Positions 1 through 64,000 of a stretch of DNA of 64,000 nucleotides are shown piece after piece. The position numbers and the translations under genes were made by a program. The stretch's first letter is position 1, and each line of letters begins with the position of its first letter. The notes under the pieces are model-generated. The model searched no databases. It worked only from the letters and a program-made list of their open reading frames with translations, and was not told the DNA's origin. The stretch spans positions 87,296-151,295 of the forward strand of contig CAWGHH010000001.1 in the NCBI GenBank assembly GCA_963822405.1, read 5' to 3'. The stretch is from Candidatus Uhrbacteria bacterium (GTDB taxonomy: Bacteria > Patescibacteriota > Patescibacteriia > UBA9934).

Positions 1-39
1 GTGAATTGGAGGAATTAAGCTTGCCGTTTGGTGAATCGA

Positions 40-75
40 AAAGGAGTCGCTCACGAGCGGCTCCTCATTTTATTT
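40..75. terminator. Bidirectional hairpin (GGAGTCGC...GCGGCTCC) flanked by A/T runs on both strands
   Basis: Inverted repeat read directly; a near-identical hairpin recurs at 3143-3170. Confidence 0.4.
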
Positions 76-181
76 ACCTAATAACTCACCTCTAGGCTAC
101 GCCCGAGGGTGGTTGGATTGGAGTAAAATAAAACAGCGGCCAGGGAAAGGTTCCCAGACCGCCGTAGCAACGACGTTAGCC

Positions 182-454
182 CTACCTCCACGGCTCAGAC
201 GACATATGTTCGTCCAAACTCTCTTCATATACTTCGCCATCTCGAGTCGGGTAGCAGTACCAGCCTTTCGACGCGTACTCCGTGCCTTTGTCGAGCACTG
301 TTCGATCCTTTACGATTCGGTCCAGCGTGTCCGTTGGGGCGTCAGGCTTGGCGGAGAACTCGACACAAGCCGACTGGAATTCCTTCCACAACGCCTCGCG
401 CTGTTCTGCGTGGGGATGCGGGGCAGAACAGGCCAAAAACAGGAAAATGATCAT
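182..454 (-). CDS. Hypothetical small protein
   Basis: ORF with a GGAGGG RBS about 8 nt upstream of the ATG. The overlapping + strand ORF is Arg-rich and antisense-like. Confidence 0.3.
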   Translation of the reverse strand: MIIFLFLACSAPHPHAEQREALWKEFQSACVEFSAKPDAPTDTLDRIVKDRTVLDKGTEYASKGWYCYPTRDGEVYEESLDEHMSSEPWR

Positions 455-568
455 GGTGCGACCCTCCGGTGAAAATCCACAAAGTATTTTGCGAATTTAG
501 TGAGAGGGCGCACCGTTGAAAGAATTTAATGAAGGGGCATTTGTAGCAATTCTCGTTAAAAAATGCAA

Positions 569-597
569 GCGGCGGCCGGGATTCGTCCCAGCCGCCT
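569..597 (-). terminator. Hairpin GCGGCGGCCGGGATTCGTCCCAGCCGCC downstream of the - strand gene 613..1230. It is part of a ~60-bp element repeated at 1327-1384
   Basis: Inverted repeat read in sequence. A second copy, including the CCACAAAGTATTT motif, lies downstream of the next - strand gene. Confidence 0.45.
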
Positions 598-612
598 TCG
601 TGTTTTACTGTC

Positions 613-1230
613 CTAATTTGGTCTGAGCCAGACCATGGAGTCGCGGACCTCTTTTCCGTAAAGAGACTCTACAATAGACTCGTAGCCCACACCTAATCGT
701 ACCGTCGGCAACTCGTTTTCGTTGTATGCGTCCCCGCAGACCAAGATGTGGATTCCGGAAGCTTCACAAACGCTCCGAATCTTGTCGACGAGCTCGTCTC
801 GAATGGAAAACTCATTGATGTTTTCTTTGGTTTCGAGCGCTCTGTCGATCAAGCCACTCATCGAGTCCCAGCATGTCTCGAGGAAGACGCGTTTTGTCTC
901 TCCGTACACCTCCATTTTCCAGCTGCAACAGTCCCCGCCGTAGTCGCCCCAGATGAGCTGACCGACTTTTGGTGCGCTCGGGTGGCGTAGGATGACGAGG
1001 CGATGTCCTCGGGTCCAGGCGGTAATCGCTTCGGGCCTGATGTGTTCCGGCATTCGTGCGATCACGGTTTCGATGGGTGTCTCTCGACAGTACTGAAGAT
1101 AGGTTTCGTAGACAGTCGTTTGGAGTTGCTCGTTTGACTCCTTCAGTTGTCGTTCAAGTTTTTGTAGTTCAGCTTCAGCCCTCGAAACTTCCACTCGCTT
1201 TTTTTCGGTGTATTTTTCGAGCGCCAGCAA
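613..1230 (-). CDS. Hypothetical protein with an N-terminal coiled-coil
   Basis: 205-aa ORF with no recognisable family. Confidence 0.4.
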   Translation of the reverse strand: MLALEKYTEKKRVEVSRAEAELQKLERQLKESNEQLQTTVYETYLQYCRETPIETVIARMPEHIRPEAITAWTRGHRLVILRHPSAPKVGQLIWGDYGGDCCSWKMEVYGETKRVFLETCWDSMSGLIDRALETKENINEFSIRDELVDKIRSVCEASGIHILVCGDAYNENELPTVRLGVGYESIVESLYGKEVRDSMVWLRPN

Positions 1231-1354
1231 GTCGGCCGTTATTGCGCCCAGGCTCTCCTTTTGGTGCGTATCGAGGATCGATTGGGGCGCGTTGATGTGT
1301 TTCGTTATGTGTCACCTCCCGCAAAGTCCACAAAGTATTTATGGTCTTTGTTAG

Positions 1355-1384
1355 GGTGGCGGCCGGGATTCGTCCCAGCCACCT
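1355..1384 (-). terminator. Second copy of the repeated terminator hairpin (GGTGGCGGCCGGGATTCGTCCCAGCCACC)
   Basis: Sequence repeat of 569-597, located just downstream of the gene 1390..2046. Confidence 0.45.
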
Positions 1385-1389
1385 TTCGG

Positions 1390-2046
1390 TCACAGTTTTT
1401 GCAAGGCATCGATATCCTTCATGAGTTCGTCGATGCGTCGTTTGCGCCACTCGCGAACTTCGGATTCGAAGCCATGCTTCTGTCTGCAGGCGTCATCCTT
1501 ATCATTTTTTGGCATGAACGGGATGACCGTTTCGGACAACTCGCCCATGATGACATCTGAAATCCACGGAGTATCTGGATTTGCAATGACCAACTTTTCT
1601 TTGACAGTCACGCTCCAGATGATCGGGATTTTAAAGAACCCTGACCAGTCTATCCCCCACGCACGCAAATGATTATATGCAGGGAGGTCTAGCACGTTCC
1701 TGTGCCATTTCAGGCCTAGATCGTCAGTGAGAGTTGAATACGATACATATTCAGATCCTAAGTGCCGATAGTGCTCACACCGGACCTGGACTGGTGAGAT
1801 CGTCATGCTCTGAAGTGGAACCGCCGCGGCAATGACGCGCTCCGTTTCGGTGATTACCTTCTCTGTGTGCCAATGACGGAGATCGTAGGGATCGTGGGGG
1901 TTGTTATTGTTCACGAAGGAGATGTTGTTGTTCCCGCCCACCATTTGATACCTCTGTGTGTGAAGGTTTCGACCGGCTGGTTTGCCGATCGACCCAATAT
2001 GATAGCATAAAATGTCACTAATAGCAATGTCTTTATAGACATGCAA
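1390..2046 (-). CDS. Hypothetical protein
   Basis: 218-aa ORF with no recognisable family. Confidence 0.4.
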   Translation of the reverse strand: MHVYKDIAISDILCYHIGSIGKPAGRNLHTQRYQMVGGNNNISFVNNNNPHDPYDLRHWHTEKVITETERVIAAAVPLQSMTISPVQVRCEHYRHLGSEYVSYSTLTDDLGLKWHRNVLDLPAYNHLRAWGIDWSGFFKIPIIWSVTVKEKLVIANPDTPWISDVIMGELSETVIPFMPKNDKDDACRQKHGFESEVREWRKRRIDELMKDIDALQKL

Positions 2047-2087
2047 TCATGCTATTTGTTGATATTACTAGATAAAGTTAATAATTT

Positions 2088-2110
2088 ATGATATAGTGTA
2101 AATATATCAT
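2088..2110 (+). promoter_or_regulatory. Perfect 8-bp-arm palindrome ATGATATA-N7-TATATCAT ending at the TrmB start codon; candidate autoregulatory operator
   Basis: Palindrome read in sequence within an AT-rich upstream region. Confidence 0.3.
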
Positions 2111-2848
2111 ATGAACAATATCGCAGAACAACTGGTTGCCGTTGGGCTGACCGACAATGAAATTAAGGTGTATTTGTATTTACTTGAACAAGGAATGTCG
2201 TCGCCACCGCAAGTAGCGAAAGGGACGGGGATCGCTCGACCAAATTTATATGGGCTCTTGCGGTTGTTGAAGGAGAAAGGACTTGTTGCCGAACACAAGA
2301 AGGGGACTAGAAATACATATTCGTCGACTGATCCGTCGGCTTTGGTTTCTGGGCTCGAGTCACGCACGGAAGCGATGAAACAGCTTTTGCCGGATTTGCG
2401 AGCACTTTATGCAGCGCAGGCGAACAAGCCGTCCATTAAGTTTTTTGAAGGCGTTGAACAGGTAAAAGAAATATTTTACGAGATGCTTGAAGCGAAAAGT
2501 GGACTCGGTGTGGCCTCGACCAAACAGTTATATGACGTTATGGGCTGGGACTTTATGAAATTTTATATTACCGAGATGCGAAAACGGGGAATAGTTTGGA
2601 GAGATATTATTACGCACGACTCGATCAACACTAGCGCTAAGACGCCAATTGGAATTTTGAAATCAATGTATGAGGCTCGATTATTTTCTAAAGACGTAAC
2701 AAGTCTGCCGGTTGATTTATTGATTTGGGATGATAAGATCGCCCTTATTTCAACTGAAGCGCCAGTTTTTGGCACGCTTATCAAAAATGAGGCCATCGCT
2801 AAGGTGATGCGCCTTATGTTTGAGCATACGTGGAATGACCTCGCGTAG
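2111..2848 (+). CDS. TrmB-family HTH transcriptional regulator
   Basis: N-terminal winged-HTH of TrmB type (LTDNEIKVYLYLLEQG...PPQVAKGTGIARPNLYGLL). A paralog is at 58370-59125. Confidence 0.6.
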   Translation: MNNIAEQLVAVGLTDNEIKVYLYLLEQGMSSPPQVAKGTGIARPNLYGLLRLLKEKGLVAEHKKGTRNTYSSTDPSALVSGLESRTEAMKQLLPDLRALYAAQANKPSIKFFEGVEQVKEIFYEMLEAKSGLGVASTKQLYDVMGWDFMKFYITEMRKRGIVWRDIITHDSINTSAKTPIGILKSMYEARLFSKDVTSLPVDLLIWDDKIALISTEAPVFGTLIKNEAIAKVMRLMFEHTWNDLA

Positions 2849-2919
2849 AGGCGGGGCTGGACTTTTTAGTTATTTTGTTGTATGATTTTCTGTTCGTAAA
2901 CCTGCAGTTTGGGGAGAAG

Positions 2920-3114
2920 ATGTATACCAAAGAACCAGAAGAGAAGAAGTCTGTCGGCGGCGGTTCCGACTGGGGGACGTTGTATGTCGTGTGCGTCGCC
3001 CTTGTGACTTGGTACACAGCAACGGACGGCGAGTCACGACTCGTACAACTTGTGCCGGCCATGTTCGAGAACGCCACGCACAACGTGTGGCAAGCGGTGT
3101 CCGTAATTTTCTAG
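2920..3114 (+). CDS. Small hypothetical protein
   Basis: ATG preceded by GGGGAG and followed by a strong hairpin at 3143-3170. Confidence 0.3.
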   Translation: MYTKEPEEKKSVGGGSDWGTLYVVCVALVTWYTATDGESRLVQLVPAMFENATHNVWQAVSVIF

Positions 3115-3142
3115 CCCGTGGACATCAGCCACGCGGGAAAAA

Positions 3143-3175
3143 CAAAAGGAGTCGCGCGTGCGGCTCCTTTTTTAA
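3143..3175 (+). terminator. Hairpin AAGGAGTCGCGCGTGCGGCTCCTTTTTT
   Basis: Stem and T-run read in sequence; similar to the hairpin at 40-75. Confidence 0.5.
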
Positions 3176-3232
3176 TGCTTATTTGGCGAGCATCTTTGAC
3201 CACTTTTATGTCAGCGGGTATATTTACTTTAT

Positions 3233-3436
3233 ATGGCCTCACTCGCAGTAAAATTGCGGCAGAAAGAAGTAAAGATTTTGCATCTGGAGATTGACCGCCC
3301 GCGTTTTGAACGGTTGGCGGGTATTTTTGGATTTTTCGGTCAAGGATTTTTGAATAGTATCGATCGAGCAGAGGATGACATTCGAACGGGGAAAGTAACC
3401 AAGTTAGGCTCATTGAAAGATTTACGAAAAAGTTGA
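3233..3436 (+). CDS. Putative antitoxin of a type II TA pair
   Basis: Small ORF overlapping the downstream RelE/ParE-like ORF by 4 nt. Confidence 0.35.
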   Translation: MASLAVKLRQKEVKILHLEIDRPRFERLAGIFGFFGQGFLNSIDRAEDDIRTGKVTKLGSLKDLRKS

Positions 3437-3717
3437 TACCCGCAGAAGTTTTGTTGACCGACGAATTTATTCGCCGTTACAGCGAATTGCCTTTGAGCAT
3501 TCAAAAGAAAGCTGAAGTACGAGAGGAGATTTTTCGGCATAATCCGTTTCATCCCTCACTTCATACGGAAAAGTTAAATCCACGGAAAAAGGAGATTTGG
3601 AGTTTTCGGATAGACTATAGCTATCGTATTCTTTTCCGTTTCGCCGAAGACAATACCATCTATTTTTTATCTGTTGGACCGCATAGTTGGATCTATAGAT
3701 ACATGAACCGAATTTAA
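3433..3717 (+). CDS. RelE/ParE-family toxin-like protein
   Basis: C-terminal pattern ...WSFRIDYSYRILFRF..DNTIYFLSVGPH typical of the RelE/ParE fold. Confidence 0.45.
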   Translation: MIPAEVLLTDEFIRRYSELPLSIQKKAEVREEIFRHNPFHPSLHTEKLNPRKKEIWSFRIDYSYRILFRFAEDNTIYFLSVGPHSWIYRYMNRI

Positions 3718-3817
3718 AAGACCCTCGAGAAGTCTCGAGAGCCTTTCCAATGACCCACCTCTAGACTCCTCGCCTTCGCTCGGAGACTAATGCGGTTTGA
3801 CTAGTCCTTACCGGAAT

Positions 3818-3850
3818 AACAAACACCCCCGAGATTTCTCGAGGGTGTTT
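3818..3850. terminator. Bidirectional hairpin CACCCCCGAGATTTCTCGAGGGTG followed by a T-run
   Basis: Read in sequence between convergent genes. Confidence 0.5.
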
Positions 3851-3853
3851 TTC

Positions 3854-4174
3854 TTAGTAGGCGAACCAAGGGAATGTAAAGTGGAAAATATTTGTGAGCA
3901 CTAGAGCAATGACCATGGAGATTCCGAAGCCGAGAGTCATGGCGTCACCGGATTGCATTTTACCGAACTTCGTGCCGAGATACATGGTTAGGATTGTGAT
4001 GGGCAGGAGAATGAACATTGGTCCCAGGAACGAGCTGCCACCGCGCGAACCGTGTCTAAGAGCAAATTCCCAGGGTGTAAGTATCGGTATCAGGAGAAAC
4101 GAAATAATGAGAGCCGCTAGCGCAACTTTTCCTGCAGCGGAGAACGTGAATTCTGGCGCTCCGTATCTACTCAT
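3854..4174 (-). CDS. Small integral membrane protein
   Basis: Three hydrophobic segments. Confidence 0.4.
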   Translation of the reverse strand: MSRYGAPEFTFSAAGKVALAALIISFLLIPILTPWEFALRHGSRGGSSFLGPMFILLPITILTMYLGTKFGKMQSGDAMTLGFGISMVIALVLTNIFHFTFPWFAY

Positions 4175-4176
4175 AG

Positions 4177-4587
4177 TTACCCCTCGACCAAAATCCGCAC
4201 AATGTTTGCAATGTCCATGTTTGCTAGGTTCTTTGGAATGGTTTCGCCGATGTGTTTGAGAACATCCGTGTGCATGCCTTCGGCGAAATGCGATTTGTTT
4301 ACTTCGGGGACGCAGGCGATAATTGTTTCGTAGCCTTCATGGCCAACCATCTCAAGCAGGCGAGTAGAGAGAGCGTGATAAAGTTCCTTCAAGCGATGAA
4401 TTTTCATCTTGTCGAGATCAACGTACGTTTCTTCGACGCGATCTGTCTCGGCGGTTTCCGGAGACTCAATAGTTTCGATTTCCTCAACCTCGCGATTTTC
4501 TGCCTTGAAGAGGCGAGCGCGTTCGTTGTTTGTAACTACGATCAAGGTCTTCTTCTCAAAAGGCGTATAGTGATCAGAGATTTGCAT
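4177..4587 (-). CDS. Host-attachment-protein-family-like protein (tentative)
   Basis: N-terminus KTLIVVTNNERARLF resembles the conserved start of the bacterial host-attachment family. Recalled, not searched. Confidence 0.3.
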   Translation of the reverse strand: MQISDHYTPFEKKTLIVVTNNERARLFKAENREVEEIETIESPETAETDRVEETYVDLDKMKIHRLKELYHALSTRLLEMVGHEGYETIIACVPEVNKSHFAEGMHTDVLKHIGETIPKNLANMDIANIVRILVEG

Positions 4588-4656
4588 ATTGCTTAGATAT
4601 TAGCACGAAGGGCATAGCAACGCCATGCCAGCGCATCTGAGGTATACTTTCCGTAT

Positions 4657-5349
4657 ATGGGAGGAAGATTGGGGGAAATACTTTCGGGCAGTGTCCGCGA
4701 GGTCGTTTTCGGCCTTGAGGATAGTTTTGTTTCGACTATGGGAGCCGTTTCGGGTATCGCTGTAGGGAGCGGGGACTCGCACGCGGTGGTTTTAGCGGGT
4801 TTAGTTGTGATTAGCGTCGAGGCCATTTCAATGGCGGCGAGCAGTTTTCTGTCGTCAAAAGCAGCTAAAGAGGTTTATGACGAGCGTTTCCGACAAGATG
4901 AATCGAGAATTTTGGCCGAGTTAGTTAGTGACCGTGAATCATTGCGCGACTTCCTGGCTCGCAAAGGATTTTCGAAGGTCGAAATGACTATTGCCATGAA
5001 AGCAATTGGTCGTGAACGTCGGTTGTGGCTCGACGAGGTTCATCGTTCGGAATTTAGGTTGTCGCCGGCAGCTTCTGGATCGCCCTTGTTATCGGGGATT
5101 GTGATGGGCGTGTGTTACAGCTTCGGCGGTATCGCTGTGATGTTGCCGTACATGTTTTTGCCGATTATCTTTGCGATGCCCATTACAATTTTGCTAACTG
5201 TGGTGGCACTATTCCTCCTTGGTTTTTGGAAGGCGAGTGTGGCCAACGTGAAACCGGTCAGAAGCGGTATTGAAATGGTCGCCGTCTCTCTTATCTCTGC
5301 TTTACTCGGAATATTTATTGGTCATTTGGTTTCGACGTATAATGGGTAA
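4657..5349 (+). CDS. VIT1/CCC1-family Fe/Mn transporter
   Basis: N-terminal cytosolic segment plus C-terminal TM helices with the typical VIT layout (GLEDSFVSTMGAVSGIAVG). Confidence 0.65.
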   Translation: MGGRLGEILSGSVREVVFGLEDSFVSTMGAVSGIAVGSGDSHAVVLAGLVVISVEAISMAASSFLSSKAAKEVYDERFRQDESRILAELVSDRESLRDFLARKGFSKVEMTIAMKAIGRERRLWLDEVHRSEFRLSPAASGSPLLSGIVMGVCYSFGGIAVMLPYMFLPIIFAMPITILLTVVALFLLGFWKASVANVKPVRSGIEMVAVSLISALLGIFIGHLVSTYNG

Positions 5350-6346
5350 TATGTTTTTACGACGACTCGCTAAAACTCGCGCTCCAGAATTTCCCACCGG
5401 CCTTACTTGGCTGAACGGGAAGCCTTTGAAGCTGGCCGATCTGCGAGGCAAAGTAGTGTTGGTAGATTTCTGGACATATTCTTGTATCAACTGTCAGCGA
5501 ACATTGCCACACCTTATTCGCTGGGACAAAACTTATCGAGATAAGGGTCTAGTTATTGTTGGCGTTCACACTCCAGAGTTCGCCTTCGAGAAGACCGAGG
5601 AGAACGTGAAGGCGGCCATTGTCGAGGCCGGCATTAAGTATCCCGTTGTGCTCGATCCAGATAACAAAGTGTGGAATTTGTACGCCAACAAGTATTGGCC
5701 TCAAAAATACCTCATAAATAAAAACGGGCATATTGTTTACGATCACGCTGGCGAGGGTTCGTATGCTCAGACCGAGCACGAGATTCAAAAGGCTTTGCAG
5801 GAAATTGGCGCAAAAGATTTGCCGGCCATCGGACCAGATGATTCGGTTGGTGGCAGTGTGTGTTACAGAACAACGCCCGAGACTTACCTCGGTTATCTTC
5901 GCGGTCGAATAGGGAACATGGGCGAGAATTTGCCGGACATGGAGGAGGCGTATACAGACAAGGGCGAGCATAAAGACGATACGCCGTATCTTCATGGTCA
6001 CTGGAAAATTGCGTCGGAGTTTGTCGAGCACACCAAAACACTGGCAACGCCGAATGAGTATCTCGCGCTCAAATATAACGCTTTTTCGGTGAATTTAGTA
6101 ATCGGTACAACTAACGGAAAGACAGCCACGATCATTGTCGAACTCGACGGTAAGCCACTACCAAAAGATTTTGCTGGAGAGGATGTACGTTTTGCAAAAG
6201 ATGGAACTGCTGAAATCATCGTGAAAGATTCGCGCATGTATCGGATAGTGAATGCGAAGATGTATCACAAAGGCACTCTGAAACTGAAAACAGTTAGCGG
6301 GAACGTGCGCATGTATGCCTTTACGTTCGGGGGTTGCGTGGAGTAA
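5342..6346 (+). CDS. Thioredoxin-like (redoxin/TlpA-DipZ-like) protein with a C-terminal domain of unknown function
   Basis: CxxC motif in a redoxin context (VVLVDFWTYSCINCQRTLPHL). Start chosen at the ATG overlapping the VIT stop. Confidence 0.6.
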   Translation: MGNMFLRRLAKTRAPEFPTGLTWLNGKPLKLADLRGKVVLVDFWTYSCINCQRTLPHLIRWDKTYRDKGLVIVGVHTPEFAFEKTEENVKAAIVEAGIKYPVVLDPDNKVWNLYANKYWPQKYLINKNGHIVYDHAGEGSYAQTEHEIQKALQEIGAKDLPAIGPDDSVGGSVCYRTTPETYLGYLRGRIGNMGENLPDMEEAYTDKGEHKDDTPYLHGHWKIASEFVEHTKTLATPNEYLALKYNAFSVNLVIGTTNGKTATIIVELDGKPLPKDFAGEDVRFAKDGTAEIIVKDSRMYRIVNAKMYHKGTLKLKTVSGNVRMYAFTFGGCVE

Positions 6347-6376
6347 ATAACCATAGTATTCTCAAATTAATAACCT

Positions 6377-6574
6377 ATGCGAAATGCGCTTGATATCACG
6401 CTGCCTACACATGCTCCCGAGAAACCACTTTTCGGCGGATTTCAGTTGCCGAAGTTTATTCGTCGGTGGATTTCTGGCCGTAAACTTGCCAAGGAACTTG
6501 AAGCGGGTCGACGTGAATACAAAGAAGGTAAGACGACGTCCTTTACTTCGTGGGACGATTTGCGTCGCGGTTAG
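6377..6574 (+). CDS. Putative antitoxin
   Basis: Small ORF directly upstream of the RelE/ParE-like ORF. Confidence 0.35.
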   Translation: MRNALDITLPTHAPEKPLFGGFQLPKFIRRWISGRKLAKELEAGRREYKEGKTTSFTSWDDLRRG

Positions 6575-6577
6575 TTT

Positions 6578-6835
6578 ATGGATTTGCAGCTTTCTCCTCG
6601 ATTTAAACGAGAAGCAAAAGGCCTCTCCGATCAGGTTTATGCGGAATTATCAGAGCGAGGTGATATTTTTCGAGCGAATCATTTTGATTCCAGACTCAAA
6701 ACACACAAGCTAAACGGTCCTTTGCGCGGATTTTGGGCATTTTCTGTAAATTATAGTGACAGAGTTATGTTCGAATTTTTGCCAAATGACGTTGTGCTTT
6801 TTCATTCTGTTGGCGATCATTCAATTTATGATTAA
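6578..6835 (+). CDS. RelE/ParE-family toxin-like protein
   Basis: ...GFWAFSVNYSDRVMFEFLPNDVVLFHSVGDH C-terminal signature; a paralog of 3433-3717. Confidence 0.45.
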   Translation: MDLQLSPRFKREAKGLSDQVYAELSERGDIFRANHFDSRLKTHKLNGPLRGFWAFSVNYSDRVMFEFLPNDVVLFHSVGDHSIYD

Positions 6836-7979
6836 TAAGTATCTGTACCTCGACTACGCCGCCGCCACGCCTGTACGCAAGGAAGCCCTTAAGGCGATGC
6901 TGCCATTTTTCAGGGTTTCTTTTGGTAACCCGTCGAGCATTCACAAGATGGGCGTCGAGGCGAAGAATGCAATCGAGTCGGCACGCGGTTACGTTGCGGC
7001 ACTTGTCGGTGCGCGAGCAGATGGTGTCGTGTTCACTAGCGGTGCGACCGAGTCGATCAACCTCGCCTTGTTCGGCGCACTTAAGGCGCATAGAGGTGTC
7101 GGCCGTCACGTGGTTGCGTCAGCGGTCGAGCACAAAGCTACACTCGAGGCTTTGAAGAATGAAGGATTCGAGGTTTCGCTTGTGCCGGTCGACAAAACAG
7201 GGCTCGTGAAAGTCGAGGACGTGATGTCCTTGATTCGACCAGATACAGTTATTGTCTCGATCATGGCCGTAAACAATGAAGTTGGGACCATTAATCCAAT
7301 CAATGAAATCGGCCGAGAAATTCTTCGACTAAAAAAACCAAAGAATAATTTGCCGCCTGCAAAGACCCCACTTTTTCATGTTGACGCCGCGCAAGCAGTT
7401 CAATATTTCGATCTAAACGTTGAACGTGATCATATTGACCTCATGAGTTTCGGCTCGGCGAAAATTGGCGGACCAAAAGGTGTAGGCGCTCTCATCGTCG
7501 GACCGAACGCGCGGATCGAGCCAGTAATTTTCGGCGGCAATCAAGAACGTGGCCTGCGCGCTGGCACGGAAAACGTTCCGGGCATTGTCGGTTTCGGCAA
7601 AGCGGCCGAGCTTGTACTCGCTGAGCGCGAAAAAGAGTCAAAGAAGCTCGCGCGCCTCCGCAAAGCTTTCATCCGCGAGGTCACTCGAGTAATTCCTGGC
7701 GTAGTAGTGAACGGCGACAAGAAACTTGTGGCCCCTCATATTGTAAATATCCAAATTCCTGGAAAAGATTCTGAGGAAATTGTGCTCCGGCTAGACGCGA
7801 AAGACATTTTCATCTCCTCGGCGTCTGCCTGTACGAACCCTGGAGCAAGAAGCCATGTCCTTCGAGCGATGGGATTCAATGAGGATGAGGTGAAATCTAG
7901 TATTCGGGTGTCTTTTGGTCATGGAACCCGGAGGAGGGATGTTCTTCATTTGGTACAAGAAATCCTTAAAGTTACTTAG
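6828..7979 (+). CDS. iscS: Cysteine desulfurase (class V aminotransferase, IscS/NifS type)
   Basis: LYLDYAAATP...SGATESINLA... plus a PLP-lysine region (SFGSAKIGGPKGVGAL). Confidence 0.8.
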   Translation: MINKYLYLDYAAATPVRKEALKAMLPFFRVSFGNPSSIHKMGVEAKNAIESARGYVAALVGARADGVVFTSGATESINLALFGALKAHRGVGRHVVASAVEHKATLEALKNEGFEVSLVPVDKTGLVKVEDVMSLIRPDTVIVSIMAVNNEVGTINPINEIGREILRLKKPKNNLPPAKTPLFHVDAAQAVQYFDLNVERDHIDLMSFGSAKIGGPKGVGALIVGPNARIEPVIFGGNQERGLRAGTENVPGIVGFGKAAELVLAEREKESKKLARLRKAFIREVTRVIPGVVVNGDKKLVAPHIVNIQIPGKDSEEIVLRLDAKDIFISSASACTNPGARSHVLRAMGFNEDEVKSSIRVSFGHGTRRRDVLHLVQEILKVT

Positions 7980-8095
7980 TTGCATTAAGAAAAATCGTCT
8001 CTCCCGAAAGCTCAATAGCCCACGGGCGAGCCTCGCCTACGTTCGGGAACCAACACTTTCCATAAAAGTCTCATTTCTTGTATTATTCTCCCCGT

Positions 8096-8359
8096 ATGAA
8101 ACTTCGCATAGTCGTTGATCCGGATTTGTGTATTGGGGCTGCTAGTTGTGTCACGGTAGCTCCCGATTCATTTGTGATGAACCCTGAAAATAAAGCGGAA
8201 GTACTTGATAACGGTCGCTCACCAGAAGGCCCAAAGTACGAACGAACTGTTGAGATGACGGAGGAAGAGAAGGACAATTTGATCGTCGCTGCCCAGTCTT
8301 GTCCAACGCTCGCGATTTCTATATTCGATGAAGCGGGAACTTGTTTGTACCCAAACTAG
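8096..8359 (+). CDS. 4Fe-4S ferredoxin-like protein
   Basis: CIGAASC...C cluster motif in a small acidic protein. Confidence 0.55.
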   Translation: MKLRIVVDPDLCIGAASCVTVAPDSFVMNPENKAEVLDNGRSPEGPKYERTVEMTEEEKDNLIVAAQSCPTLAISIFDEAGTCLYPN

Positions 8360-8362
8360 TAC

Positions 8363-9538
8363 ATGCGCAACATTCTCATCATCGGTGGTGGAATAGCGGG
8401 CACAACGGCGGCGGATGAGATTCGCAATCGTGATAAAGAATGCTCGATAGTTATTCTGGAAGCGGAAATTCATCCGTTATATTCGCGCGTTCTCTTGCCC
8501 CACTACATAAAGGGTTTGGTGGGTCGGGAAAAAGTGTTTTTGAAACAGCCACAGTGGTATTACGACAATAATATCGAGATCATGCTTGGCGTGCGCGCCG
8601 AGGAGATCAATTTAAAGAACAATTTTGTACTGACTAGCGAAGGCCGAGAGCTGCCGTTCGACGAGCTACTCGTCACGACCGGAACGGAAATCGACCTGCT
8701 AAACGATGATCGTCGTGGTGTATCGTATCTAAATACGCTCGACGACGCTGATGCGTTAGTGGCAATGATCGGCGACCTCAAAACTCGACCAATTGCCGAG
8801 CAACACGCTTTTATTTACGGTGGTGGATTTATTGCGCTTGAGTACGCAAACATCTTTGCGCATCATGGCATTCCGTTTAGCATTGGTATGCGCGGTAAAG
8901 GTTTTTGGTCAAAGATTCTTTCGGCTGAGAGTCAAAAAGTACTTGCTGATCACGCCGGAAAGAATAAGGTGCCAATGTATTTGAACGAATCGTCTATTGA
9001 ATTACTCGGCGACGAAGAATTAATGGGTGTTCGTTTGGCCTCGGGCAAAGAAATTCCCTGCGGCATTCTTGGTGTTGGAATCGGCCACAGGGCAAACGAA
9101 AAAGTAGTCATTGATGCCGGCATTCCAACCAATCACGGCGTCATTGCTAACGAATATCTCGAAACTAGTGTTGAGCATGTGTATACTGCTGGTGATGCGG
9201 CTGAGTTTGACGACGTAAACGTGGGGCGACGCATTCGTTACGGCAACTGGACAAACGCTCTCATGCAGGGGCGAGCTGTCGGCAAGACTATGTGCGGCGA
9301 GCGTACCGCAACTAAGTTTGTCCCAGCGTTTTCAATCGGTTTGCTCGGTTTGCAAATCGTCTTTATTGGCGACACCAGCCGGGAGCATGCTGAGGAGGTT
9401 CGTCAAACCGCCTTAGCCGACGGAAAAGCTGAGGAGGTATATCTTCGAGGAGGAAAATTAGTCGGAGCAGTGTTAATTGGCGACTTAGCTCGCCGAGGAG
9501 CACTTACAAAGAATATTGGCCAAGCCTATGTTGCTTGA
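8363..9538 (+). CDS. FAD/NAD(P)-dependent pyridine-nucleotide-disulfide oxidoreductase (ferredoxin/rubredoxin-reductase-like)
   Basis: GGGIAG dinucleotide-binding motif at the N-terminus and a second Rossmann GGGFIALE; adjacent to the ferredoxin. Confidence 0.65.
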   Translation: MRNILIIGGGIAGTTAADEIRNRDKECSIVILEAEIHPLYSRVLLPHYIKGLVGREKVFLKQPQWYYDNNIEIMLGVRAEEINLKNNFVLTSEGRELPFDELLVTTGTEIDLLNDDRRGVSYLNTLDDADALVAMIGDLKTRPIAEQHAFIYGGGFIALEYANIFAHHGIPFSIGMRGKGFWSKILSAESQKVLADHAGKNKVPMYLNESSIELLGDEELMGVRLASGKEIPCGILGVGIGHRANEKVVIDAGIPTNHGVIANEYLETSVEHVYTAGDAAEFDDVNVGRRIRYGNWTNALMQGRAVGKTMCGERTATKFVPAFSIGLLGLQIVFIGDTSREHAEEVRQTALADGKAEEVYLRGGKLVGAVLIGDLARRGALTKNIGQAYVA

Positions 9539-10591
9539 TTCAGAAGAGATTTATAAGCAGTTTGACCCTGAAGATATTGGGTATGGTATTGAGCATTTGC
9601 CAGAGCAGGCAAACATCGCTTGGCACGGCACTCGCGATCTAAAATTTCCCAAAAATTATAGTGAAATTTCGAACATCGTTATTTCCGGCATGGGCGGTTC
9701 GGCCCTGGCCCACATGTTTTGAAAAGTGTGTTTGCTGATAGACTAAATGTTCCTTTTGAACTTGTTAGCGACTACACGCTGCCACATTACGCGAATAAAG
9801 ACTCGCTAGTTATTTTATCTAGTTATTCTGGAACAACTGAGGAAACATTAGCGATTGCCGAACAGGCAAAGGCTGCGAAAGCAAAGATTGCGGTGATTTG
9901 TGCTGGCGGTAAGCTCGCCGAACTAGCTGAGGCAGAAGGCTGGCCAATATATGTTTTCGAGCCTGGCGATTTGGCCAAGCAGCCACGATACGGAACAGGT
10001 TTTTCGCTCGTTGGCATCATGGGCATGCTCGAAAAAATGGGAGTTTTGAAAATCAAAGAAGCGGAAATTTTGTCCATGATGTCAGCGATGGGCGAGGTGA
10101 TTGATAATTGCGCTACTGACGTGCCTGCAAGTGAAAATCCGGCCAAAGAAGTTGCTACAGAAATTGTAAACCGTTCAATTGTCATCATTGCCGCTGAGCA
10201 TCTTTCGGGAAATGCGCATATATTGCAGAATCAAATGAATGAGTCTGCTAAGCAGTTTGCAACCTTTCAGTTATTGCCGGAACTTAACCACCACTTTTTG
10301 GAGGGCTTGTCCTTTCCAGTCGATCAAGCGGCAAACACGACCGCAATTTTGATTAGATCAAACCACTATCATCCTCGAACGCAAAAGCGTTGTGATATTA
10401 CGGCAGACATTCTCGAGAAAAAGGGGATTACAGTGATAGAATATGCCACAAAGGGCGAATCCAGACTTGATGAAGTAGGCGAAGTCCTCCAGTTTGGCAG
10501 CTATGTTGGTCTCTACCTCGCCTTATTGAATGGTGTAGTCACGACTGATACCGCAACTGTCTTCGAACTTAAGAAACGGATGAATGAATAG
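9516..10591 (+). pseudogene. Bifunctional phosphoglucose/phosphomannose isomerase (SIS domain) interrupted by a frameshift in a T4 run near 9717-9720
   Basis: GMGGSA...VSDYTLP...SYSGTTEET SIS motifs are split across two frames. Adding one T restores ...HMFLKSVFADR... Confidence 0.55.
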
Positions 10592-10594
10592 TTT

Positions 10595-11020
10595 ATGGCC
10601 CTATCTCATCTTGTGTGGAGCAGTGACCTAGAGATTGGTGTGCCGGAGCTTGATGAACAGCACAAGTATTTTTTTGATATAGCCAATAGGATCATTGATT
10701 TACAGGACAAGCTGAATGTCACAAAGGCCGAGATACTCGATGCTATTGGGAAATTAGGTGGTTATTCCATGGATCACTTCGCTACAGAGGAAACTATGTT
10801 GAACCAGTTGGGCGAACCAGCAGTTGAGGCTCATTTAGCAAAGCATGATAAATTTAGAAAAGAAATTAAAGAGTTTATTTTATCGATTGAAGCTTCAGAC
10901 GCCGATGACAAGCAAATTGCCAGCAAGGTAGCTGAGTTTGCCTGTAGCTATGTGAACCATCACATGCTGAACGCGAGAACGGAAAATATTCTGAAGCAAT
11001 TACGAGAATTAAAGAAATAA
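10595..11020 (+). CDS. Hemerythrin-like metal-binding protein
   Basis: W..DL.IGV.ELDEQHK motif. Confidence 0.6.
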   Translation: MALSHLVWSSDLEIGVPELDEQHKYFFDIANRIIDLQDKLNVTKAEILDAIGKLGGYSMDHFATEETMLNQLGEPAVEAHLAKHDKFRKEIKEFILSIEASDADDKQIASKVAEFACSYVNHHMLNARTENILKQLRELKK

Positions 11021-11026
11021 ACTATT

Positions 11027-11452
11027 ATGAAATTTCCCCGCTTTGTTTGGACTACTGATCTAGAAATTGGCATGCCTGAACTTGATGAACAGCACAAGTA
11101 TTTTTATGACATTGGCAACATGATTTTGGACCTTCAAGAGAAGCCAGATGTCACGAAGTCAGAAATGCTAACAGCTGTTGGCAAGATGGGTGATTATGCT
11201 TTTTATCACTTTGATACCGAGGAGGTCATGCTAAAACAGCTTAGTGGACCAGATGTTGAAGCTCACTTGGCGAAGCACGTGGCTTTTCGTAAGGAGATTA
11301 AAGATTTCATCGCCTCAATCGAAAGCAAGGACGCTGATGATAAGCAGATCGCCGACGAGGTTGCGGAATTCGCCCATACATACGTCACGAAGCACATGCT
11401 GAGCGCGAGCAAGGAGAATATCCTTAAACAGTTACAAGCGCTAAAGAAATAG
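11027..11452 (+). CDS. Hemerythrin-like metal-binding protein (tandem paralog)
   Basis: Same length as 10595-11020 and about 60% identical. Confidence 0.6.
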   Translation: MKFPRFVWTTDLEIGMPELDEQHKYFYDIGNMILDLQEKPDVTKSEMLTAVGKMGDYAFYHFDTEEVMLKQLSGPDVEAHLAKHVAFRKEIKDFIASIESKDADDKQIADEVAEFAHTYVTKHMLSASKENILKQLQALKK

Positions 11453-11472
11453 AAGAAAGTTACAAAAGAAAG

Positions 11473-11503
11473 ACCCCCGTCAGCCGATGCTGCGGGGGTT
11501 TTT
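11473..11503 (+). terminator. Hairpin CCCCCG...CGGGGG plus T5
   Basis: Read in sequence. Confidence 0.65.
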
Positions 11504-11522
11504 GCATGAGTACGCGCAGCTG

Positions 11523-12017
11523 TTACGCCGAGGCACTCATGCGAGAGCGGATCTCCATCAGGAGGACATCCGGCGCGATTGGCATGAAGATCATGCCGTT
11601 CCGCCTGAGCGAGGTGGTGGTTTTTGCATCCACCACCTGCATCTCTTTGTTGTTGATGACGTATGACGCGATGGTAGCCATGAAGACCGGATCAAGCGTT
11701 TCGCGGATGAGGCTGATGTCGGGCTCATCCGGTGGCAGACCGGAGAGTTTCTTCAACGCTGCGCCCGGGCGAACGATGATGAAGAGCTGATCAGGTCCGA
11801 TATCCCGATGGATCTTCCGGCAGTCGCGGACTGCGAGGTCGCTGTAGACCAACCGTTTACCACGTTCGTCATAGCAGGCGCACTGGCGCATGAACAGGTG
11901 CATCGAGTCCACCCTGCGGCCATTTGCCAGGCCATAGGGGATGTTCTCGGGTTTTGGGGTCTTAGGCATGGGGCCTCTGAAGGTGGGAGTAACAGGCACC
12001 TTGTCCGGGATGGACAA
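11523..12017 (-). CDS. Hypothetical protein
   Basis: 164-aa ORF. Confidence 0.4.
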   Translation of the reverse strand: MSIPDKVPVTPTFRGPMPKTPKPENIPYGLANGRRVDSMHLFMRQCACYDERGKRLVYSDLAVRDCRKIHRDIGPDQLFIIVRPGAALKKLSGLPPDEPDISLIRETLDPVFMATIASYVINNKEMQVVDAKTTTSLRRNGMIFMPIAPDVLLMEIRSRMSASA

Positions 12018-12121
12018 GATGGAAGGTTAGCGGAAATTTGAATTAATAGCAAGCTTAGTAACTTGGAGCATAGCTTGTCAGTATTATAAAAAAACGTTAC
12101 TCTGCTTCTGTTTTAGACCAT

Positions 12122-12212
12122 GGAAGGGTCGCATAGTTGGTCTAGTGCGCGGCACTCGAAATGCCGTGTACCCGTAAGGGTACCGCGAGTTCGAATCTCG
12201 CCCCTTCCGCCA
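12122..12212 (+). tRNA. tRNA-Ser (anticodon CGA), with a long variable arm and encoded CCA
   Basis: Acceptor GGAAGGG/CCCTTCC; anticodon stem CGGCA/TGCCG with loop CTCGAAA; T-arm GCGAGTTCGAATCTCGC. Confidence 0.8.
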
Positions 12213-12214
12213 CA

Positions 12215-12243
12215 AAAATACAACCGCGAGGTTGTATTTTTGT
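12215..12243 (+). terminator. Hairpin ACAACC-GCGA-GGTTGT plus T5
   Basis: Read in sequence. Confidence 0.6.
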
Positions 12244-12271
12244 GTCCAAGGTTGATACACTCGAAACATCT

Positions 12272-12727
12272 ATGTCTAATAAGGAGTCAATACCCTGGAA
12301 AATGCTTGCTGGCGTGCCGTTCGTTTTGTTATTGGCGGCGATCGTTGTTCCAATCCAATACGTCTTCCGGCTACTTACGGGAAAATCTTGGGAGACAAAA
12401 GATTTGTTCTTTACGGACGATGAGCTGGTAATTTTGGAGAATGCGACTAATAGTGGAGCCCCGATTTTCGTAAACGGTATCGTTCGCGCGCTCAAGCCGT
12501 TCGAAATAAAATCGTACATTCGTCACTCATGTGAAAGTTGTCCTGATGAATTATATGTAAACGATGTATTTGATCGACCTTGTTTGAGTGCTTCGCGAGA
12601 GATCGGTGCTAATCTTTGGAAAATTAGTTGTTCGCAGCCAGTATTGTGGGGATTGCTCGGCCACATCGGCGCCGACCTTGAGACTTTGAGTGTTGAGGGC
12701 AGGTCACTTGGAAAAACTGAGATTTAG
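12272..12727 (+). CDS. Membrane-anchored hypothetical protein
   Basis: ATG after the tRNA terminator; the N-terminal TM segment follows; cysteines include a CESC pair. Confidence 0.45.
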   Translation: MSNKESIPWKMLAGVPFVLLLAAIVVPIQYVFRLLTGKSWETKDLFFTDDELVILENATNSGAPIFVNGIVRALKPFEIKSYIRHSCESCPDELYVNDVFDRPCLSASREIGANLWKISCSQPVLWGLLGHIGADLETLSVEGRSLGKTEI

Positions 12728-12728
12728 T

Positions 12729-13805
12729 ATGCGTCGATTGTTATTTGTATGTTTAGTGATTGCGGGACTTGTCGGTAGTTTTGTGATCGGAGCATTTTGG
12801 TCGAAGCATAATTCGCCATCAGCGATTAATACTATTCAAATCCCATCCCTTGCCGATCAAATTATTCGTGACGCACCGCCAATCTGGCAAACGGTGGAGT
12901 TGGATGGATTTAGTGTTGAAGTCCCATATTCGCCAGATTGGACTGTCAGTGGCATCGGGATTTCTGTTGATGACAAATATGATTCAGAGGTATACGGAAT
13001 AAATTTTGGGCGACCGATAAATAATTCGCATAGTGTTGGTAGAGAATATACTTTAACTCAATATCCGCGAGAGGATCTCGACAACGGCCCGGGCGTGATG
13101 GATCATTCCGGTTGTTATGGAGCATCTTCGAGAGCTACGGTTGGAAATGCACGTGGCGTCATGTTTTTTCAAGGTGGTGCCACATGGTGTAGTTTGAATT
13201 TTGCGTTTACGGTTGGTAGTCATACGTATTATTTAGAACAGCGAGTGGACAAATTTGGGTTACCACCAAAAGAGATCGGTGATGAGATGTCGAGAATCAT
13301 TCAGAGCGTCGCCGAACCGGTATATTTGTCACGCGCGACCAAGCAGCTCACTAAAGAACAAGTGTTGAACGGCTTTGACCCATGTGGAGTTCAGTTTTTT
13401 AACGGTTCAATCAGTTTGGACTGGAACGAATTTTTGCGTATCGACGATGAACATCGAAGGACCATCGGTTCGTCTTGGGAGTCGTGGCGAGATTCTTGTG
13501 ATGCGGGGTCATATCTCGAAGCTGATAATATTAAATTCACAGATTTGGACGGTGACGGCATGAATGAGGCGTTAGTTCCGGCGAGAGTAGTCCAAGCATC
13601 AAGTGGCGGGGTAATTTATGTATTTAAGAATGTCGCCGGAGACGCGCGAGTTGTTGATCGTATAGAATTGGGCAAAGGAAACGGCGAAATAACCCTCGTG
13701 AACAAAAATCTAGTGAAGGTTGATTATCAGGAGTTTACCGCTAGCGGATTGATTCCCGCGAAAGCGACATACCGATTCGTTAATGGACATTTCATTAAAC
13801 AATAG
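12729..13805 (+). CDS. Membrane-anchored or secreted hypothetical protein
   Basis: N-terminal hydrophobic anchor and a large extracytoplasmic domain. Confidence 0.45.
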   Translation: MRRLLFVCLVIAGLVGSFVIGAFWSKHNSPSAINTIQIPSLADQIIRDAPPIWQTVELDGFSVEVPYSPDWTVSGIGISVDDKYDSEVYGINFGRPINNSHSVGREYTLTQYPREDLDNGPGVMDHSGCYGASSRATVGNARGVMFFQGGATWCSLNFAFTVGSHTYYLEQRVDKFGLPPKEIGDEMSRIIQSVAEPVYLSRATKQLTKEQVLNGFDPCGVQFFNGSISLDWNEFLRIDDEHRRTIGSSWESWRDSCDAGSYLEADNIKFTDLDGDGMNEALVPARVVQASSGGVIYVFKNVAGDARVVDRIELGKGNGEITLVNKNLVKVDYQEFTASGLIPAKATYRFVNGHFIKQ

Positions 13806-13816
13806 ATCGGACTAAT

Positions 13817-14446
13817 ATGCCTCCTAAAATTCTGCTTATTCACGGTTTTGCGGTTGGGTTAAGCTCGCCAATTTTACGGTGCAAGCTTGGACCAGAGGCG
13901 GAGTTTTTAGCATTTAAGGATGACATAGCAGATGGTTTGGCGCGAGTTTTCAAGTGGGGGATTCAGGCGAGAGTTGCTTGGAGCCAGCTATTAAACCCAT
14001 TTTACATCTATCGTCACTATAAATTGGAACGTGCCATGGCACTCGATGAGGCGACCCATGAACAATTGCAGATCGAGCTCGAACAAATGCAACCAGAAGT
14101 TATTGTTTGTCATTCAATGGGCTGTGTACTTTTGCAAGCGCATTTATTGGCCTTCAAGCTTCCGTCGAGCGTTCGGGCGATTGTGTTTGTGCAGTCTGAT
14201 TCGGAATTTGGCGCGCGCGTTGATGTGTCTGTACCTGTATACAATTTGTATTGTCCGTGGGATCCAACACTAATTGCCTCTTCACTTACTCGTGGCCAAT
14301 GGTGTGCAGGCTTGCGACCAATGAAGTCACGCGGAACACATAATAGATTGTTTCCTCTTTATCGGTTGCCAAATTTACATACGTCGAGTATCAGGGGAGC
14401 CCAATTGAAACAGTTCGTTCGAACATTGAATCAGAAACATGTCTAA
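13817..14446 (+). CDS. Alpha/beta-hydrolase-fold protein
   Basis: LLIHGF at the N-terminus and a nucleophile elbow CHSMGC. Confidence 0.45.
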   Translation: MPPKILLIHGFAVGLSSPILRCKLGPEAEFLAFKDDIADGLARVFKWGIQARVAWSQLLNPFYIYRHYKLERAMALDEATHEQLQIELEQMQPEVIVCHSMGCVLLQAHLLAFKLPSSVRAIVFVQSDSEFGARVDVSVPVYNLYCPWDPTLIASSLTRGQWCAGLRPMKSRGTHNRLFPLYRLPNLHTSSIRGAQLKQFVRTLNQKHV

Positions 14447-14690
14447 TAACACCGAGTGGTCTGTATACATTGTCCGTTGTTGCGACGGTAGTTTGTATAC
14501 TGGAATTTCAACGGATGTTGAGGCGCGCATAAAAAAGCATAACTCCGGTAAAGGGGCGGCGTACACCAGGAGTCATTTGCCGGTTACTCTTGTTTGGTGC
14601 GAGCTTGCTGATTCGGGATCAGCCGCTCGAAAAAGGGAGGTTGAAATCAAGAAATTATCAAAGGTTGAAAAAGAACGTTTAGTTAAATAG
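14439..14690 (+). CDS. GIY-YIG nuclease-domain protein (UPF0213/YhbQ-like)
   Basis: WSVYIVRCCDGSLYTGISTDVEARIKKHNSGKGAAYT matches the GIY-YIG core. Confidence 0.6.
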   Translation: MSNNTEWSVYIVRCCDGSLYTGISTDVEARIKKHNSGKGAAYTRSHLPVTLVWCELADSGSAARKREVEIKKLSKVEKERLVK

Positions 14691-14729
14691 AGAAGCCCCA
14701 CGTCGAATTTCGGCGAGGGGCTAGCAAGG

Positions 14730-15077
14730 TCACGATGCTTCGACGTGGTATTTGGCGAGCGCCACGTGTTCGTAGAGCGCGGCTGGTTCGATCATGACCA
14801 CGGGGTCTGCGACGTACTTCCAGGGGCCTTCGTACCTGGTCGTCACTTTGACGAGCAACGGGAAGGCGTTGTCTTTTGCGTCTTCCAAACTGCGCGTCCA
14901 GACGGCTCGGATGCCATCCTTGTCGCACAACACAAAGGCGACGAGAGGGCGGGGACCGCCATCTTCCCGACCAGACACAAGGTCAACTATCCACTTCTCC
15001 GCCTTGCGATCACTGTCTGCCATGGCCGTGCCCATGCACGAATTGGCAACATCTTCACAGAAGAGAAACAGTTTCAT
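14730..15077 (-). CDS. Hypothetical protein in a locally G+C-rich patch
   Basis: ORF with a GGAG RBS. The opposite-strand ORFs look antisense. Confidence 0.35.
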   Translation of the reverse strand: MKLFLFCEDVANSCMGTAMADSDRKAEKWIVDLVSGREDGGPRPLVAFVLCDKDGIRAVWTRSLEDAKDNAFPLLVKVTTRYEGPWKYVADPVVMIEPAALYEHVALAKYHVEAS

Positions 15078-15159
15078 TGTGTTCTCCGGTTGGTGGTTGG
15101 TCAGAAAGGTTAGTCGCCGACGGGGGACGTTAGTCGAGTTTTGCCTTGAAGTCAATTCG

Positions 15160-15858
15160 TTAATCGCTATTCGTGTTTGAATGCCACCACAACTGCGCTT
15201 CACTAGGTTTTGTATAAATGGTCGGCTTGGTGGTTGGTCGAGTATCGGTATCGTCAATCATACCAAGTACGCGCATGGTTGTTTCGACCCAGGCAATATG
15301 TCGAGCGATTGCTGCCTCATCACGTTGTCCAAGTTCACCCGACTCAGCCATGATGTAGTTTTTGCCTTGGCGGGCGAGTTGTCCTGGTTTTGAGAATCTA
15401 CCTGTACGCTCGAAAACAATTTTGTCGGTGTCGAGTCGTTCGATGAGTGTACGGGTCAAGGCGTCGACCTCGCTAACTCCAGTTTCAAACAGCCAAACGA
15501 ACGGAATTAGTCTTTCGTCGCTCGCACCACCGTGGAGGTCGTGCCAAACGTCGGCTTGCGAAACGAAATTGGTTGATAGACGGTGCACGAGTCTTGACGT
15601 CGACGATCCCCACGAGCGACCGGGGTAGATATTCTTTGGAAATTTTCCGTCGAGTGGATTCTGGCTACTCTTGTTTTTGAAACCAGCGACATTAACAATC
15701 GGGATCACAATTAATCGACCAGAAAAATTTCCGGCTTTGTATTGATCCGCAATTTGCTTAGCCGCCTCTATCCCGGCATACTCATCACCATCCATTCCAC
15801 CGGTCACAAGCAATGTTTTACCTGGTCGAATACCTGGAATTACAATAGACTCGAACAT
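15160..15858 (-). CDS. Succinylglutamate desuccinylase/aspartoacylase (AstE/AspA) family zinc hydrolase
   Basis: TGGMDGDEYAG resembles the GG.HG.E motif of this family. Confidence 0.45.
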   Translation of the reverse strand: MFESIVIPGIRPGKTLLVTGGMDGDEYAGIEAAKQIADQYKAGNFSGRLIVIPIVNVAGFKNKSSQNPLDGKFPKNIYPGRSWGSSTSRLVHRLSTNFVSQADVWHDLHGGASDERLIPFVWLFETGVSEVDALTRTLIERLDTDKIVFERTGRFSKPGQLARQGKNYIMAESGELGQRDEAAIARHIAWVETTMRVLGMIDDTDTRPTTKPTIYTKPSEAQLWWHSNTNSD

Positions 15859-15880
15859 AGTTGCCTCATTTTACTCCATT

Positions 15881-17278
15881 ATGGACGAAGCTGGTCAAGA
15901 ATTACGGTTTCTGGCCGAATCCCAAGCCGACCGCCTGCGACTATTTAGACGTTGGGTTGAAAAGAATCCCGACTCGACCAGAAAAGGTGCCCGCGAGACC
16001 GCGTTATCGGTAGTCGTCAGACTCGAAGAATATGTCACGGCAATCATTCAGGAACTCGACAATGGTTCATTTGACACGGCCGATTTATCAGCTCGACTAC
16101 GCACTTTACAGGGTTTAGTCGCCGCCGTTTGTGCCTCACTCGACTGGCAGTCGCCGTCATTTTTACACTCGCTCAATTCCGAAGCTGGTACGCAAACGGG
16201 GATTGTCGAGGGAACAATCAGCGACTACAAGCGCGATCATCATTTTGACGCGGAAGAGTACGAGCGTAAGTTTGTTAGGGCGTACGTCGACAAGCTTTCG
16301 CCGTTGCCAGTTCATGCTTTTGTTACTTCGAGCGGTATGTCAGCGTTTACAACGCTCGTGGTGGGTTTGCAAATGGAAGGCGTACTTCCTGGGCCGATAA
16401 TTCTTGGACGATCATGTTACTTTGAAAATAAAATGGTGCTTCACAAGATGTTTCAAGGTTGTATTACCGAAGTCGACGAACAGAATATCAACGAGATACT
16501 TGAGGCGGTTAAAACTAAACAACCGGCGGTAATTTTTCTTGATTCGATTTGTAACACGGAGACTTTGGCAATGCCAGATTTAGCCAAGCTTCTTCCTGCA
16601 CTTGTCTCGGCCTGTTCGAAGAACACATATCTCGTTCTTGATAATAGCGGCCTCGGCCCCGTTTGCCAGCCGTTGCGGCTCATGCCAATTTTGCCATCTA
16701 AACTAAAGCTTTATGTTTTTGAAAGCCTAAATAAACATCATCAATTTGGACTTGATCGAGTGACCGGTGGAATTATTTGGACGCAGGAAATTTTCTCCGG
16801 TTGGTTACAGAGCGCGCGTATGCATCTTGGGACGAATATTCCAGACGCTAGCGTGCTCGCGTTACCGGAACCAAATCGTCAGCTACTAGATACTCGACTA
16901 GCTTTGATAGAGCGAAATGCCCTGTTGGTCGCGCGAGCACTTGATGAACATATCAAAGCTTTACCGAATACTTCGTTCTTGCAAGCTGTTTGCCCTGGTC
17001 GTGGCGCGAGTTTGGTGCTCAAGTTCAAAGTAGATAAGAACGTTGTTCGGCTTTCTAAACAATTTATCGACCTCGCTATTAAGGAAGCTCGAGGGAGCGG
17101 CATCGACCTAACGGCTGGCACAAGTTTTGGTCTGAACACGACCCGGGTTTATCTGACGGCTTTATACGGTACAAAAGTAACTTCGCCCTTTCTTCGCCTT
17201 TCAATTGGCACCGAGTCACCGGCCGACCTTGAAAAATTGATTGAAGTATTCAAGCGTGTAATTATTGACTTGCGATAG
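15881..17278 (+). CDS. PLP-dependent enzyme of the Cys/Met-metabolism (trans-sulfuration) family with an N-terminal extension
   Basis: SGMSAF...LVLDNS...ESLNKHHQFG pattern (PLP lysine) as in cystathionine gamma-synthase/beta-lyase. Confidence 0.5.
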   Translation: MDEAGQELRFLAESQADRLRLFRRWVEKNPDSTRKGARETALSVVVRLEEYVTAIIQELDNGSFDTADLSARLRTLQGLVAAVCASLDWQSPSFLHSLNSEAGTQTGIVEGTISDYKRDHHFDAEEYERKFVRAYVDKLSPLPVHAFVTSSGMSAFTTLVVGLQMEGVLPGPIILGRSCYFENKMVLHKMFQGCITEVDEQNINEILEAVKTKQPAVIFLDSICNTETLAMPDLAKLLPALVSACSKNTYLVLDNSGLGPVCQPLRLMPILPSKLKLYVFESLNKHHQFGLDRVTGGIIWTQEIFSGWLQSARMHLGTNIPDASVLALPEPNRQLLDTRLALIERNALLVARALDEHIKALPNTSFLQAVCPGRGASLVLKFKVDKNVVRLSKQFIDLAIKEARGSGIDLTAGTSFGLNTTRVYLTALYGTKVTSPFLRLSIGTESPADLEKLIEVFKRVIIDLR

Positions 17279-17320
17279 TTTTTTCGCTAAGGTCAGCCAG
17301 GCTTAATCACGGGGGCTAAG

Positions 17321-18019
17321 ATGATTCATGCTTGGGGGGCTTCTGCTAAGACGCAATATAGGGAAAAAGAGGAAAATGAGGACGCCTTCGCTATTGGCAA
17401 GAACGTTTTTGCGGTGGCGGATGGCGTGGGGAGTTCGGTGAATGCCCACTTGGCCAGTCGGCTGACGGCCGATGAGCTGGTGAGACAGGTGCCGTTGCAA
17501 GCTTTTCCACCTGATCAAACCGTGTTTTTGCGGATGATGAAGGGGTTGAGCAAACAAGTTGAGGAACAGTGCCCAAAGGGGAAGTCTACCGGTGTGGCTG
17601 CCTGGTTTCCTCAGCTTGATGGGCCAGAGCTTCCGTTTCTTGGTCTTTCGCTTGGGGATTCACGAGCGTATTTGCTCAAGCCGAGTTCGGGAATGATGAC
17701 GCAACTCTCCAAAGACCAGATCATCAACAAGAAAGATGAAACGGGGAAGATGCGGAAGTACGTCACTTCAACTTTTGGTGGGTTCGCTTGGTCGCCTTAC
17801 ACAAGCCCACTTTTTCACGGAACGCTTCGTCAGGGGGAGTGGTTACTTCTCATGACTGACGGGGTGTGGGGCTATGTTGAACGTCACCGCGAGCGATTTC
17901 TGAACGGTTGCGTGAACGGGATAAGACGAAAACCGCAGAGAACGCTGAATCAGTTTGTGATCACCGCTTCAAACAGCCGCTGCGATGACGCAACTATCGT
18001 CGTCATCAAGCACGAGTGA
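17321..18019 (+). CDS. PP2C-family Ser/Thr protein phosphatase
   Basis: EDAF...FAVADGVGS...LSLGDSRAYL...TDGVW motifs. Confidence 0.55.
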   Translation: MIHAWGASAKTQYREKEENEDAFAIGKNVFAVADGVGSSVNAHLASRLTADELVRQVPLQAFPPDQTVFLRMMKGLSKQVEEQCPKGKSTGVAAWFPQLDGPELPFLGLSLGDSRAYLLKPSSGMMTQLSKDQIINKKDETGKMRKYVTSTFGGFAWSPYTSPLFHGTLRQGEWLLLMTDGVWGYVERHRERFLNGCVNGIRRKPQRTLNQFVITASNSRCDDATIVVIKHE

Positions 18020-18652
18020 GGCGCGCGTGTCCGGCCGGGGCTTTGCCTCGGTCGGCTTTTGTTTATAGAGAGCAAGGGCGTTATATTGGAAGGTCCAGGA
18101 ACTTTCGCGCGTAAAGCGCTGGTCGAATTTTGCAAAGAGAGAGGAATTCTCGAAAGCATTTATTAAGAGTTTGCCACTTGGCGAAAGTTTTTGGGAAATT
18201 GCGTTCAGAAATTCTGCTTGTTCTAAAATTGGAGCAGTTTTGTTTCCTTTATAGAGGTCGACGACTATAAGATCGAACTCGTCATTAAGCTTTGGCACAA
18301 CGTCAGTTACGTCGCCAATAATCACTTCGCAAGCTGATCGGTCGAATAATTCTAGCTCTTTCGCTATGTTCACCATGATTGCATCGTAATCAACGGCGAT
18401 GATTGACGGATTTTTAAATCGGGAATGTAGGTCGTTAACAATGCTGCCCGCGCCGAGGCCAAGGAGAAGGACTCGACCAGTTATAAAGTTTGGTGGCAAT
18501 CTACGTAGCGCATCTCGCCACATTTTTCTGATGTAGGGAGACGATTGATCATAACCCTCTACAAACACCCACCATTGACCAAAGAATCTCCGACAAACAA
18601 TAAACCCGTTGTTCGGGGAGTAGTAATGTTTACCTTCAAAAAGCCAGGACAT
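17969..18652 (-). CDS. Spermidine-synthase-like class I SAM-dependent methyltransferase
   Basis: VLLLGLGAGS...IAVDYD...VDLY pattern. Confidence 0.45.
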   Translation of the reverse strand: MSWLFEGKHYYSPNNGFIVCRRFFGQWWVFVEGYDQSSPYIRKMWRDALRRLPPNFITGRVLLLGLGAGSIVNDLHSRFKNPSIIAVDYDAIMVNIAKELELFDRSACEVIIGDVTDVVPKLNDEFDLIVVDLYKGNKTAPILEQAEFLNAISQKLSPSGKLLINAFENSSLFAKFDQRFTRESSWTFQYNALALYKQKPTEAKPRPDTRASLVLDDDDSCVIAAAV

Positions 18653-18677
18653 GCAAAGAATGTTACACTGTTAGCAT

Positions 18678-19553
18678 ATGTTGCGACAATTGTTTTACTG
18701 GTGGCTTGGGTTAGGAATTTTGTTTGCGAATAAAATTCGCTATAGAATCACTGGCTATCACCGCCCGCGCGAGTTCTCTATTGATGATACAAATCGGGCA
18801 GTAAAATATGACCATGAGATAGTAGAGGGTTGGGAGAAAACACTGGCTGAAAAAGGTTTTGGCTCCGATCCCTTTGCCGGCAAGCGAATCCTTGAGCTTG
18901 GACCAGGCGCTGACCTTGGCGTAGGCCTAATTTTAGTGGCGAAGGGCGCAGATTCCTATACCGCTTATGACAAAAACCCACTGGCCGACCGTGCGCCAAA
19001 GGAATTGCATAACGCCGTGATTGATTCGATTAATAATGCCGGTGCCAGAGCGCGAGCCGCCGAGGCACTTTCAGCTTATGAGCTTAAACAGCCAACCGCC
19101 CTTAACTTTAAGCAGGACGATTCGTTTTCATTGAAGTGGGTTCCTGATGAAAGTGTCGATTTGGTAGTTAGTAACGCCGCCTTTGAACATTTTGAACGCG
19201 TGCCAGAAATTTTGACTCAGGTTGCTCGCGCTTTAGCTCCAGGCGGTGCTTTTGTTGCCAAGGTCGATCTCCAGACTCACACTCGAGTGCTACGCGACCG
19301 GGATCCGCTGAATGTTTACAGATATCCTCGCCTACTTTATAGACTGGCAAAGTTTTCTGGTATTCCGAATCGTGTTCGACCAGCAGTGTATGAGAAGACT
19401 TTAAAGGATCTTGGCTTAACACTTGTAGAGATTATTCCAGACGGCGTGATGGACGAGCAACAACTCAGGCGGGACAAGCCATATATGCGACGTCGTTTTA
19501 GAAAAGATCCCACCCTCGGCTATTTAAGTTTCACCGTGATCGGGAAGAAGTGA
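18678..19553 (+). CDS. Class I SAM-dependent methyltransferase
   Basis: Motif I ILELGPGAD and motif post-I AYDKNP. Confidence 0.55.
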   Translation: MLRQLFYWWLGLGILFANKIRYRITGYHRPREFSIDDTNRAVKYDHEIVEGWEKTLAEKGFGSDPFAGKRILELGPGADLGVGLILVAKGADSYTAYDKNPLADRAPKELHNAVIDSINNAGARARAAEALSAYELKQPTALNFKQDDSFSLKWVPDESVDLVVSNAAFEHFERVPEILTQVARALAPGGAFVAKVDLQTHTRVLRDRDPLNVYRYPRLLYRLAKFSGIPNRVRPAVYEKTLKDLGLTLVEIIPDGVMDEQQLRRDKPYMRRRFRKDPTLGYLSFTVIGKK

Positions 19554-19568
19554 TAGAATGAACTCAAT

Positions 19569-20450
19569 ATGTCTGTAAAAAAAGCACAAAAAATTCGCAA
19601 GGCAATTATTCCGGTAGCTGGAATGGGAACCAGGTTTTTGCCAGCTACTAAGGCTCAGCCAAAGGAAATGTTGGCGGTTGTAGACAAACCAGTGATTCAA
19701 TATATCGTCGAGGAAGCAGTGGCCGCTGGAATAGAGGAGATCATCTTCGTCACGGCCATGGGCAAGCGGGCACTTGAAGATCACTTTGATCGCAACTTCG
19801 AGTTGGAGTATCGCTTAGAGCAAAAAAAGAAGATGGCCGAGCTAAAAGCCATTCAAGCCATTGGCAAACTTGCTAAATTTGCCTTCGTCCGTCAGCAAAA
19901 ACCAATGGGGGATGGGCACGCGTTACTTGCCGCTGCACCTTTTGTTGGAAGCGATGAAACCGTAGCAATTTTTACGGGGGATGACATTTTTTCCGGAGAT
20001 AGACCAGCTATTGGCGAGCTCATGGAGACATACGCTAAGTTCGGCGCGCCTGTTGTTGGCGTCCAAGAGGTGCCTCACGAGAAAGTTTCTAGTTATGGAA
20101 TTATTGATGGCGTTGAAATTGCTGGTAACACTTGGGAAGTGAAGAGGTTCGTGGAAAAGCCTTCACCAGAAGACGCGCCATCAAACCTAGCTTCAGTTGG
20201 TCGATACATTATTACTCCAGAAATTTTGCGGATGCTTGAAAAGCAGAAGCCGGGAAAAGACGGAGAAATTCGACTAGCCGACGCATTTACTACATATGTT
20301 GATGCCGGAAAGCAATTATTCGGCCAAGTATTAACTGGTAAGCGGTATGATTGTGGCAATAAACTCCAGTTCATCATCGCTCAAATCGAGCTTGGTTTAA
20401 TGCATCCAGAGGTGAAAGAAGGCTTAGCCGAATACCTAAGGTCCAGATAG
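19569..20450 (+). CDS. galU: UTP--glucose-1-phosphate uridylyltransferase
   Basis: KAIIPVAGMGTRFLPATKAQPKEML...VRQQKPMGDGHA signature. Confidence 0.85.
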   Translation: MSVKKAQKIRKAIIPVAGMGTRFLPATKAQPKEMLAVVDKPVIQYIVEEAVAAGIEEIIFVTAMGKRALEDHFDRNFELEYRLEQKKKMAELKAIQAIGKLAKFAFVRQQKPMGDGHALLAAAPFVGSDETVAIFTGDDIFSGDRPAIGELMETYAKFGAPVVGVQEVPHEKVSSYGIIDGVEIAGNTWEVKRFVEKPSPEDAPSNLASVGRYIITPEILRMLEKQKPGKDGEIRLADAFTTYVDAGKQLFGQVLTGKRYDCGNKLQFIIAQIELGLMHPEVKEGLAEYLRSR

Positions 20451-20473
20451 CCGAGAACCCACTATTTATTTCT

Positions 20474-21859
20474 ATGATTAAGCGCTTTCTCTCTTTTTTC
20501 CTCCTGGTTTCTACGCTAGCCATGGTTGGTGCCGGATGTTCTGGCGGTACTACATCGGCACCGGTTGCTAAGACGGTCACCTTGAAATTTTGGAGTGTAT
20601 TTGATGAGCAAGACGCCTATAAGGATCTTTTTTCAGCATATAGGGCAGCGCACCCTAACGTGACTATTGAGTATCGAAAATTCCGACCAGAAGAATATGA
20701 GAAAGAGTTGATCCGGGCGTTAGCTGACGGCACCGGACCAGATATTTTCTCAGTGCATAGCACTAAGATGGCCGAATTCCAGACGTTACTTTCCCCAATG
20801 CCAACGCAGATTAATATCAGCAATCTGGTTACTCAAGGAACTCTCCAAAAACAGACTGTACTTGTAGCTAAACAGGAGACGACCATTTCGCAAAAGGCTT
20901 TCAAGCAACAATTTATAGATGCAGTTTCTGAAGATGCATTCTTGAATTATTCAGCTGATCCAAAGGTAGCGGCCACTCCTCGGATCTACGGTTTTCCATT
21001 TGCCATGGATACGCTTTCACTTTTTTACAACAAAGATTTGCTAAACGCAGCCGGGATCGCTGAGCCTCCTACTGACTGGGATCTGTTCAATGCGTCAGTC
21101 ATGAAGCTTACTAAGTACAATGCGAACGGTGGCATCGCCCAATCCGGTGCGGCTCTTGGCACGGTCAAGAATGTAGATCGTTCTGGCGACATCATTTCTG
21201 TGCTCATGATGCAGAACGGCGCTCAGATGGCAGATCCAACCGGTATCGCCACCTTCGACAAAGTTCCTCAAGGCACGCCACAGGGAGTTTCCCCGGGTCT
21301 CGACGCTGTCACGTTCTACACAGACTTCGCCAACCCAGTAAAAGAGGTTTACACCTGGAATGACGGCTTCCCAAATTCCGTTGACTCTTTTGCTCGTGGA
21401 CAAACGGCCTACATGCTTGGCTATAGTTACGATATTCCAGTTCTGACTGCCTCAGCGCCAAAGTTAAATTACGGTATTGCGCCATTGCCGCAGATTGCCG
21501 GAGGGAAAGTAGTTAATTATCCAAACTATTGGTTACAGGGCGTATCAAAGACTAGCAAGTTTGGAGATTACGCCTGGAATTTCTTACAGTTTGCCTCTAG
21601 CCCTACAAATGTCACTAAATATTTGGGCAAGTCCGGTCATCCTACGGCTGTTCGCGGCCTTATTGCTGCTCAGCTTGAAGATGAAAAAATTGGCGTCTTT
21701 GCTGGTCAGCTTTTGACTGCTCAGAGCTGGTATCACGGTTTGGATTCAGACGCAGCTTTCAAAGCCTTGAACGATCTTTCTACTGCTATTCTGGTTGGTA
21801 CCGCAGAACCAAAGAAAGCCGTTTCTCAAGCTGCACAGATAGTCAGCCAAACGTACTAA
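20474..21859 (+). CDS. ABC-transporter-type extracellular solute-binding lipoprotein (family 1), with no adjacent permease genes
   Basis: Lipobox LAMVGAGC plus an SBP_bac_1-like N-terminus (KFWSVFDEQDAYKDLFSAY...GTGPDIFSVH). Confidence 0.65.
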   Translation: MIKRFLSFFLLVSTLAMVGAGCSGGTTSAPVAKTVTLKFWSVFDEQDAYKDLFSAYRAAHPNVTIEYRKFRPEEYEKELIRALADGTGPDIFSVHSTKMAEFQTLLSPMPTQINISNLVTQGTLQKQTVLVAKQETTISQKAFKQQFIDAVSEDAFLNYSADPKVAATPRIYGFPFAMDTLSLFYNKDLLNAAGIAEPPTDWDLFNASVMKLTKYNANGGIAQSGAALGTVKNVDRSGDIISVLMMQNGAQMADPTGIATFDKVPQGTPQGVSPGLDAVTFYTDFANPVKEVYTWNDGFPNSVDSFARGQTAYMLGYSYDIPVLTASAPKLNYGIAPLPQIAGGKVVNYPNYWLQGVSKTSKFGDYAWNFLQFASSPTNVTKYLGKSGHPTAVRGLIAAQLEDEKIGVFAGQLLTAQSWYHGLDSDAAFKALNDLSTAILVGTAEPKKAVSQAAQIVSQTY

Positions 21860-21898
21860 GAGGAGGCGACGGCGGTTTGTGTTATCATTCTTTTAGTT

Positions 21899-22393
21899 AT
21901 GCGCTTCCTCCGAAACTATATTCTCGCCTTTGGCCTTCTTGCTACTTTTTGGTTGCCTTCCGTGGCTCACGCAGCAACGTCGAGTGTTGAATCAGGCTAT
22001 GCGGATATTCTTTCCCAGGGTTTAATCTTTGCAAATATCTGTTCAGCTCCAGCGCCGGCGGCTTGTGCTTGTAGAGATTCTGGAAATTGTCAGCTTTCTG
22101 ACATGCTCCAAATTTTCGTTAACATTTCTATTGGTATTTTAGCTATTAGTGGTTCAGTTGCCTTGCTCATGTTCTTTTACGGCGGATTTACTTGGACAAC
22201 TTCCATGGGCAATCCTAAAAAGATTGAAACCGGTAAGGAAATTATCGTTCGAGCCGTAATTGGTCTCGCCATTATCTTTGGCGCCTACGCTTTTGTGAAT
22301 TTCTTAGTCGCTGCTATTTCTGGCAAGGCTCCTCAAGCCACCATTGAGCAAACTATTGGCGGCGGTTCAGAAAACGTTATTCAAACACAGTAA
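21899..22393 (+). CDS. T4SS-pilin-like (TrbC/VirB2-type) small secreted membrane protein; Cys-rich variable region
   Basis: Signal peptide, then the conserved core NISIGILAISGSVALLMFFYGGFTWTTSMGNPKK...AVIGLAIIFGAY. Confidence 0.55.
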   Translation: MRFLRNYILAFGLLATFWLPSVAHAATSSVESGYADILSQGLIFANICSAPAPAACACRDSGNCQLSDMLQIFVNISIGILAISGSVALLMFFYGGFTWTTSMGNPKKIETGKEIIVRAVIGLAIIFGAYAFVNFLVAAISGKAPQATIEQTIGGGSENVIQTQ

Positions 22394-22395
22394 TT

Positions 22396-22959
22396 ATGCG
22401 GATTAAATCGCTGATTGTTCTTGCTGTAGCCTGCTGCATTTTCCTTGTGCCGAGAGCGAGTGTATTTGCAAGTTGTCGATCAGTGCTCGATGCTTGTTTA
22501 GCTGCGCCAGGCTGTAAGGATTCTGGTTCCTCAGACACACTTACGATCGTAGCCGAAGCTGATTGTCGAGCTGCGTGCGCCACAACGTTTGATGGTTGTC
22601 ACGATACCGTTGCTCCGCCACCCCCAGCCAGTCCGTCCCAAAACCAAAGCAGTTCTGGTGGCACGGCCTCGACTAGCAAAGTGGTGTCAGTGATTAACCC
22701 TTTAGGTATTACCGATCCAACTGTCATCATCGGAAATTTGATTCGCGCCATTTTGTCGATCGTCGGCTCACTGACTCTTCTTATGTTTATTTATGGTGGG
22801 GTGCTTTGGATAACTTCGATGGGGAATGACAAAACCGTTCATAAAGCTAAATCGGTTTTAACTTGGACAGTTATTGGTTTAGCCGTTATTGCTGGTGCGT
22901 ATACGCTAACGAACGCCGTGATTACTAGCTTGACCAGCGGTTCGGCACTTGGTATTTAA
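22396..22959 (+). CDS. T4SS-pilin-like protein (paralog 2), with Cys-rich and Ser-rich variable regions
   Basis: Core IGNLIRAILSIVGSLTLLMFIYGGVLWITSMGNDKT..KAK. Confidence 0.55.
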   Translation: MRIKSLIVLAVACCIFLVPRASVFASCRSVLDACLAAPGCKDSGSSDTLTIVAEADCRAACATTFDGCHDTVAPPPPASPSQNQSSSGGTASTSKVVSVINPLGITDPTVIIGNLIRAILSIVGSLTLLMFIYGGVLWITSMGNDKTVHKAKSVLTWTVIGLAVIAGAYTLTNAVITSLTSGSALGI

Positions 22960-22990
22960 TTATCCTGTCGGCTTGCCCTTAACCAGAAGT

Positions 22991-23467
22991 ATGCGAATTA
23001 AACCGTTTTTGATCGTTGCTACTTTCCTCCTAGCCTTCTTCATTCCGCAGGCTCACGTACTTGCAGATTGTGTGTCAGATTGTAATAGCAACATGGTTTG
23101 GACGGCGTCTAAGCGAGCGGAATGTGTCGCGTCGTGCTCGCAAGGTAACTTTGTGCAAACCGATCCTAATGGGGCATCGACAGATACAACTATCAGACTC
23201 GACAATCCATTAGTTTCTGGAGACCCGCGAGTAATTGCTGGAAATCTTATTCGAGCGATGCTTTCTATTACGGGCTCGATCTCGTTACTTATGTTTGTTT
23301 ACGGTGGCGTATTGTGGATCACGGCGATGGGAAATGAGAAAACAATCGATAAAGGAAAGAAGGTGTTAATTTGGGCGGTGATTGGACTTGCAGTAATTGC
23401 TGGGGCATATACGCTGACAAATGCGGTCATCTACGGTTTGACCACAGGATCCGTGTCTGGTCTTTAA
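22991..23467 (+). CDS. T4SS-pilin-like protein (paralog 3)
   Basis: Core AGNLIRAMLSITGSISLLMFVYGGVLWITAMGNEKT. Confidence 0.55.
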   Translation: MRIKPFLIVATFLLAFFIPQAHVLADCVSDCNSNMVWTASKRAECVASCSQGNFVQTDPNGASTDTTIRLDNPLVSGDPRVIAGNLIRAMLSITGSISLLMFVYGGVLWITAMGNEKTIDKGKKVLIWAVIGLAVIAGAYTLTNAVIYGLTTGSVSGL

Positions 23468-23521
23468 GCTGGTGTATAATATCTTGGAGATTTATTAGTT
23501 TTAATTTCTTTAACCATTCCT

Positions 23522-23932
23522 ATGGTGAAATCACTTATCAGATTCGGGATGAGCGCAGTCTTGGGCCTGGCACTCGCACTTCCTTTTGTGCGTTTGGTTC
23601 CAGCTTTTGCTCCAGTTGCTCACGCTCAGCCACTTGGTTCTGAGGACATCATCAGCTCAGACTTTGGCAACGCCACTGGTCTTGGCCAGGGTGATTTGAA
23701 GCAAACCATTGGAAACCTTATCCGTGTAGCGCTTGGTTTCCTAGGAGTAGTAGCAGTGGTTATTGTTCTTTACGGAGGTTTCAAGTGGATGGTATCCGGT
23801 GGTAGCGATGAGAAAGTGGGCGAAGCTAAGAAACTCATCATCAGCGGTATCATTGGTCTCGCAATTATTCTCTCTGCATACGCCATCACCACGTTCGTCA
23901 TTTCGAACCTGATGACGGCCGCGAACGGTTAG
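23522..23932 (+). CDS. T4SS-pilin-like protein (paralog 4)
   Basis: Core IGNLIRVALGFLGVVAVVIVLYGGFKWMVSGGSDEK. Confidence 0.55.
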   Translation: MVKSLIRFGMSAVLGLALALPFVRLVPAFAPVAHAQPLGSEDIISSDFGNATGLGQGDLKQTIGNLIRVALGFLGVVAVVIVLYGGFKWMVSGGSDEKVGEAKKLIISGIIGLAIILSAYAITTFVISNLMTAANG

Positions 23933-23980
23933 TTGTCTCATGTCTCCGTCCGCATCTTCCACGGAAGGTGCGGGCACGAT

Positions 23981-24370
23981 ATGCGAAAACTGGCAGCCGC
24001 TGGGCTAATGTCACTATCACTCTTGTTGCCGCTAAGTGCCGGCGCCGCTTTTAATGCGGGAGATTCTGGTTTGAATAAGACTGCTGAAGGTGCTTTTGGC
24101 GCTGGCTACACGGGCTCAAGAGGTAATATCGGAACTTTCGTTGGAACGTATATCATTAAGCCAGTTCTCGGCCTGCTTGGTTTAGTTTTCTTGATGCTCA
24201 TGGTTTACGCTGGCGGCATGTGGATGACGGCCATGGGAAATGAAAAACGCGTAGCAAAAGCAAAAGAGATTATGATTGCTGCGGTGATTGGGTCAGTAAT
24301 CATTGTAGCCGCATACACACTAACTAACGCGTTGTTCTCGGCTTTGAGTACAGGAACTCCAACCGGCTAG
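23981..24370 (+). CDS. T4SS-pilin-like protein (paralog 5)
   Basis: Core LGLLGLVFLMLMVYAGGMWMTAMGNEKRVAKAK. Confidence 0.55.
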   Translation: MRKLAAAGLMSLSLLLPLSAGAAFNAGDSGLNKTAEGAFGAGYTGSRGNIGTFVGTYIIKPVLGLLGLVFLMLMVYAGGMWMTAMGNEKRVAKAKEIMIAAVIGSVIIVAAYTLTNALFSALSTGTPTG

Positions 24371-24381
24371 TTAGGATTTTT

Positions 24382-24708
24382 ATGTCTACACTTTTGGCGA
24401 TTAACACTACCACAGGATTATCCGACGCCGGTCAAGGCGCCGGTTATTCTTTAACTCAAACTCCAGCAGAACTTTTGGGTTTTGGCATCCAACTAGTTAT
24501 TGGTCTTTTGGGGGTCGTTTTTTTGATCCTCGTTCTCTACGCTGGATTCACTTGGATGACTTCAATGGGGAACGAAAAAACAGTGGGAAAAGCTAAGGAT
24601 ATATTAGTTCGAGCCACTGTTGGATTAGTGATTATGATTTCGGCTTATGCTATTTCTTCCTATGTCATTGGCGCATTAGATGTGGCAGTGAACGGACCAG
24701 GTGCATAG
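24382..24708 (+). CDS. T4SS-pilin-like protein (paralog 6), apparently without an N-terminal signal peptide
   Basis: Core LVIGLLGVVFLILVLYAGFTWMTSMGNEKTVGKAK. A stop codon lies immediately upstream of the ATG. Confidence 0.5.
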   Translation: MSTLLAINTTTGLSDAGQGAGYSLTQTPAELLGFGIQLVIGLLGVVFLILVLYAGFTWMTSMGNEKTVGKAKDILVRATVGLVIMISAYAISSYVIGALDVAVNGPGA

Positions 24709-24778
24709 ACTGTCCACATCATTTAGTTAAGCTAGGAATTAATAGGTGTATAATTTCTGTAACATTCATTAATTTATT

Positions 24779-25174
24779 ATGAACAAGCTAAAGAAACTTC
24801 TCATTGGTGCGGCGTTGGTAGTAGTGCCATTCTCAACTGCAGTCATGAACGTTAGCGCTCAGACTAGCAAGATTGGCGATAGCTTGGGACAAGTCGGGAA
24901 TGCGGCTCAATTGGGTGGTGGCGGTGAAGACCAGTTGGTTAATACGGTTGGTAGCTTGATTACTACATTCCTTGGAATTTTAGGTATTGTTTTCTTGGTT
25001 CTTGTTCTCTACGCCGGATTCACTTGGATGACAGCTATGGGTGAAGAGAAGAAAATTGCATCTGCTAAGAATATTCTCATCTCTGCTGTTGTTGGTCTTG
25101 TGGTTATCATGTCGGCTTATGCGATTAGTAGTTTCGTGATCGCTCAATTGCAACATGCCACAACAGGAGTCTAG
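24779..25174 (+). CDS. T4SS-pilin-like protein (paralog 7)
   Basis: Core FLGILGIVFLVLVLYAGFTWMTAMGEEKKIASAK. Confidence 0.55.
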   Translation: MNKLKKLLIGAALVVVPFSTAVMNVSAQTSKIGDSLGQVGNAAQLGGGGEDQLVNTVGSLITTFLGILGIVFLVLVLYAGFTWMTAMGEEKKIASAKNILISAVVGLVVIMSAYAISSFVIAQLQHATTGV

Positions 25175-25182
25175 TTATAAAT

Positions 25183-25232
25183 AAAACCCCCGTCTTCTCG
25201 TCGGTTAGCCGATGGGGAGGCGGGTTTTTTGT
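25183..25232 (+). terminator. Imperfect G/C hairpin plus T6, ending the pilin-like array
   Basis: Read in sequence. Confidence 0.4.
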
Positions 25233-25246
25233 TTGCGAGTAATGCA

Positions 25247-25277
25247 AAACCCCACACCTTCATCAGGTGTGGGGCGA
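25247..25277 (-). terminator. 10-bp stem CCCCACACCT/AGGTGTGGGG, with a T-run on the - strand
   Basis: Read in sequence downstream of the - strand gene 25360-25966. Confidence 0.5.
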
Positions 25278-25359
25278 ATGACCTCGATTCCCCTTTTAGG
25301 GGCTCGCCCGTAGGGCGGTCTACGCCCGAGGGGACAAAGGGGTCGAGCGCGGGACGGTG

Positions 25360-25966
25360 TCAGTTCCGGGTGCACGACGAGTTGAGCGGTTGATCGCTGT
25401 AGACGATCATTTTGACCTTGGTGACTTCGTCCGGCTGGAGGTCAGAGGGTTCACGGGTGATCACCTTGCAGGTGAACACGCGGGCGGCCTTTGCCGGTGC
25501 GAATCCGTTGCCAGCGTCTGCGTCGTTCATGACGCGCACGGGGCGGTATTGCCCGGGCGCGACCTGAACCGTCATCGGGATGCCGTCTGTCCAGGACTTG
25601 TTCGGATCTACCTCGTAGCCAATGGCGCCGAGGGCGTCACTGCTGGGAGCGATCCCGAACACGCTCGCTTGGGAGGGGAGGCAGTACCTCCAGCCGTCGA
25701 CGGTGAATTCCCCGACGCCGACCATATTCGGGCCATCAAAGGCCGTAACCGTCATGGTCGAGAGCCCCGTGTTCAGCCAGAGACAAGTTCGCGATTCGTT
25801 CTTGATGACGGTGTAGTGCGGCTTGAGCCGACAATTTTCGTTCGGCTCTTGGAGCATGAACGGTCCAGCCGGCAACTGCATGTTGGCGCAGCTGATTGAT
25901 TCGGGGCCGGTGATCATGTCCTGTGCGGAAGCGAGGGACAGGGCGAAGAGCATGTAAGTGAACATG
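25360..25966 (-). CDS. Secreted hypothetical protein (G+C-rich island)
   Basis: Signal peptide MFTYMLFALSLASAQD; RBS GGAG; six Cys. Confidence 0.45.
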
Positions 25967-26098
25967 GCGCACTCCAAAGTTGGGAAGGGATCTGACGGAT
26001 CTGAGGGCGACCAACGGAATATTCCGTGAGTCGCTCTGTAGATCCGGTCTCCATATACGCATTTTCATGCATTTATGGAGACCGTTCAAGTCGTGTGC

Positions 26099-26940
26099 CT
26101 AGTATCCCCAGAACCGATCCCACCAGGACTTGTTGACCTGGGCGTCGAGTTCCTTCTGCTTGGCGGTGAGCTGCGTCTGCAGGTCAGTTGCGTCCGCCAT
26201 GCTGGCGTCCAGCAGCTTCTGCGTGGTGTCGTCGACGATGGGCGCGGCGACCGGCTTGGTGACGCGGTCAACGTGCCGAACCGGCTCGTCGAGCACAGGG
26301 TACTGACCGCCAGTCTGACCGAACGCCATGAGCTGACCCATGCCGTTGCCGTAGCCGAAGGCCTGGCTCATCGGCATTTGGTTGCCGTAGATCGCCGTGG
26401 CCGTGGCCGCGGGCCAGTGGCTGCCGTGGTCGTGCCGTCCGGATTCGTGGTGATGACCACGGCCGGCGTAACGACACCGCTGTTGTTCGCGGTGATGGCC
26501 TCGAACGTGCCGGGCTGGAGAGCCGCGATCTGGGCAGGGGTCAACGTATGCAGGTCGACCGTCTTGGCCTTCGCGAGATCGTACGCGCCCTGGATGGCCA
26601 GCTTTCGCGTGTCGGCGTCGGTCTGATCGATCGCGGTGCGTCCGACGGATTCGAACCAGAGGGACTCCTCATGCGCACGCGCGATGTCGAGCGCGCCCTG
26701 GACTTCGATTCGGCTGGTGGCCGCGTCGTAGCCCTGGATTTGGATCCGTCCGCCCTCCAGGCACTGAGCCTGCATGAGGGCGAATTTCTCGGGGGAGACG
26801 TGGCCTTGGTAGGCACCGTTGGCGCAGTCGATCGTGCCCTCTCCCCGGCCGACAACGGAACCGTTCGGTTCGTTGTGGCGGTCCTGCGCGTTCGCAATGG
26901 AGAGCATCGAGAAGATAACGAACAACATTGTCCACCTCAT
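26099..26940 (-). pseudogene. Secreted hypothetical protein, apparently split by a frameshift near 26395-26420
   Basis: Signal peptide MRWTMLFVIFSMLSIANAQD. A protein-like translation continues in another frame (…ATATAIYGNQMPMSQAFGYGNGMG…) past a GCCGTGGCC repeat. Confidence 0.35.
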
Positions 26941-27011
26941 GAAAGCGTTCGCCGGAACAGCTGTGGAAACTATTCCATCAGCCCATCCGGACCGATAAGA
27001 ATAGCAGAAAA

Positions 27012-27026
27012 TTGACGTTTTGTCAA
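27012..27026 (+). promoter_or_regulatory. Palindrome TTGAC-G-TTTT-GTCAA containing a -35-like TTGACG in the AT-rich region upstream of the 771-aa gene
   Basis: Read in sequence. I could not place the -10 with confidence. Confidence 0.25.
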
Positions 27027-27189
27027 CCGTTATTCAATATATTATGGCTAAGGTTTGAGAGATCTATGATGATGGAGACCATTGACTTTTTCCCCTTTTT
27101 CTGCTAATCTCACCTGTCCTTAGGCGGCAAGAACCGTAAGGGACATTCTTTAACAATTCGCATCAATTTCTCACTAAACGAGGTGTCCC

Positions 27190-29505
27190 ATGATGGATTG
27201 GACGCGTCTGTTGACGCAACAGTTGCAAGAGTTTATGAAGGAAGAGGGGATCACTCCCCTTAACATTCATGAAAAACTGACCGGGGAAGTGCTCAAACGC
27301 TTCCTTGAAAAGTTTGCCGGTACGGCTGATCCCGTGCAGTTGCGCAAGCAGCTGGCGGATGCCCCTGGCGCCGCCGGTTTCTTCATTTCCCTCATGCTGG
27401 CTATGCCGGTTGAGGGACGGCTAGCCACCCTTCTCGTCCTTTCGGAAGTGATGAAGGCAGCGGGCTTGCCAATTCCCACCAGTGCCAGAACTGCAGTCAT
27501 TGCAGCTTTTGGTGCAATGGGCGAGGCCGGAGTAACTGACGCAGATGTGCGCCGGTACCGTTCTCGCGTGCTCTCGTATTTCAACAGCTCGGCCATTCCG
27601 GCTGAGTCAGTTCCTGTTCCCATCGAACCCATCACCGGGGCCTCGGCAGTGCCGACTCCAAAGGATACGAACATGAGTCCCCTGATCAATCCGTTGTGTC
27701 TCACTTGGCCGGTCACTCCGGTCGCAGTTGAGCAGCCGGGATTCCATGTGTTCGCCGTGCCGGGTGTCATTCATCAGGACTTCGGGCCGTCCGCGTCCGC
27801 GCAGACTCCCGAAACCGTCGCCGCGAGCACGACCCAGAATCCGTTGCCTGGTTCCGCTGAACCGCCTCCCTCGGGTGGCGATCCGGTGGTCCCGCCGAGC
27901 AATCCGCCGGAGCCCGTGACCGTGAACAACGTTCCGGTCACGCCTCCGTCCGGTGGTGGTGGGGCAATCCCTCCGTCCACCGGTCTCACTCCGCGCCGCG
28001 AAGGCCCGGATGGTAACCGGTGGCGGTACTTGGACTTCATCATCAATGACGTCCTGCCGTTGCGCGAAAACGAGACTTTGACTTTGCCCGATGGCCAGCT
28101 CAAATATCGATTTGGGTTGGCCTGGGTACAGGAGCACTTGGGAGAAGATTCCGCATTCGGCAAGCAGGCGCGTGAAGCGTTCTCGCTGTTGCCGGAGATG
28201 ACGGAATTGGAGCGTGCGACACTTGAGCCTCACCTTGTGGTGCTCAGGCGGGTGCACGCCCCGAAGAGCACGGTCACGAAGGCGGAGCGCAATCTCGCCA
28301 CCGTGCCTGTGAACGACGCGATCCACCTGTCGCACGCCTGGGACGTGCGGATCCGGGTCATTGCCCAGGCCAACGCCTGGTTCTGGCGCCGGTGGTTCTT
28401 GTTCGGCCTCGCGGATCTCGCGGACGATAAAAACGATGACGAGTTCCGTGAGTGGCGCAATGGAATCTTGAAGATCTTCGGATTCGGTTCCGCCACCACC
28501 ACGGCCGTTATCGCGATCGGCGCGCTCATGCTCGGTCGCAAGGCGTACAACTGGCTCACCAAAAAACCGGAGGCAATCACGAGTACAACGTCAGGTACAG
28601 GAGGCGGCGGCGGAAATTCCGGCGGCACTTCTCCGGGATCGACTCCGGCGAAAGAACCCACTCCGTTTGTGACCGTACTCGGATGGTTTCTGATCGTGGT
28701 GTGTCTGATCATGGTCATCCCATGGATTGCGAGCTGGTTCGTCGAGGGCATGTCCATTCGTGCTCTGATGGTGACTGCTCCGATCGTGACGATCTGGTGT
28801 GCCAAGTATCTCCCCTTCATCCATGATCCATGGGTGTGGCCGAGGGAGAGCGTCGTGCTAAACGACGACACCAACGCGCTCGTGAAAGGGCGAGTTGACG
28901 TGAAGTCGAGGATCTTCGAGGCGATCAACGAACGCAATTTGAAGTTGTTGCTCGTAACGCCAGGCATCTGGCGGCGGCTGCTTCTGAAGATTGCTCTCGG
29001 GGCCGTGTTGATTGGCGGTATCATCATGAACTTCGTCTTCATCTTCACGGGTGACTCACACATCGCGCAAGCCTCGATAACGGTCGGGATACTCGCGGCG
29101 GGATTTTTCCTTGATCTCGCCCAGCTCTTCAATGCATATTTCACGTTCTCAGAGATCGCGGATATGCTCAAGCCGGTGTTCAGGCCGGCGCTCAAGCTGA
29201 TCGTTGGCGTGATCGTGGTGGGTTTGGGGAGTGAGCTTCTCTTCCCGGGCATCGGTCAAGTCGGTTTGCTCGCTAAGGTTCAATCAACAACCAGAGCCTG
29301 GGCTCCGGTTTCCAAGGAAATGGTGAAGACGGGGTTCCTCACTGCTCCAGTTGGTGACCTGTGGTTCCGATCGGAACCCGTAACCAAGCCTTTGATCGCA
29401 TCCGTTTCCGGTACCTGCGCGTCGCGGGATCGGATGGAGGCGCGGATGGCTGGTTACTGCAGTAACGCCCAGACGAAGAACGACGGGCGTTGTAAGTGCG
29501 AGTGA
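27190..29505 (+). CDS. Large multi-pass membrane protein with Pro/Gly-rich linkers; function unknown
   Basis: 771-aa ORF in a G+C-rich segment with several TM helices in the C-terminal half. Confidence 0.5.
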   Translation: MMDWTRLLTQQLQEFMKEEGITPLNIHEKLTGEVLKRFLEKFAGTADPVQLRKQLADAPGAAGFFISLMLAMPVEGRLATLLVLSEVMKAAGLPIPTSARTAVIAAFGAMGEAGVTDADVRRYRSRVLSYFNSSAIPAESVPVPIEPITGASAVPTPKDTNMSPLINPLCLTWPVTPVAVEQPGFHVFAVPGVIHQDFGPSASAQTPETVAASTTQNPLPGSAEPPPSGGDPVVPPSNPPEPVTVNNVPVTPPSGGGGAIPPSTGLTPRREGPDGNRWRYLDFIINDVLPLRENETLTLPDGQLKYRFGLAWVQEHLGEDSAFGKQAREAFSLLPEMTELERATLEPHLVVLRRVHAPKSTVTKAERNLATVPVNDAIHLSHAWDVRIRVIAQANAWFWRRWFLFGLADLADDKNDDEFREWRNGILKIFGFGSATTTAVIAIGALMLGRKAYNWLTKKPEAITSTTSGTGGGGGNSGGTSPGSTPAKEPTPFVTVLGWFLIVVCLIMVIPWIASWFVEGMSIRALMVTAPIVTIWCAKYLPFIHDPWVWPRESVVLNDDTNALVKGRVDVKSRIFEAINERNLKLLLVTPGIWRRLLLKIALGAVLIGGIIMNFVFIFTGDSHIAQASITVGILAAGFFLDLAQLFNAYFTFSEIADMLKPVFRPALKLIVGVIVVGLGSELLFPGIGQVGLLAKVQSTTRAWAPVSKEMVKTGFLTAPVGDLWFRSEPVTKPLIASVSGTCASRDRMEARMAGYCSNAQTKNDGRCKCE

Positions 29506-29518
29506 CTTCGGCGTAATG

Positions 29519-29568
29519 GCCGGTGTGCGGTGGGTTCCAATCCCCACTGCGCACCGGTCGCTTTTTTT
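29519..29568 (+). terminator. Long hairpin plus T7
   Basis: CCGGTGTGCGGTGGG...CCCACTGCGCACCGG followed by TTTTTTT. Confidence 0.6.
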
Positions 29569-29603
29569 ACGGAAGGTTTTACGTGGGGTATGCTTAGTCA
29601 TAT

Positions 29604-31063
29604 ATGTCAGCTCTCGCAAAAAATTCAGCTTTACAAATTGGCGGTAAATTATTTGGGACAGTTTTTGGCCTCATCACTTTTTTCTTACTGCTTCAGTACT
29701 TCGGCACAGAGGGTTACGGTTTGCTGACTACGGCCATGACTTACGTGGCTATTTTTGGAGTGGTGGTGGACTTTGGTTTGACCTTGACTACTACGCAGAT
29801 GATTTCTGAGCGTGGGGCAGATGAGGAGAAGATTTTGGGGAACTTACTAACTTTGCGTGTGCTGTCGGCTTTGGTTTTTATGGCCATTGCGCCAGTGACT
29901 GCGCTCTTTGTGCCGGGTGTTAAGGAGGTTGTACTTTTGGTATGCATAGCTACTGGCTCGTCATTTTTTGCATCAGTTGGCCAGACGTATATTGGAGTTT
30001 TTCAAAAACGTTTACAGCTTGGCGCACCAGTTTTGGGCGAGATGCTGAATAGGTTGATCGCTTTGAGCTGGGTTATTGCTGCCGGCGTTTTACACCTCAC
30101 ATTATTTTACGCATCACTCGGATTCTTCGTGGGTGGCTTCGTCCAGCTTTGCATTATGCTTCTTGGGACGGCTCGATTTGTAAAACTTCGTCCTAGATTT
30201 GAATGGCATGTTTGGCGAGATGTTCTAGTTAGAAGTTGGCCGATTGGCATTTCTATCTTTTTTAATCTTTTGTACTTGAAGGGCGATATTCTGTTCATGG
30301 CCGTTCTGCTGGATCCAGCCAGGCGGTTTATTGAAATCGGACAGTATGGTTCCGCGTATAAAGTGGTAGACGTGATGACCATGGTGCCAGTTACTTTCAT
30401 GGGTCTCATGTTGCCGATCTTAACTTTGGCCTGGAGCGAGAGGAACCGGGAGAAATTTGATCGTAGCCTCCAAAACACATTTGATATTTTTGCGCTGATT
30501 GCCATTCCGTTTGCAGTTGGCGCAGTTATGCTCGGCGTGCCGGTAATGACAGCGGTCAAGCCTGACTTGATCCTTGCTGGTCAGGTGTTGGCGATTCTTG
30601 GTCGGCAGCCGCCATTGTATTCTTCAACTCGCTGTACGGCCATGCGGTGGTAGCTGTAAAGAAACAGAAGATTATGACTTTGGCGTACTTAGTGGTGGCC
30701 GTAGTTGCCATAGTTGGCTACGTCCTTTACATTCCTATTTACGGCGCCTGGGCAGCGGCTTGGGTGACCTTGCTGTCCGAGTCATTGATCGGTCTGTTTG
30801 CGTTCATAGTTGTTTCAATGACTACCAAGCGTTTGCCGAACTTGAAAATGACCGCTCGTGCAGTTGTCTCGACCATTGCTATGGCGGGGGTGATCGGATT
30901 TTTCACTTCTCGGTATGACGCTACGGCAAACCCAGCCTTAGCAGCCTTTATTGTAGTGACCGGTATCATTGTTTACGCTGCAGCTATTTCTGTTTTAGGC
31001 GGACCACGGCCACAAATGATTGCTAAATTGTTCCTACCCGAGAAACCAACAGGGAGTGTATGA
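29604..31063 (+). pseudogene. wzx: Wzx-type polysaccharide/oligosaccharide flippase (MOP superfamily) split by a -1 frameshift near 30597-30602
   Basis: Polysaccharide-biosynthesis-protein N-terminus plus the typical C-terminal helices. Frames join as ...LAILG|SAAAIVFFNSLYGHA...; the two parts total about 487 aa. Confidence 0.55.
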
Positions 31064-32279
31064 CCATGATTATTGTTCTTCTCGTTTCAATTTCTTTTGC
31101 ATATTTAACATATCGCGACTTTAAGCTCGCGCTTTTTGTTCTCTTGGCGCTCTTGCCAACCTACCTGATTCGTTTTTCGATCGGCCCCGTGCCGACTACA
31201 TTACTCGAGTGCCTAGTGCTCATAGCTATCGGGTTTTGGTTCGTTCGAGAGAATGGTTTTAAGCTCGATTTCTTACGGACAATGGCCCGTATCGAGTTCC
31301 GATTTTGCTTCTGCTCGCCGCTTCCTGTTTTTCGGTAGTCGTCGCGCCTGATGTATTTTCCGCACTTGGTATTTGGAAAGCCTATTTTATCGAGCCGATA
31401 CTTTTGTTCTTCGTGTTTCGGTCTACGTTTACCGAACGCAAAGATTGGGAATACGGATTTTTCGCTCTTGGTGGTACGGTTATCGTTTTGTCGATCTTCG
31501 CAGTCGTCCAACGACTCACTGGCTTTGGTATCCCAACCCCCTGGGACATTGAACTCAGGGCTACGAGTTTCTTCGATTTCCCCAACGCTCTCGGATTATT
31601 CGCCGCACCAATTACATCCGCGGCCTTGGTGTATGGGTTTGGCGTCGCCAAACCCGTACGCCGCGGATTTGCTTTCGCCATCGCTCTCCTCGGCTTCCTC
31701 GCCTGCCTCCTCTCCCAAACTGAGGCAGCTTTTGTTGCGATCCCCGCATCTCTCCTTTTGGTTCTCTTTGCGTCGAGCGTCCCTTCGGGATACAAAGCGT
31801 GGATCGGCTCGGCGGTTCTTCTCCTCGGTTTTGTTGCCTTCATGTTTGTTCCCATCATTCACGAGAAACTTCTTCTCCAGGATTTATCTGGTCAGGCTCG
31901 CTTAGCCCAGTGGAGCGAAACTTCATCGTACCTGAAGACTCACTGGTTAACGGGCGCTGGTCTTTCCGGCTATCCCTCGGCCATTAAGCCGTATCACGAT
32001 CCTCGAGTGTTCGAAATCTTCCAGTTCCCGCATAATGTCATTTTGAATTTCTGGGTCGAGCTTGGATTGCTCGGCGTTATCGCATTCGTCGCGTTTATTG
32101 TGGTGGTGGTGCGACGAATGGTCACGGCAAGTCGCGACCGTACAACGCAGGCAGATATATTCGTCCTCATGGCCTTCGCCGCTCTTTCGACAATGTTCAT
32201 CCACGGCCTCGTTGACGTGCCATTTTTCAAGAATGATCTAGCGATACTCGCAGCATTTTTCTTGGCAATGGTGTTATAA
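31060..32279 (+). pseudogene. O-antigen ligase/polymerase (Wzy/WaaL) family membrane protein, probably frameshifted near 31263-31300
   Basis: Multiple TM helices and an ETAAFVAIP-like loop. The 92-aa and 324-aa ORFs overlap in two open frames, and the second starts at TTG. Confidence 0.4.
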
Positions 32280-32291
32280 TCGACCGGTAAT

Positions 32292-34127
32292 ATGATCCCT
32301 CTTCTTCGCCGAGCTTTTTCAGGTATTTTATTGCTTTCTACGCTTTTTCTTGGCGTTCCTCTCTCAGTTTCAGCTGCGTCAATGCCATATTCGGCTCTTC
32401 GAGTTACAACGACCGGTGGCGGGAATATTTCGATGACTCCAGGCGAAGTTAAGAATATCGCGGTTACTTTCCAAAACAAGGGCTCGCAAACATGGGTGAA
32501 TGACGGCAACGGTTATATTTCGCTTTACACCTACGGTCCAAAGTATCGGGCGAGTGTTTTTGATCCCGGTTCTTGGCTTTCGCCATCGCAGGTCAAGCGG
32601 CTGAGCGAGTCGACAGTTAAAACTGGAGCTGTTGGAACTATTTCGTTTACCTTGAAAGCACCAAAGACAGTTGGGAGCTATAAGGAAACCTTTGCTCTTG
32701 CCGCTGAGAATCTTAACTGGGTTTCGGGCGGTGATTTTACGTTTAATATCACGGTTGCTAACAAGACCGTGTCGACTCCGGTAGTTTCGGCAACTCCGTC
32801 GACGCCTATCGCGCCATCTACTTCTGGTATTTCTGGTTACTCCGCCTCTATCGTCACCCAATCGGCGACGAAACTAAAGGTTCTGGCTAAGAAACCTGTT
32901 TCATTTTCGGTCGTCGTCAAAAATACCGGGACAACTACCTGGAAAGATGTCGGCATAACGGCGCCAGATCTCAATATGGCCTCGGGCGCGAGTGATTTTC
33001 GACACGCCAGTTGGCAAGGTCAACAAGTCGTTCTTTTGACGCAGAAAGTTAAGCCTGGCGAGACCGCGGCCATGCAATTTTTCTTCACCGCACCAAATGT
33101 AAATGGTATTTCAACCGCGAAGTTCCAAATAATGGCGGACGATTTGAATATCCCTGGTACTTTTGTCGAGATACCCGTTGAGGTGACGGGCGGCTCGGCT
33201 GAAGCGGTCGTCGCGCCGACCAACGAGAATATCACGCCGGCATTGCAACAGATCGACGAGCCAACTATCCGCGTTGGCGTCTTAATTGTCGACGATGAAA
33301 CGAAAGATGAGGTGGTGATTACGTCGTATGAAAGCGATTTCGATCTGACCGACGACGCAGGTACGGCGCTTGGTTCATACTCGAAGGGCACAGAGGTGCA
33401 CGCGGCTTGGGACGGCTCGAACTACTTATACAATGACGGCGCACACAAGAAGAGCGCTAAACCTCTGCGCTTTGTTCCGAAAACTCCGAACGCGGTCATG
33501 ACGATTACGAATTTTGATCGTCGAGTAACTCGCGGCACGTCATTCGCCAACAATACATTCCGCAATGTCCTCGAGCTTCGTTACAACGTCCCAAATGATC
33601 GAACCTGGGTAATAAATGAACTGCCCGTCGAGTTCTATCTTCGCGGTTTGGCCGAAACTTCTGATTTGTCGCATCCAGAATTTCAGAAAACTCTTTTAAC
33701 TGCCGCTCGAACTTACGCGTTTTATCACTGGACCCACGCCACCAAGCACAAATCAGAAGGCTTTCACGTAGACGCCTACCAGGATCAAGTTTATTGGGGC
33801 TACGGACAGGAAGAACGAACGCCTCGAATAACTGCTGGCGTCATCGCGACTCGCGGAATGATCGTCACTTATAACGGCGACACCGCGGTCACTTCTTTCT
33901 TCTCGCGTTCCGATGGCAGAACTCGTAATTGGTCAGAAGTTTGGGGCGGTAACGTTCCGTATGCAGTGTCCGTTCCAGTTCCTTGTGACGTCGGCAAAAC
34001 CCTCTGGGGACATGGTGTGGGTATGTCCGCTTCCGGCGCTCTCTGCATGGCCAAAGATGGCCAGGACTGGAAATCTATCCTGAAATACTTTTATACGGGA
34101 GTTGAGGTGAACCAGAAATGGCAATAA
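32292..34127 (+). CDS. Secreted SpoIID/LytB-domain protein with N-terminal Ig-like repeats
   Basis: C-terminal ...AARTYAFYH...GFHVDAYQDQVYWGY...SFFSRSDGRTRNWSEVWGG...HGVGMSASGALCMA matches the SpoIID/LytB domain. Confidence 0.65.
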   Translation: MIPLLRRAFSGILLLSTLFLGVPLSVSAASMPYSALRVTTTGGGNISMTPGEVKNIAVTFQNKGSQTWVNDGNGYISLYTYGPKYRASVFDPGSWLSPSQVKRLSESTVKTGAVGTISFTLKAPKTVGSYKETFALAAENLNWVSGGDFTFNITVANKTVSTPVVSATPSTPIAPSTSGISGYSASIVTQSATKLKVLAKKPVSFSVVVKNTGTTTWKDVGITAPDLNMASGASDFRHASWQGQQVVLLTQKVKPGETAAMQFFFTAPNVNGISTAKFQIMADDLNIPGTFVEIPVEVTGGSAEAVVAPTNENITPALQQIDEPTIRVGVLIVDDETKDEVVITSYESDFDLTDDAGTALGSYSKGTEVHAAWDGSNYLYNDGAHKKSAKPLRFVPKTPNAVMTITNFDRRVTRGTSFANNTFRNVLELRYNVPNDRTWVINELPVEFYLRGLAETSDLSHPEFQKTLLTAARTYAFYHWTHATKHKSEGFHVDAYQDQVYWGYGQEERTPRITAGVIATRGMIVTYNGDTAVTSFFSRSDGRTRNWSEVWGGNVPYAVSVPVPCDVGKTLWGHGVGMSASGALCMAKDGQDWKSILKYFYTGVEVNQKWQ

Positions 34128-34129
34128 CA

Positions 34130-34163
34130 AAAACGAGCTCCTCGCGGGGCTCGTTTTAATTTT
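34130..34163. terminator. Bidirectional hairpin AACGAGC...GCTCGTT
   Basis: Between convergent genes. Confidence 0.5.
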
Positions 34164-34737
34164 AGTTTCTTTCCAACTTCTCTTCGTATGACATTTCTCG
34201 GTGACGATGGGTCGTTTTGCAGGTTTCGACCATGCCACTGATTAATACTTTGATCTCGTCTGGGTTATCAATATTTTTGAACTGGAACCTTTCTTTCTCG
34301 GCGGCTGTTTGAATGTAGACATTGCCGAAGGTAAGAAAGGTTTGGAGAGGGCCGGTCATTTCGCTCGTAATATCTTGAATCTGGCGCAGGTGCATTTCCG
34401 AGATAACTCGGTGAAACAGACCGAACTGTTCTGTATTAATGATGCGCTCGGTAGTTACAATCCAGACGTCCAGCCAGTAATCAGTAATTTCAGTGATCGT
34501 GAGCATGAAGACAATGAGCAGGTAGCCCATGAAAACTATACTCGCCACAGGACCCCAGATAGGATCAGCAAAAACGTCATTTTTTGTGAAAGAGAAGAAG
34601 ATCAGCACGGCAATAGGCACTACCATGAGCATGGCCGTGAAGACGAACATGCGGACTACCTCAACCCAATGTCGGCGTAGCATGATAACGGATTTTTCTT
34701 CGGGCTGACTGTTTGGCAGTTCTGTTAAGCGCATCAT
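34162..34737 (-). CDS. Membrane protein with a bacterial PH (YdbS/bPH_2-like) domain
   Basis: Two TM helices followed by a soluble domain, the usual layout of this family. Confidence 0.35.
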   Translation of the reverse strand: MMRLTELPNSQPEEKSVIMLRRHWVEVVRMFVFTAMLMVVPIAVLIFFSFTKNDVFADPIWGPVASIVFMGYLLIVFMLTITEITDYWLDVWIVTTERIINTEQFGLFHRVISEMHLRQIQDITSEMTGPLQTFLTFGNVYIQTAAEKERFQFKNIDNPDEIKVLISGMVETCKTTHRHREMSYEEKLERN

Positions 34738-35003
34738 AAGCCGTAGATATTGGTTGCCGGAGTATTGATGTTGAGGATGGCAATCGGATCAATCTTTTGA
34801 TTCCAGTCATATCTACTGAACAGAAGCGTGCTGGTCCCGATGATGAATGCAAAGCCAATGATGTAAACCGCAACGATGGCTTGCGTGGCTGTAGACTCGA
34901 TACCAAATCTGACTATGTGAAAGACGTTAAAGAAAACAAATAAAGCTGAAACTAGCACAACAACCACGAACGGAATAAGAAAATACACTACAGGGAAGGG
35001 CAT
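34734..35003 (-). CDS. Small membrane protein
   Basis: ATGA overlap with the downstream gene; three hydrophobic helices. Confidence 0.4.
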   Translation of the reverse strand: MPFPVVYFLIPFVVVVLVSALFVFFNVFHIVRFGIESTATQAIVAVYIIGFAFIIGTSTLLFSRYDWNQKIDPIAILNINTPATNIYGL

Positions 35004-35027
35004 ATATACAAGAATTGTAGCACGCGG

Positions 35028-35621
35028 TTACCCATTGTTCCGACAGAACTCCTCGATTAGTGTTCTGACCGTATTTACGCGTTCTTCCCAATATGGTGTT
35101 TGAGGAACAATTCGCAAAGCAGGATGAGCTGACCAGGCGCGTAGAGTTCGTTTGCCACTTTCAAGCGCAGATTCATGGGTTAACTCTTGGCGTTGGGGGT
35201 TATTTGAGGCGTATCGACTGAATATTTCTTTGTCAGGCATTTCAAGATAAATGACCAGATCATACCTGGCATATGCTTGATCAATAGTCATTCCGGTCAC
35301 TTGAAGGAATTCCTCTGGTCCACTCATGTACGCCATGGTGTCTGGCAGAGCTCGATCTAAAACGATGAACGATTTGCCGGTATTTTGAGCGTGAACATCT
35401 CCAAGATGTTCGAACGTTAAGAGTGCCTCACCAAAGTGACGGTTAAAAGCTAGTAGAGGTTGGCCGACCGTTGGCGAGACTACCCCCAAACCAAAAATTA
35501 GTGACGCGCCTTCTTTTTGAAAATATAGTTGAGGCATTTCTGCGCGCAGTAGATCCGTAGCGGCTGTTTTTCCGCTACATGGTTCGCCGGTAATCACTAT
35601 TCGTCGTAGACGATTCCTCAT
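35028..35621 (-). CDS. P-loop NTPase (AAA_28/kinase-like)
   Basis: Walker A motif [10 protein letters not shown]. Confidence 0.45.
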
Positions 35622-36654
35622 AGCAACGAATCTTTTGAAGCAGTTTTGATCCCAAGATGTTCGTAGGCACGTGACGTGGCCATTCGACCGCGAGGGGTGC
35701 GTTCGAGAAATCCTAATTGCAATAAGAACGGTTCGTAAATTTCTTCGATTGTCTCCGTTTCTTCCTGGGTGGCAGCGGCGAGGGTGCCGAGACCGACTGG
35801 TCCGCCATTAAACTTTTCGATTAGCGTTAAAAGTAGATGTCGGTCTACATTGTCGAGTCCAAGCGGGTCGATCGACAGCATAGTTAGTGCGTCATTGGCG
35901 ACCGCTTCCGTAATAGACCCGTCGTGTTTGATTTGGGCGAAGTCGCGAACACGCTTGAGGAGTCGATTCGCAATGCGCGGGGTTCGACGCGCGCGGTCAG
36001 CAATGGCTTGAGCAGCGGGGGAGTCAATTTCAACTTCGAGGATCCCGGCTGAGCGCGTAACGATTCTTCCCATGTCCTCTTGGTTGTAGAAGTTAAGGTG
36101 GAAGGTCGAGCCGAACCGGTCGCGCAGTGGTGACGACAAGAGCGAGAGGCGAGTTGTCGCGCCGATGATGGTGAATGGTTCGAGGCCGAGCCGCAGCGTT
36201 CGCGCCGAAGCGTCCTTTGCCGACGACTAAGTCAAGCGCGTAATCCTCCATGGCCGGATAAAGTACTTCTTCGATCGTCTTATTCATCCGGTGAATTTCG
36301 TCGATAAACAATACGTCACCTTTGGCTAGATTCGACAAAATAGCCGCCAGATCACCGACTCTTTCGAGTGCCTGCCCGCTCGTAATCCGCACATTCGCGC
36401 CCATCTCGCGTGCAATAATATGGGCGAGTGTAGTTTTTCCGAGGCCAGGATTTCCGTATAACAAAATGTGTTCAAGTGGTTCGTTCTCGTTGCTTTGCGG
36501 CTTCGATGAATATGCCCAGGTTCGTCTTCAGTTCATCTTGCCCAATGAAATCACAAAGCCTCTCTGGCCGCAGGCCGAGTTCAATCTTCTGTTCTTCCTC
36601 GACCGCTTCTGGTGCTACTGCTCGAGGTTCTTCATTTACCTGCTCTTCAATCAT
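35618..36654 (-). pseudogene. ruvB: Holliday-junction helicase RuvB, in three ORF pieces separated by two +/-1 frameshifts (about 36200 and 36470)
   Basis: Pieces read ...[22 protein letters not shown] | [22 protein letters not shown]...DLVVGKG | [32 protein letters not shown]... when the frames are joined. Confidence 0.8.
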
Positions 36655-36736
36655 ACTTAGCTGAAGTTTACCCCAGTTTGGCTTTAATATAAAAACTTTT
36701 GTGTTCTTCTCCTACCTTTGGTAGTATTTCATCCAT

Positions 36737-36822
36737 GCCGGGATGGTGAAATGGCAGACACGAGGGCCTTAAGAGCCCTTATCCGAAAGGGTGTGCGGGT
36801 TCGAGTCCCGCTCCCGGTACCA
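36737..36822 (+). tRNA. tRNA-Leu (anticodon TAA), with a long variable arm and encoded CCA
   Basis: Acceptor GCCGGGA/TCCCGGT; anticodon stem AGGGC/GCCCT with loop CTTAAGA. Confidence 0.8.
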
Positions 36823-36928
36823 GAAGACCGAGCAGTAATGCGCGGTTTTTTGTATAGATGGGGTCAGGTCGGGATATGGAGCATTTGTGTTTTCGGTAGA
36901 TTTGTATTTCTGCTACACTCCTCCAGGT

Positions 36929-37402
36929 ATGCTAGCCGCTGAACCAAAATACCGCCCGAACGCCGCCATAATTGTGACGGATGGAAAGGGACATGTGCTC
37001 ATGTGTGAACGTAATGATTTGCAGTATGAGGGGACGTGGCAAACGCCCCAGGGAGGCATTGATAAAGGGGAAACTGCTCGCCAAGCAGCTGAACGAGAAC
37101 TTGCCGAAGAGCTCGGGCTCGCACCGGAAGAATTCGACATCATTGCAGAGTCGACGAAGAAATATAAGTATGAGTGGACAGCCACTTATCAGCTTTTGAA
37201 TCCATATCGTGAATTTGTTGGACAAGAACAGCAGTTTTTCTTAGCAAAAGTTCATCCAGACGCGCAATTTTATTTGGACACAGCCGGTCACGGTGAATTT
37301 AAGCAGGTAAAGTGGGGGAGTCCGGCCGATTTAGTTAAGTATTGTTGGTCCGCAAAACGCCCCGGAATCGAGGCGTCATTGCGCGAATTCGGATTATTGT
37401 AA
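36929..37402 (+). CDS. NUDIX hydrolase (RppH/NudH-like)
   Basis: Nudix box GGIDKGETARQAAERELAEELGL. Confidence 0.7.
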   Translation: MLAAEPKYRPNAAIIVTDGKGHVLMCERNDLQYEGTWQTPQGGIDKGETARQAAERELAEELGLAPEEFDIIAESTKKYKYEWTATYQLLNPYREFVGQEQQFFLAKVHPDAQFYLDTAGHGEFKQVKWGSPADLVKYCWSAKRPGIEASLREFGLL

Positions 37403-38473
37403 TTCTGTGGTAGGGGTCGACCCATGCGTCGACCCTCTTTGTATTTCGAGAATTCCCGTCGGCACGCCCAAATCGTCCATCATTGTCTGTGCCTTGTCAC
37501 CCGCGGCCGGCGACATCTGTCTCTTCTCCAGGTACATTGGTTCAAATTTAAGCGTCAATTTGTCAGCCTCAACAGTCATGCGTAACGCCATGCCCCTTTT
37601 TGTTTGCTCTGACCAATCTTGGTCGAATAGAAAATTTCCGAGCGAGTAAACAATCGGCACGCCGTTGTAGGTTTCGTAGGTTTCGACTATATGCGGATGT
37701 CCGCCAATAACTGCATCTGCGCCGGCGTCGACGAAGGCGTGCGCGGTTTTAACCTGCGAGCTCGACGGGTCATGTTCGTACTCCACGCCCCAGTGAGGCA
37801 TGACAATCACGAAATTTCCGGCTGCTTTTTCAGTTTTGATCGTCGCGAGAACTCCTTCCGAGGTTTCGTTGAAAGCGTGAAAACCGATGAACGCGAAGTT
37901 AATCCCGTTTACAGTTTTGTGGGCGACGAAATCACCGCTTTTCCACGGGTCGCCAAACGGCGTCATGCCATTGTCGATAATTGTTTGTCGAGTTAATTCT
38001 GTGGTCGTGTTTCCAAAATCATCAGTGTGGTTATTTGATAATGACAGGACGTCGAATCCGTGGCTCGCCAGCATTGTTACGTTGTTAGGAGTTGTATCGA
38101 ACAGCATGACATTTGTAACCTCAATGTTTTGTTTTTCGCGAACTGAACTTTCGAAATTACCAATCAACAAATCATTATTCGAAAGTAAATCCCCGACCTT
38201 TTCAAATATATAATCTTGTCCGTAAGTTTTGATGTATTGTTCAACGTTCCGCGCCATCATGATATCGCCCACAAATTCCAACGTCGTCGAGGTCGCGGTA
38301 GGGGTCGACCCATGCGTCGACCCTTCCTCACCCCGCATCCCCGCCACCTTCAGGTAATGGGTTTGAATGTGTTTGATTGGTTTTGCAATGGTAGTAAATG
38401 GGTCGACCAAAAGAAATCCGACGAGAATAGTCGAACCGAGACCAGTTAAGAGAAGCGAGGAGTTCTTGTTCAT
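37394..38473 (-). CDS. CapA/PgsA-family metallophosphatase, membrane anchored, with in-frame GSTHGSTP repeat insertions near both termini
   Basis: FVGDIM...NFES...SNNH..D.G...GGHPHIV...YSLGNFLFDQ motifs. The hairpin repeat occurs at 37413-37435 and 38301-38323. Confidence 0.65.
   Translation of the reverse strand: MNKNSSLLLTGLGSTILVGFLLVDPFTTIAKPIKHIQTHYLKVAGMRGEEGSTHGSTPTATSTTLEFVGDIMMARNVEQYIKTYGQDYIFEKVGDLLSNNDLLIGNFESSVREKQNIEVTNVMLFDTTPNNVTMLASHGFDVLSLSNNHTDDFGNTTTELTRQTIIDNGMTPFGDPWKSGDFVAHKTVNGINFAFIGFHAFNETSEGVLATIKTEKAAGNFVIVMPHWGVEYEHDPSSSQVKTAHAFVDAGADAVIGGHPHIVETYETYNGVPIVYSLGNFLFDQDWSEQTKRGMALRMTVEADKLTLKFEPMYLEKRQMSPAAGDKAQTMMDDLGVPTGILEIQRGSTHGSTPTTELQ
37413..37435. repeat. 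Hairpin repeat GGGGTCGACCCATGCGTCGACCC, copy 1 (inside the CapA ORF 3' end)
   Basis: 8-bp stem GGGTCGAC/GTCGACCC with loop CCATGC. Confidence 0.8.
38301..38323. repeat. Hairpin repeat, copy 2 (inside the CapA ORF 5' region)
   Basis: Same 23-mer preceded by GTA. Confidence 0.8.
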
Positions 38474-38485
38474 GAATAGAAAAGC

Positions 38486-39202
38486 CTACTCTGTTGGCGG
38501 AATAAATTCAATGCTTTTCACTAGTCGCTCAATATTTTCGGCTGGTTTATCGAACCCAGCTTTTCCCATAAAACGTTCATCAGATGCTGAATACATGTCG
38601 AGTGATACGCTGTCGATAGTCGTGTTAAACGCGGGGATCAGATAGGAAGAGCTACCAGCGCCTGAGAGTTTGGCAATTCCACCGGTTGCGATAGTTAGGT
38701 TTGAGCAGGTTGAGCTAGTGATGAAATTACCAGCCCAAGATGGCATGGTTGAACTTGATTCTCTTAGTAACGAACAAACATCAGCTTGGTTAACTTGATC
38801 CATCCACCGAGGGTCTGGTTGTACAAACCAAGAAAGGTCGCCCCAGTATCCCGCGTGACCAGTCGGCTCGACATATTCTGCCCCCATGAAGTACACCCGT
38901 TTAGGGTCATTCGATAAGCCGGTTTGCGAAAACGAGAAGAATACGCCACCATCACGCTTTTCAACGACGACCGTTCCATAGCTCTTCGGATAACCAAATC
39001 TGATGCCAAGAGCTGAGTTCTCATAAAGCATGGCCTCTGTTCCGGGAAGCTGATGCGCCGTGCCAACATTATACACAAGTGATTCGGCCGGTAATTCAGC
39101 GGGTGAAGTTGGCTTTGTCTTTGGGCCAAGGTTCGTATACATGATGAGAGCCAAGCCGGCGAGTATGCCCACGATCCCGAACAATAGAGAATAGCGCTTC
39201 AT
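38486..39202 (-). CDS. Membrane-anchored hypothetical protein
   Basis: Start placed at MKRYSLLFGIVGIL so that it does not overlap the tRNA. Confidence 0.45.
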   Translation of the reverse strand: MKRYSLLFGIVGILAGLALIMYTNLGPKTKPTSPAELPAESLVYNVGTAHQLPGTEAMLYENSALGIRFGYPKSYGTVVVEKRDGGVFFSFSQTGLSNDPKRVYFMGAEYVEPTGHAGYWGDLSWFVQPDPRWMDQVNQADVCSLLRESSSTMPSWAGNFITSSTCSNLTIATGGIAKLSGAGSSSYLIPAFNTTIDSVSLDMYSASDERFMGKAGFDKPAENIERLVKSIEFIPPTE

Positions 39203-39255
39203 ATATTTGTTTTCTCTATCATAACAAAAATACCTCGTTACCGAGATATTTTTGG

Positions 39256-39330
<75 letters not shown>

Positions 39331-39383
39331 GTTTCGGTCAATACATTAACATGCGACGTTTTCAGCGTCAAACGTTAGAAATA

Positions 39384-39824
39384 TTAGCGGTCTGCGAGTA
39401 GGCGAAGACGCGAGTTTGATCGTTCGAGCGTGCTGATACGAACTTCGTGGTTTAGGTGGCTCGATTCTAGGCGTTCGACAATTCCATGAGTTTTTATGGC
39501 GTAAACAGCCACTTCATCAAGGCACTCATCTATGCGGTCGATTTTTATCTCTAGTTGATCAACTTTTGTTTCTAGCTGGTCGAATCTCTGATCCATGATG
39601 TCGAATCTACAGTCCATTTTGTCAAATCTCTGATCCGTCACATCAAATCTCTGATCCATCACATCAAATCTCTGATCCATTACATCAAATCGCTGATCCA
39701 TCCGATCGAATTTGTGATCAACCAGATTGAATTTTTGATCAACAAGATCAAATCTCGAATTCATGTCTGACCGAAGATCGGTGATGCTTTTGAGAATTTC
39801 TTGATTAAGGGAAATTTCGTTCAT
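39384..39824 (-). CDS. Repetitive coiled-coil protein with about 8 heptad repeats (M/T)DQRFD(V/K/I)
   Basis: The ORF contains 21-bp tandem DNA repeats. Confidence 0.5.
   Translation of the reverse strand: MNEISLNQEILKSITDLRSDMNSRFDLVDQKFNLVDHKFDRMDQRFDVMDQRFDVMDQRFDVTDQRFDKMDCRFDIMDQRFDQLETKVDQLEIKIDRIDECLDEVAVYAIKTHGIVERLESSHLNHEVRISTLERSNSRLRLLADR
39598..39765. repeat. About 8 tandem copies of a 21-bp unit (CACATCAAATCTCTGATCCAT-like) within the CDS
   Basis: Read in sequence. Confidence 0.7.
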
Positions 39825-39913
39825 AGGAATATTTTCAGTCTACACGATCTATTTAGGCGAGTATAGCACCAGTTTAGGGCCGGAAAATCCGGCCCCTATT
39901 TGTGCGGAGAGGG

Positions 39914-40159
39914 CTATGCGGCGACAGGTACGGTGACGAAGTTGCGTGGGCGTATTCCTTCGATAGCTTGTTTCTTTAAGAGCCAGCTGATGCCTTGTTT
40001 GTTGCCACTCTTGTATTGTTCACGAGCAATTTCGTTAATGAAGCTGTAAATTTCATGCGCTATGTCTTCCGGCATGTCGAACTTCACCATTAATGCATTG
40101 TAGCGTTCTTCGAGAATGTCATACCAGGATTTCTTTGGGGTCTTGATTGAGTCGGTCAT
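39914..40159 (-). CDS. Small hypothetical protein
   Basis: 81-aa ORF. Confidence 0.35.
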   Translation of the reverse strand: MTDSIKTPKKSWYDILEERYNALMVKFDMPEDIAHEIYSFINEIAREQYKSGNKQGISWLLKKQAIEGIRPRNFVTVPVAA

Positions 40160-40169
40160 ATTTGAGGTT

Positions 40170-40192
40170 GGGGTCGACCCATGCGTCGACCC
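40170..40192. repeat. Hairpin repeat, copy 3 (intergenic, preceded by GAGGTT)
   Basis: Same 23-mer. Confidence 0.8.
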
Positions 40193-40204
40193 TTAGAATA
40201 ATTA

Positions 40205-42394
40205 TTAGGAGATTAAAGGTATCGTTATGCCTTTTGCTTTGGCGAACCAATAGGCTAGGGCACCAAGGCTAGTTGTCAGTAATCCTCCTCCTACCCACGG
40301 AACCGGTTTGGTCGGTGAATTAATCGAGGTTGGGGTCGACCCATGCGTCGACCCTGCTGGTGGTAGGGTGGCTCCCCCTCCTTTCGAAGGAGGGGGTAGG
40401 GGGGAGGTGATTGGTCCGCTTTCGGTTCCCATCGACCCATTCAGGATGGTCAACCCCGTCTGGTCGAGGATCGTCACCGTCCACGCTCCCTTCACTAGTC
40501 GAACAATTCCGGTTACGGCTACGCGGTCATCAAAGGCGAGGTTAGAGAAGTCTACGGCTGTTGTTTTAGACGAGTTCGCAACGATCAGTTCTCCATTGTC
40601 GAGGCCGATTGTTAGACTCTTACCGGTAAGGTCAACAACCGAACCGCTGAGGCTCATGAGAAGACCGTGCGTTGCATCGTCGAGTGTTTCAAGCGCATCT
40701 GGCGCAATAGAGTCATCGCCGACAATTTGGATGTTTGATCGCTTGGATATTTTTAGTCGAGTGTACCCATCTTTCGGATCAACCACGCCTGTTACTCGAA
40801 TGCGCGTCATGGGCGAAAGTTTCGGCCAATCAGCTTTATTGAAGTAGATTTCTAGTCCGTCTATGTACGCCAGTTGTTTTCCAAACATGCCGGGGAGTCC
40901 AACCAGGACTCCCTCCACGGTAACCGTAGTCTTTGCGGCATAGTTCGTAATCTCCGATGCATCGATAACTGGAATTGCGGGTTCTGATTGGTTCGCTCCT
41001 CCCTCTCCACGAAGTGGAGAGGGCCGGGGTGAGGTCAGGGGTGGCTCGATCTGCGTACTCGCAGCTACTACGCCCGTTGCCACTTGAGGTTCGCGCTCCA
41101 CCCGAATAGGGGATGCGGTTCCGGTAGAATTGTCAGTCCCTGTATTTGATCCCGAATTGGTTTCAGGATTGCTGATAACGGTCGTAGTGTCGTTTGCTGT
41201 CTCATATGTGATGTTGGGGTCGACCCATGCGTCGACCCTTGAATTAGTACCAAGTGGCGTTGGATTAGTTTCTGCCCATGTGTCAGTGAATCTTGAGAAC
41301 GACCTTCCTTTTTTCGGCGCACTCGTTTTGTCATACGAGATTGCGTCGATCGTCGCTCCGGTTCCATCGAACAAGAAGATGCTGTCGCCATCATTATTCA
41401 GTTTGCTTTTTGGATTTTGCAGGACAAAGAATGAATGAGCTTCGAGTGTCTGTGTCGGCAACATTGTTTTACTTGTCGTTGCATCTTTTTCCGTCCAGCC
41501 TGTGAGGTCGATCGGTCCATCTGTCGTATTAAGGATTTCGATCCACTCTGTTCCGTCGACGGGATCCGACACAAACTCGTTGATGACTACGGAGTGTGCG
41601 GGGTACGAGTGGAACATGGGTGAGTCGGTGGCCGCAGGTGCGGTCGAAGGTATCGTTAGCGACGCTTTGCATTCAGGGGCGGCCGCCTCAACCGTCACGA
41701 TCCGTACCGGACAAATCAAGCACGGATCCGCAATCGGTACAGTCTTCTCAACCAGATCCACAACTAATGGCGGTTCTGGCTCGGGCGTGATCAGGAGTGG
41801 CTCGCTTCCCCCTTCCAGGGGGACAAAGGGGGTCGTGATCGGGGTGGTCAGGAATGGTTCGCTTACTCCCCCTCCTTCCGAAGGAGGCTCGCCCGTAGGG
41901 CTGGTAGTCAGGGCTACGCCCGAGGGGGGTAGGGGGGTGGTCGAAAACGCCGCCACCGGCGCCTCAAACTCAGGGGTGGTCGGGTAATGGTCAACTTCCG
42001 TCCCATCACTCGCAATCAGTGTGAGGTCCAGGGCAGAGTTCGACAGCGACACCGCAGTCGTCACCACATCAGGTTTTATGGTCAGCGTCGTTTTCGGGTC
42101 GCCGAGGTCGTAGTTGCTGATGAGGAACGTTCCGTTCGCTGGAATAGTCGAGTTTGTCGGGAGGGGGAGTGGTTTGCCCACTCCCGCCCCGCCTAGAATC
42201 GACCAGCCCGTAAGATCAATCAATGTGTCGCTTAGGTTTTTTAGTTCTAGCCATTCGTCCGCGGTGCTCGCTTCGCTGCCTGCCCAGTTGATTTGGCCAA
42301 AGGTGGCTTTGGGTGCTGCATCCGCACGGGCGGATAAAGGAGACAGAGCGGGCATGAGGGCGATGATTCCCAAGAGTCCATATGCTAGTTTCAT
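40205..42394 (-). CDS. Large secreted protein with two lamin-tail (LTD) domains and a C-terminal TM anchor, carrying at least 7 in-frame hairpin-repeat insertions
   Basis: LTD-like segments (INWAGSEASTADEWLELKNLSDTLIDLTGWSI; VVINEFVSDPVDGTEWIEILNTTDGPIDLTGWT). The repeats encode PPPSKGGG, GSTHGSTP, SPLRGEGG, RVDAWVDP, PLEGGSEP and PPSEGGG. Confidence 0.5.
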   Translation of the reverse strand: MKLAYGLLGIIALMPALSPLSARADAAPKATFGQINWAGSEASTADEWLELKNLSDTLIDLTGWSILGGAGVGKPLPLPTNSTIPANGTFLISNYDLGDPKTTLTIKPDVVTTAVSLSNSALDLTLIASDGTEVDHYPTTPEFEAPVAAFSTTPLPPSGVALTTSPTGEPPSEGGGVSEPFLTTPITTPFVPLEGGSEPLLITPEPEPPLVVDLVEKTVPIADPCLICPVRIVTVEAAAPECKASLTIPSTAPAATDSPMFHSYPAHSVVINEFVSDPVDGTEWIEILNTTDGPIDLTGWTEKDATTSKTMLPTQTLEAHSFFVLQNPKSKLNNDGDSIFLFDGTGATIDAISYDKTSAPKKGRSFSRFTDTWAETNPTPLGTNSRVDAWVDPNITYETANDTTTVISNPETNSGSNTGTDNSTGTASPIRVEREPQVATGVVAASTQIEPPLTSPRPSPLRGEGGANQSEPAIPVIDASEITNYAAKTTVTVEGVLVGLPGMFGKQLAYIDGLEIYFNKADWPKLSPMTRIRVTGVVDPKDGYTRLKISKRSNIQIVGDDSIAPDALETLDDATHGLLMSLSGSVVDLTGKSLTIGLDNGELIVANSSKTTAVDFSNLAFDDRVAVTGIVRLVKGAWTVTILDQTGLTILNGSMGTESGPITSPLPPPSKGGGATLPPAGSTHGSTPTSINSPTKPVPWVGGGLLTTSLGALAYWFAKAKGITIPLIS
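40332..40354. repeat. Hairpin repeat, copy 4 (inside the LTD ORF; encodes GSTHGST)
   Basis: Same 23-mer preceded by GAGGTT. Confidence 0.8.
41217..41238. repeat. Hairpin repeat, copy 5 (inside the LTD ORF in another frame; encodes RVDAWVDP)
   Basis: Same motif preceded by GATGTT. Confidence 0.8.
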
Positions 42395-42605
42395 AGTTAA
42401 TTATTAAGGATCAGCGAACCGGATTCATCAAACGCGCGTGTAAACAACAAACCCCAGGGCTTGCCTCTGGGGAGAGGAAGCTCTGGGGGTTTTGTTTACC
42501 CATATATTGCACCACACTATCCGATCTCTTCTGATTTTGCGGTGGGGATAACTAAAAAAATCGGCATTATACCGATGTTTTTTACAAAGTTCTATTTAGA
42601 TTCTC

Positions 42606-42690
42606 TGGTGGGCGAGGGGGGACTCGAACCCCCACGGATTGCTCCACATGCTCCTAAGGCATGCGTGTATGCCAATTTCACCACTCGCCC
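42606..42690 (-). tRNA. tRNA-Leu (anticodon TAG), with a long variable arm and encoded CCA
   Basis: Reverse complement gives acceptor GGGCGAG/CTCGCCC, anticodon stem CATGC/GCATG, loop CTTAGGA. Confidence 0.75.
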
Positions 42691-42787
42691 GTGAAAAGGA
42701 GTGTATTTGAAAAATAGTTCTTTTGCAATGTTAGAATGTATCAATCGAATTAGGTGCGAGTATAATGGTGAAAAATCAATAATTTTT

Positions 42788-43969
42788 ATGAAAAAGGTCC
42801 ACGGTTTCGTTTTTTCGCAAACTCAAAAAGTGTTTCTCGGCATTTCGGTAGTCCTGTTGTTCATTGCTGGAGCCGGATATTTATTCACTTCACAAAATGA
42901 GGCATCACTAACCGTGATTGTTCCAGCAGTAAAGAATGAAGCTTTCATTGTCGAGCTAGATTACGGTAAAAAACAGCTAACAACCACAACTTATAGCGCT
43001 GAAGCAAAAAAAATTCTTTCAACAAAACAAATTCCATTGGATGATTATCTCGCCTCATCGAGTACGAATGTGCTCGGAGCAAACGATGCAGTGCAATACA
43101 ACCCGACAACAAAAGATATTTTCTTTTTAACAAACGGTTCCGCGGACATGGGTGGGATATGCGTGAATAAAGATGGTTCATGTGTTTCTCGTCTCTATAG
43201 AATCGGAAACGACGAGAGCTTTCCAAAAGTTATCTTCGAATCAGAAAAGATTTCCCTAAATTGGGTGGTAAATAGTTTTGATGACTCTATTCTTCTTAGT
43301 CATTCTGAAGCGAGTGGCAGTTATCTCACAAAAATCAGCGCCGAAACCGGGAAGGTTATTTTTGCTAGAAATTTAGAGGTAGGGGATCATGAAGGGCTGG
43401 GGAACTTTGTTGTTTCTGCAGATGGGAAATACACCTACCAGGCAAGTACGGACAGAGGTGATGGCGCCTCTAGCGCGCATCTTCGGCTTAGAATAATAGA
43501 TAATACAAACGGAAATCTTACGAATAAAGAGATATTTACTGGTTCGGTTCTCGCCGAAACGAACATTTCTCCAGATAACCGGTATTTCGCTTTTTATGTG
43601 GAAGGAGCTTCGATTTTTACCCCCAAGCTTAATGTCTTCGATCTTAAGAACACAAAACTTGCGGAAATCCCTTATGAAGGCGAGGTAGTCAATAGGGGTT
43701 TGCGTTGGTCGGGTGACAGCTCGAAATTAATCCAAATACTGAGACAAGGACTTGTAAGTTACGACCTCACCACGAAGACAACCGCAAAGCTCCCCGTGGA
43801 TTCGACAAAGGCACCCTATGTTTTCGCTTGGGGACCATCAAAGGATCTCATCCTTTACATGTCCACGGACAAATTAATCAAAATGTTTGACGTGAATAGC
43901 GGTTCGTCGACTATTATCCCGATTGCCACTACCGACACCTCCGGCGTAAATTCTGCCACTTGGTACTAA
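42788..43969 (+). CDS. Membrane-anchored or secreted beta-propeller-like (TolB/WD40-like) hypothetical protein
   Basis: N-terminal anchor and repeated beta-strand-rich segments; no confident family. Confidence 0.35.
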   Translation: MKKVHGFVFSQTQKVFLGISVVLLFIAGAGYLFTSQNEASLTVIVPAVKNEAFIVELDYGKKQLTTTTYSAEAKKILSTKQIPLDDYLASSSTNVLGANDAVQYNPTTKDIFFLTNGSADMGGICVNKDGSCVSRLYRIGNDESFPKVIFESEKISLNWVVNSFDDSILLSHSEASGSYLTKISAETGKVIFARNLEVGDHEGLGNFVVSADGKYTYQASTDRGDGASSAHLRLRIIDNTNGNLTNKEIFTGSVLAETNISPDNRYFAFYVEGASIFTPKLNVFDLKNTKLAEIPYEGEVVNRGLRWSGDSSKLIQILRQGLVSYDLTTKTTAKLPVDSTKAPYVFAWGPSKDLILYMSTDKLIKMFDVNSGSSTIIPIATTDTSGVNSATWY

Positions 43970-43971
43970 GT

Positions 43972-44007
43972 AAAAAAACTGACCGTAAAAAGCGGTCAGT
44001 TTTTTTG
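43972..44007 (+). terminator. Hairpin CTGACCG-TAAAAAG-CGGTCAG plus T7
   Basis: Read in sequence. Confidence 0.7.
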
Positions 44008-44050
44008 TTGCAATTTTCTGATATCAATCGCGCTAATTTTATAGTGTAGA

Positions 44051-45058
44051 ATGACTGATATGGTTTTTTCCCTCGCCGCACTTGTTCTCGCCCATCAATT
44101 GTCTGGTCGAATTCTTTTAGCGGTCGAAGACTCGGGAAAGGCTTGGTATGTGAATCCTGTGAATGAACAGCGTTATTCTCTCGGTTCGCCAGATGACGCT
44201 TGGTTTCTTATGCGTTCATTAGCGCTCGGCATCTCAAATGTCGATTTAGCTCAGCCCATTCCATCACGTCTTGCTGGTCGAATTCTGCTTGCAGTCGAGG
44301 ATCATGGCAAAGCTTATTACGTTAATTCTCTCACGTTGGAGTTGCATTATCTCGGTCGCCCCGCTGACGCTTTTAAAGTTATGTCCGAGCTAGGTCTTGG
44401 TATTACGGATGCTAACCTTGCAAAAGTGCCATTGGCGAGTGGCTCGCTTCCCCCTTCCAGGGGGACACAGGGGGTTCAGGGTGGTGCGTTGGTCCAGTTC
44501 ACCTCCCAAGCTCCCCTCGGCGAATGGTCAGACCCTCGCCAGCAAGAAGGTTGTGAGGAGGCATCCGCATTTATGGCGGTAAAGTGGGCGAAGGGTGAAT
44601 CATTCACTCCGGAGGAAGCGAAAAATGCGATCATCGGGATGAGTGATTGGGAGGATAAAACATTTTTGACTTATTTCGACACCTCGTCGGATGACACGGC
44701 GGATCGACTGGTGCGTCAATATTTGCAGTATGACAACTTCCAGGTACTAAAAAATATTACTACAAATGATATTAACGATCAGCTCGTGCGCGGGAATATT
44801 GTGATCGTGCCGGTAGACGGGCAGAAGCTTCAGAACCCAAATTATTCGAATGGCGGTCCGGTTCGTCACATGATTGTGGTGATCGGGTTTGATGCTCAGA
44901 CGAACGAGTTCATTACAAATGACCCAGGCACAAGAAACGGGGCAGGATATAGATACTCGACGTCGACCCTGGCCAACGCTCTTATGGATTATCCGTCAGG
45001 AAATCATTCAGCGCTCTCAGATTTACCCACGGCCATGATTGTGGTTTCAAAGAAATAA
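44051..45058 (+). CDS. Protein with two N-terminal ~45-aa repeats and a C-terminal C39-like (papain-fold) peptidase-like domain (tentative)
   Basis: Repeats GRILLAVED.GKA.YVN...; a Cys-containing segment EGCEEASAFMAVKW. Contains an in-frame G/C hairpin encoding GSLPPSRGTQG. Confidence 0.3.
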   Translation: MTDMVFSLAALVLAHQLSGRILLAVEDSGKAWYVNPVNEQRYSLGSPDDAWFLMRSLALGISNVDLAQPIPSRLAGRILLAVEDHGKAYYVNSLTLELHYLGRPADAFKVMSELGLGITDANLAKVPLASGSLPPSRGTQGVQGGALVQFTSQAPLGEWSDPRQQEGCEEASAFMAVKWAKGESFTPEEAKNAIIGMSDWEDKTFLTYFDTSSDDTADRLVRQYLQYDNFQVLKNITTNDINDQLVRGNIVIVPVDGQKLQNPNYSNGGPVRHMIVVIGFDAQTNEFITNDPGTRNGAGYRYSTSTLANALMDYPSGNHSALSDLPTAMIVVSKK

Positions 45059-45093
45059 TGTAAAATAGTTTAGAAAATAAGTAATATTCTCCT

Positions 45094-46260
45094 ATGTCTG
45101 ACCAGTTCACAACAGTGACCACAAAAGGTTACGGCTCGCGCATAATGTCATCCATTCAGGGGGTATTGATTGGTTTTGTGCTATTTATTGTCTCTTTTGG
45201 TGTTTTATACTGGAATGAAGGTCGAGTTGATCTGTCGACAATTGCAAAAAAGTCCGTTGAAATTAGCGGAACAGAATTAGCCAAAGACCAGGATGGTACA
45301 TTTGTGTCAGCGAGCGGCACAGTAACGAGCGAAGAATCACTTGGTGACGGCACAATGCTTGTTCCTGGTAAGTATCTCTCTGTAACTCGAAAAGCTGAGA
45401 TGTACGCTTGGGTAGAAGACAAGAAAGAAGAAACAAAGAGCAATACTGGCGGATCGGAAACTACCACGACCACCTACACTTACAAAAAAGAGTGGACTTC
45501 TAACCCGGCAGATTCCAGTTCATTCAAGGAACAGACTGGTCACCAGAACCCAGCTTTGACCGCTCAGGCTGGAGACTATCAAGTAGGCACATTGAAGGTT
45601 GGCGTATATGCCGTTGACGGAAAGACCGTTTCTCTTCCAGGTGAATCCGATGTGTCATTGACGACTACGAACATTGTTGCCCCAGCTGGCGCAACAGTTT
45701 CTGGCAACGCCGTTTACTTGAATAACGCTAATGCATCCTCACCTATAGTAGGCGATCAGCGCATTTCTTACACCGCGCTTGATTCGGGATTTGACGGAAC
45801 AGTGTTTGGTGAGCTTCATGGCGCTAAGATTACCAAGTACTCGGACGCTAAGGGCAACGAGATCTACCGTATCTTCACCGGTAACCGCGCCGCCGCTCTC
45901 GCTACCATGCACGGCGAATTTGTGATGATGCTTTGGATCTTCCGTTTGGTTGGTTTCTTCATGATGTGGTCAGGTCTCTCGATGATTCTTGCGCCAATCG
46001 CAATTATCTTGGACTTCTTCCCAATCTTGGGCAGCCTTGGCAAGATGGCGATTAACCTTGTGACTTTGGTTGTCGCCTTGCCACTTGCAATCATCACGAT
46101 CATCGTTTCGGCGGTCTTGCACTCCATTGTTGCTCTTTTGATCGTTCTCGCTCTCGCGCTTGGTGGCATCGGTTACTTGATCTACAAAAATAAGGACAAA
46201 GTAAAAATGCCAGCTATGCCTTCCATGTCAGACGTGGCCGGTAAGATGATGGGTAAATAA
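45094..46260 (+). CDS. Membrane protein (N-terminal TM, large extracytoplasmic domain, C-terminal TM bundle; TMEM43/DUF1625-like topology)
   Basis: Hydrophobicity pattern only. Confidence 0.35.
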   Translation: MSDQFTTVTTKGYGSRIMSSIQGVLIGFVLFIVSFGVLYWNEGRVDLSTIAKKSVEISGTELAKDQDGTFVSASGTVTSEESLGDGTMLVPGKYLSVTRKAEMYAWVEDKKEETKSNTGGSETTTTTYTYKKEWTSNPADSSSFKEQTGHQNPALTAQAGDYQVGTLKVGVYAVDGKTVSLPGESDVSLTTTNIVAPAGATVSGNAVYLNNANASSPIVGDQRISYTALDSGFDGTVFGELHGAKITKYSDAKGNEIYRIFTGNRAAALATMHGEFVMMLWIFRLVGFFMMWSGLSMILAPIAIILDFFPILGSLGKMAINLVTLVVALPLAIITIIVSAVLHSIVALLIVLALALGGIGYLIYKNKDKVKMPAMPSMSDVAGKMMGK

Positions 46261-46269
46261 TTTGTCGTA

Positions 46270-46292
46270 GGGGTCGACTTCTATGTCGACCC
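46270..46292. repeat. Hairpin repeat, copy 6 (degenerate: GGGGTCGACTTCTATGTCGACCC)
   Basis: Same stems with a diverged loop. Confidence 0.6.
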
Positions 46293-46322
46293 TCTCAATT
46301 CATCCGGTTAAATCCGGATGTT

Positions 46323-46959
46323 TTGTTTTATTTACAAATTCCCTATACCCTATGGGTACGTATGCGCGCAATCTTGATCCACGGTTACAAATCTTCCCCC
46401 GATTCCAATTTTTGGCCTTGGTTAAGGGACGAGTTGGTCGATAGACGGTTTGACGTTGTCATGCCCGAGCTCCCTAATCCCGCCGAGCCGGATCGCGATG
46501 CCTGGATTAAGGCTGTTCTCGACTCCGTTCTGCCCTTTGACGCACGAGGACATAATTGTCGGTCACTCCCTTGGTGGCGCGACAGCTTTGCAGTTTCTCG
46601 AAGCGGCTGAAGCGAGAACAACACCTCATGCTTGTGTGTTGATCTCGACTCCTTGGATGATCAAGGAAGAGCGTTTTCGCGGTTTCTTTTTGACCGAGCT
46701 CGACCATGACGTCCTTATGTGGCGCGCTAGTAAGTTCGTTATTATTCACGCCAAGGACGATCCAGTCATTCCTTTCGAGCATGCCAAACGCTATGCCGAA
46801 GTTTTTCACGCAAAGTTGGTAGATCCCGACACAGGTGGCCACTTCGACGGTCCACAGTATCCGGTAATTCTCGACGCTATTCTCGAAGTTTCCCGTGAGC
46901 CTATTGAATTCGCCCCTGGGGCATCTCTCCCAGACCAGTTCGCCGATATGATAAAGTAG
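46323..46959 (+). pseudogene. YdeN/RBBP9-family serine hydrolase (alpha/beta fold) split by a frameshift near 46535-46545
   Basis: ILIHGYKSSPDSNFWPWL ... IVGHSLGG ... spread over two frames; joined as ...AVLDSVLPF|THEDIIVGHSLGG. Confidence 0.5.
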
Positions 46960-46960
46960 T

Positions 46961-46980
46961 GCTCGACCCATGCGTCGACC
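46961..46980. repeat. Hairpin repeat, copy 7 (partial: GCTCGACCCATGCGTCGACC)
   Basis: Read in sequence. Confidence 0.6.
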
Positions 46981-47006
46981 TTACGACGCCTACATGATTT
47001 TCTTTT

Positions 47007-47519
47007 ATGCGCGCACGATACATCGCCTTGGCCTCAGCTTCACTTCTTTTCCTTGGTGCCGGATGCTTGCCTTCACCACAAAATTTAATTCAGGGCGCTA
47101 TTGAGAATAAAATCAATAACGAACTCGGCACGGACGGCTCAGTAAAGATCAATGACGATGGCGTTTCGGTTACTGACAAGAAGGACGGCTCGACAACTAG
47201 TTTCGGCGAGAACGTTGCCCTTCCAGAGAACTTTCCAAAGGACGTCCCAATCATGGATGGCGCAAAAGTTGCCGGTGTAGCTGTCACAAAAGACCAGGGA
47301 TCTTGGATCACAATGACAACTGGCAAGTCTGTTGATGAGGTAGTGGCCTGGTATCAGGACAAGCTGACGGCCGGTGGATTCGAAATGATCTCAACATATT
47401 CCGGTGACGGCATGACCACAAAATCCTACACGAAGGGCACAATTGCTATCGACTTCGTTGTCAGCGCCGGTTCCGAAGGAGATCCAACTAGCATCATGCT
47501 GACGGAGACGACAGAGTAA
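47007..47519 (+). CDS. Lipoprotein, function unknown
   Basis: Signal peptide with lipobox LGAGC. Confidence 0.5.
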   Translation: MRARYIALASASLLFLGAGCLPSPQNLIQGAIENKINNELGTDGSVKINDDGVSVTDKKDGSTTSFGENVALPENFPKDVPIMDGAKVAGVAVTKDQGSWITMTTGKSVDEVVAWYQDKLTAGGFEMISTYSGDGMTTKSYTKGTIAIDFVVSAGSEGDPTSIMLTETTE

Positions 47520-47626
47520 TGATTCCAACCAATAACCCGGCCAGCAATGGTCGGGTTTTTGGTTGACGAGAGTTCATTTTATTGCTAGCTTACCTGGCTC
47601 GAGCATCACAATAGTGTGGAGGTCTT

Positions 47627-48112
47627 ATGACTTGGCTCCGAAAGGGAAAGATCCCGCTCAACGTACTCCGCACTCTGGAGGAGCTTCATTTCCAGAACTA
47701 TCGGACCGAGAACAACGCGTGTAAGAGCGACGAGCCCGAGGAATATCGGGAAAAAGCAGAGTTTCTGGGACGCGTGGTGCTTTTCGACCGTGAAGAAGCC
47801 TACGATCAGCAGTTGGGCTTGCACGTTGTCTGGCACAAGCTCGGGCTGCCATTCGCCTTTGACTTCGGTGATTCGAATTTCACCTGTGGTCGTACGGTTA
47901 TTCCCGCCGATCTGCTCAGTCAGCTCGTCGGGCAGAAGATCGAATTCGGCATGAAAGTCGTCGACAGCGGCGTCGAGTGCTACGTGGTGGGTCTCGAATC
48001 CAAGGACCACGCGTTCCATCGGCTCATCGGAAAGTGCATCTCTCACGAGCATCTTTCGCTCGTGGACACCGTCTACGGCGTAGATGCTCGACTGATTGAC
48101 ATCAACGCCTGA
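47627..48112 (+). CDS. Hypothetical protein
   Basis: GGAGG RBS 8 nt upstream. The opposite-strand ORF was judged antisense. Confidence 0.4.
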   Translation: MTWLRKGKIPLNVLRTLEELHFQNYRTENNACKSDEPEEYREKAEFLGRVVLFDREEAYDQQLGLHVVWHKLGLPFAFDFGDSNFTCGRTVIPADLLSQLVGQKIEFGMKVVDSGVECYVVGLESKDHAFHRLIGKCISHEHLSLVDTVYGVDARLIDINA

Positions 48113-48167
48113 AGCACGTGCGGAACATATCTGGGTCGGCAGCCATCTGGCAGCCGACCCATCATTT

Positions 48168-48590
48168 TTAATAATGGTATGTCACGCCCTTCACAATCGT
48201 AAACGCCCGGTATAACTGCTCAAGGAAGAATACATGGGCCAAATCATGCGTCGTTGTCATCTGAGAAAGCGAAAGGCAGAGATGTGCTCGCTTTTTCAAT
48301 TCGTCGGATAGGCCGTGGGGGCCTCCAAGGATGAATACCAGCTTGTCGCCGGCGTCTATATATGAGGAGAGCTTGCTCGCAAGGGTCTCGCTGCTCATTT
48401 CCTTGCCAAGAGCTTCAAGAACAATGATCACTGAGTCGGACGGAATGGCCTCGACCAGCTTCTCTTCGTCTTTGAAGGGACGCTCGACAAAATCACAGAA
48501 CTTTCCGAGGCGTTTTTGATACTCTGAGGCGATTTCTAAAAATGGTCCCTTGGGGATAGAACCGACCGTGAATAAAGAGACTTTGAACAT
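48168..48590 (-). CDS. rlmH: 23S rRNA (pseudouridine1915-N3)-methyltransferase RlmH (SPOUT)
   Basis: ...ILGGPHGLSDELKKRA...LSLSQMTTTHDLAHVFFLEQLYRAFTI matches the RlmH C-terminus. Confidence 0.75.
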   Translation of the reverse strand: MFKVSLFTVGSIPKGPFLEIASEYQKRLGKFCDFVERPFKDEEKLVEAIPSDSVIIVLEALGKEMSSETLASKLSSYIDAGDKLVFILGGPHGLSDELKKRAHLCLSLSQMTTTHDLAHVFFLEQLYRAFTIVKGVTYHY

Positions 48591-48779
48591 ATGTCCTTGA
48601 TCTTAGCCAAAAATTCGTTGTGTAACAAGTGTTGAAAAGTAGGGGAAGTCCAATCTTGACAGTACTTTCAGTGTTCTGTACTATTCCGCCGTTGATCGTT
48701 CACAATTTCATACGTCACGAAACGTATTACATAGAGAAATGTACTCACTGTACAAATACCCACAACTGTTGAAGTTGTG

Positions 48780-51845
<3,066 letters not shown>

Positions 51846-51907
51846 CTAAGCATCAGTAAGTGCAGATCTCTATACAAAATAATACGAAGTTAAACAATGA
51901 AAGATCG

Positions 51908-52027
51908 CAGTGTCTTGGTGGCACTTTCTGCAGGGTCACACCCGTTCCCATCCCGAACACGGCCGTTAAGCCTGCATGAGCCGATGGTAGTTAAGTGTAG
52001 CGAGAGTAGGTGGCCGCCAGGACACTG
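51908..52027 (+). rRNA. rrf: 5S ribosomal RNA
   Basis: Helix I CAGTGTCTTGGTGGC/GCCGCCAGGACACTG; internal CCGAACACGGCCGTTAAG and CGAGAGTAGG. Confidence 0.8.
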
Positions 52028-52046
52028 CGATTTTTCAAACAAAGAA

Positions 52047-52072
52047 CCCGATTCGAAAGAGTCGGTTTTTTT
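52047..52072 (+). terminator. Hairpin CCGATTC-GAAA-GAGTCGG plus T7 (module copy 1), followed by a TATACT -10-like element
   Basis: Read in sequence; repeated at 53222, 54679 and 55435 with T5, G11 and G8 runs. Confidence 0.6.
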
Positions 52073-52089
52073 GTTATACTGCGTACACT

Positions 52090-52608
52090 ATGTATTCACG
52101 AGCACAGGTGGCGACTCGATTGTTTGGGATGATGGGAACATTTATTGCGCTCGGCGTAGCATTGTCGTTTGGCGTCCCGTATGTTCCTGCGGGTACTTTG
52201 GCGATACTCGGCGAATCGGCGTTTGGGTTGTTGATTGTTTTATTGATTCTAGGGGAACTCCATAATCCACCAAAGCCTTACCAAGACGAGCTTCTGACGA
52301 GGCGTGATGAGGTATGGATTAATAAATGTGAAGCTGTCTCCTTGTTGTTGCTCATTGTGTCCGTTCTTTTGTTCCCCGTAATGACACAGTTTGCGATTCC
52401 CTATGCGGTTAGCGTTGGGGTGTATGGGGGATGTGTACTAGTACTTTTAGGGTCGTCGAGCTTCATTATTGGTCGAATAACTCTAGGGAAACACGGATTA
52501 CGACGCCCATCATTTACCGGAAATTCCGCAAAAGTGGTTTCGATTTTTTTGTGCGTATGCGGTTCTGGCTGCATCTCATTCTTTTTGCATTTGTTGATCG
52601 GAGCATAG
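52090..52608 (+). CDS. Integral membrane protein, function unknown
   Basis: About 5 TM helices; follows the module promoter. Confidence 0.4.
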   Translation: MYSRAQVATRLFGMMGTFIALGVALSFGVPYVPAGTLAILGESAFGLLIVLLILGELHNPPKPYQDELLTRRDEVWINKCEAVSLLLLIVSVLLFPVMTQFAIPYAVSVGVYGGCVLVLLGSSSFIIGRITLGKHGLRRPSFTGNSAKVVSIFLCVCGSGCISFFLHLLIGA

Positions 52609-52686
52609 ATAGATATTCCGAGTCGAAAGGCTCGGCTTTTTTGTTGGTTGACTTCTGGGATGCGAGTCGATATTATCTTGATAAGT

Positions 52687-52839
52687 ATGGCTACGAAGAA
52701 TAAGCAATACAGTTCGGTTGAAGCAAAGAAGATTGTCGATGAGTATATCGATCAATCGGCTGTTCGATTGGCTCAAAGATTGAAGAAGGGATATGCCGTG
52801 CAGAAGAAGCAAGTGGCCAAGGCGCATGCCTATGCCTAG
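52687..52839 (+). CDS. Putative antitoxin
   Basis: Small basic ORF overlapping the toxin-like ORF. Confidence 0.3.
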   Translation: MATKNKQYSSVEAKKIVDEYIDQSAVRLAQRLKKGYAVQKKQVAKAHAYA

Positions 52840-53179
52840 GGTGTACTTCAGTGAATCGGCTATTTCATCCATTAAGGGCTTCATCCGTGCGTACGAGGAG
52901 GCCTTTTTTGAATTGTATCGAGATGGCGGTTTGGCGGATGAGCGGTTGATTGTCGAAAACTACCGATTGTCTGCAAAACAGATAAGCACCCAGATATTTA
53001 TTGAGATCGAAATGCATCTGGGTAGTAAAAAGGTATTTGGGCGAAAAGAGCATACGCAGTGGCAGGAACTTACGTTTTACGTCGGGAGTCGCTTGATAAC
53101 TGTGTATTACACTGACAACGAAGATAATTCGAGACTAGTCGAGGTTATCGGCATTGAGAGAAAACCGATTATATTTTAG
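52832..53179 (+). CDS. ParE/RelE-fold toxin-like protein
   Basis: ...SRLITVYYTDNEDNSRLVEVIGIERKP C-terminal pattern. Confidence 0.35.
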   Translation: MPRVYFSESAISSIKGFIRAYEEAFFELYRDGGLADERLIVENYRLSAKQISTQIFIEIEMHLGSKKVFGRKEHTQWQELTFYVGSRLITVYYTDNEDNSRLVEVIGIERKPIIF

Positions 53180-53221
53180 CGACCGTTGGTATTAGGACAC
53201 GGTGATTTTTCAAACAAAGAA

Positions 53222-53245
53222 CCCGATTCGTAAGAGTCGGTTTTT
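53222..53245 (+). terminator. Module copy 2: hairpin CCGATTCGTAAGAGTCGG plus T5
   Basis: Read in sequence. Confidence 0.5.
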
Positions 53246-53262
53246 GATATACTGCGTTTACT

Positions 53263-54648
53263 ATGGAACACGGAAAATCTTTGGGGGATGTATTGAGGCC
53301 TGAATGGGTTCGAAATCGTAAAGAGTCGACCGCAGAAGAGCATCCATCGAACGACAGAAAGGAACAGGAAATCAGTAGAGAAGTGGGGGAAAGGTATGTC
53401 CTCATCGTTGATGAAGTTGTTCCGGGCTCGGCGATGGAGCTAGCCGGAGTACAGGCGGGTGATCAAATTTTCGCGATAGGTGAGAAGGCTATTAGAAATA
53501 AGTTTCTTGCCTCGTCTGTTCAGGAGTGGGCGGGGGAACCAAAAGTCTTTAATATTTTTAGGGACGAAGAGTACGTTGATGTCACAGTTCAGCCTGTCTG
53601 GAATGCACAAACAAATCTATGGTCGCTTGGTGCACGTTTCACCGCTGCAATTGTCACAGTGGAGTCAGAGAAAGAAATTGAACAGACGGAAGTTCAGCGT
53701 GTAGCAATTGAAGCATACGGTGCCCGCGGGTATGCGGATCTTGGTCCAAGTGAAGAGGTACAAGGTGAGTCCGGAAAATATAGAAAAGAGATACGCGCTT
53801 TTGTACTTTTTGGACTAGATAAGGAAGGAAACCCTACCGAACTCGATCTTCTCAAACGTTTTAACCCTACGAATGTTAAGGTGTATGAGCAGAAAAGCAT
53901 TGAAAGCGCGGGTTTATGTACGAGAACGGACATCCAGGTCAAGAGCGTTACATCGAAGAATGCTCCTCACATCATCTTGCATGAATTACGCCATGCGAAT
54001 CAATACGAAACGGGAATGTTTGGAGACATTGAAAGTCGCTATCGGAGTACGTCTGACGAGAGCTATCAACAAAACGACACCTGGAAGCTTACTAACGGAA
54101 ATTTCCTTACGTTTTTAAAAATTCTCGAGCACTTTTTCTCCGATGAACAGATAGATGACATTTTGAAGAATTATCAAAAAAAGAGCCGGCGGGTTATGAA
54201 GATTAGTAACATGTTGAGTGATCCGAACCATCGGGGATCTTCAGATGATAAGGTATTAGAAGAAGAACTTGTGAAGGCCAAGGCGGAGTTTGATCGTGTC
54301 TCCGCTCCTGACGCAGAAATGATACCCGGTGTGACGATACGGGACGTTTTCCGGCTTCCTACGCTCCTCATGGAACGAGACGCGGAATACGGAGCGCTTG
54401 TGGCTATACGAGCGATCAAACGAGAAATCGGCACTGATCTTTTTGAGGACGATGCAACAAAGAAAATGCTAAAATTCTTTGATAAAGAGGGGAAGTCGGG
54501 CTCCAAAGAAGGAGTTATAACCATGCAAAAATTACGAGGCAAAATTCAAACACTCGCGAACATCGAGCATTACATGCAAATGATAGGCGTCCCGGAAAAT
54601 TGTTTGAGGGACATTCGTTCCGCGGCAAAACAAACGATCAAGGCGTAG
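53263..54648 (+). CDS. PDZ-domain protein with an HExxH motif (putative metallopeptidase-like); novel architecture
   Basis: PDZ-like YVLIVDEVVPGSAMELAGVQAGDQIFAIGEKAI; HELRH at ILHELRHANQYE. Confidence 0.4.
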   Translation: MEHGKSLGDVLRPEWVRNRKESTAEEHPSNDRKEQEISREVGERYVLIVDEVVPGSAMELAGVQAGDQIFAIGEKAIRNKFLASSVQEWAGEPKVFNIFRDEEYVDVTVQPVWNAQTNLWSLGARFTAAIVTVESEKEIEQTEVQRVAIEAYGARGYADLGPSEEVQGESGKYRKEIRAFVLFGLDKEGNPTELDLLKRFNPTNVKVYEQKSIESAGLCTRTDIQVKSVTSKNAPHIILHELRHANQYETGMFGDIESRYRSTSDESYQQNDTWKLTNGNFLTFLKILEHFFSDEQIDDILKNYQKKSRRVMKISNMLSDPNHRGSSDDKVLEEELVKAKAEFDRVSAPDAEMIPGVTIRDVFRLPTLLMERDAEYGALVAIRAIKREIGTDLFEDDATKKMLKFFDKEGKSGSKEGVITMQKLRGKIQTLANIEHYMQMIGVPENCLRDIRSAAKQTIKA

Positions 54649-54678
54649 CTCGGTGTTTTGTTTTGCACAAGCATTCCT

Positions 54679-54703
54679 CGACTCGAAGAGTCGGGGGGGG
54701 GGG
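54679..54703 (+). promoter_or_regulatory. Module copy 3: hairpin CGACTC-GAA-GAGTCG followed by a G11 homopolymer and an AT-rich promoter-like sequence
   Basis: G-run at 54693-54703, read in sequence. Confidence 0.45.
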
Positions 54704-54736
54704 TAATATAGGAGAAAAGTTACTAACATATTTAAT

Positions 54737-55375
54737 ATGGGCGTTGAGAAAGAAGATAAAGATCCCAATGCTAGGCATTGGATAGCATCGAGAAAGCCTG
54801 AGCCGACAATTGAAAGTACGCAAGAATATGCTAAAGAGAAACCTGTAATTGAAAGCAGGCTGGGTAGTCTCTATAAACCAACAGCTGCTGAGGAAACTGA
54901 GCGTAAATTACATCCTGAATTACATGAGGAGGGTGGTTTAGACGCAGTTAAAAAGAGGATCGCGAATTTGAAGAAAGGTCACGGTAAATTGATAATTCCT
55001 CCCGGGTACATTACTGACAGAGAGATGGAATCAAATAGAGTTTTAGGCGAGCGTTATCAAGAATCATCAAATGAAATTAAAAGATTAGAAGGAATAATAC
55101 GGGATTCCGAATTGAACGATGAGAATGAAGCAAATAGTTTGCGTGTGGCTGAAGTAGAGAGAATCAAGGAGTCCGCGGATCTTTCAGCAAGAAATAAAAG
55201 GGATAGCGCAATGTTAGACGAACGAAAACAAAAAGCTGAGAAAGAGCATTGGGCCGAATATCAAAGACGACTTTACGAGGCGCAGATAAAACTTCAAACG
55301 GCGTGGTTTTGGCAACGCGCTGGTCTTCAGAAGACAATTGATTTCTATGAGGCAGAATTTAAGAACAGGAAATAA
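54737..55375 (+). CDS. Highly charged coiled-coil protein, paralog A (conserved AWFWQR C-terminal motif)
   Basis: 212-aa ORF; a paralog of 55493-56218. Confidence 0.45.
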   Translation: MGVEKEDKDPNARHWIASRKPEPTIESTQEYAKEKPVIESRLGSLYKPTAAEETERKLHPELHEEGGLDAVKKRIANLKKGHGKLIIPPGYITDREMESNRVLGERYQESSNEIKRLEGIIRDSELNDENEANSLRVAEVERIKESADLSARNKRDSAMLDERKQKAEKEHWAEYQRRLYEAQIKLQTAWFWQRAGLQKTIDFYEAEFKNRK

Positions 55376-55434
55376 TCTTTACATTTTGATTAAGAAGTAG
55401 TCAAAAAATGATTGTATTGATTTTTTAAGCAAAG

Positions 55435-55459
55435 CCCGATTCGAAAGAGTCGGGGGGGG
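55435..55459 (+). promoter_or_regulatory. Module copy 4: hairpin CCGATTCGAAAGAGTCGG followed by a G8 homopolymer
   Basis: Read in sequence. Confidence 0.45.
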
Positions 55460-55492
55460 TAAAATTAGAACAAAGTCACGAACATAATTAAT

Positions 55493-56218
55493 ATGGCCGT
55501 TGAGAAAGAAGGAGGAGACCCGAAGGCTAAAGATTGGAAGGCGCCGGAAAAAGCGCCGAAAAAATACGATGAGATTAAACGCATTGAAGACTCTATAGCG
55601 TCCATGAGGAAGGGTTACGGCGGTAAGAAGGAAGACGATCCAAAAATATCTGAATTTGAAAAGATGCTCGTTAGGGCAAAAGAAAGAAAGGCGCAAGATG
55701 ATGCTTGGCTTGAGCAGTCCCCCGAACTTCGGGCTGTGGGTGGTTTAAAAGCAGCTAACGAAAAACTTACGAAGTTAAGGGAAGAGATGAATAAAATGTC
55801 AAAAATACTTAGTATATCTCCTCATCCTGATTTTATTGAAGCGGGCGTGTACGAGCGTAGTGATGGTCAGAAAAGAGCATCGGAACGATACGATATAATG
55901 AATACTGAAGTACGAAGGTTGGAAGGGATAATTAAGGGTCAAGAATCGTATACGTTTGATGAAGAGAAAAAGAAGAAAACGTTAGAGGTGCAACAGGAGG
56001 AAGATAGAGGGCGTGAACTTAAAAAGGAATGGAAGGAGCTGCAAAAAAGAAGGGATGATGCTAAGGATAAACTTGATCAGGCTTGGTTTTGGCAACGCCG
56101 CGCAATACAAGAAGAGATCGAGTCTATAGATACAGAATTAGAAAATTTGAGAAAACGAATAGAGAAGGAGGATAAAATAAGGAAAGAAAGAGTAGACAAA
56201 GCAATTTACGGTAAGTAG
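55493..56218 (+). CDS. Highly charged coiled-coil protein, paralog B
   Basis: Shares the N-terminus M(G/A)VEKE..DP.A..W, a central ...RRLEGII..., and the C-terminal AWFWQR. Confidence 0.45.
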   Translation: MAVEKEGGDPKAKDWKAPEKAPKKYDEIKRIEDSIASMRKGYGGKKEDDPKISEFEKMLVRAKERKAQDDAWLEQSPELRAVGGLKAANEKLTKLREEMNKMSKILSISPHPDFIEAGVYERSDGQKRASERYDIMNTEVRRLEGIIKGQESYTFDEEKKKKTLEVQQEEDRGRELKKEWKELQKRRDDAKDKLDQAWFWQRRAIQEEIESIDTELENLRKRIEKEDKIRKERVDKAIYGK

Positions 56219-56396
56219 TTCTAAATAATCCAACAATTACCCGGCCCCATAAAGGTTGGGTATTTGTTATACTCGACGAAACATAAATTCTATGGACAAT
56301 TTGCCAGGTGAAGGTCGGGGTTTTTGTTTTCGAGCAAAATAAGTCCCCCGCACCAAGATGGTCGGGGGATTTGGCGTGCGGCGAGGTGGACGCGAG

Positions 56397-56874
56397 TCAT
56401 GAGGGGCTGTACGTGAGGAAGGCGCGGACCAGGGAATCAATCCAGACGAGAGCGCGTTTGTTGTCTGGAGAGTTGAGATTGGGACGGTAGTGAATGTCAT
56501 TTTTGTCCCAGCCTTGAAGCTTCGAGAGAGCGCTGACGATGCGGACTTCGGTGTCATTTTCCGCGTCATCCCTGAGGAGCCTGTCTGTACCAGTGAGCAA
56601 TGCCATCGAGGTTGAGTTCGTAGCAGATATTGAAGAGGCGATCCGTGTTGCTATCTTCGTTCCGGGAGAGGCAGACCTCTATCTCTGGAAGGCCTGTCGA
56701 TGTATCAACGCTATCCCCCCATGAGAGACGCAGGTTATTCTGGCTCGTACTCCAGATCATTCCGCCAGCGCGGGATTCACAGAGGATTATTTTTCCGATA
56801 CAGGCTTTGTCGATTGGAATCTTGACTAGGTTTCTTATCCTTCGAACGTGCGTTACGACTTCCAGCTTATTCAT
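56397..56874 (-). pseudogene. Hypothetical protein (paralog of 56978-57436), apparently frameshifted near 56600
   Basis: Two overlapping ORFs. The C-terminal ALVWIDSLVRAFLTYSP matches AFEWIDAMLRSFLNYEP of the neighbour. Confidence 0.35.
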
Positions 56875-56977
56875 TGGAATATCCTCCCGGCTCAATTTAC
56901 CCTAAATAAACAAAGAGCGCATCCGGAAGGCATGGCCAGCCGGATGGCTGTGGCTCTTTGCCCCGCGGATGCGCGAG

Positions 56978-57436
56978 TTAGGCGGTGACTGGCTCGTAGT
57001 TCAGGAACGAGCGCAGCATGGCGTCAATCCATTCGAACGCCTGGGCGTCGGAAGTTGCGATGGTCGGGCCGGGTTCCCAGGCTTTCAGCTCGGGGAGACG
57101 CGCGAGAAGATCCTTCAGATCTTCATCTTGTTCGTTCTCCGGTTCGGGCCCTTGTTGCGACCAGACCATGCCATGCGACCCGTCTTCGGAGTAGCTGACG
57201 GTCACGATCCAGAATTGCTGATTCCATTCGGCGACTTCGATCATCAGCGCCTGGATGGAATCTTTCTCTGCCGAGAGAAACCAACGAATGCACAGGCCGT
57301 TCTTGGAGATCTCCCAACCCTTGCCGTGCCCGTCTTCGAACGGGGTAATCAACGGCACCTTCTTTCCCGCGTTAATTACGCGGTCTCGCAGTTGATCAGT
57401 CACGTCCAGAATCTGTTCGTTAAACGGTTGAACCAT
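56978..57436 (-). CDS. Hypothetical protein (paralog family)
   Basis: GGGAGGG RBS 7 nt upstream of the ATG at 57436. Confidence 0.4.
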   Translation of the reverse strand: MVQPFNEQILDVTDQLRDRVINAGKKVPLITPFEDGHGKGWEISKNGLCIRWFLSAEKDSIQALMIEVAEWNQQFWIVTVSYSEDGSHGMVWSQQGPEPENEQDEDLKDLLARLPELKAWEPGPTIATSDAQAFEWIDAMLRSFLNYEPVTA

Positions 57437-57596
57437 GTTTGTTACCCTCCCAAGCATGCCGGAACCCCCGGCGGATTGCTGTCTTTCGACCAAAGATATT
57501 GCCATAAATGAGTAGGAAAGTCCAGTTTGGGCTGTTATGGACTTTAAAACTTTACGTCTTTACAACTTTATAACTTCCCCTCATACTGTCACCAAT

Positions 57597-58373
57597 ATGA
57601 ATGACACCAAAGTGGTGATTCTGGCGGCGGGGAAGGGAAAGCGCATGGGCGCTAATGTTCCGAAACCCCTTGTGAAGATAGCGGGAAAGGCCATGATTTC
57701 GCATTTACTGGAAAGGGTGCGGGCGTCTGGGCTCGACCAAAAGCCAGTTGTCATAGTTTCTGTTGACGGAAAAGCTGATTTTGAAGCCGAACTTGGCGAT
57801 TCTGTAGATTTTGCGGTACAAGTTGAACAAAATGGGACGGGCGATGCTTTGCGGTATGCCGAGGAAGCTTGCAAGGGCGCATCGAGAATCATTGTTCTAT
57901 ACGGCGATCATCCATTTATTAGTGCGGACGTTTTGAAGCAACTCGCCGATCTATCTTCGAAGAATCATGGAGATATCGCTATGTTGACGGCGACCGTGCC
58001 AAACTTTGAAGGAGATTTTGGGATGTTTGTGAAGTGGGGGAAAATCATTCGTGAAAATTCGGCGAAGGGGCATGGCGGCGCCATGCCCGTACAAGCGTTG
58101 CGCGAGGTTAAGGATTGCTCGCCGGAAGAGCTGGCGATCACAGAAGTAAATCCAGGGATTTATGCTTTTCCGGTTCCTTGGGTATTCGACAGATTGAAAG
58201 ATGTGAAGAACGAGAATGCCAGCGGTGAATATTATTTGACGGACTTGATTGGGCTTGCTATGCAAGAAGGAAGAAAGATTGTGACTGCGTCAGTAGATCC
58301 TTTGCAGGTTGTTGGGATCAATACGCCTGATGAGCTCATCAAAGCTGAAGAGCTGTTAACTAAATATATATGA
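57597..58373 (+). CDS. Sugar-phosphate nucleotidyltransferase resembling the GlmU N-terminal uridylyltransferase domain
   Basis: VVILAAGKGKRMGANVPKPLVKIAGKAMISHLLERV nucleotidyltransferase signature; no LbH acetyltransferase domain. Confidence 0.55.
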   Translation: MNDTKVVILAAGKGKRMGANVPKPLVKIAGKAMISHLLERVRASGLDQKPVVIVSVDGKADFEAELGDSVDFAVQVEQNGTGDALRYAEEACKGASRIIVLYGDHPFISADVLKQLADLSSKNHGDIAMLTATVPNFEGDFGMFVKWGKIIRENSAKGHGGAMPVQALREVKDCSPEELAITEVNPGIYAFPVPWVFDRLKDVKNENASGEYYLTDLIGLAMQEGRKIVTASVDPLQVVGINTPDELIKAEELLTKYI

Positions 58374-59125
58374 GCACCATAAGACCCGCGGAGGACGTGC
58401 TTGAGAAGCTCGGGCTATCGCCCAAAGAAACGCGCGTGTACATCACCCTTTTGAAGGAGGGGCCGTCCAGCGTTCGCCAAATGGCAGCGGCTACGGGCAT
58501 CAATCGGGGGACGGTTTATGATTCGCTCAAGAACCTGCAAGTCATGGGACTTGCTCGTTTTTATAATAAGGAGACAAAACAGTATTTTGTAGCTGCACCG
58601 CCGGTGAAACTTGAGGAACTCGCCCAAGAGAAGATGGATGATTTGAAGCGCGCAAACGAGAAATTGTCGCACGTAATTGCCGAGCTCGACAGCGTATATG
58701 ACGGGGGAGGAACGGATCCGGTTGCGCGGATGTACGAGGGTCCAGAAGGAATTAAAGTGATTTTGCAGGATGTTTTGGCGAGTATGGAGGCAGCCAAGGA
58801 GAAAGAATATTACGTGTATTCGTCGAGTGCCGTGCGCGAGGCTGGTTTGTACTCGGCATTTTCCACATACACCGCAGAACGACTCGACGCGCGGATTCGG
58901 GTGAAGAACATTTCGCTTGGCAAGGGCGGATCTACGGCTGGACTAGACGAACGTAAATGGATTCCCGCTACGGAAGGCTCGCCAACATATATTTTGATTT
59001 ACGCCGGAAAAGTGGCGAACATTTTCTTAGACAAAAAGGGCGAGCTGGTTGGTTTGATCATTGAAAATAAGGGCATTTATCAAACTCAGAAGATTTTGTT
59101 CGCGTCACTTTGGGAGAGGTTGTAG
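58370..59125 (+). CDS. TrmB-family HTH transcriptional regulator (second copy)
   Basis: LGLSPKETRVYITLLKEGPSSVRQMAAATGINRGTVYDSLKNL. Confidence 0.6.
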   Translation: MSTIRPAEDVLEKLGLSPKETRVYITLLKEGPSSVRQMAAATGINRGTVYDSLKNLQVMGLARFYNKETKQYFVAAPPVKLEELAQEKMDDLKRANEKLSHVIAELDSVYDGGGTDPVARMYEGPEGIKVILQDVLASMEAAKEKEYYVYSSSAVREAGLYSAFSTYTAERLDARIRVKNISLGKGGSTAGLDERKWIPATEGSPTYILIYAGKVANIFLDKKGELVGLIIENKGIYQTQKILFASLWERL

Positions 59126-59781
59126 AATGGGCGAGTATGATCGACGTTGCCACGGTGCAATCATTTTTCATTGATAGCCTTAAATCAGCGCGTGAAGACG
59201 TTGAATTATTTGCGTTAGATTTCTTCAAACTAGTTAGGGCTTTGGGGGTGTGGGCGGTGCCGTTCGTATTGTCGATTATTGCTATCGCTGCGCTTCCTGC
59301 GGTGTTTGCGACGCACATTGGCAAGCTGACCGATGCAATTATCGGTGCTCGAGGTGTGGGAACAATGACGATCGATGTGACGCGCGCGATTCGAATTCTT
59401 ACTGGTGCAACGATCGTTGGTTTTCTTGCTGAAATGTTTTTGAGCAGGTTTGAAGGGAAGGCGGGGGTCATGGCGAGTACGGCGTACGGCCTTGGTGTTC
59501 TCGTTGTTCTGGCGATAATGCTCGGGAATCTAGGGTGGTACGGTGTCGCCCTTTGGCCGATTGTTTTGCTTGTCACTCGAACTATTTTGAAGAAAATTCC
59601 GTATCTGCAGTTTGTTTTCGTGATTCCTGTTGTTCTGTTATTTTTGTCATGTGCGACGAATGTGATTCAGTACGCGACGATCCGTGCGATCACTGTCGGT
59701 GCGGCTATGTCGACGGTAGCGGCGGCGGGGATGTATGCGGTGGTGGTGGCGGTGGTGATGTTGAAACGTGATTCAGCCTGA
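59110..59781 (+). CDS. Integral membrane protein, function unknown
   Basis: About 6 TM helices. Confidence 0.4.
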   Translation: MGEVVEWASMIDVATVQSFFIDSLKSAREDVELFALDFFKLVRALGVWAVPFVLSIIAIAALPAVFATHIGKLTDAIIGARGVGTMTIDVTRAIRILTGATIVGFLAEMFLSRFEGKAGVMASTAYGLGVLVVLAIMLGNLGWYGVALWPIVLLVTRTILKKIPYLQFVFVIPVVLLFLSCATNVIQYATIRAITVGAAMSTVAAAGMYAVVVAVVMLKRDSA

Positions 59782-59874
59782 ACCACCGAGGCCCTTCGGG
59801 GCAGACCAACCACCTCCCCCTACCCCCTCCTTAGAAAGGAGGGGAGGCGAACCATCCTGACCATTAAATACCGT

Positions 59875-60282
59875 ATGCCCAACCATCTCATCGCCGACAT
59901 CCCCGTGAAGGCTCTCATTCGTAAAGACGATAAAATTTTGTTGATCCAGCAGGCGGATGGCAAGGAAGACTGGTGCTTACCGGGTGGTCGTCTGAATAAT
60001 GGTGAACAGCCGAGAGAAGGTTTGCGTCGCGAGATATTGGAAGAAATCGGCGCCGAGATTGAGATCGGTAGGCTCGTCGACTGTACAGTTTTCACGAGTA
60101 AATCCGGCATGAACCATTTTGTGGTAGTTTTCGAGGCGACTCTCGTCGGTAATAGCCAACCAAAGCCGGACGGTGTAGAAATCAAAGATGTTAAATGGGT
60201 TACGCTCGAGGAGGCGTTGAAGATGGAGTTGAGAAGTGAATATCGGGTAATTCTCGAAGGACTCGCCGCCAGGATCAAATAA
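59875..60282 (+). CDS. NUDIX hydrolase
   Basis: Nudix box GGRLNNGEQPREGLRREILEEIG. Confidence 0.7.
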   Translation: MPNHLIADIPVKALIRKDDKILLIQQADGKEDWCLPGGRLNNGEQPREGLRREILEEIGAEIEIGRLVDCTVFTSKSGMNHFVVVFEATLVGNSQPKPDGVEIKDVKWVTLEEALKMELRSEYRVILEGLAARIK

Positions 60283-60322
60283 CACCACCTCTAGGCCCCT
60301 CCTAACGTCGGGGACCAATGCT

Positions 60323-61564
60323 ATGAAAATAATCGCCGATCTACATGTTCACTCCCGTTTTTCGCGTGCATGTTCGCAGGATTTAACACTCGAAAATAAC
60401 GCGTTGTGGTGCGAGAAGAAGGGGGTGAATGTTTTGGGGACGGGGGATTTTACGCATCCACTTTGGTTCAAAGAAATAGAAGAGAAACTCGTCGAAGCCG
60501 AGTCAGGACTCTACAAGTTGAAGAGTGGAGAGTTTTCGAAAATGCGGTTCATGATGACGACCGAAGTCTCGCAGATCTATAAGAGGGGAGGAAAAGTACG
60601 ACGCGTGCACAATTTAATTTTTGCACCAAACATTGAGTGCGTGAAAAAAATAAATGCGTGGCTCGACGAACATAAATTTAATCGGCGGAATGATGGTCGG
60701 CCAATTTTAGGAATTGATTCGGAAGATTTATATCGCGAACTAAAAAACCTCGACGATAAAATTATTCTTGTACCGGCGCACGCGTGGACACCGTGGTATT
60801 CGGTATTTGGTTCGAAGAGCGGGTTTGATTCGCTCGAAGAATGTTTTGGTGAGATGACGAAAGAAATTTTTGCGATCGAGACGGGATTGTCGAGCGACCC
60901 CGCGATGAATCGAACACTTAGTGTACTCGACGACATTTCTTTGATCTCAAACTCTGATGCGCACTCGCCTAAAAACTTTGGAAGAGAAGCGAATGTCTTT
61001 GAAATTGATGAAAAGAAATTATCTTACGATGAAATTATTCGCACGATTCGTGAGCGAGATATTGCACACTTTTTGTATACGATCGAGTTTTATCCGGGGG
61101 AGGGAAAGTACTATGCGGATGGGCATGCACCCTGTGGGCTGACCTTTGAGACTAAGGAGACTTTGAGACTGGGAGGGAGATGCCCGAAATGCGGAGGACC
61201 AATAACGGTGGGGGTTTTGTCGAGAGTTGAGGAGTTGGGGGATCGCCCCACTTTCGACCCCCTCTATCCCCCTAGAAGGGGGAAGGAGCAATCCATTCCA
61301 TTCAAATCCATTGTGCCACTGCCGGAAATACTTGCGCAGTGTTTGGGGGTGTCGAGTGTGTCGTCGAAGAAGGTGATGACGTTGTACGAGGAGATGATAA
61401 AAACATTAGGCAGCGAGTTTAATATTTTATTAGAAGTTTCTGTTTTAGAAATTCGTTCGCAGTTTGGTAACACTGTCGCTGAAGCGATTGCACGAGTGCG
61501 CGCGGGAAAAGTTTCCGTTACTCCTGGTTATGACGGAATATTTGGTGTAGTAAAAATATTTTAA
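60323..61564 (+). CDS. PHP-domain protein of the endonuclease Q / TIGR00375-like family, with a C-terminal CxxC zinc ribbon
   Basis: N-terminus ADLHVHSRFSRACS...LGTGDFTHPLW; CPKCGG. Contains an in-frame hairpin CCCCCTAGAAGGGGG encoding PPRRG. Confidence 0.5.
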   Translation: MKIIADLHVHSRFSRACSQDLTLENNALWCEKKGVNVLGTGDFTHPLWFKEIEEKLVEAESGLYKLKSGEFSKMRFMMTTEVSQIYKRGGKVRRVHNLIFAPNIECVKKINAWLDEHKFNRRNDGRPILGIDSEDLYRELKNLDDKIILVPAHAWTPWYSVFGSKSGFDSLEECFGEMTKEIFAIETGLSSDPAMNRTLSVLDDISLISNSDAHSPKNFGREANVFEIDEKKLSYDEIIRTIRERDIAHFLYTIEFYPGEGKYYADGHAPCGLTFETKETLRLGGRCPKCGGPITVGVLSRVEELGDRPTFDPLYPPRRGKEQSIPFKSIVPLPEILAQCLGVSSVSSKKVMTLYEEMIKTLGSEFNILLEVSVLEIRSQFGNTVAEAIARVRAGKVSVTPGYDGIFGVVKIF

Positions 61565-61577
61565 TTTTTAAACTTTT

Positions 61578-61618
61578 TTCCCGGCAAAGCCGGGCTCGGC
61601 TACGCCGGAAACTTTTTT
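61578..61618 (+). terminator. Hairpin CCCGGCAAAGCCGGG and a second small hairpin, followed by T6
   Basis: Read in sequence. Confidence 0.4.
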
Positions 61619-61732
61619 ACAGCTAAAGTTGTGCACAGCTTGTGTGAATAAAAATGGATGTGTGTTGAAAACTCGATATACTAGTAGCAAGTCAAGCATT
61701 ACTTGACCCGAAGATTTTTAACTCTACGTATA

Positions 61733-61839
61733 TGGCAGTCGCAAAAAAGGCGAAGAAGCCAGCTAAGAAGGTAGCAGCAAAGCGCAAGCCAGCCGCACGC
61801 AAGCCAGCTAAGAAGGCAGCAGCTAAGAAGCGCCGCTAG
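61733..61839 (+). CDS. 35-aa lysine/alanine-rich histone-H1-like basic protein (KKPAKK repeats); absent from the ORF track
   Basis: ATG GCA GTC GCA AAA AAG ... AAG CGC CGC TAG. A TTGACC -35-like element and inverted repeat GTCAAG/CTTGAC lie upstream; a terminator lies downstream. Confidence 0.4.
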
Positions 61840-61881
61840 TTTCTCAGACGAGCATGTCCTTGGAGGAGATGCTGGTCAAAC

Positions 61882-61909
61882 AAAAAATTCCCGTGAGGGA
61901 ATTTTTTTA
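61882..61909 (+). terminator. Hairpin AATTCCC-GTGA-GGGAATT plus T7
   Basis: Read in sequence. Confidence 0.6.
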
Positions 61910-61911
61910 TT

Positions 61912-62030
61912 GTCCTCATCTGATCACTCAAGGGAGAGAGTCCTTAAGTGATCGGATGAGGGGACGACGGCTGTGCAAGCGCATCGTCCACGAGTCACTT
62001 TGCTGTTCTGGCACAGAAAGTGAGAAATAT
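61912..62030. repeat. Structured repeat R1 (three consecutive stem-loops; lacks the 45-nt prefix)
   Basis: About 90% identical to 63890-63999. Confidence 0.7.
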
Positions 62031-62036
62031 GCCGGA

Positions 62037-62333
62037 TCAGTGGCGCTTGATCCAGCCACCGTTATTCGTGCGGTGTCCCTCTGCGTGGATCTTTTTGATT
62101 TCATCCCACAAAGTGGCGCGAGCCGTCTTGGGCGTCATGTCAGCCGGAGCGGCCAGCAGGACGAAGTCGTAGACGGCCTTCCTGTGACAATCGCCACAGT
62201 AGCCGTCATCCCAGCAACAGCACGGGCCTCGCCCGTGGTCCAGGCTCCGGGACTCGGCCCGGCCAGGGTGAAGCCCCGGGCGAGCAACTGCTCGCGAACA
62301 AGGTTCGAGCGCGTTTTGATGATGGGCATGTGC
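62037..62333 (-). CDS. Hypothetical Cys/Gly-rich protein, possibly frameshifted (G+C-rich region)
   Basis: ATG with GGAGGG lies inside the repeat prefix. Two overlapping - strand frames are both protein-like. Confidence 0.3.
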   Translation of the reverse strand, partial: AHAHHQNALEPCSRAVARPGLHPGRAESRSLDHGRGPCCCWDDGYCGDCHRKAVYDFVLLAAPADMTPKTARATLWDEIKKIHAEGHRTNNGGWIKRH

Positions 62334-62335
62334 CC

Positions 62336-62440
62336 TCCAATCGAGCAACGCGATCGCGCATGAGCTGCGCAGTGATCGGTCCTCATCTGATCACTCAAGG
62401 GAGAGAGTCCTTAAGTGATCGGATAAGGAGAGAGCTCAAC
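62336..62440. repeat. Structured repeat R2 (45-nt prefix containing CGCGATCGCG, then the first stem-loop, then diverged)
   Basis: Prefix identical to 63847-63890. Confidence 0.7.
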
Positions 62441-62543
62441 CGCGCGTGTATGGCGGGAGCTCTCTACTGAGTGCTAAGATTTCTGTTTCTACTTGGAACT
62501 TCACCGCGCGAATCTGAGAGCGCGGATAATGAACAACGAATCG

Positions 62544-63089
62544 CTACTTGCGGTAGCCACCAGCGAACCCGAGGGCCGGGTCGCCGTACAGATCGGTGAG
62601 TCCCTGGCTCGCCGCCCAACCGCCGAGGAATGCCTCGATCGGGGCGCGGCCGGGCGCCGTCCCATCTCCGGCTCCACCAAGAATGATCTTCCGGCGCGGG
62701 TCCTCGGGTGTTTCCGGGATTTCGGCCAGGTAGGCCACGCCAATGCGGTGGGCCGCCTCGGACAGTTCCGGGATGCTGTTACCCGGGACAACGGCGGGTA
62801 CGATGATGCACCGCCCGGCTCCGGTTGGGGTGGTGTGGTATCCGTCCTCACACGTGGCGCACCCGGCCGCCACGTGGTTTAGGCGCGCGCCAGTCCGCAG
62901 GTCGGCGACCTGGATGGGCGCCACCTCTCCATGGATGAATCCATGACTTTCGTCGTGGATTCCCTCCATGAACCAGTCAGGCCGCTCGCCCGACCGGTAA
63001 CCGTCGTTGCCCTCTCGCAGGGTGATCCGCGGAGCCGCCGCGATCGCGCAGACCGCGGTTATTATAAGGTGTTCCGTTTCTTCGGACAT
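62544..63089 (-). CDS. Hypothetical protein
   Basis: Strong RBS GGAGGTAA before the ATG at 63089. Confidence 0.4.
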   Translation of the reverse strand: MSEETEHLIITAVCAIAAAPRITLREGNDGYRSGERPDWFMEGIHDESHGFIHGEVAPIQVADLRTGARLNHVAAGCATCEDGYHTTPTGAGRCIIVPAVVPGNSIPELSEAAHRIGVAYLAEIPETPEDPRRKIILGGAGDGTAPGRAPIEAFLGGWAASQGLTDLYGDPALGFAGGYRK

Positions 63090-63299
63090 TTTACCTCCAA
63101 TGCGCCAAAGACGCGGGTTGTCGAAGCAGTTTCCGCTTCGACATAATCTGTCATTCATGATGAAAGATTGTGTCGAAGGGCGAGGAAGAGAGCGTGCGTT
63201 TGCTCCATCCTCCTCGCCATTACGAATGCAGTGTCAAAGAACAATCCACCATTTCTTTTTATGGAAGAAACGGTGACAAAGAAACCGACGCAGGCTATG

Positions 63300-63838
63300 T
63301 TAACGGAAAAGCTTTTCGAGTTCCTCCGTTTGATAGCGGGTGAGGGGCCCGATGATGGACATGGATACATCCATTCCCTCCACGTCCATTCCCTCGACCA
63401 CGTCCCAGAGAGTGATGAGCCCCCAGCAGACGGCCCCCTGCCCGTAGGTGAAGGGGGTGCCGGGTACGGCGATTTCTTCCATCATTCCTATTTTGCAGAG
63501 TGTGGGGAATACCACCACTCCATACAACGAGCTCAGGGAGAACCAGTCTCCCGTCCATCCTTCCTGGGCCTCGTCCGTGGCAACTAGGAGAGCCTCACGG
63601 CTCCCGTCCGGCCGGGTGTAGACCCAGAGGGCCACCCCCGCTCCGCAACCCCGGGGGCGGGTTTCATCCGTGATCCCGAGGTGGGCCAGATGGCCCGCTT
63701 TCCGGTTTCCGAGTAGTGCAGGATTTCCTCCCGCATTCCCAGGAGTAGGTGTGGAGCCACCTCTCGAATTTTTTCTTCGAGGTCATAGACCCAGAAGAGC
63801 TTCCCATCCAAATTTTTATTCAAGTAGACATGGGCCAT
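63300..63838 (-). pseudogene. Hypothetical protein, apparently frameshifted near 63590-63635
   Basis: The ATG at 63838 with GGAGG lies at the edge of the repeat prefix; two overlapping ORFs. Confidence 0.3.
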
Positions 63839-63846
63839 GGCGGCCT

Positions 63847-64000
63847 CCAATCGAGCAACGCGATCGCGCATGAGCTGCGCAGTGATCGGTCCTCATCTGA
63901 TCACTCCAACGAGAGAGTGTTGAAGTGATCGGATGAAGAGGACGACGGCTGTGCAAGCGCATCGTCCACGAGTCACTTTGCTTTTCAGGCGAAAGAAAGT
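63847..64000. repeat. Structured repeat R3 (prefix plus three stem-loops), running to the window end
   Basis: Matches R2 (prefix) and R1 (stem-loops). Confidence 0.7.

Follow-up and report, generated by a model that had tools for sequence, protein, structure and literature searches.

In Neisseria meningitidis, the porA and opc genes carry a poly-G or poly-C tract of ~8–14 nt between the −35 and −10 elements, and the length of this tract sets promoter strength. Tract switching in the vlp genes of Mycoplasma hyorhinis was reportedly described by Citti and Wise in 1995. A homopolymeric poly-A tract lies in the promoter of every vlp paralogue, and indels switch the genes independently (PMC10502178). 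Intergenic repeats are known to act by altering how far apart promoter elements lie (PMC5084427). In Campylobacter, poly-G tracts of G8–G11 switch at 1 × 10^-4 to 1.6 × 10^-3 per division; in Campylobacter jejuni insertions prevail at G8 and deletions from G11 upward, and intergenic tracts are in the minority (PMC8355987). In the 5′-UTR of Haemophilus influenzae hmw1A, the structured element adjoining the repeat matters for expression and for repeat instability (PMC12721329).

The DNA analysed here (the window) is a 64-kb stretch of contig CAWGHH010000001.1. It was compared with 16.8 kb of JGI contig L127 (sample 3300013232), referred to as the relative, and with an independent short-read assembly (Logan, run ERR12037365) that is possibly of the window's own sample. 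The relative is a related species, with a 5S sequence 100% identical to that of the window and coding DNA that is 82–89% identical. All features described are on the + strand. The 5S rRNA gene (51914–52022; Rfam RF00001, 79.3 bits) has a 3′ trailer (52013–52037) that pairs with 51898–51922 as a processing stem and opens the first module. In our assessment, the chances are even that the 4.2 kb 3′ of this gene is a variable gene island with junctions made from two kinds of element; the relative carries different genes between the same flanks (5S to NTP-transferase). An earlier note on this DNA described one module present four times. Its coordinates for the homopolymers (T7, 52066–52072; T5, 53241–53245; G11, 54693–54703; G8, 55452–55459) and for the start codons (52090, 53263, 54737, and 55493) are right and the observation is real, but two separate modules had been mixed together in it. 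One is a terminator with an extended −10 promoter, and the other comprises a palindrome, a poly-G tract, a TAnAnT box, and a 27-nt leader.

The junction elements are designated c1–c6. Element c1 (52029–52072) consists of the 5S trailer (GATTTTTCAAACAAAGAAC), a hairpin of the sequence CCGATTC-GAAA-GAGTCGG (type A, 52048–52065), and T7, and is predicted to be the intrinsic terminator of the rrn operon. Its hairpin lies 25 nt 3′ of the 5S gene. On the + strand the fold has −18.3 kcal/mol (z −4.6), and on the − strand −10.5. The c1 hairpin is identical in the relative (L127 999–1016), and its 18-mer, extended by a G-C pair and T5–T9, lies just 3′ of 5S or tRNA genes in unrelated genomes of many phyla, those of Pseudoalteromonas, Colwellia, Deefgea, Vibrio, Algoriphagus, and many others. 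The position beside the 5S gene, the recurrence of the 18-mer after 5S and tRNA genes elsewhere, and the greater stability on the + strand bear out the previous reading of the hairpin with T7 or T5 as an intrinsic terminator. The terminator is followed by an extended −10 element, TGTTATACT (52072–52080), 9 nt, and the ATG at 52090 of a 172-aa ORF (52072–52092), so arranged that a leaderless mRNA is predicted. Element c2 (53194–53265) is a 72-nt duplicate of 52019–52092, with 66 of 74 columns identical in a local alignment; it contains the last 4 nt of 5S, the trailer, a type A hairpin (53223–53240), T5, TGATATACT (53245–53253), and ATG 53263. Element c5 (52618–52689) has a type A variant, CCGAGTCGAAAGGCTCGG, with CT6, a predicted promoter TTGACT-17-TATTAT (52648–52676), and ATG 52687, which opens an overlapping gene pair of 50 and 115 aa; promoter and gene pair are conserved in the relative. 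Element c2 is placed as the predicted terminator of this pair and the putative promoter of a 461-aa PDZ/HExxH gene. Element c6 (56238–56342) has an unrelated terminator hairpin (56238–56262), TGTTATACT (56265–56273), and a remnant ORF (56292–56342) of 16 codons (MDNLPGEGR...), the gene of which is intact in the relative (rel344); the region is 82% identical to L127 4406–4481. The extended −10 lies 9 nt from the ATG at c1 and c2 and 18 nt from it at c6. Both c1 and c2 match TGnTAnnnT-(8–11 nt)-ATG (d = 9 in each), as do at least 11 other genes in the window, and through this recurrent design the earlier claim that a TATA(C/A)T-like box marks a promoter stands for the first two copies. A U-run directly follows the stem in c1 (T7), c5 (CT6), c2 (T5), and c6. 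Elements c1, c2, and c5 are predicted to be ordinary intrinsic terminators; c3 and c4 are excluded from this class because G11 and G8 occupy the position of the U-run.

The hairpin was previously counted as the same structure four times. There are five related hairpins of two types, the fifth, at 52618–52635 in c5, having been overlooked. With up to three mismatches allowed, the hairpin motif has four matches in the window; 100 shuffled sequences averaged 0.10 and never gave four. The seven inner pairs are kept in all five hairpins, and there is one compensatory pair change, in c5 relative to c1; covariation among the five sequences is not significant (107 of 500 shuffles). All hairpin copies in the 64 kb lie within 52048–55454, and the only convincing copies in the 16.8 kb of the relative lie within 999–2290. 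Other classes of repeated element were considered. Copies of a REP- or MITE-type repeat would be dispersed, but those found are confined to the island in the 64-kb window and in the 16.8 kb of the relative. An integron cassette array is not indicated either, with no integrase or recombinase in the island or its flanking genes; attC sites (60–140 nt, with paired R and L boxes) are also unlike the hairpins here, which are simple stems of 18–21 nt.

The hairpin in front of G11 is not type A. This one is perfectly palindromic, with an 11-bp stem and a loop of 3 nt, CCTCGACTC-GAA-GAGTCGGGG (palindrome B, 54676–54696); further copies lie at L127 1038–1062 and 2265–2289, and the inverted repeat is perfect in each of the three. 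It is preceded by a degenerate type A terminator remnant, GCTCGG-TGTTTTGTTTTGCACAAGCATT (54649–54675), which aligns with L127 1017–1042 and 2244–2269; the remnant is the counterpart of the 3′ arm, T-run, and spacer of a composite module that is intact in the relative, and folds into a weak A:U-rich stem and nothing more. The 5′ arm of the palindrome in c3 includes a −35-like hexamer, TCGACT (54678–54683). The G11 tract (54693–54703) then lies in the proposed promoter spacer (TCGACT-20 bp-TAATAT) and is followed by the −10-like TAATAT (54704–54709), a 27-nt leader without a Shine-Dalgarno sequence, and ATG 54737 of the gene CC1 (54704–54739). In c4 (55419–55454), a sequence resembling the 5S trailer, GATTTTTTAAGCAAAG, and a type A hairpin (55435–55454) are joined straight to the G-run; 33 of 37 positions are identical to 52029–52065. 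From its sequence, c4 is the product expected from a deletion between two AAGAGTCGG repeats of the A-B composite. The G8 tract (55452–55459; CCGATT-18 bp-TAAAAT) is followed by the −10-like TAAAAT (55460–55465), a 27-nt leader, and ATG 55493 of CC2 (55460–55495). Neither module has the TGn extension, with GGG preceding TAATAT or TAAAAT and d = 27. The hexamer TCGACT matches the −35 consensus at four of six positions, with the conserved second T missing, and CCGATT of c4 matches at two of six.

The relative has the poly-G module twice, with G8 and G10, each directly after a complete terminator (hairpin and CTTTTTT), and one of the two sits after the rrn operon. In the four homologous modules of the two genomes the tract has 8, 10, 11, and 8 G and the spacers are 17, 19, 20, and 18 bp. 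The tract abuts TAnAnT and starts 9 nt after the weak −35-like TCGACT, so that a tract of n G makes a spacer of 9 + n bp: the canonical 17 for G8, 19 for G10, and 20 for G11; in c4, a hybrid copy, the 18 bp are counted from CCGATT. A consensus scan scores TCGACT-17-TATATT, from the relative's G8 copy, at 9/12, and a single mismatch separates TCGACT from the −35 of TTGACT-17-TATTAT, the conserved promoter within this island. The 3′ arm of the hairpin, at least eight uninterrupted G, TAnAnT, and a leader of 26–27 nt are invariant in all four modules; apart from the tract, indels among them amount to a single nucleotide in the leader and another in the loop. In the 64-kb window, G/C runs of 7 or more are limited to G11 and G8, and G8 and G10, at the same module position, are the sole unpaired ones in the 16.8 kb of the relative; all four are long enough for slippage (about 7–8 nt or more for G/C). 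The tract-length differences separate paralogues and species and are not differences among the cells of a single strain, and G11 and G8 are not independent events because they are located in two tandemly duplicated paralogous units.

CC1 (212 aa) and CC2 (241 aa) are paralogues, and their proteins are 28% identical. From the hairpin to codon 7 the two units are ~85% identical, and the remaining coding sequence is near random; the first codons, M-x-V-E-K/R-E, are conserved in three of the four poly-G copies. The products are orphan, highly charged, all-helical, soluble-looking, and fast-evolving. No signal peptide or membrane segment is predicted in either, and searches of Pfam, PHROG, PADLOC, and NCBIfam and for fold matches gave no hit.

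As the best explanation of the poly-G modules we propose, at even odds, a family of homopolymer-spacer phase-variable promoters, like those of Mycoplasma vlp or Neisseria porA. As proposed, the elements of the first kind (c1, c2, c5, and c6) would be terminators followed by promoters, insulating neighbouring genes and restarting transcription, with an extended −10 at c1, c2, and c6 and TTGACT-17-TATTAT at c5; c1 would be the rrn operon terminator, and c2 its copy including the 5S trailer. In the second kind (c3 and c4), a terminator-derived palindrome would supply the −35-like TCGACT from its 5′ arm, and an uninterrupted poly-G would fill the spacer ahead of a TAnAnT −10 without TG and the conserved ~27-nt leader. 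Slipped-strand gain or loss of G at replication would move each downstream gene up or down independently, so that the helical proteins, a small family in rapid divergence, would undergo phase or volume variation. We infer from these sequences that TAnAnT and TCGACT make up a working promoter, that a population contains tracts of more than one length, and that expression depends on that length. Modules that lack the TGn extension of the other promoters of the genome should depend on the −35 element and its spacing; most promoters in the window show no −35 consensus, and spacing may therefore matter little. Two further points count against the proposal: chance readily produces TAnAnT hexamers where leaders are AT-rich, and database searches placed the organism in two samples only. 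In its favour are the uniqueness of the tracts, their differing lengths between constant flanks, the conserved 5′ ends of genes that otherwise diverge, the break of the Logan assembly at G11, the switching range of the Campylobacter tracts, and the design of the vlp family. The earlier view of the poly-G tracts as a substrate of phase variation is strengthened, short of proof, by the modules with G8 and G10 after a full terminator in the relative and by a tract that sets the distance between the −35-like and −10-like elements at 17–20 bp, and weakened by products that have no secretion signal and are soluble-looking and helical, unlike typical contingency-gene products.

Other explanations of the G-runs bear on this proposal to different degrees. 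That they are artefacts of sequencing or assembly, such as two-colour-chemistry poly-G or a mis-join, is extremely improbable. Such an origin might be suspected because the Logan assembly breaks exactly at G11, which it does not span, and because its sole differences from the window over ~10 kb are two single-G insertions in the window (56579 and 61592). Nevertheless, a Logan contig spans G8 at the same length (and every A7/T7 run is read through), the contig that starts at G11 runs into unique sequence, as dark-cycle poly-G tails should be unable to do, and in another species, from an unrelated JGI assembly, the homologous positions are occupied by G8 and G10. With 11 G at both contig ends abutting the break, the previous caveat that the G-run lengths are uncertain is largely resolved. 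The other Logan breaks are at the 5S rRNA gene and a 25-nt repeat. The break at G11 is consistent with a k-mer graph meeting reads of several tract lengths; it could equally be explained by loss of coverage or sequencing errors across poly-G. A different alternative is that the modules are disarmed terminators within an operon, in which the G-run replaces the U-run and one transcript from the promoter at 53245 covers the 461-aa gene, CC1, and CC2; the hairpins would at most be elements of RNA processing or stability, and tract length would have no regulatory consequence. An rG:dC hybrid after a hairpin would oppose intrinsic termination, and c4 has at best a weak −35-like element. Moreover, the terminator before c3 is degenerate in the window and c4 has none, lacking any U-run, so CC1 and CC2 could be read through from the promoter of the 461-aa gene. 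We nonetheless regard co-transcription as unlikely. Both modules of the relative, including the one after the rrn operon, follow an intact CTTTTTT terminator, so that read-through is probably blocked there and the downstream gene probably needs a promoter within the stretch of palindrome, G-run, and TAnAnT. Furthermore, at least eight uninterrupted G are kept in all four copies despite diverging neighbour sequence, and both the TAnAnT box and the spacing to the ATG are likewise conserved.

Palindrome B (GACTC-N3-GAGTC) might instead be the operator of a dimeric regulator overlapping the promoter, with the poly-G as a rigid spacer of neutrally drifting length. The perfect symmetry of its three copies accords with this, as does a TrmB-family regulator gene 3 kb downstream, and the palindrome would be untranscribed given a working upstream terminator and a start site farther 3′. 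An operator of this kind is a candidate only, and we consider it very unlikely: c4 has an imperfect type A hairpin yet retains the G-run and leader, and a neutral spacer would hardly remain an uninterrupted homopolymer in four copies. Somewhat easier to entertain, and compatible with phase-variable promoters, is the tentative suggestion that the modules are mainly recombination joints for cassette swaps 3′ of the rrn operon, the homopolymers being incidental. It draws on the different genes between shared flanks in the relative, on breakpoints right after TTTTTTGTT of c1 and, in L127, inside the c5 hairpin loop, on c4 as a deletion between AAGAGTCGG repeats, on the fusion of the rel344 remnant to a sequence resembling the 3′ arm of hairpin A, and on the copies of the 5S trailer in c2 and c4. 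However, the comparison covers two genomes, the shared stretches are short (about 20–75 nt), no recombinase or transposase lies in or beside the island, and recombination leaves the maintenance of the G-runs unexplained. The phase-variable promoter proposal has a fuller form, which we think rather doubtful. In it, a true contingency locus would lie directly 3′ of the rRNA operon in a probable CPR/Patescibacteria lineage; a promoter cassette made from a duplicate of the rrn terminator hairpin, with a hypermutable poly-G spacer and accompanied by a conserved 11-codon head, would turn single members of a hypervariable helical-protein family on and off, and the modules would double as gene-body crossover points between related strains.

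If the tracts switch, the locus would offer a candidate for phase variation mediated by repeats among CPR-type bacteria, which are ultra-small and mostly uncultured. A literature search, in which texts on Saccharibacteria and phase variation were covered incompletely, returned no paper tying homopolymer phase variation to Patescibacteria; a Gracilibacteria genome paper describes a hypervariable coding repeat. The orphan helical proteins would then be likely players in host or phage interaction, and the module would be an example of a promoter assembled from a duplicated terminator hairpin. If there is no switching, the locus would be a clear small-scale gene-replacement hot spot anchored to the rRNA operon and otherwise ordinary.

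Among known elements, the Rho-independent terminators of rRNA and tRNA operons resemble c1, c2, and c5, which have a GC-rich stem, a GNRA-type loop, and a U-run, and differ from c3 and c4, which have no U-run; an unpaired G-run after the hairpin is absent in 127 occurrences from other genomes and in a single metagenome match. As in hmw1A, a simple-sequence repeat adjoins a structured element 5′ of a gene. The hmw1A repeat is a transcribed heptamer that forms a hairpin arm cut by RNase III, whereas little of the island G-run is paired and transcription probably starts 3′ of it. The island tracts (G8–G11) are in the exact working range of those of C. jejuni (PMC8355987), although the Campylobacter tracts mostly lie within coding sequence, where they act through frameshifts; an AT-rich genome and the lack of mismatch repair are features of C. 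jejuni. Like porA and opc, the island would have its tract, a poly-G, in the −35/−10 spacer. Those are single outer-membrane protein genes with a well-defined −35, whereas the island genes encode orphan helical proteins behind a −35 matching at 4/6, and the module has been duplicated together with the gene. The vlp genes differ in having poly-A, not poly-G, and from the island products, which are without a lipoprotein signal peptide; M. hyorhinis is a mollicute, whereas the host of the island is probably a CPR bacterium. In the island the −35 region is in a palindrome related to the rrn terminator hairpin, and switching, known for vlp, is predicted. The vlp system (PMC10502178) is a cluster of paralogous, rapidly diverging genes, each with its own transcript and a conserved 5′ region that includes the promoter homopolymer, and the island is alike in that the 5′ module and the first codons are conserved while the gene bodies diverge.

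The module region starts 7 nt 3' of the 5S rRNA gene (51914-52022), next to the 23S rRNA gene (48792-51823); no 16S gene adjoins these genes at 48792-52022. The 23S gene is 3,032 nt long as compared with a model of 2,925 positions and may contain an insertion. The coordinates in the earlier note were all right on re-checking. A scan of the window for the hairpin CCGATTCGAAAGAGTCGG, allowing up to three mismatches, gave four matches, at 52048, 52618, 53223 and 55436, against 0.10 expected. The repetition described in the earlier note is real and non-random, but its single module present four times merged two module types and overlooked the copy at 52618. The element at 54676-54696, before the G11 tract (54693-54703), is a different variant, a perfect palindrome with a 3-nt loop (designated type B), whereas the type-A hairpin is an 18-mer with a GAAA loop. 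Apart from G11 and the G8 tract (55452-55459), no G or C run in the 64 kb reaches seven. All seven inner pairs are kept in all five hairpin copies in the window, with one compensatory change, a pattern consistent with a conserved structure and not significant at n = 5 sequences. Rfam, at a permissive threshold, had no match to a known RNA family within the island (from the 5S gene to the NTP-transferase gene). Elsewhere in the window, ggttccaatccccactgcgcacc followed by T7 at ~29532-29568 resembles a tRNA or tmRNA in its T-arm and acceptor 3' end; no gene was called at this location by ARAGORN or by Rfam.

The T-tailed copies, which precede the ATG codons at 52090 (copy 1) and 53263 (copy 2), are ordinary terminators coupled to promoters. 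Their reading as terminators in the earlier note is borne out by the occurrence of the same hairpin with T5-T9 after 5S and tRNA genes elsewhere, and by its specificity for the + strand. Copy 1 folds with -18.3 kcal/mol (z -4.6) on the + strand versus -10.5 on the - strand, where the hairpin is weak because the G·U pair turns into a C·A mismatch; this weakness and the lack of a convergent gene rule out a terminator role on the minus strand. When one genome per species was scanned, CCGATTCGAAAGAGTCGG was present in more than 119 stretches, as compared with an estimated ~35 chance matches. Among the 127 occurrences listed, nearly all hairpins have an additional G-C pair on the stem and a T5-T9 tail; they are found just 3' of 5S rRNA or tRNA genes in Pseudoalteromonas, Colwellia, Deefgea, Vibrio, Algoriphagus, Peptoniphilus and others, the neighbouring RNA genes being confirmed by Rfam for a sample of loci picked by eye. 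The exact sequence, with its GAAA loop and one G·U pair (window 52048-52065; loci L004-L122), is a terminator hairpin in many unrelated phyla, a distribution that may reflect either convergence or transfer.

The sequences TGTTATACT of copy 1 and TGATATACT of copy 2 fit a recurrent design in the window, TGnTAnnnT followed after 8-11 nt by ATG, a layout that implies mRNAs with no leader or almost none. Few genes in the window have a Shine-Dalgarno sequence, and a terminator hairpin immediately 5' of the next promoter is frequent in this compact genome. The extended -10 element also lies 8-11 nt before an ATG, with no -35 consensus, at, for example, 4605 (- strand), 18661, 19551, 32272 and 35022 (- strand); it appears to be the usual promoter of this genome and suggests that leaderless mRNAs are widespread.

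Copy 2 (53194-53265) is a repeat of 52019-52092 with 66 of 74 columns identical, and it spans the last bases of the 5S gene, the trailer, hairpin, T-run, -10 box and ATG. The segment GATTTTTCA 3' of the 5S gene pairs with sequence 5' of it to form a processing stem. Copy 4, before the ATG at 55493, duplicates the trailer and hairpin (33 of 37 identical). Since copies 2 and 4 carry the 5S end or trailer, these repeats indicate that copying ran from the rrn 3' end and that the module spread outwards from the rRNA operon.

By cluster look-up, close relatives of the conserved flanking genes were located on a contig of JGI sample 3300013232 (designated L127). The 5S gene is 100% identical to that in the window, the 23S 3' end 98.2% and the common coding DNA 82-89%, levels that place L127 in the same genus but in another species. 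In L127, the region 3' of the 5S gene comprises a type-A hairpin with CTTTTTT, the spacer GTTTTGCACAAGTGTTCCT, a type-B palindrome, G8, TATATT, 26 nt and ATG; a second composite, with G10 and TAATAT, is located 3' of a gene pair encoding 50 and 115 residues. The type-A and type-B parts of these composites fold as two separate strong hairpins. Copy 3, before the ATG at 54737, still has the spacer, together with what is left of a type-A terminator in degenerate form. Copy 4 would be the exact product of a deletion between two AAGAGTCGG repeats of such a composite, an event that would "replace" the T-run by a G-run with no base substitutions.

The earlier note regarded the lengths of the G-runs as uncertain, a concern that is now largely settled. 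An independent Logan assembly of run ERR12037365, which may derive from the sample that also gave the window, matches the window exactly across 51943-54703; over 54693-61941 the only differences are one extra G in the window at each of 56579 and 61592. These extra Gs are probably assembly errors in the source of the window, or mark a pseudogene; that at 56579 breaks a minus-strand gene into ORFs of 100 and 109 aa, compared with an intact gene of 158 aa in Logan. G8 is spanned unaltered by a Logan contig. Eleven G are present at the end of one contig and the start of the next, so that G11 is met from both sides and not crossed. The remaining breaks of the assembly lie within the 5S rRNA gene and at a direct repeat of 25 nt, and all A7 and T7 runs are crossed. 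The break at G11 could, in our interpretation, reflect either a k-mer graph containing several tract lengths, the shortest being 11, or poor poly-G coverage. That the G-runs are artefacts is considered extremely improbable. The direct repeat, CATCTGATCACTCAAGGGAGAGAGT, at 61917-61941 and 62384-62408, brackets most of the ORF 61854-62363, and a Logan contig ends at its first copy.

The four poly-G modules of the two genomes have in common a hairpin 3' arm, at least eight unbroken G, TAnAnT, a leader of 26-27 nt containing AAA(A/G)T(T/C)ACnAAC, and ATATGG; the main variable in length is the G count (8, 10, 11 and 8). The TCGACT in the 5' arm of the type-B palindrome differs by one mismatch from the -35 box of TTGACT-17-TATTAT, the promoter of the 50/115-aa pair that is kept in both genomes. 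With n as the G count, the spacer between the -35-like and -10-like boxes is 9 + n bp, giving 17 bp for the first module of the relative (G8), 19 bp for its second (G10) and 20 bp for copy 3 (G11); for copy 4 (G8), a hybrid with CCGATT, it is 18 bp. A consensus promoter scan picks the G8 copy of the relative, at 9/12. Because the putative poly-G promoters lack the TG extension of most others here, they should depend on -35 spacing. In the proposed mechanism the tract would lie in the promoter spacer and its length would set the -35/-10 distance, resulting in phase variation by a homopolymer spacer. We rate the chances that the module is a phase-variable promoter as about even; the -35-like element is weak and is nearly absent in copy 4. 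The contingency-locus hypothesis of the earlier note gains from the cross-species comparison of these sequences.

The two L127 modules are located behind a complete terminator, one of them right after the rRNA operon, so that the downstream gene probably needs a promoter within the module. A passive reading, in which the modules are disarmed terminators, is unlikely; it draws on the degenerate or missing terminators upstream of copies 3 and 4 in the window, which make read-through from the promoter of the 461-aa gene (53263-54648) possible. A function of the module as an operator is less likely still. Among other candidates, a promoter 5' of the hairpins is ruled out because there is no TGnTAnnnT or -35/-10 match there, pairing of the G-run with a downstream C/U-rich segment because there is no such segment, and an integron or MITE by membership tests. 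The tract of copies 3 and 4 with its leader had no match in a metagenome scan; one match to hairpin plus G6 is a regular terminator downstream of a groEL-like gene, in which the G6 pairs with C6 in the stem and a T-run is present.

The stretch at 52023-56345 (L127 974-6552), between the 5S gene and the convergent genes on the minus strand that precede the NTP-transferase gene, is a hot spot of gene replacement. Here the congeneric genomes have in common only the 50/115-aa pair and the terminator junction at 56238-56342, the other genes being different, and several sequence breakpoints are at or within modules. The modules may, rather tentatively, act as recombination joints, a role compatible with the phase-variable, disarmed-terminator, operator and artefact readings alike. 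No recombinase was identified in the island region, and the phage library and viral contig scans gave no link to phages. A 16-codon ORF (56292-56342; MDNLPGEGRGFCFRAK) corresponds to the cut-off 5' end of rel344 (MDNLPGDGRDRGK...), which the relative carries as a complete gene, and this remnant is fused to GGTCGGGGTTTTTGTTTT, which is similar to the type-A terminator 3' arm and T-run.

CC1 (212 aa) and CC2 (241 aa), the paralogues behind G11 and G8, share 28% identity. From hairpin to codon 7 their units are ~85% identical, and the remainder is near random except for an AWFWQR block; the AWFW motif is also present in the relative's gene rel333. The first gene of the relative (169 aa) shares with CC1 only its first 11 codons, MDVEREHKDPN versus MGVEKEDKDPN, and beyond this head BLASTP gave no alignment. 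The head, M-x-V-E-K/R-E-x-K-D-P-N, is found in CC1 (54737-54769), in the 169-aa protein (L127 1097-1129) and partly in CC2 (55493-55525), and apparently moves together with the poly-G promoter module. Searches for homologues of CC1 and CC2 (CC2 alone as query; a two-sequence profile against 5.8 billion proteins; HMMER against 1.84 billion representatives) returned only the two paralogues and one marginal match. Exact-protein matches of CC1, CC2, the 461-aa protein, NTP-transferase and TrmB came from only one other sample, ERR12037365. The AlphaFold model of CC2 is all-helical (pLDDT 73.6) and has no significant PDB match, and CC2 has no signal peptide or family match. The island proteins have no match in phage, defence or NCBIfam libraries. 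The overlapping 50/115-aa pair (52687-53179; L127 1713-2205), with a start/stop overlap in ATGCCTAG and 84% and 88% amino-acid identity, resembles a toxin-antitoxin pair in organisation; no family was found for it in Pfam, NCBIfam, PHROGs or PADLOC. At its N-terminus the 461-aa protein carries a PDZ domain; it also has invariant HxxxHELRH and ERDAExGAL motifs common to seven distant homologues, one of them annotated Candidatus Magasanikbacteria, and represents an uncharacterised PDZ-fused HExxH metalloprotease-like family. The annotated homologue and the overall style of the genome suggest a CPR/Patescibacteria affiliation. Its distant homologues (27-31% identity) are in unrelated contexts with no tracts.

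The products of CC1 and CC2 do not look like those of classical contingency genes. A homopolymer tract in the promoter spacer of a multigene family is a known class; the proposed member here belongs to an unusual lineage and is built from an rRNA terminator hairpin. In Campylobacter, tracts of G8-G11 switch at 1e-4 to 1.6e-3 per division (PMC8355987), a range that covers the tract lengths found here. The nearest known analogue is the vlp family of M. hyorhinis, whose paralogues each have a conserved promoter region containing a homopolymer tract (PMC10502178).

Follow-up and report, generated by a model that had tools for sequence, protein, structure and literature searches.

A probable gene-flux hot spot of modular transcription units between the 5S rRNA and glmU-like genes of an Uhrbacteria-like bacterium

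What is the 5.4-kb block that separates the 5S rRNA gene from a glmU-like gene in an uncultivated, ultra-small CPR bacterium (Uhrbacteria-like)? A preliminary description took it for an accessory block, suggested a defence or contingency islet and proposed a check for different cargo in relatives. Here, analysing the 64,000-nucleotide stretch of DNA in which it lies (the window), we propose that the block is probably a hot spot of gene flux, and the description that we favour, at somewhat better than even confidence, is that of a variable islet made of modular transcription units. All of the ORFs listed previously were found where they had been placed. As Pfam-less ORFs are common elsewhere in the window, ORFs of this kind are no marker of an island by themselves.

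Occupancy of the interval

The block lies between two anchors, and its first ORF is without a family match:

51914-52022, + strand: 5S rRNA gene, left anchor (Rfam RF00001, 79.3 bits)
52090-52608, + strand: 172-aa ORF with five transmembrane-like segments
57537-58373, + strand: GlmU-like nucleotidyltransferase, N-terminal domain only, right anchor, in synteny with L004, L008 and L027

A 25-nt inverted repeat around the 5S gene (51898-51922 and 52013-52037) resembles a processing stem. A TrmB-like regulator gene follows the GlmU-like gene.

Three relatives were compared (L004, L008 and L027), two of them represented by short contigs. Between the window and L004, nucleotide identity is 96.9% in 23S/5S, 81.8% in the small gene pair described below and 86.7% in glmU-trmB, with collinear flanks at about 87%. 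L004 keeps the small pair, its ORFs from there to glmU are non-homologous to those of the window, and an unrelated 169-aa K/E-rich gene fills the slot of the 172-aa ORF. In L008 the order is 5S, small pair, glmU, with the cargo absent, and in L027 (Ca. Uhrbacteria) a gene for a PDZ/HExxH protein is followed by ~900 bp of unrelated sequence and then glmU-trmB. The reading as an accessory block is thus supported, and these three states of occupancy, together with a gene stub at 56292, indicate active turnover confined to the 5S–glmU interval.

Re-used junction modules

Two kinds of junction module, type A and type B, recur between the genes of the block:

52019-52092, + strand: type A junction, copy 1 (direct repeats D2/D3, 94% and 88% identity to 53194-53265)
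52618-52676, + strand: terminator hairpin (52618-52635, plus T-run) and sigma-70-like promoter, conserved in L004
53194-53265, + strand: type A junction, copy 2 (hairpin 53223-53240, ATATACT, ATG of the 461-aa gene)
54649-54736, + strand: type B junction (broken terminator remnant, TTTTGCACAAG, hairpin 2, TAATAT, 27-nt leader)
55436-55492, + strand: variant type B junction (hairpin CCGATTCGAAAGAGTCGG, G8 at 55452-55459, TAAAAT, leader; repeat D1)
56238-56342, + strand: type A junction (hairpin 56238-56262, TTATACT) and 16-codon stub MDNLPGEGRGFCFRAK with its stop at 56292-56342

Type A consists of a terminator hairpin, an extended -10-like TGnTATACT directly after it and a near-leaderless ATG. 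Its first copy (fold z = -4.6) is made up of the 3' tail of 5S, the terminator hairpin CCGATTCGAAAGAGTCGG and its T-run, and the extended -10-like TGTTATACT, 9 nt from the ATG of the 172-aa ORF. Type B consists of a terminator, a second hairpin with a G8-G11 tract as its 3' arm, TAATAT and a 27-nt leader; in the junction at 54649-54736, hairpin 2 spans 54676-54703, its 3' arm is the G11 tract at 54693-54703 and TAATAT lies at 54704-54709. Homologues of this module occur in L004 at 1793-1872 and 3012-3100, and type B modules align across four genes of two genomes, the main length difference being in the G tracts (G8, G8, G10 and G11). The hairpin motif CCGAYTCGWAAGAGTCGG, expected 0.11 times in the window, occurs there six times; five of these matches fall within the block, at four sites. 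A terminator hairpin contains the breakpoint 3' of the 461-aa gene, and the stub at 56292 is what remains of the 5' end of a gene found in L004 as a full 344-aa ORF (blastn, 56239-56317 against L004 5175-5253, 83.5%). These features are consistent with short autonomous transcription units, each bracketed by a type A or type B module, in which recombination between or within modules would have swapped, duplicated and deleted the intervening ORFs.

Could the locus be nothing out of the ordinary, that is, lineage-specific genes of a CPR genome, where about half of all genes are unannotated, with repeats that reflect two tandem duplications and similar terminators? Pfam-less ORFs are, as stated, widespread in the window, a tandem duplication of the 212/241 gene with its upstream region explains repeat D1 and the number of G runs is at chance level. 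Against this, type A and type B modules lie upstream of non-homologous genes in two genomes, and the stub and the three occupancy states stand between flanks that have stayed collinear; we regard this explanation as unlikely.

We consider it slightly less likely still that the block is a decayed integrative element or prophage remnant at the 5S 3' end, of which att-like direct repeats and foreign cargo are left. The 74-bp direct repeat (52019-52092 and 53194-53265), which begins in the last bases of 5S and its 3' flank, brackets a 1.17-kb segment with the 172-, 51- and 115-aa genes; the cargo deviates in GC3, its presence varies between relatives, and a tRNA gene lies immediately upstream of the small pair in two other loci. 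However, no recombinase, integrase or transposase is present in or near the block, no phage structural or replication gene was found in it, searches of phages, plasmids and IMG/VR viral contigs gave no similarity, and the bracketed pair is native-like in GC3 and syntenic in three genomes. Because the repeat is itself a module of terminator and promoter, found again upstream of other genes, it is more simply read as a duplicated regulatory module.

The modules also offer an argument for contingency that the preliminary description did not make. In the type B modules of the 212/241 genes, the G tract lies in a putative -35/-10 spacer (17-20 nt), the length of which could switch expression; from these promoter-like sequences, a contingency role of the G8-G11 tracts is plausible. 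The window holds two G/C runs of at least 8 against a shuffle mean of 1.4, not above chance; they are notable solely for where they lie and for their homology. The assignment of TCGACT as the type B -35 element is weak, and promoters of CPR bacteria are uncharacterised. Base pairing in hairpin 2 takes up the first Gs of the tract, which may therefore have a structural role instead of acting as a slippage switch.

Paralogous cargo

Two pairs of paralogues occupy the right half of the block:

54737-55375, + strand: 212-aa K/E-rich paralogue, GC3 0.35
55493-56218, + strand: 241-aa K/E-rich paralogue, GC3 0.39
56397-56874, - strand: 158-aa paralogue, interrupted in the window by an additional G at 56579
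56978-57505, - strand: 175-aa acidic paralogue, GC3 0.68, sharing the C-terminal motif WID..R.FL.Y.P with the 158-aa protein

The 212- and 241-aa proteins are paralogous (BLASTP E 1e-16, 28% identity), with K/R/E/D contents of 39% and 48%, respectively, and share MxVEKE..DP, RLEGII and AWFWQR, in agreement with the termini and centre described previously. No homologue outside the clade was detected in 5.8 billion proteins. The minus-strand pair is likewise paralogous, the 175-aa protein matching both the 69-aa C-terminal piece of the split gene (E 4e-7) and the repaired 158-aa ORF (E 1e-6). The frameshift ascribed to the latter is not confirmed: the ORF is intact and the extra G missing in Logan contig L005, from an independent assembly of the same run (ERR12037365). 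The gene caller starts the 175-aa ORF at 57436, giving 152 aa.

Both pairs deviate in GC3 (0.66-0.68 for the minus-strand pair) from the 0.45-0.58 of the small pair, the 461-aa gene and neighbouring genes. The K/E-rich, coiled-coil-like 212/241 pair and the acidic 158/175 pair would be recent, compositionally foreign cargo, whereas, by composition and synteny, the 51/115-aa bicistron and the PDZ/zincin protein would be native-looking residents.

A conserved small gene pair

The small pair has its own promoter and terminators; the sigma-70-like promoter TTGACT-17-TATTAT (52648-52676) ends 10 nt upstream of the ATG at 52687:

52687-52839, + strand: 51-aa basic partner protein (pI 9.9; alignment A7 of 11 loci)
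52832-53179, + strand: 115-aa protein, toxin-like candidate (alignment A5; invariant YEEAFFELY, GRK and C-terminal RKPIIF)

The 51-aa ORF, with the motif Y(S/T)..E......Y(I/L)D.S..RL..RL, is always upstream and, at its stop, runs 8 nt into the 115-aa ORF. Homologues of the 115-aa protein were found in 16 metagenomic loci (37-83% identity, best segment), and, in the 14 loci where the region can be seen, both genes are present; L011 does not show the partner gene, and in L021 the 115-aa gene is truncated. The 115-aa protein had been called a ParE/RelE-like toxin with a small partner. The partner stands, but no ParE/RelE profile matches: together with 10 homologues, the protein gave no Pfam, NCBIfam, PHROGs, PADLOC or PDB-profile match at E<=1-10. 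Judged from its sequence organization, the pair is a conserved autonomous bicistron, toxin-antitoxin-like and outside known families.

A PDZ and zincin-like protein

53263-54648, + strand: 461-aa cytoplasmic protein with a PDZ domain (about residues 44-121), HExxH and ERDAE

The combination of PDZ and HELRH without a signal peptide, as first described, is confirmed. The PDZ domain, of which PGSAMELAGVQAGD is encoded at 53422-53463, is matched by Pfam (E 8.5e-5), by the family profile against DegQ/RseP PDZ (E about 1e-12) and by Foldseek, in which it resembles the RseP PDZ (probability 1.0); the protein has no transmembrane or signal-like segment. HIILHELRHA is encoded at 53968-53997, with HELRH as residues 240-244, and ERDAE at 54373-54387. 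The family is of CPR bacteria and comprises at least 50 (about 55) clusters among 1.84 billion representatives; in about 55 full-length representatives H240, E241, H244, E371, R372, D373 and A374 are near-invariant. In AlphaFold2 models of PDZ/zincin proteins (pLDDT 87 and 90), the helix with HExxH comes after a β-sheet subdomain, and ERDAE sits further on, in another, long helix. H240 and H244 of HExxH and a Glu of the ERDAE helix would bind zinc, and the role of the PDZ domain would be to select or gate substrates by way of their C-terminal tails. Of 55 family members, 21 match DUF6782 ('putative metallopeptidase'), below the Pfam cut-off (best E 9e-7). The preliminary description had looked to a structure search for a family assignment; the search yielded none, the confident C-terminal model having no Foldseek neighbour in the PDB, metalloproteases included. 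Given this and the sub-cut-off DUF6782 match, peptidase activity is suggested by the motifs only.

Might only the paralogue pairs be accessory, with the small pair and the PDZ/zincin gene serving housekeeping at the level of the clade, for instance in association with the ribosome or with proteostasis? In three genomes the pair adjoins 5S, and its evolution is about as slow as that of glmU (88% against 90% amino acid identity between window and L004), and its neighbours elsewhere include, on reading of the sequences, tRNA, ribosomal-protein-like and tRNA-synthetase-like ORFs; both residents have native GC3. Beyond this locus, the PDZ/HExxH gene is a stand-alone gene beside ordinary ones of other CPR genomes (ABC transporter, RmuC, ClpB in L025, kinase and glmU), and it is syntenic with glmU in the Ca. 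Uhrbacteria MAG; these contexts weigh partly against the islet first suggested. Yet it is missing at the L004 site, and its family, with only about 55 clusters in that large set, is patchy; L008, L019 and L021 carry frameshifted, split or truncated versions of the 115-aa gene, and the other contexts of the pair are unrelated (VapBC, membrane proteins, sugar nucleotidyltransferases). We consider housekeeping possible though doubtful.

We consider the defence reading very unlikely. It would make the block one anti-phage system or several, composed of the paralogue pairs, the toxin-antitoxin pair and the PDZ/HExxH protease, for instance as a protease of abortive infection that works with sensors. 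PADLOC, run on the islet proteins, matched no model below E 0.006 (the only hits were coiled-coil noise), which fails to sustain the defence label; nuclease, NTPase, STAND, TIR and SIR2 domains are absent from these proteins, and at other loci the PDZ/HExxH gene has no recurring partner and none of the islet cargo co-occurs with it. On the other side stand a locus that differs between relatives, a toxin-antitoxin-like bicistron, cargo that is duplicated and fast-evolving and, in L004, a bona fide HigB-like Gp49 and HTH pair inserted a few kilobases away.

The 5S–glmU interval is a hot spot of gene turnover

The accessory block, an islet of about 5.4 kb, lies between the 5S rRNA gene and a glmU-like gene, anchored as follows.

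48792-51823, + strand: 23S rRNA gene (Rfam)
51914-52022, + strand: 5S rRNA gene (Rfam)
57537-58373: short GlmU-like nucleotidyltransferase gene, the right anchor of the islet, with a TrmB-like regulator next

We name the islet genes by the length of their products: a 172-aa membrane ORF, a small pair (51 and 115 aa), a 461-aa PDZ/HExxH protein, two + strand paralogs (212 and 241 aa) and two − strand paralogs (158 and 175 aa). Proteins identical to those of the islet occur only in one 366-kb NCBI/ENA contig and in Logan contigs of run ERR12037365, and both the 461-aa protein and the flanking genes have relatives in metagenome-assembled genomes (MAGs) named Ca. Uhrbacteria and Ca. Magasanikbacteria.

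Three contigs from relatives cover the interval, and its content differs in each of them from that of the window, bearing out the preliminary description of the islet as accessory and variable. Apart from the small pair next to rrf, the first, L004 (JGI 3300013232), carries other genes and the second, L008, carries none. Nucleotide identity between L004 and the window is 96.9% from the end of 23S through 5S, 81.8% in the small pair and 86.7% in glmU–trmB; a 169-aa K/E-rich gene fills the slot of the 172-aa membrane ORF, and the genes for the 461-, 212-, 241-, 158- and 175-aa proteins are replaced by + strand ORFs of 313, 365, 344, 333 and 84 aa, with ORFs of 290, 152 (AAA_33) and 142 aa on the − strand of the same interval. 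In L008 the 5S 3′ end is followed by the small pair, its second gene frameshifted, and then by glmU, with zero cargo. In the third contig, L027 (a Ca. Uhrbacteria MAG), the C terminus of a PDZ/HExxH homologue (46% identical) is followed by about 900 bp with unrelated small ORFs and then by glmU (66% amino acid identity to the window), trmB (75%) and two further genes, in conserved order. Given these relatives, the organism is probably a CPR bacterium close to Uhrbacteria. The interval is a hot spot of gene turnover. From this comparison, the small pair, joined in some lineages by the PDZ/HExxH gene, is a positional resident and the rest turns over. Base composition agrees with this split: GC3 is 0.52–0.53 in the small pair and 0.45 in the 461-aa gene, against 0.45–0.58 in neighbouring genes, and is 0.35 and 0.39 in the 212- and 241-aa genes and 0.57–0.66 and 0.68 in the 158- and 175-aa genes.

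A cytoplasmic PDZ–HExxH protein family

The 461-aa protein had been described as combining a PDZ domain with an HExxH motif and lacking a signal peptide, and this architecture holds: PDZ models match, HELRH occupies residues 240–244 and no transmembrane or signal-like segment is present. The PDZ domain (approximately residues 44–121) scores 23.3 bits against the Pfam PDZ model (cut-off, 23.2). A word-indexed search returned 8 relatives and an exhaustive profile search about 55 full-length representatives, annotated at NCBI only as ‘PDZ domain-containing protein’. PDZ_6 matches 43 of the 55, the family profile aligns with the PDZ domains of DegQ and RseP at E values of about 1e-12, and Foldseek places the PDZ region on that of RseP (E 2e-5; TM(target) 0.76–0.81).

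Beyond the PDZ domain, a close set of 8 sequences shows no variation in the motifs HxxLHELRHA and LPTLxxERDAEYGAL, and across the 55 conservation reaches at least 90% at H240, E241, H244, Q247, Y260, P366, E371, R372, D373 and A374. The AlphaFold2 model is confident for the whole protein (pLDDT 87, pTM 0.78) and more so for residues 123–461 (pLDDT 90, pTM 0.87), and is ordered as PDZ domain, β-sheet subdomain, HExxH helix (234–250) and a helical subdomain in which ERDAE (371–375) lies on a 30-residue helix (359–389). From this arrangement we infer the general zincin layout. The motif E-x-x-A-[D/E] provides the third ligand in gluzincins; ERDAE, conserved on a helix downstream of HExxH, recalls it and may supply a third zinc ligand.

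Pfam DUF6782 (‘putative metallopeptidase’) matches 21 of the 55 members at E ≤ 0.01 (best, 9e-7), yet the window protein scores 13.5 bits against a gathering threshold of 27 bits, and the members shown individually score 19.9–21.2 bits over profile positions 41–116 of 241, about 65 residues around HExxH. These scores indicate remote similarity, not membership. Foldseek with the full-length model returned PDZ matches only, and the C-terminal domain was therefore modelled separately; that model has no neighbour in the PDB (best E 0.17) or BFVD, and similarity to solved zincins was not found in it. Weak matches to Snf7, DUF7272 and SrfE were not counted as evidence.

PDZ domains are also coupled to proteases in RseP/S2P (M50), HtrA/DegP/DegQ (S1C), Tsp/Prc (S41) and M61 aminopeptidases, and the single PDZ domain here, fused to a putative protease, is of the bacterial RseP/HtrA type. 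Unlike in those proteases, the PDZ domain is N-terminal in a cytoplasmic protein without transmembrane segment or signal peptide, the catalytic domain falls below threshold for every Pfam peptidase family, the C-terminal model lacks a Foldseek neighbour in the PDB despite its pLDDT of 90, and HExxH and the putative third ligand are about 130 residues apart. We consider it fairly probable that the 461-aa protein is a stand-alone cytoplasmic zinc peptidase, with a PDZ domain that would bind the C-terminal tails of substrates or regulators. The family, at about 55 sequence clusters, is a candidate new family of cytoplasmic metallopeptidases.

Elsewhere, the family’s neighbours include ABC transporter, RmuC, DUF218, ClpB, Ser/Thr kinase and MoxR/VWA genes, no partner recurs among them, and the genes downstream of two homologues (L002 and L003; 236, 203, 302 and 225 aa) are unrelated to the 212/241-aa paralogs. 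Three loci carrying the family (L022, L023 and L025; CAZURG010000055.1, CAZIMD010000014.1 and CAYIHE010000022.1) are third-party-annotation (TPA) MAGs titled ‘uncultured Gammaproteobacteria bacterium’, a label that may be wrong; the family was otherwise seen in Uhrbacteria and Magasanikbacteria MAGs.

A small bicistron beside the 5S rRNA gene

The 115-aa ORF does have the small upstream partner ascribed to it, the two genes overlapping by 8 nt, but its reading as a ParE/RelE-like toxin was not upheld: no RelE or ParE model or structure matches the protein or ten homologues. The protein itself has no Pfam, NCBIfam, PHROGs or PADLOC match; 11 family members likewise gave none at E ≤ 10; a PDB profile search returned no toxin; and hhalign against RK2 ParE and E. 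coli RelE sequences gave probabilities below 1%, taken as a lead only. A scan of genome contigs with the family yielded no match. Relatives were found in 16 metagenomic loci, at 37–83% identity over the best aligned segment, and in 14 of these an overlapping partner of 50–66 aa lies directly upstream of a full-length 115-aa gene; in L021 the partner is present and the 115-aa gene truncated, and in L011 the partner is not visible.

The pair is framed by terminators on its 5′ and 3′ sides and preceded by a strong sigma-70-like promoter, TTGACT-17-TATTAT, placed 10 nt ahead of the ATG at 52687; this start fits better than the earlier one chosen by the gene caller. It lies next to 5S in three genomes and next to tRNA in two loci; other contexts, read from the sequences, are VapBC-like genes, membrane proteins, sugar nucleotidyltransferases and aminoacyl-tRNA-synthetase-like ORFs, and the neighbours differ among L006, L007, L009, L013, L014 and L015.

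Type II toxin–antitoxin modules likewise are small bicistrons with a shorter basic protein encoded first, overlapping genes and their own promoter; their genomic surroundings are unrelated from copy to copy, and some copies have decayed. By eye, the 115-aa protein also resembles ParE in an N-terminal A..(D/S)(L/I)..(F/I)(I/V)R.Y pattern and a β-rich C-terminal half, although no RelE, ParE, HigB or YoeB model or solved structure resembles it at the profile level. The pair departs from type II modules in that the 51-aa partner has no recognisable DNA-binding fold and that conservation of the 115-aa protein is unusually high (all relatives found are 37–88% identical to it in the best aligned segment); a PDB profile search with the partner gave chance matches only. 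Architecture and distribution fit a type II toxin–antitoxin module, an assignment to which we give slightly less than even chances. The 51/115-aa bicistron is a candidate new toxin–antitoxin-like family restricted to these bacteria.

Damaged copies of the 115-aa gene number three. In L021 (6148-6279) it breaks off after 29 residues and is fused with the gene that follows, in L008 (657-1000) it is frameshifted and in L019 (443-931) an insertion of roughly 150 nt splits it.

Re-used modules join the islet genes

Two recurring junction modules, each a terminator with a promoter-like element, separate the islet genes. The first, type A, is seen as a 74-bp direct repeat (52019-52092 and 53194-53265; 88–94% identity) that flanks the 172/51/115 segment. 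It consists of the 5S 3′ tail, the hairpin CCGATTCGAAAGAGTCGG with a T-run, TG(T/A)TATACT, 9 nt and the ATG. The same layout with another hairpin stands upstream of the L004 344-aa gene and, in the window, of a 16-codon stub (56292-56342) whose first codons match that gene; a deletion or replacement left this stub behind. Type B reads [terminator] TTTTGCACAAG....TTCC-TCGACTCGAAGAGTC-G(n)-TAATAT-27 nt-ATG and precedes the 212-aa gene (G11) and the L004 169-aa (G8) and 313-aa (G10) genes, with a variant (G8) before the 241-aa gene. Only the 3′ half of the upstream terminator is left after the 461-aa gene, placing a breakpoint inside a hairpin. The hairpin motif has 6 matches in 64 kb against 0.11 expected, five of them, at four sites, in the block; the six modules that were folded fold well, with z values of −2.2 to −5.2, and the hairpin/poly-G modules have no Rfam counterpart even at E ≤ 1.

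Hexamers resembling −10 elements lie just 9–10 nt 5′ of the ATG of the 51-, 172- and 461-aa genes (52671-52690, 52078-52092 and 53251-53265, respectively), and no Shine–Dalgarno sequence is visible at these three starts. Together, this spacing and the lack of a Shine–Dalgarno sequence suggest that the mRNAs of the three genes are leaderless or have very short leaders.

How such an interval exchanges genes can be considered against known systems. Like islets beside stable RNA genes (tRNA, tmRNA or rrn-adjacent), this one sits directly 3′ of an RNA gene, varies in content between collinear flanks, has partly deviant composition and contains a direct repeat that includes the 3′ end of the RNA gene; unlike them, it has no integrase or other mobility gene, its repeats are terminator/promoter modules that recur inside it, and it is made up of single-gene units, not of one contiguous foreign block. 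Integrase or transposase domains were absent from the block and the neighbouring ORFs scanned, and searches for a phage, plasmid or IMG/VR origin were negative for four protein families and the junction motif. Integron cassette arrays are similar in having promoter-proximal single-gene units separated by recurring hairpins, with content that varies among relatives, but the islet lacks intI, each unit has its own promoter-like element and, unlike attC sites, the hairpins have GC stems of 7–13 bp and loops of 3–4 nt (GAAA), followed by T- or G-runs. The suggestion of a defence islet found no support, as no PADLOC-DB 2.0 model matched the components beyond two weak matches (PDC-S06, E 0.006; JetC, E 0.55) to the 241-aa protein, which is coiled-coil. 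Conserved terminator/promoter modules that serve as joints at which single genes are swapped within a compact interval, together with poly-G tracts in promoter-like positions, offer a concrete hypothesis of how such bacteria may vary gene expression or exchange genes.

Orphan paralog pairs

Both pairs noticed in the preliminary description are paralogous. The 212- and 241-aa proteins align by BLASTP at E 1e-16, share motifs and consist of K, R, E and D to 39% and 48%. A profile of the two, run against 5.8 billion proteins, recovered only themselves. Parts of them are nonetheless shared with L004, in which the 169-aa protein has the N-terminal MxVE(K/R)E.KDP and the P..R..GGL motifs of the family and the 333-aa protein its LD.AWFW(Q/H)R segment. 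The family is therefore mosaic, clade-restricted, very fast-evolving and located only in the 5S–glmU interval.

The − strand pair is acidic and GC3-rich and has no informative match among Pfam and PDB profiles, the latter giving chance matches only; a weak YbjN match of the 175-aa protein (E 0.12) was not counted as evidence. A 180-aa ORF (56969-57511, + strand) is fully antisense to the 175-aa gene, and the paralogy seen between the 158- and 175-aa proteins speaks for the − strand reading. One member of the pair had been thought frameshifted, but the extra G at 56579 is absent from L005, a Logan contig of the same sequencing run, in which the ORF is intact at 158 aa; a consensus error or minor variant is therefore likelier than a pseudogene. 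A second single-G difference, at 61592 in an intergenic hairpin (window, GCCGGGCTC; L005, GCCGGCTC), was also seen. The differences at 56579 and 61592 point to a MAG consensus with indel errors, or else to strain variation.

Poly-G tracts and the contingency reading

The islet had also been likened to a contingency locus. A homopolymeric tract in the spacer between −35 and −10 elements is a classical design of phase-variable promoters, as in Neisseria porA and opc. In the islet, G11 (54693-54703) abuts TAATAT and G8 (55452-55459) abuts TAAAAT, each about 40 nt 5′ of an ATG, and the homologous L004 modules carry G8 and G10. The two type B tracts are the only G/C runs of at least 7 in the window, and the number of runs of at least 8 (2 against a shuffle mean of 1.4) is not above chance; the argument thus rests on position, with tracts of 8, 8, 10 and 11 in homologous modules of two genomes, each next to a −10-like hexamer. 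Were TCGACT (4/6 matches to TTGACA) the −35 element, the putative spacer would be 17 nt with G8, 19 nt with G10 and 20 nt with G11.

As in phase-variable promoters, then, tracts of G8–G11 lie directly 5′ of a TAATAT-like hexamer with a putative spacer of 17–20 nt, their length varies among homologous copies, and an independent assembly breaks exactly at G11: one Logan contig (L001) ends and another (L005) begins with the full G11, and those 11 nt are all that the two have in common. We infer that the break would fit an assembly graph that forks where G11 meets a tract of G12 or longer, a result that Illumina poly-G error would equally give. Like contingency loci, the tracts precede members of a fast-evolving paralog family; unlike them, the islet proteins have no signal peptide or surface features. 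A typical phase-variable promoter also differs in that part of the islet tract forms the 3′ arm of a hairpin, and in that the organism is a CPR bacterium. The tract may indeed be structural rather than a switch, since pairing with CCTTCC/TTCC takes up its first four to six Gs, which make the 3′ arm of the second hairpin. Contingency is a live hypothesis for the islet. For comparison, intergenic G/C tracts are described in Campylobacter (PMC8355987) and a hypervariable repeat gene is known in a Gracilibacterium (PMC6851277); the literature search joining Patescibacteria and ‘homopolymeric tract’ returned only one paper, a 2013 review that mentions each term once.

At its fullest, the contingency reading would make the interval a true contingency locus, combining shuffling with poly-G switching, and the PDZ/HExxH protein a new metallopeptidase family. 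In that case the K/E-rich proteins (212, 241 and the L004 169- and 333-aa proteins) would be shuffled between conserved junction modules, slippage of the poly-G tract would turn genes ON or OFF by setting the promoter spacer (17 nt for G8, 20 nt for G11), and the PDZ/HExxH protein would have a fold not yet represented among solved structures. We regard this combination as unlikely. If true, it would be a first case of homopolymer phase variation with cassette-like gene exchange in a CPR episymbiont.

CPR bacteria (Patescibacteria) are thought to live attached to host cells, and, to our knowledge, almost nothing is known of how they vary gene expression or exchange genes. The preliminary description was largely right; the findings on the islet overturn no current view and add three well-delimited, experimentally approachable unknowns.

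Further observations around the interval

On the rRNA side, Rfam identified no 16S gene in the window and none was found in the 48 kb upstream of the 23S/5S genes. An RlmH-like gene lies on the − strand just upstream of the 23S rRNA gene, and the 23S match spans 3032 nt against a 2925-position model, so that insertions are possible.

Less than 3 kb beyond the islet is a second indel of toxin–antitoxin type, where L004 has 12291-12937 and the window 93 nt (59782-59874). The L004 segment is a bona fide HigB-like (Pfam Gp49) and HTH_3 pair, between genes for a 215-aa membrane protein and a NUDIX protein. Within the L004 cargo, the 365-aa protein (4060-5157) has weak HD-domain matches (HD_4, E 0.0017; motif LLHDYLEEGDG) and may be a SpoT-like phosphohydrolase.

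Finally, GC content rises to 0.56–0.62 at 25000-29500 and 62000-64000 of the window, compared with about 0.48 elsewhere. Pfam matches none of the ORFs in the two segments, among them a 771-aa ORF at 27190-29505, and both segments may be further foreign or fast-evolving regions.

Follow-up and report, generated by a model that had tools for sequence, protein, structure and literature searches.

What is the structured repeat that closes a 64,000-nt stretch of DNA from Candidatus Uhrbacteria bacterium (GCA_963822405.1, contig CAWGHH010000001.1, positions 87,296-151,295 of the forward strand; hereafter the window)? A sequence-only reading had described a unit of about 150 nt, a prefix plus three hairpins, that is present three times (R1, R2 and R3) and could be a regulatory leader RNA, a portable promoter or leader cassette, or a MITE. 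We found that this "150-nt repeat" comprises three independently assorting intergenic modules, H3/H2, H1 and prefix1. The window ends in a foreign, G+C-rich, hypervariable gene-cassette island in a Patescibacteria (CPR) chromosome, and these modules lie between its genes.

Composition of the repeat

Much of the initial description was borne out. R1 and R3 are 89.3% identical over 112 nt (62021-61912 versus 64000-63889), and the prefix common to R2 and R3 is the same at 46 of 46 nt; prefix and H1 together are 93% identical between R2 and R3 over 91 nt. The three consecutive hairpins fold in the minus-strand RNA with z-scores of -5.8 to -8.7, and the H1 arm motif, the prefix and the H2/H3 block occur two to five times each, versus 0.00 expected from 100 shuffles. 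The terminal region is indeed G+C-rich (0.56-0.62 versus approximately 0.47 in the remaining window), and the element runs off the window end, where H3 of R3 is cut at 64000. The G+C-rich region at 25-29 kb contains zero copies of any repeat module in pattern and covariance-model scans. The view of one 150-nt unit in three copies was correct in that the sequence is structured and repeated, but the unit is a composite of independently recombining modules. It is never present in two full copies: R1 is without the prefix, and R2 consists of prefix and H1 only, followed by a different hairpin.

A chimeric junction or collapsed repeats, raised as possible sources of error, are refuted. The repeat is not an assembly artefact, because independent assemblies reproduce the junctions, namely both the host|H1 junction and the R3-C-B-R2 segment. 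The corresponding island of a sister species lies within contigs of 197 kb and 257 kb built by two assemblers, whose versions of it are 100% identical.

All modules are read on the minus strand, which is the gene strand. H3 of R1 (61996..62022) directly follows the gene A stop codon, and H3 of R3 occupies 63974..64000. H2 is present in two exact copies, at 61962..61989 (R1) and 63940..63967 (R3); it is the X-position hairpin adjoining H1, belongs to the 3' flank of gene A, and is also found behind gene A' in the sister island (L086). H3-like hairpins follow gene-A- and gene-C-type genes in L086 and in a second related island (L004), and one follows the gene C stop codon in the window (63246..63276; related copies at L004 57-78 and 1343-1367). 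Since H3-H2 always follow gene-A-type genes, a further gene of this type presumably lies just past 64000.

At 9 of 9 H1 copies, the X position is filled by a hairpin of unrelated sequence. In R2 it is the variable, G+C-rich hairpin X (62430..62464), which adjoins the 5' side of H1 in gene orientation. A hairpin after the gene B stop codon, CCGCGC...GCGCGG (62502..62525), is shared with L004 (window 62527-62498 versus L004 101-131, 90% match). Ahead of gene B, type-2 junction hairpins (63117..63218) replace the X and H1 of other junctions, and pieces of them recur at L004 182-211 and 937-983. The modules thus form a mosaic: behind H3-H2 stands H1a, H1b or H1long, and any of these or a type-2 hairpin can stand before prefix1; the gene B junction is of type 2 in the window versus H1 in L004, and prefix1 and H1 flank unrelated genes. 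The proposal that the hairpins start each transcription unit does not hold. H3/H2 belong to the gene-A-type gene upstream, as its 3' flank, and R1 and the terminal H1 of the sister island have no downstream island gene and adjoin the host terminator.

Structure and distribution of H1

H1 is a hairpin of 50-64 nt with an invariant 8-nt loop, ACTCTCTC on the gene strand. Its basal stem of 7-9 bp (mostly 7-8) is topped by a conserved C·A mismatch, which lies at a near-constant height above the base in 5 of 5 stem types, and the upper stem (12-19 bp) is free in sequence and length. H1 combines a conserved unpaired position and a variable upper stem with an invariant apical loop; no extrahelical bases were seen. 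Double (compensatory) changes were found in 18 of 21 pairs, and the alignment of eight sequences of five stem types is 90.5% paired, with 0 of 500 shuffles as good. The structure of H1 is under selection.

The window contains three copies. R1 carries subtype H1a at 61913..61962 (covariance-model match, 73.4 bits; fold and pairing map), with the C·A mismatch 7 bp above the base; this is the terminal hairpin of the island. It is identical to L086 11648-11697 at 50 of 50 nt, and its host junction was confirmed by the Logan contig L002. The R2 copy (62380..62429, 73.9 bits; fold) is also H1a. The R3 copy (63890..63939, 70.1 bits; covariation) is of subtype H1b, in which both arms of the inner stem are altered from AAGG/CCTT to CAAC/GTTG with the same loop; this subtype also occurs at L086 9900-9949.

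The nine known copies are all on the gene strand and strictly intergenic. Their orientation is uniform, and each stands 0-2 nt from the foot of a neighbouring hairpin, which can be the host terminator. A covariance-model scan of 80 other loci (1.28 Mb), of the host part of L086 and of the remaining 62 kb of the window detected no H1. H1 is an independent module with breakpoints on both sides, and its type co-segregates with neither flank. The H1a stem is 98-100% identical across four sources, and the neighbouring genes have Ks values of approximately 1-2. The imperfections in H1 are symmetric, with 12 G·U versus 12 A·C, so there is no RNA-strand bias, as expected of a DNA palindrome.

Leaders and genes

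Prefix1 is a 46-nt leader on the minus strand, at 62334..62379 in R2 and 63844..63889 in R3. As had been claimed, it supplies the RBS: read as its reverse complement, it closes with TTGGAGG, and the ATG of gene A (62329) or gene C (63838) follows 4-6 nt later. It contains an internal hairpin (GCGCA-loop-TGCGC), and three more copies precede other genes in L086 and L004. The leader half of the portable promoter/leader proposal therefore stands, as the leader with its RBS is also found before other genes in the two related islands. No sigma-70 promoter was predicted on the gene strand of the window array, which leaves the promoter half unsupported rather than excluded, because the scan covered sigma-70-type consensus promoters only. 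A second leader type, prefix2 (CCGCGTCTTTGGCGCATTGGAGG on the gene strand; 63094..63116), is shared with the leader of a 329-aa gene in L086 (window 63116-63089 versus L086 4231-4258, 89% match). Two regulatory devices were considered and rejected. A riboswitch-like pairing between the H1 3' arm and the prefix1 head is not conserved in H1long or L004. An upstream ORF from an AUG inside prefix1 is conserved in neither frame nor length, and its nearest SD-like sequence is approximately 20 nt off.

Gene A (62037..62329, minus strand; three-frame translation) encodes a small Cys-rich protein (CCCWDDGYCGDCH... HRTNNGGW). Compared with the intact homologues P0003 (98 aa) and P0004 (96 aa), the latter representing paralogues in the same genome, the window copy is broken by the deletion of 1 nt; the family has a Ka/Ks of 0.12. 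The AF2 model of the protein shows a ferredoxin-like fold, for which Foldseek gave no significant PDB match; the model only weakly resembles ferredoxin-like folds including ISDra2 TnpA, at a non-significant E-value of 1.7. Gene B (62544..63089, minus strand, start at 63089) is intact, encodes 181 aa behind the RBS GGAGG, and is 100% and 64% identical to P0001 and P0002, respectively. It is a free-standing copy of the C-terminal half of an unannotated protein family of approximately 300-400 aa, and 387 representative proteins match it at E<=1e-3, mostly over residues ~100-180; it has no Pfam match and a Ka/Ks of 0.31. Gene C (63300..63838, minus strand) encodes 179 aa when intact, as in L003, an independent assembly of the same strain. 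A homology search with the intact gene C found nothing; a 97-aa relative lies behind prefix1 in L004, and the Ka/Ks is 0.34. In the window, gene C carries a 1-nt deletion at 63688. The frameshifts noted earlier are thus present in the window genes, but that of gene C is absent from L003. Searches of the cassette and island proteins with Pfam, PADLOC and PHROGs returned only DEAH/HA2 helicase, PIN-domain and generic helicase matches.

The island and its chromosomal site

The island starts at the foot of a bidirectional host terminator (61874..61915), an inverted repeat with a 16-19 bp palindrome and T/A runs that serves a small lysine-rich gene (61732-61839). The same terminator hairpin is found in the relatives L005/L086 and L006. 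L006 represents the empty site, because a convergent host gene comes directly after the terminator there. In gene order, the window reads C-B-A|host, against ...A'-VapBC-125aa-TM100|host in the sister species, whose host DNA is approximately 78% identical and which carries a different cassette set at the same nucleotide. Both islands end in H1; the two terminal stems, H1a and H1', are unrelated, and each is joined to the same host base.

The sister island was seen whole with both flanks (L086 1950-12260, 10.3 kb). The island genes are co-oriented, of unknown function and under purifying selection. VapBC modules in the sister island have host-like G+C and the opposite orientation, and the TM100 cassette has its own predicted promoter. 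The best promoter predicted in L086 (10 of 12 matches plus an upstream TG) heads the island, and the promoter-proximal half of the island is without H1. At the head lies a leader of 855 nt that contains no ORF and folds with an MFE z-score of -10.6; its predicted hairpin loops include three GAGAGAG and one AAGAGAG, complementary to the H1 loop. A group II intron or a known large ncRNA was rejected for this leader, as no Rfam family matched. No integrase, transposase or HUH protein was found in the 10.3-kb island or its flanks, and no recombinase or Y1/HUH gene was seen in the window among the best 25 of 47 Pfam families (65 ORFs).

Searches for known element classes

H1 matches no known RNA family or recombination site. 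No Rfam family matched the window or the related loci at the gathering threshold, which disposes of the possibility of a known Rfam element; in E-value mode the best scores (19-33 bits) were to eukaryotic snoRNA and miRNA models, far below gathering. A canonical attC was rejected, as regex and fold scans of both strands of window 61850-64000 found no RYYYAAC/GTTRRRY cores; the single core match in L086 is inside a coding region. Co-oriented promoterless cassettes with one upstream promoter, as in integrons, are present, and no intI with attI and Pc lies beside the array in the sister island and its flanks.

The MITE proposal is not supported. H1 is palindromic, but its flanks are without target-site duplication, and all copies are inside the island rather than dispersed. 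As for REP/REPIN features, no H1 occurs in 62 kb of host sequence, and there is no conserved 5' flank. The resemblance to HIP1 is a coincidence of one repeated element, because GCGATCGC is not enriched: it occurs three times versus 1.54 expected, 18 of 100 shuffles reach three, and the strong octamer over-representation of HIP1 is absent. Intrinsic terminators were rejected, as a terminator scan called neither H1, H2 nor X and no T-run lies behind them. A CRISPR array, with its identical short repeats regularly spaced at about 60-70 bp, was rejected on the spacings of 467 and 1510 nt with protein-coding genes between.

Exact pattern searches found no prefix in the genome contigs searched, no H1, prefix or H2/H3 in the viral contigs searched, and one metagenome contig with H1. 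The 2.1-kb array (blastn, distant mode) had no similar record among phages and plasmids, and tblastn of a 507-aa island protein against phages and plasmids found nothing.

Interpretation

We tentatively regard H1 as a cassette-boundary hairpin, a functional analogue of attC outside the attC family, and consider this not far short of evenly likely. The folded, single-stranded H1 would be recognised by a trans-encoded factor and would be the joint at which cassettes, each made of a leader, a gene, hairpin X and H1, are gained, lost and reshuffled. Promoterless cassettes would be read through from an upstream promoter, H3/H2 would be the 3' hairpins of gene-A-type cassettes, and prefix1 would act as a portable translation-initiation leader. 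The sequences themselves show the anatomy and covariation of H1, its orientation rule, the contrast between occupied and empty sites and the mosaicism of the modules. We infer that H1 is a recombination substrate at the DNA level and that its recombinase is encoded elsewhere in the genome. The boundary reading is favoured by the selected structure, the island and strand specificity, the different content at the same site and the terminal H1 in both islands. The free assortment of modules, the conservation of H1a above its neighbours, the lack of strand bias, the integron-like organisation and the reality of the assembly also favour it. On the other side, no recombinase was seen in the 10.3-kb sister island or its flanks, attC cores are absent, H1 is missing promoter-proximally in the sister island, neither an excision nor a circle junction was observed, and independent sequences number only three or four. 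Conservation falls on the apical loop, the opposite of attC, and a stem that covaries beneath an unchanging loop is also the classic mark of an RNA hairpin recognised by a protein or by a second RNA. That H1 type does not co-segregate with its flanks could be put down equally well to gene conversion or MITE-like insertion. An extended form of the boundary reading, in which H1 copies are attachment sites of an undescribed CPR gene-capture system without an integron integrase, is rather unlikely; its platform would be the ~1-kb structured ncRNA at the island head, which would guide or scaffold boundary recognition through pairing of its GAGAGAG hairpin loops with the CUCUCUC loops in H1.

An element acting in RNA is a serious possibility, if clearly below even. 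X and H1 would then be intercistronic or 3'-UTR hairpins punctuating a long polycistronic RNA, as RNase-III-like processing sites, 3'-end stabilisers or sites for a regulator reading the ACUCUCUC loop; prefix1 and prefix2 would be shared translation-initiation regions, and the mosaicism would arise as a side effect when repeats recombine homologously or undergo gene conversion. The sense orientation and strictly intergenic position of 9 of 9 copies suit such signals, as do the RBS in prefix1 and the invariant loop on a covarying stem of 20-28 bp, which is typical of RNA operators. Intercistronic signals are plausible since no promoter is predicted within the window array. The 3' UTR position of the terminal H1 copies, directly before a canonical bidirectional terminator, and the loops of the 855-nt leader, complementary to that of H1, also suit this reading. 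However, the sense strand has no excess of G·U over A·C (12 versus 12), and the imperfection that is conserved, a C·A mismatch, is no wobble pair. Structural constraint alone leaves unexplained the 98-100% identity of the H1a stem next to genes with saturated Ks, and the joining of H1 to the same host base in both islands is equally unaccounted for by RNA function. The unconserved alternative pairing with the prefix1 head (H1long, L004) and the lack of an Rfam match also count against it.

H1 alone might instead be a small non-autonomous palindrome, REP/REPIN- or PATE-like, that a trans-acting single-strand transposase inserts at pre-existing hairpin feet, the rest being paralogous flanks. Its breakpoints on both sides and its constant place at the foot of another hairpin, even that of the host terminator, agree with this, and the uniform strand orientation and symmetric G·T/A·C imperfections fit single-stranded-DNA mechanisms. 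We consider such an element distinctly unlikely, given the confinement of H1 to the island (the 62 kb of host DNA, the L086 host sequence and the 1.28 Mb of other loci contain no copy), the lack of target-site duplications or of a conserved 5' tetranucleotide such as GTAG on direct reading, the absence of a visible Y1/HUH gene and the non-significant match of the gene A model to ISDra2 TnpA (E=1.7). Five stem subtypes with one loop argue for selection on structure rather than recent copying. That the repeat has no function, arising from tandem duplication of paralogous genes with their flanks, or is an assembly artefact or chimera, is very improbable and already largely refuted. Gene A does have paralogues within its genome (P0004), H3-H2 accompany gene-A-type genes, two 1-nt frameshifts are present in the window, and contigs break at H1; set against these are the compensatory covariation, the invariant loop, the conserved mismatch, the presence of prefix1 and H1 beside unrelated genes, and the agreement of independent assemblies, with the sister island inside contigs of ~200-257 kb from two assemblers.

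Relation to known systems

REP/BIME and REPIN palindromes can stabilise upstream mRNA, and their recognition is that of a hairpin carrying a mismatch or bulge; REP/REPIN elements occur in tens to hundreds of copies genome-wide, with a conserved 5' tetranucleotide and an accompanying Y1/HUH (RAYT) gene. Like these and the IS200/IS605-derived palindromes, H1 is a short, imperfect, intergenic 3' palindrome that forms a hairpin in a single strand; unlike REP/REPIN, in the sequences covered it is restricted to the island in a single orientation, with no Y1/HUH gene seen in the sister island or among the best 25 of 47 Pfam families of the window. In phages, the RNase III sites of T7, lambda boxB/nut and coat-protein operators are repeated intergenic hairpins with loop-specific recognition, and the start-associated sequences of mycobacteriophages are conserved RBS-containing blocks before several unrelated genes. 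H1, approximately two helical turns with an internal mismatch, resembles phage intercistronic hairpins, and the RBS-bearing prefix resembles those blocks. However, the island contains no phage genes (PHROGs gave a generic helicase match only) and is similar to no phage or plasmid record, and H1 also forms the island-host junction, a role not required of an RNA signal. The pdif (XerC/D) sites of Acinetobacter plasmids bound small modules, including toxin-antitoxin pairs, that a recombinase encoded elsewhere shuffles; they are 28-bp duplexes (11-6-11) in alternating orientation. The island likewise has small gene modules, toxin-antitoxin pairs among them, between short repeated sites, but H1 is a 50-64-nt hairpin in uniform orientation.

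Like the cassette arrays of sedentary chromosomal integrons, the array here is made up of small genes of unknown function and deviant G+C that share one orientation and mostly have no promoter of their own; related species differ in cassette content at the same site, and one promoter heads the sister island. In chromosomal integrons, toxin-antitoxin cassettes with their own promoter are interspersed (PMC13108822). The island similarly carries toxin-antitoxin modules with their own expression signals among its cassettes. H1 partly resembles attC, as a strand-specific imperfect hairpin at each cassette 3' boundary, with a conserved basal stem and a fixed unpaired position below a stem variable in sequence and length. 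Unlike in attC, whose apical part is variable, the apical loop of H1 is invariant. In contrast to integrons, no IntI or tyrosine recombinase lies beside the array, RYYYAAC/GTTRRRY cores are lacking, H1 type does not follow the upstream gene, H1 is absent from promoter-proximal genes, and the platform is a 1-kb structured non-coding region, not intI-attI.

Patescibacteria have tiny genomes, and their routes of gene acquisition are poorly understood; the island is a possible CPR gene-capture route. At one chromosomal position, foreign genes (65-70% G+C) and toxin-antitoxin modules are gained and lost as hairpin-bounded units with no integrase visible. The H1 motif is sharply defined and is therefore searchable and testable under either reading. 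If H1 is an RNA signal, it would define a hairpin class not described before, recognised through its loop and coupled to a large structured leader RNA that is likewise new. If it is a recombination joint, it would be a second, independent solution to the problem that integrons solve with their cassette arrays.

The H1 hairpin and its modules

We rate the H1 hairpin of the terminal island as a structured cassette-boundary repeat. The sequence-only reading had described a repeat of about 150 nt, and its three copies, R1 (61912-62030), R2 (62334-62430) and R3 (63844-64000), are indeed repeated and structured but do not form one unit, the array being made of three modules. Each module has 2-5 copies in the window versus 0.00 expected from shuffles, and the fold z-scores of the minus-strand RNA are -5.8 to -8.7. 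R1 and R3, put at about 90% identity, are 89% identical over 112 nt, and the prefix ascribed to both R2 and R3 matches at 46/46 positions (93% identity over 91 nt overall). The G+C content of the terminal region is high, as had been noted, at 0.56-0.62 versus approximately 0.47 elsewhere in the window. The HIP1-like palindrome GCGATCGC is not enriched (3 copies versus 1.5 expected), and the resemblance is therefore incidental. A second G+C-rich stretch at 25-29 kb (0.57-0.62) encodes a 771-aa membrane protein and contains no H1 and no prefix copy. It adjoins three similar small membrane ORFs read at 23933-25174, and six ORFs at approximately 21.9-29.5 kb match the Pfam family T4SS_pilin.

In gene orientation (minus strand), the window array runs as follows: H3, H2, H1b and prefix1; gene C; an H3-like hairpin, type-2 hairpins and prefix2; gene B; a hairpin, X, H1a and prefix1; gene A; H3, H2 and H1a; and the host terminator. 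H1a and H1b are stem subtypes of H1, and H2, H3 and X are other junction hairpins. H3 and H2 lie 3' of gene-A-type genes in the window strain, its sister genome S and the contig L004, and are therefore the 3' flank of that gene family, not part of a 5' leader as had been proposed; from their presence in R3, one more gene-A paralogue is expected just past 64000. The prefix does supply the RBS: prefix1, of which there are five copies (ahead of genes A, C, A' and C' and of a truncated remnant), ends in TTGGAGG, followed after 4-6 nt by ATG. A second leader, prefix2, is common to gene B and a 329-aa gene of S. The C/B junction (63094-63276) is built differently, from prefix2, an H3-like hairpin and type-2 hairpins. 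Parts of these recur in L004, L085 and the S island (L086), and H1 is therefore only one of several junction-hairpin families in the island.

H1 is a sharply defined element. S contributes four of its nine copies, the window three, and L085 and L004 one each. Its alignment (eight sequences, five stem types) has 90.5% of cells paired, with changes on both sides in 18 of the 21 pairs, and a covariation score of 0.59 versus 0.20 in shuffles (0/500 reach it; slid partners give approximately 0.1). The 8-nt loop, ACTCTCTC, does not vary. With the copies lined up at their base, all types show a basal stem of 7-9 bp (mostly 7-8) topped by a C(5')·A(3') mismatch, above which comes a 12-19 bp upper stem of unrelated sequence. 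A variable-sequence hairpin (H2 or X) always precedes H1 with a gap of 0-2 nt, and the terminal copies are abutted on the other side by the host terminator hairpin. A covariance model finds only these nine copies in the window and 82 loci (1.28 Mb). The proposed Rfam check was run and matched no family, nor did H1 match phage or plasmid records or viral contigs. The H2 and X hairpins often carry a GCAC/CACA-type tip motif, such as CACGCACACAGCG in L004 and L085, and might conceivably be a second loop-conserved class (window 61962-61989 and 62430-62464; L086 9862-9899 and 11612-11646; L004 1412-1447; L085 855-895).

The worry that the copies are assembly artefacts is allayed by three independent Logan contigs, assembled from another run with the window strain. 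L002 agrees with window 54693-61941 at 99.97% and spans the host/H1 junction; L003 corresponds to 63890-62395, the stretch that runs from one H1 (R3) to another (R2) and includes genes C and B; and L085 is a further cassette, likewise with H1 at its end. All three end within H1, as is expected of a genuine multi-copy repeat. Frameshifts were seen in genes A and C, as reported, but one extra base in L003 at window 63688 leaves gene C intact (179 aa), so its frameshift is an error or a polymorphism. That of gene A is a single-base deletion relative to intact homologues.

Insertion site, sister island and cassette proteins

The host belongs to the Patescibacteria (CPR), and S (JBAZWW010000002.1; loci L001, L005, L086 and L087) is the closest relative in the collections, with approximately 78% identity in host DNA and 79% in a flanking endonuclease-like protein. 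The S island sits exactly where the window island does, abutting the terminator of a small lysine-rich gene, with different gene content. This 35-aa lysine/alanine-rich ORF (window 61732-61839), of histone-H1-like composition and with its own canonical bidirectional terminator, is kept in relatives and marks the insertion site. In a third relative (L006; flanking protein 79% identical) the site is empty: at 5040-5075 a convergent host gene (442 aa) and a tRNA come immediately after the terminator. The island boundary is thus fixed at the base of the terminator hairpin. On the far side, a TrmB-family gene has an upstream region that recurs before a second, host-side TrmB gene (L086 1959-2029 and L001 5395-5491; 100% identical over stretches of 35 and 29 nt), a possible sign that a segment around the island was duplicated.

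The S island is seen whole (L086 approximately 1950-12260, 10.3 kb), internal to contigs of 197 and 257 kb from two assemblers that are identical over the 20.3 kb compared. At its head (L086 2145-3030), a strong sigma-70 promoter is predicted (TTGACA-17-TACGAT, preceded by an extended -10 TG), followed by an 855-nt stretch in which no ORF exceeds 51 aa. This leader, with a predicted fold of -335 versus -255 kcal/mol in shuffles (z = -10.6) and no Rfam match, may be a new large structured RNA. The co-oriented genes (65-70% G+C) encode, in order, proteins of 161 and 329 aa, a DEAH/HA2 helicase, a 507-aa protein, A', a 125-aa protein and a 100-aa membrane protein, and are interrupted by opposite-strand low-G+C modules, namely two VapBC pairs and a repeat protein. 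The VapBC modules (PIN toxin and antitoxin; L086 5464-5930 and 10536-11121; L004 265-860), set in the opposite orientation within the G+C-rich islands, have host-like G+C and approximately 80% identity between islands; one truncates an ORF starting behind a prefix1 copy. The repeat protein, a low-G+C 141-aa ORF (L086 3653-4078, minus strand), has tandem 27-nt (9-aa) repeats of the FATKDDLKN type and weak PHROG matches to families of unknown function. L004 (2.2 kb), the fourth source, is a fragment of such an island: the 3' end of a gene resembling A and a VapBC pair come first, then prefix1 with a relative of gene C, and last X, H1 and a homologue of gene B.

The cassette proteins have no assignment in Pfam, PADLOC or PHROG and, judged by Ka/Ks values of 0.12-0.34 (Ks approximately 1-2), are under purifying selection. 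Gene B (window 62544-63089) corresponds to the C-terminal half, standing alone, of an unannotated family with 387 representative proteins, most of them 300-400 aa long; residues ~100-180 of its product form a domain that these proteins have at their C-terminus. Their N-terminal halves have LGAPDPE...VDHHRPGDPG motifs in common, and Pfam assigned none of the ten homologues scanned. The gene A product is small and predicted to be ferredoxin-like, with a loop rich in Cys; its model matches no known structure significantly.

DNA joint or RNA element

H1 is quite possibly a cassette joint acting at the DNA level, with units of leader, gene, X and H1 that would be inserted or deleted at an H1 foot. 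The window and S islands end at one host nucleotide with H1 copies of unrelated stem sequence, and modules combine freely between junctions, both of which argue for a DNA joint. The cassette of prefix1, gene A, H3, H2 and H1 is host-adjacent in the window strain and followed by three more cassettes in S, as insertion or deletion of a unit at an H1 foot would give. The same reading is favoured by the 98-100% identity of H1a in four sources, beside genes saturated at synonymous sites, by the integron-like organisation of the array, and by the gene-strand imperfections of H1, where G·U and A·C are equally frequent (12 versus 12), unlike an RNA helix under selection. That H1 is an intercistronic element acting in RNA is only slightly less likely. 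All nine copies are on the gene strand, a strictly sense orientation, and the invariant loop sits on a covarying stem. No internal sigma-70-type promoter is predicted in the window array, which fits an RNA element and leaves the portable promoter once suggested unsupported. The predicted hairpin loops of the S leader, GAGAGAG (three) and AAGAGAG (one), are complementary to the H1 loop. The DNA and RNA readings are not mutually exclusive; which of the two molecules is recognised, and by what, is a matter of inference.

Comparison with known systems

Several familiar identities were rejected. The array lacks the RYYYAAC/GTTRRRY cores of canonical attC, H1 has no U-tract as in an intrinsic terminator, and the 467- and 1510-nt spacings hold genes, which excludes CRISPR. 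The MITE proposed earlier does not fit copies that are not dispersed and have no target-site duplication. No recombinase domain was seen in the S island or its flanks, and the Pfam domain scan of the window covered the best 25 of 47 families. There is a small chance that H1 points to a categorically new capture system that works independently of an integrase. Some traits of H1 are also found in REP/REPIN elements, in phage intercistronic hairpins and in pdif modules, each of which differs from it in distribution, partners or form. The closest functional analogue is the integron cassette array with attC. As in chromosomal integrons, the cassettes are co-oriented and promoterless behind one upstream promoter, and toxin-antitoxin modules with their own signals are interspersed among the cassettes of chromosomal integrons (PMC13108822). 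The H1 islands depart from integrons in integrase and core sites, and in H1 it is the apical loop that is conserved, the opposite of attC.
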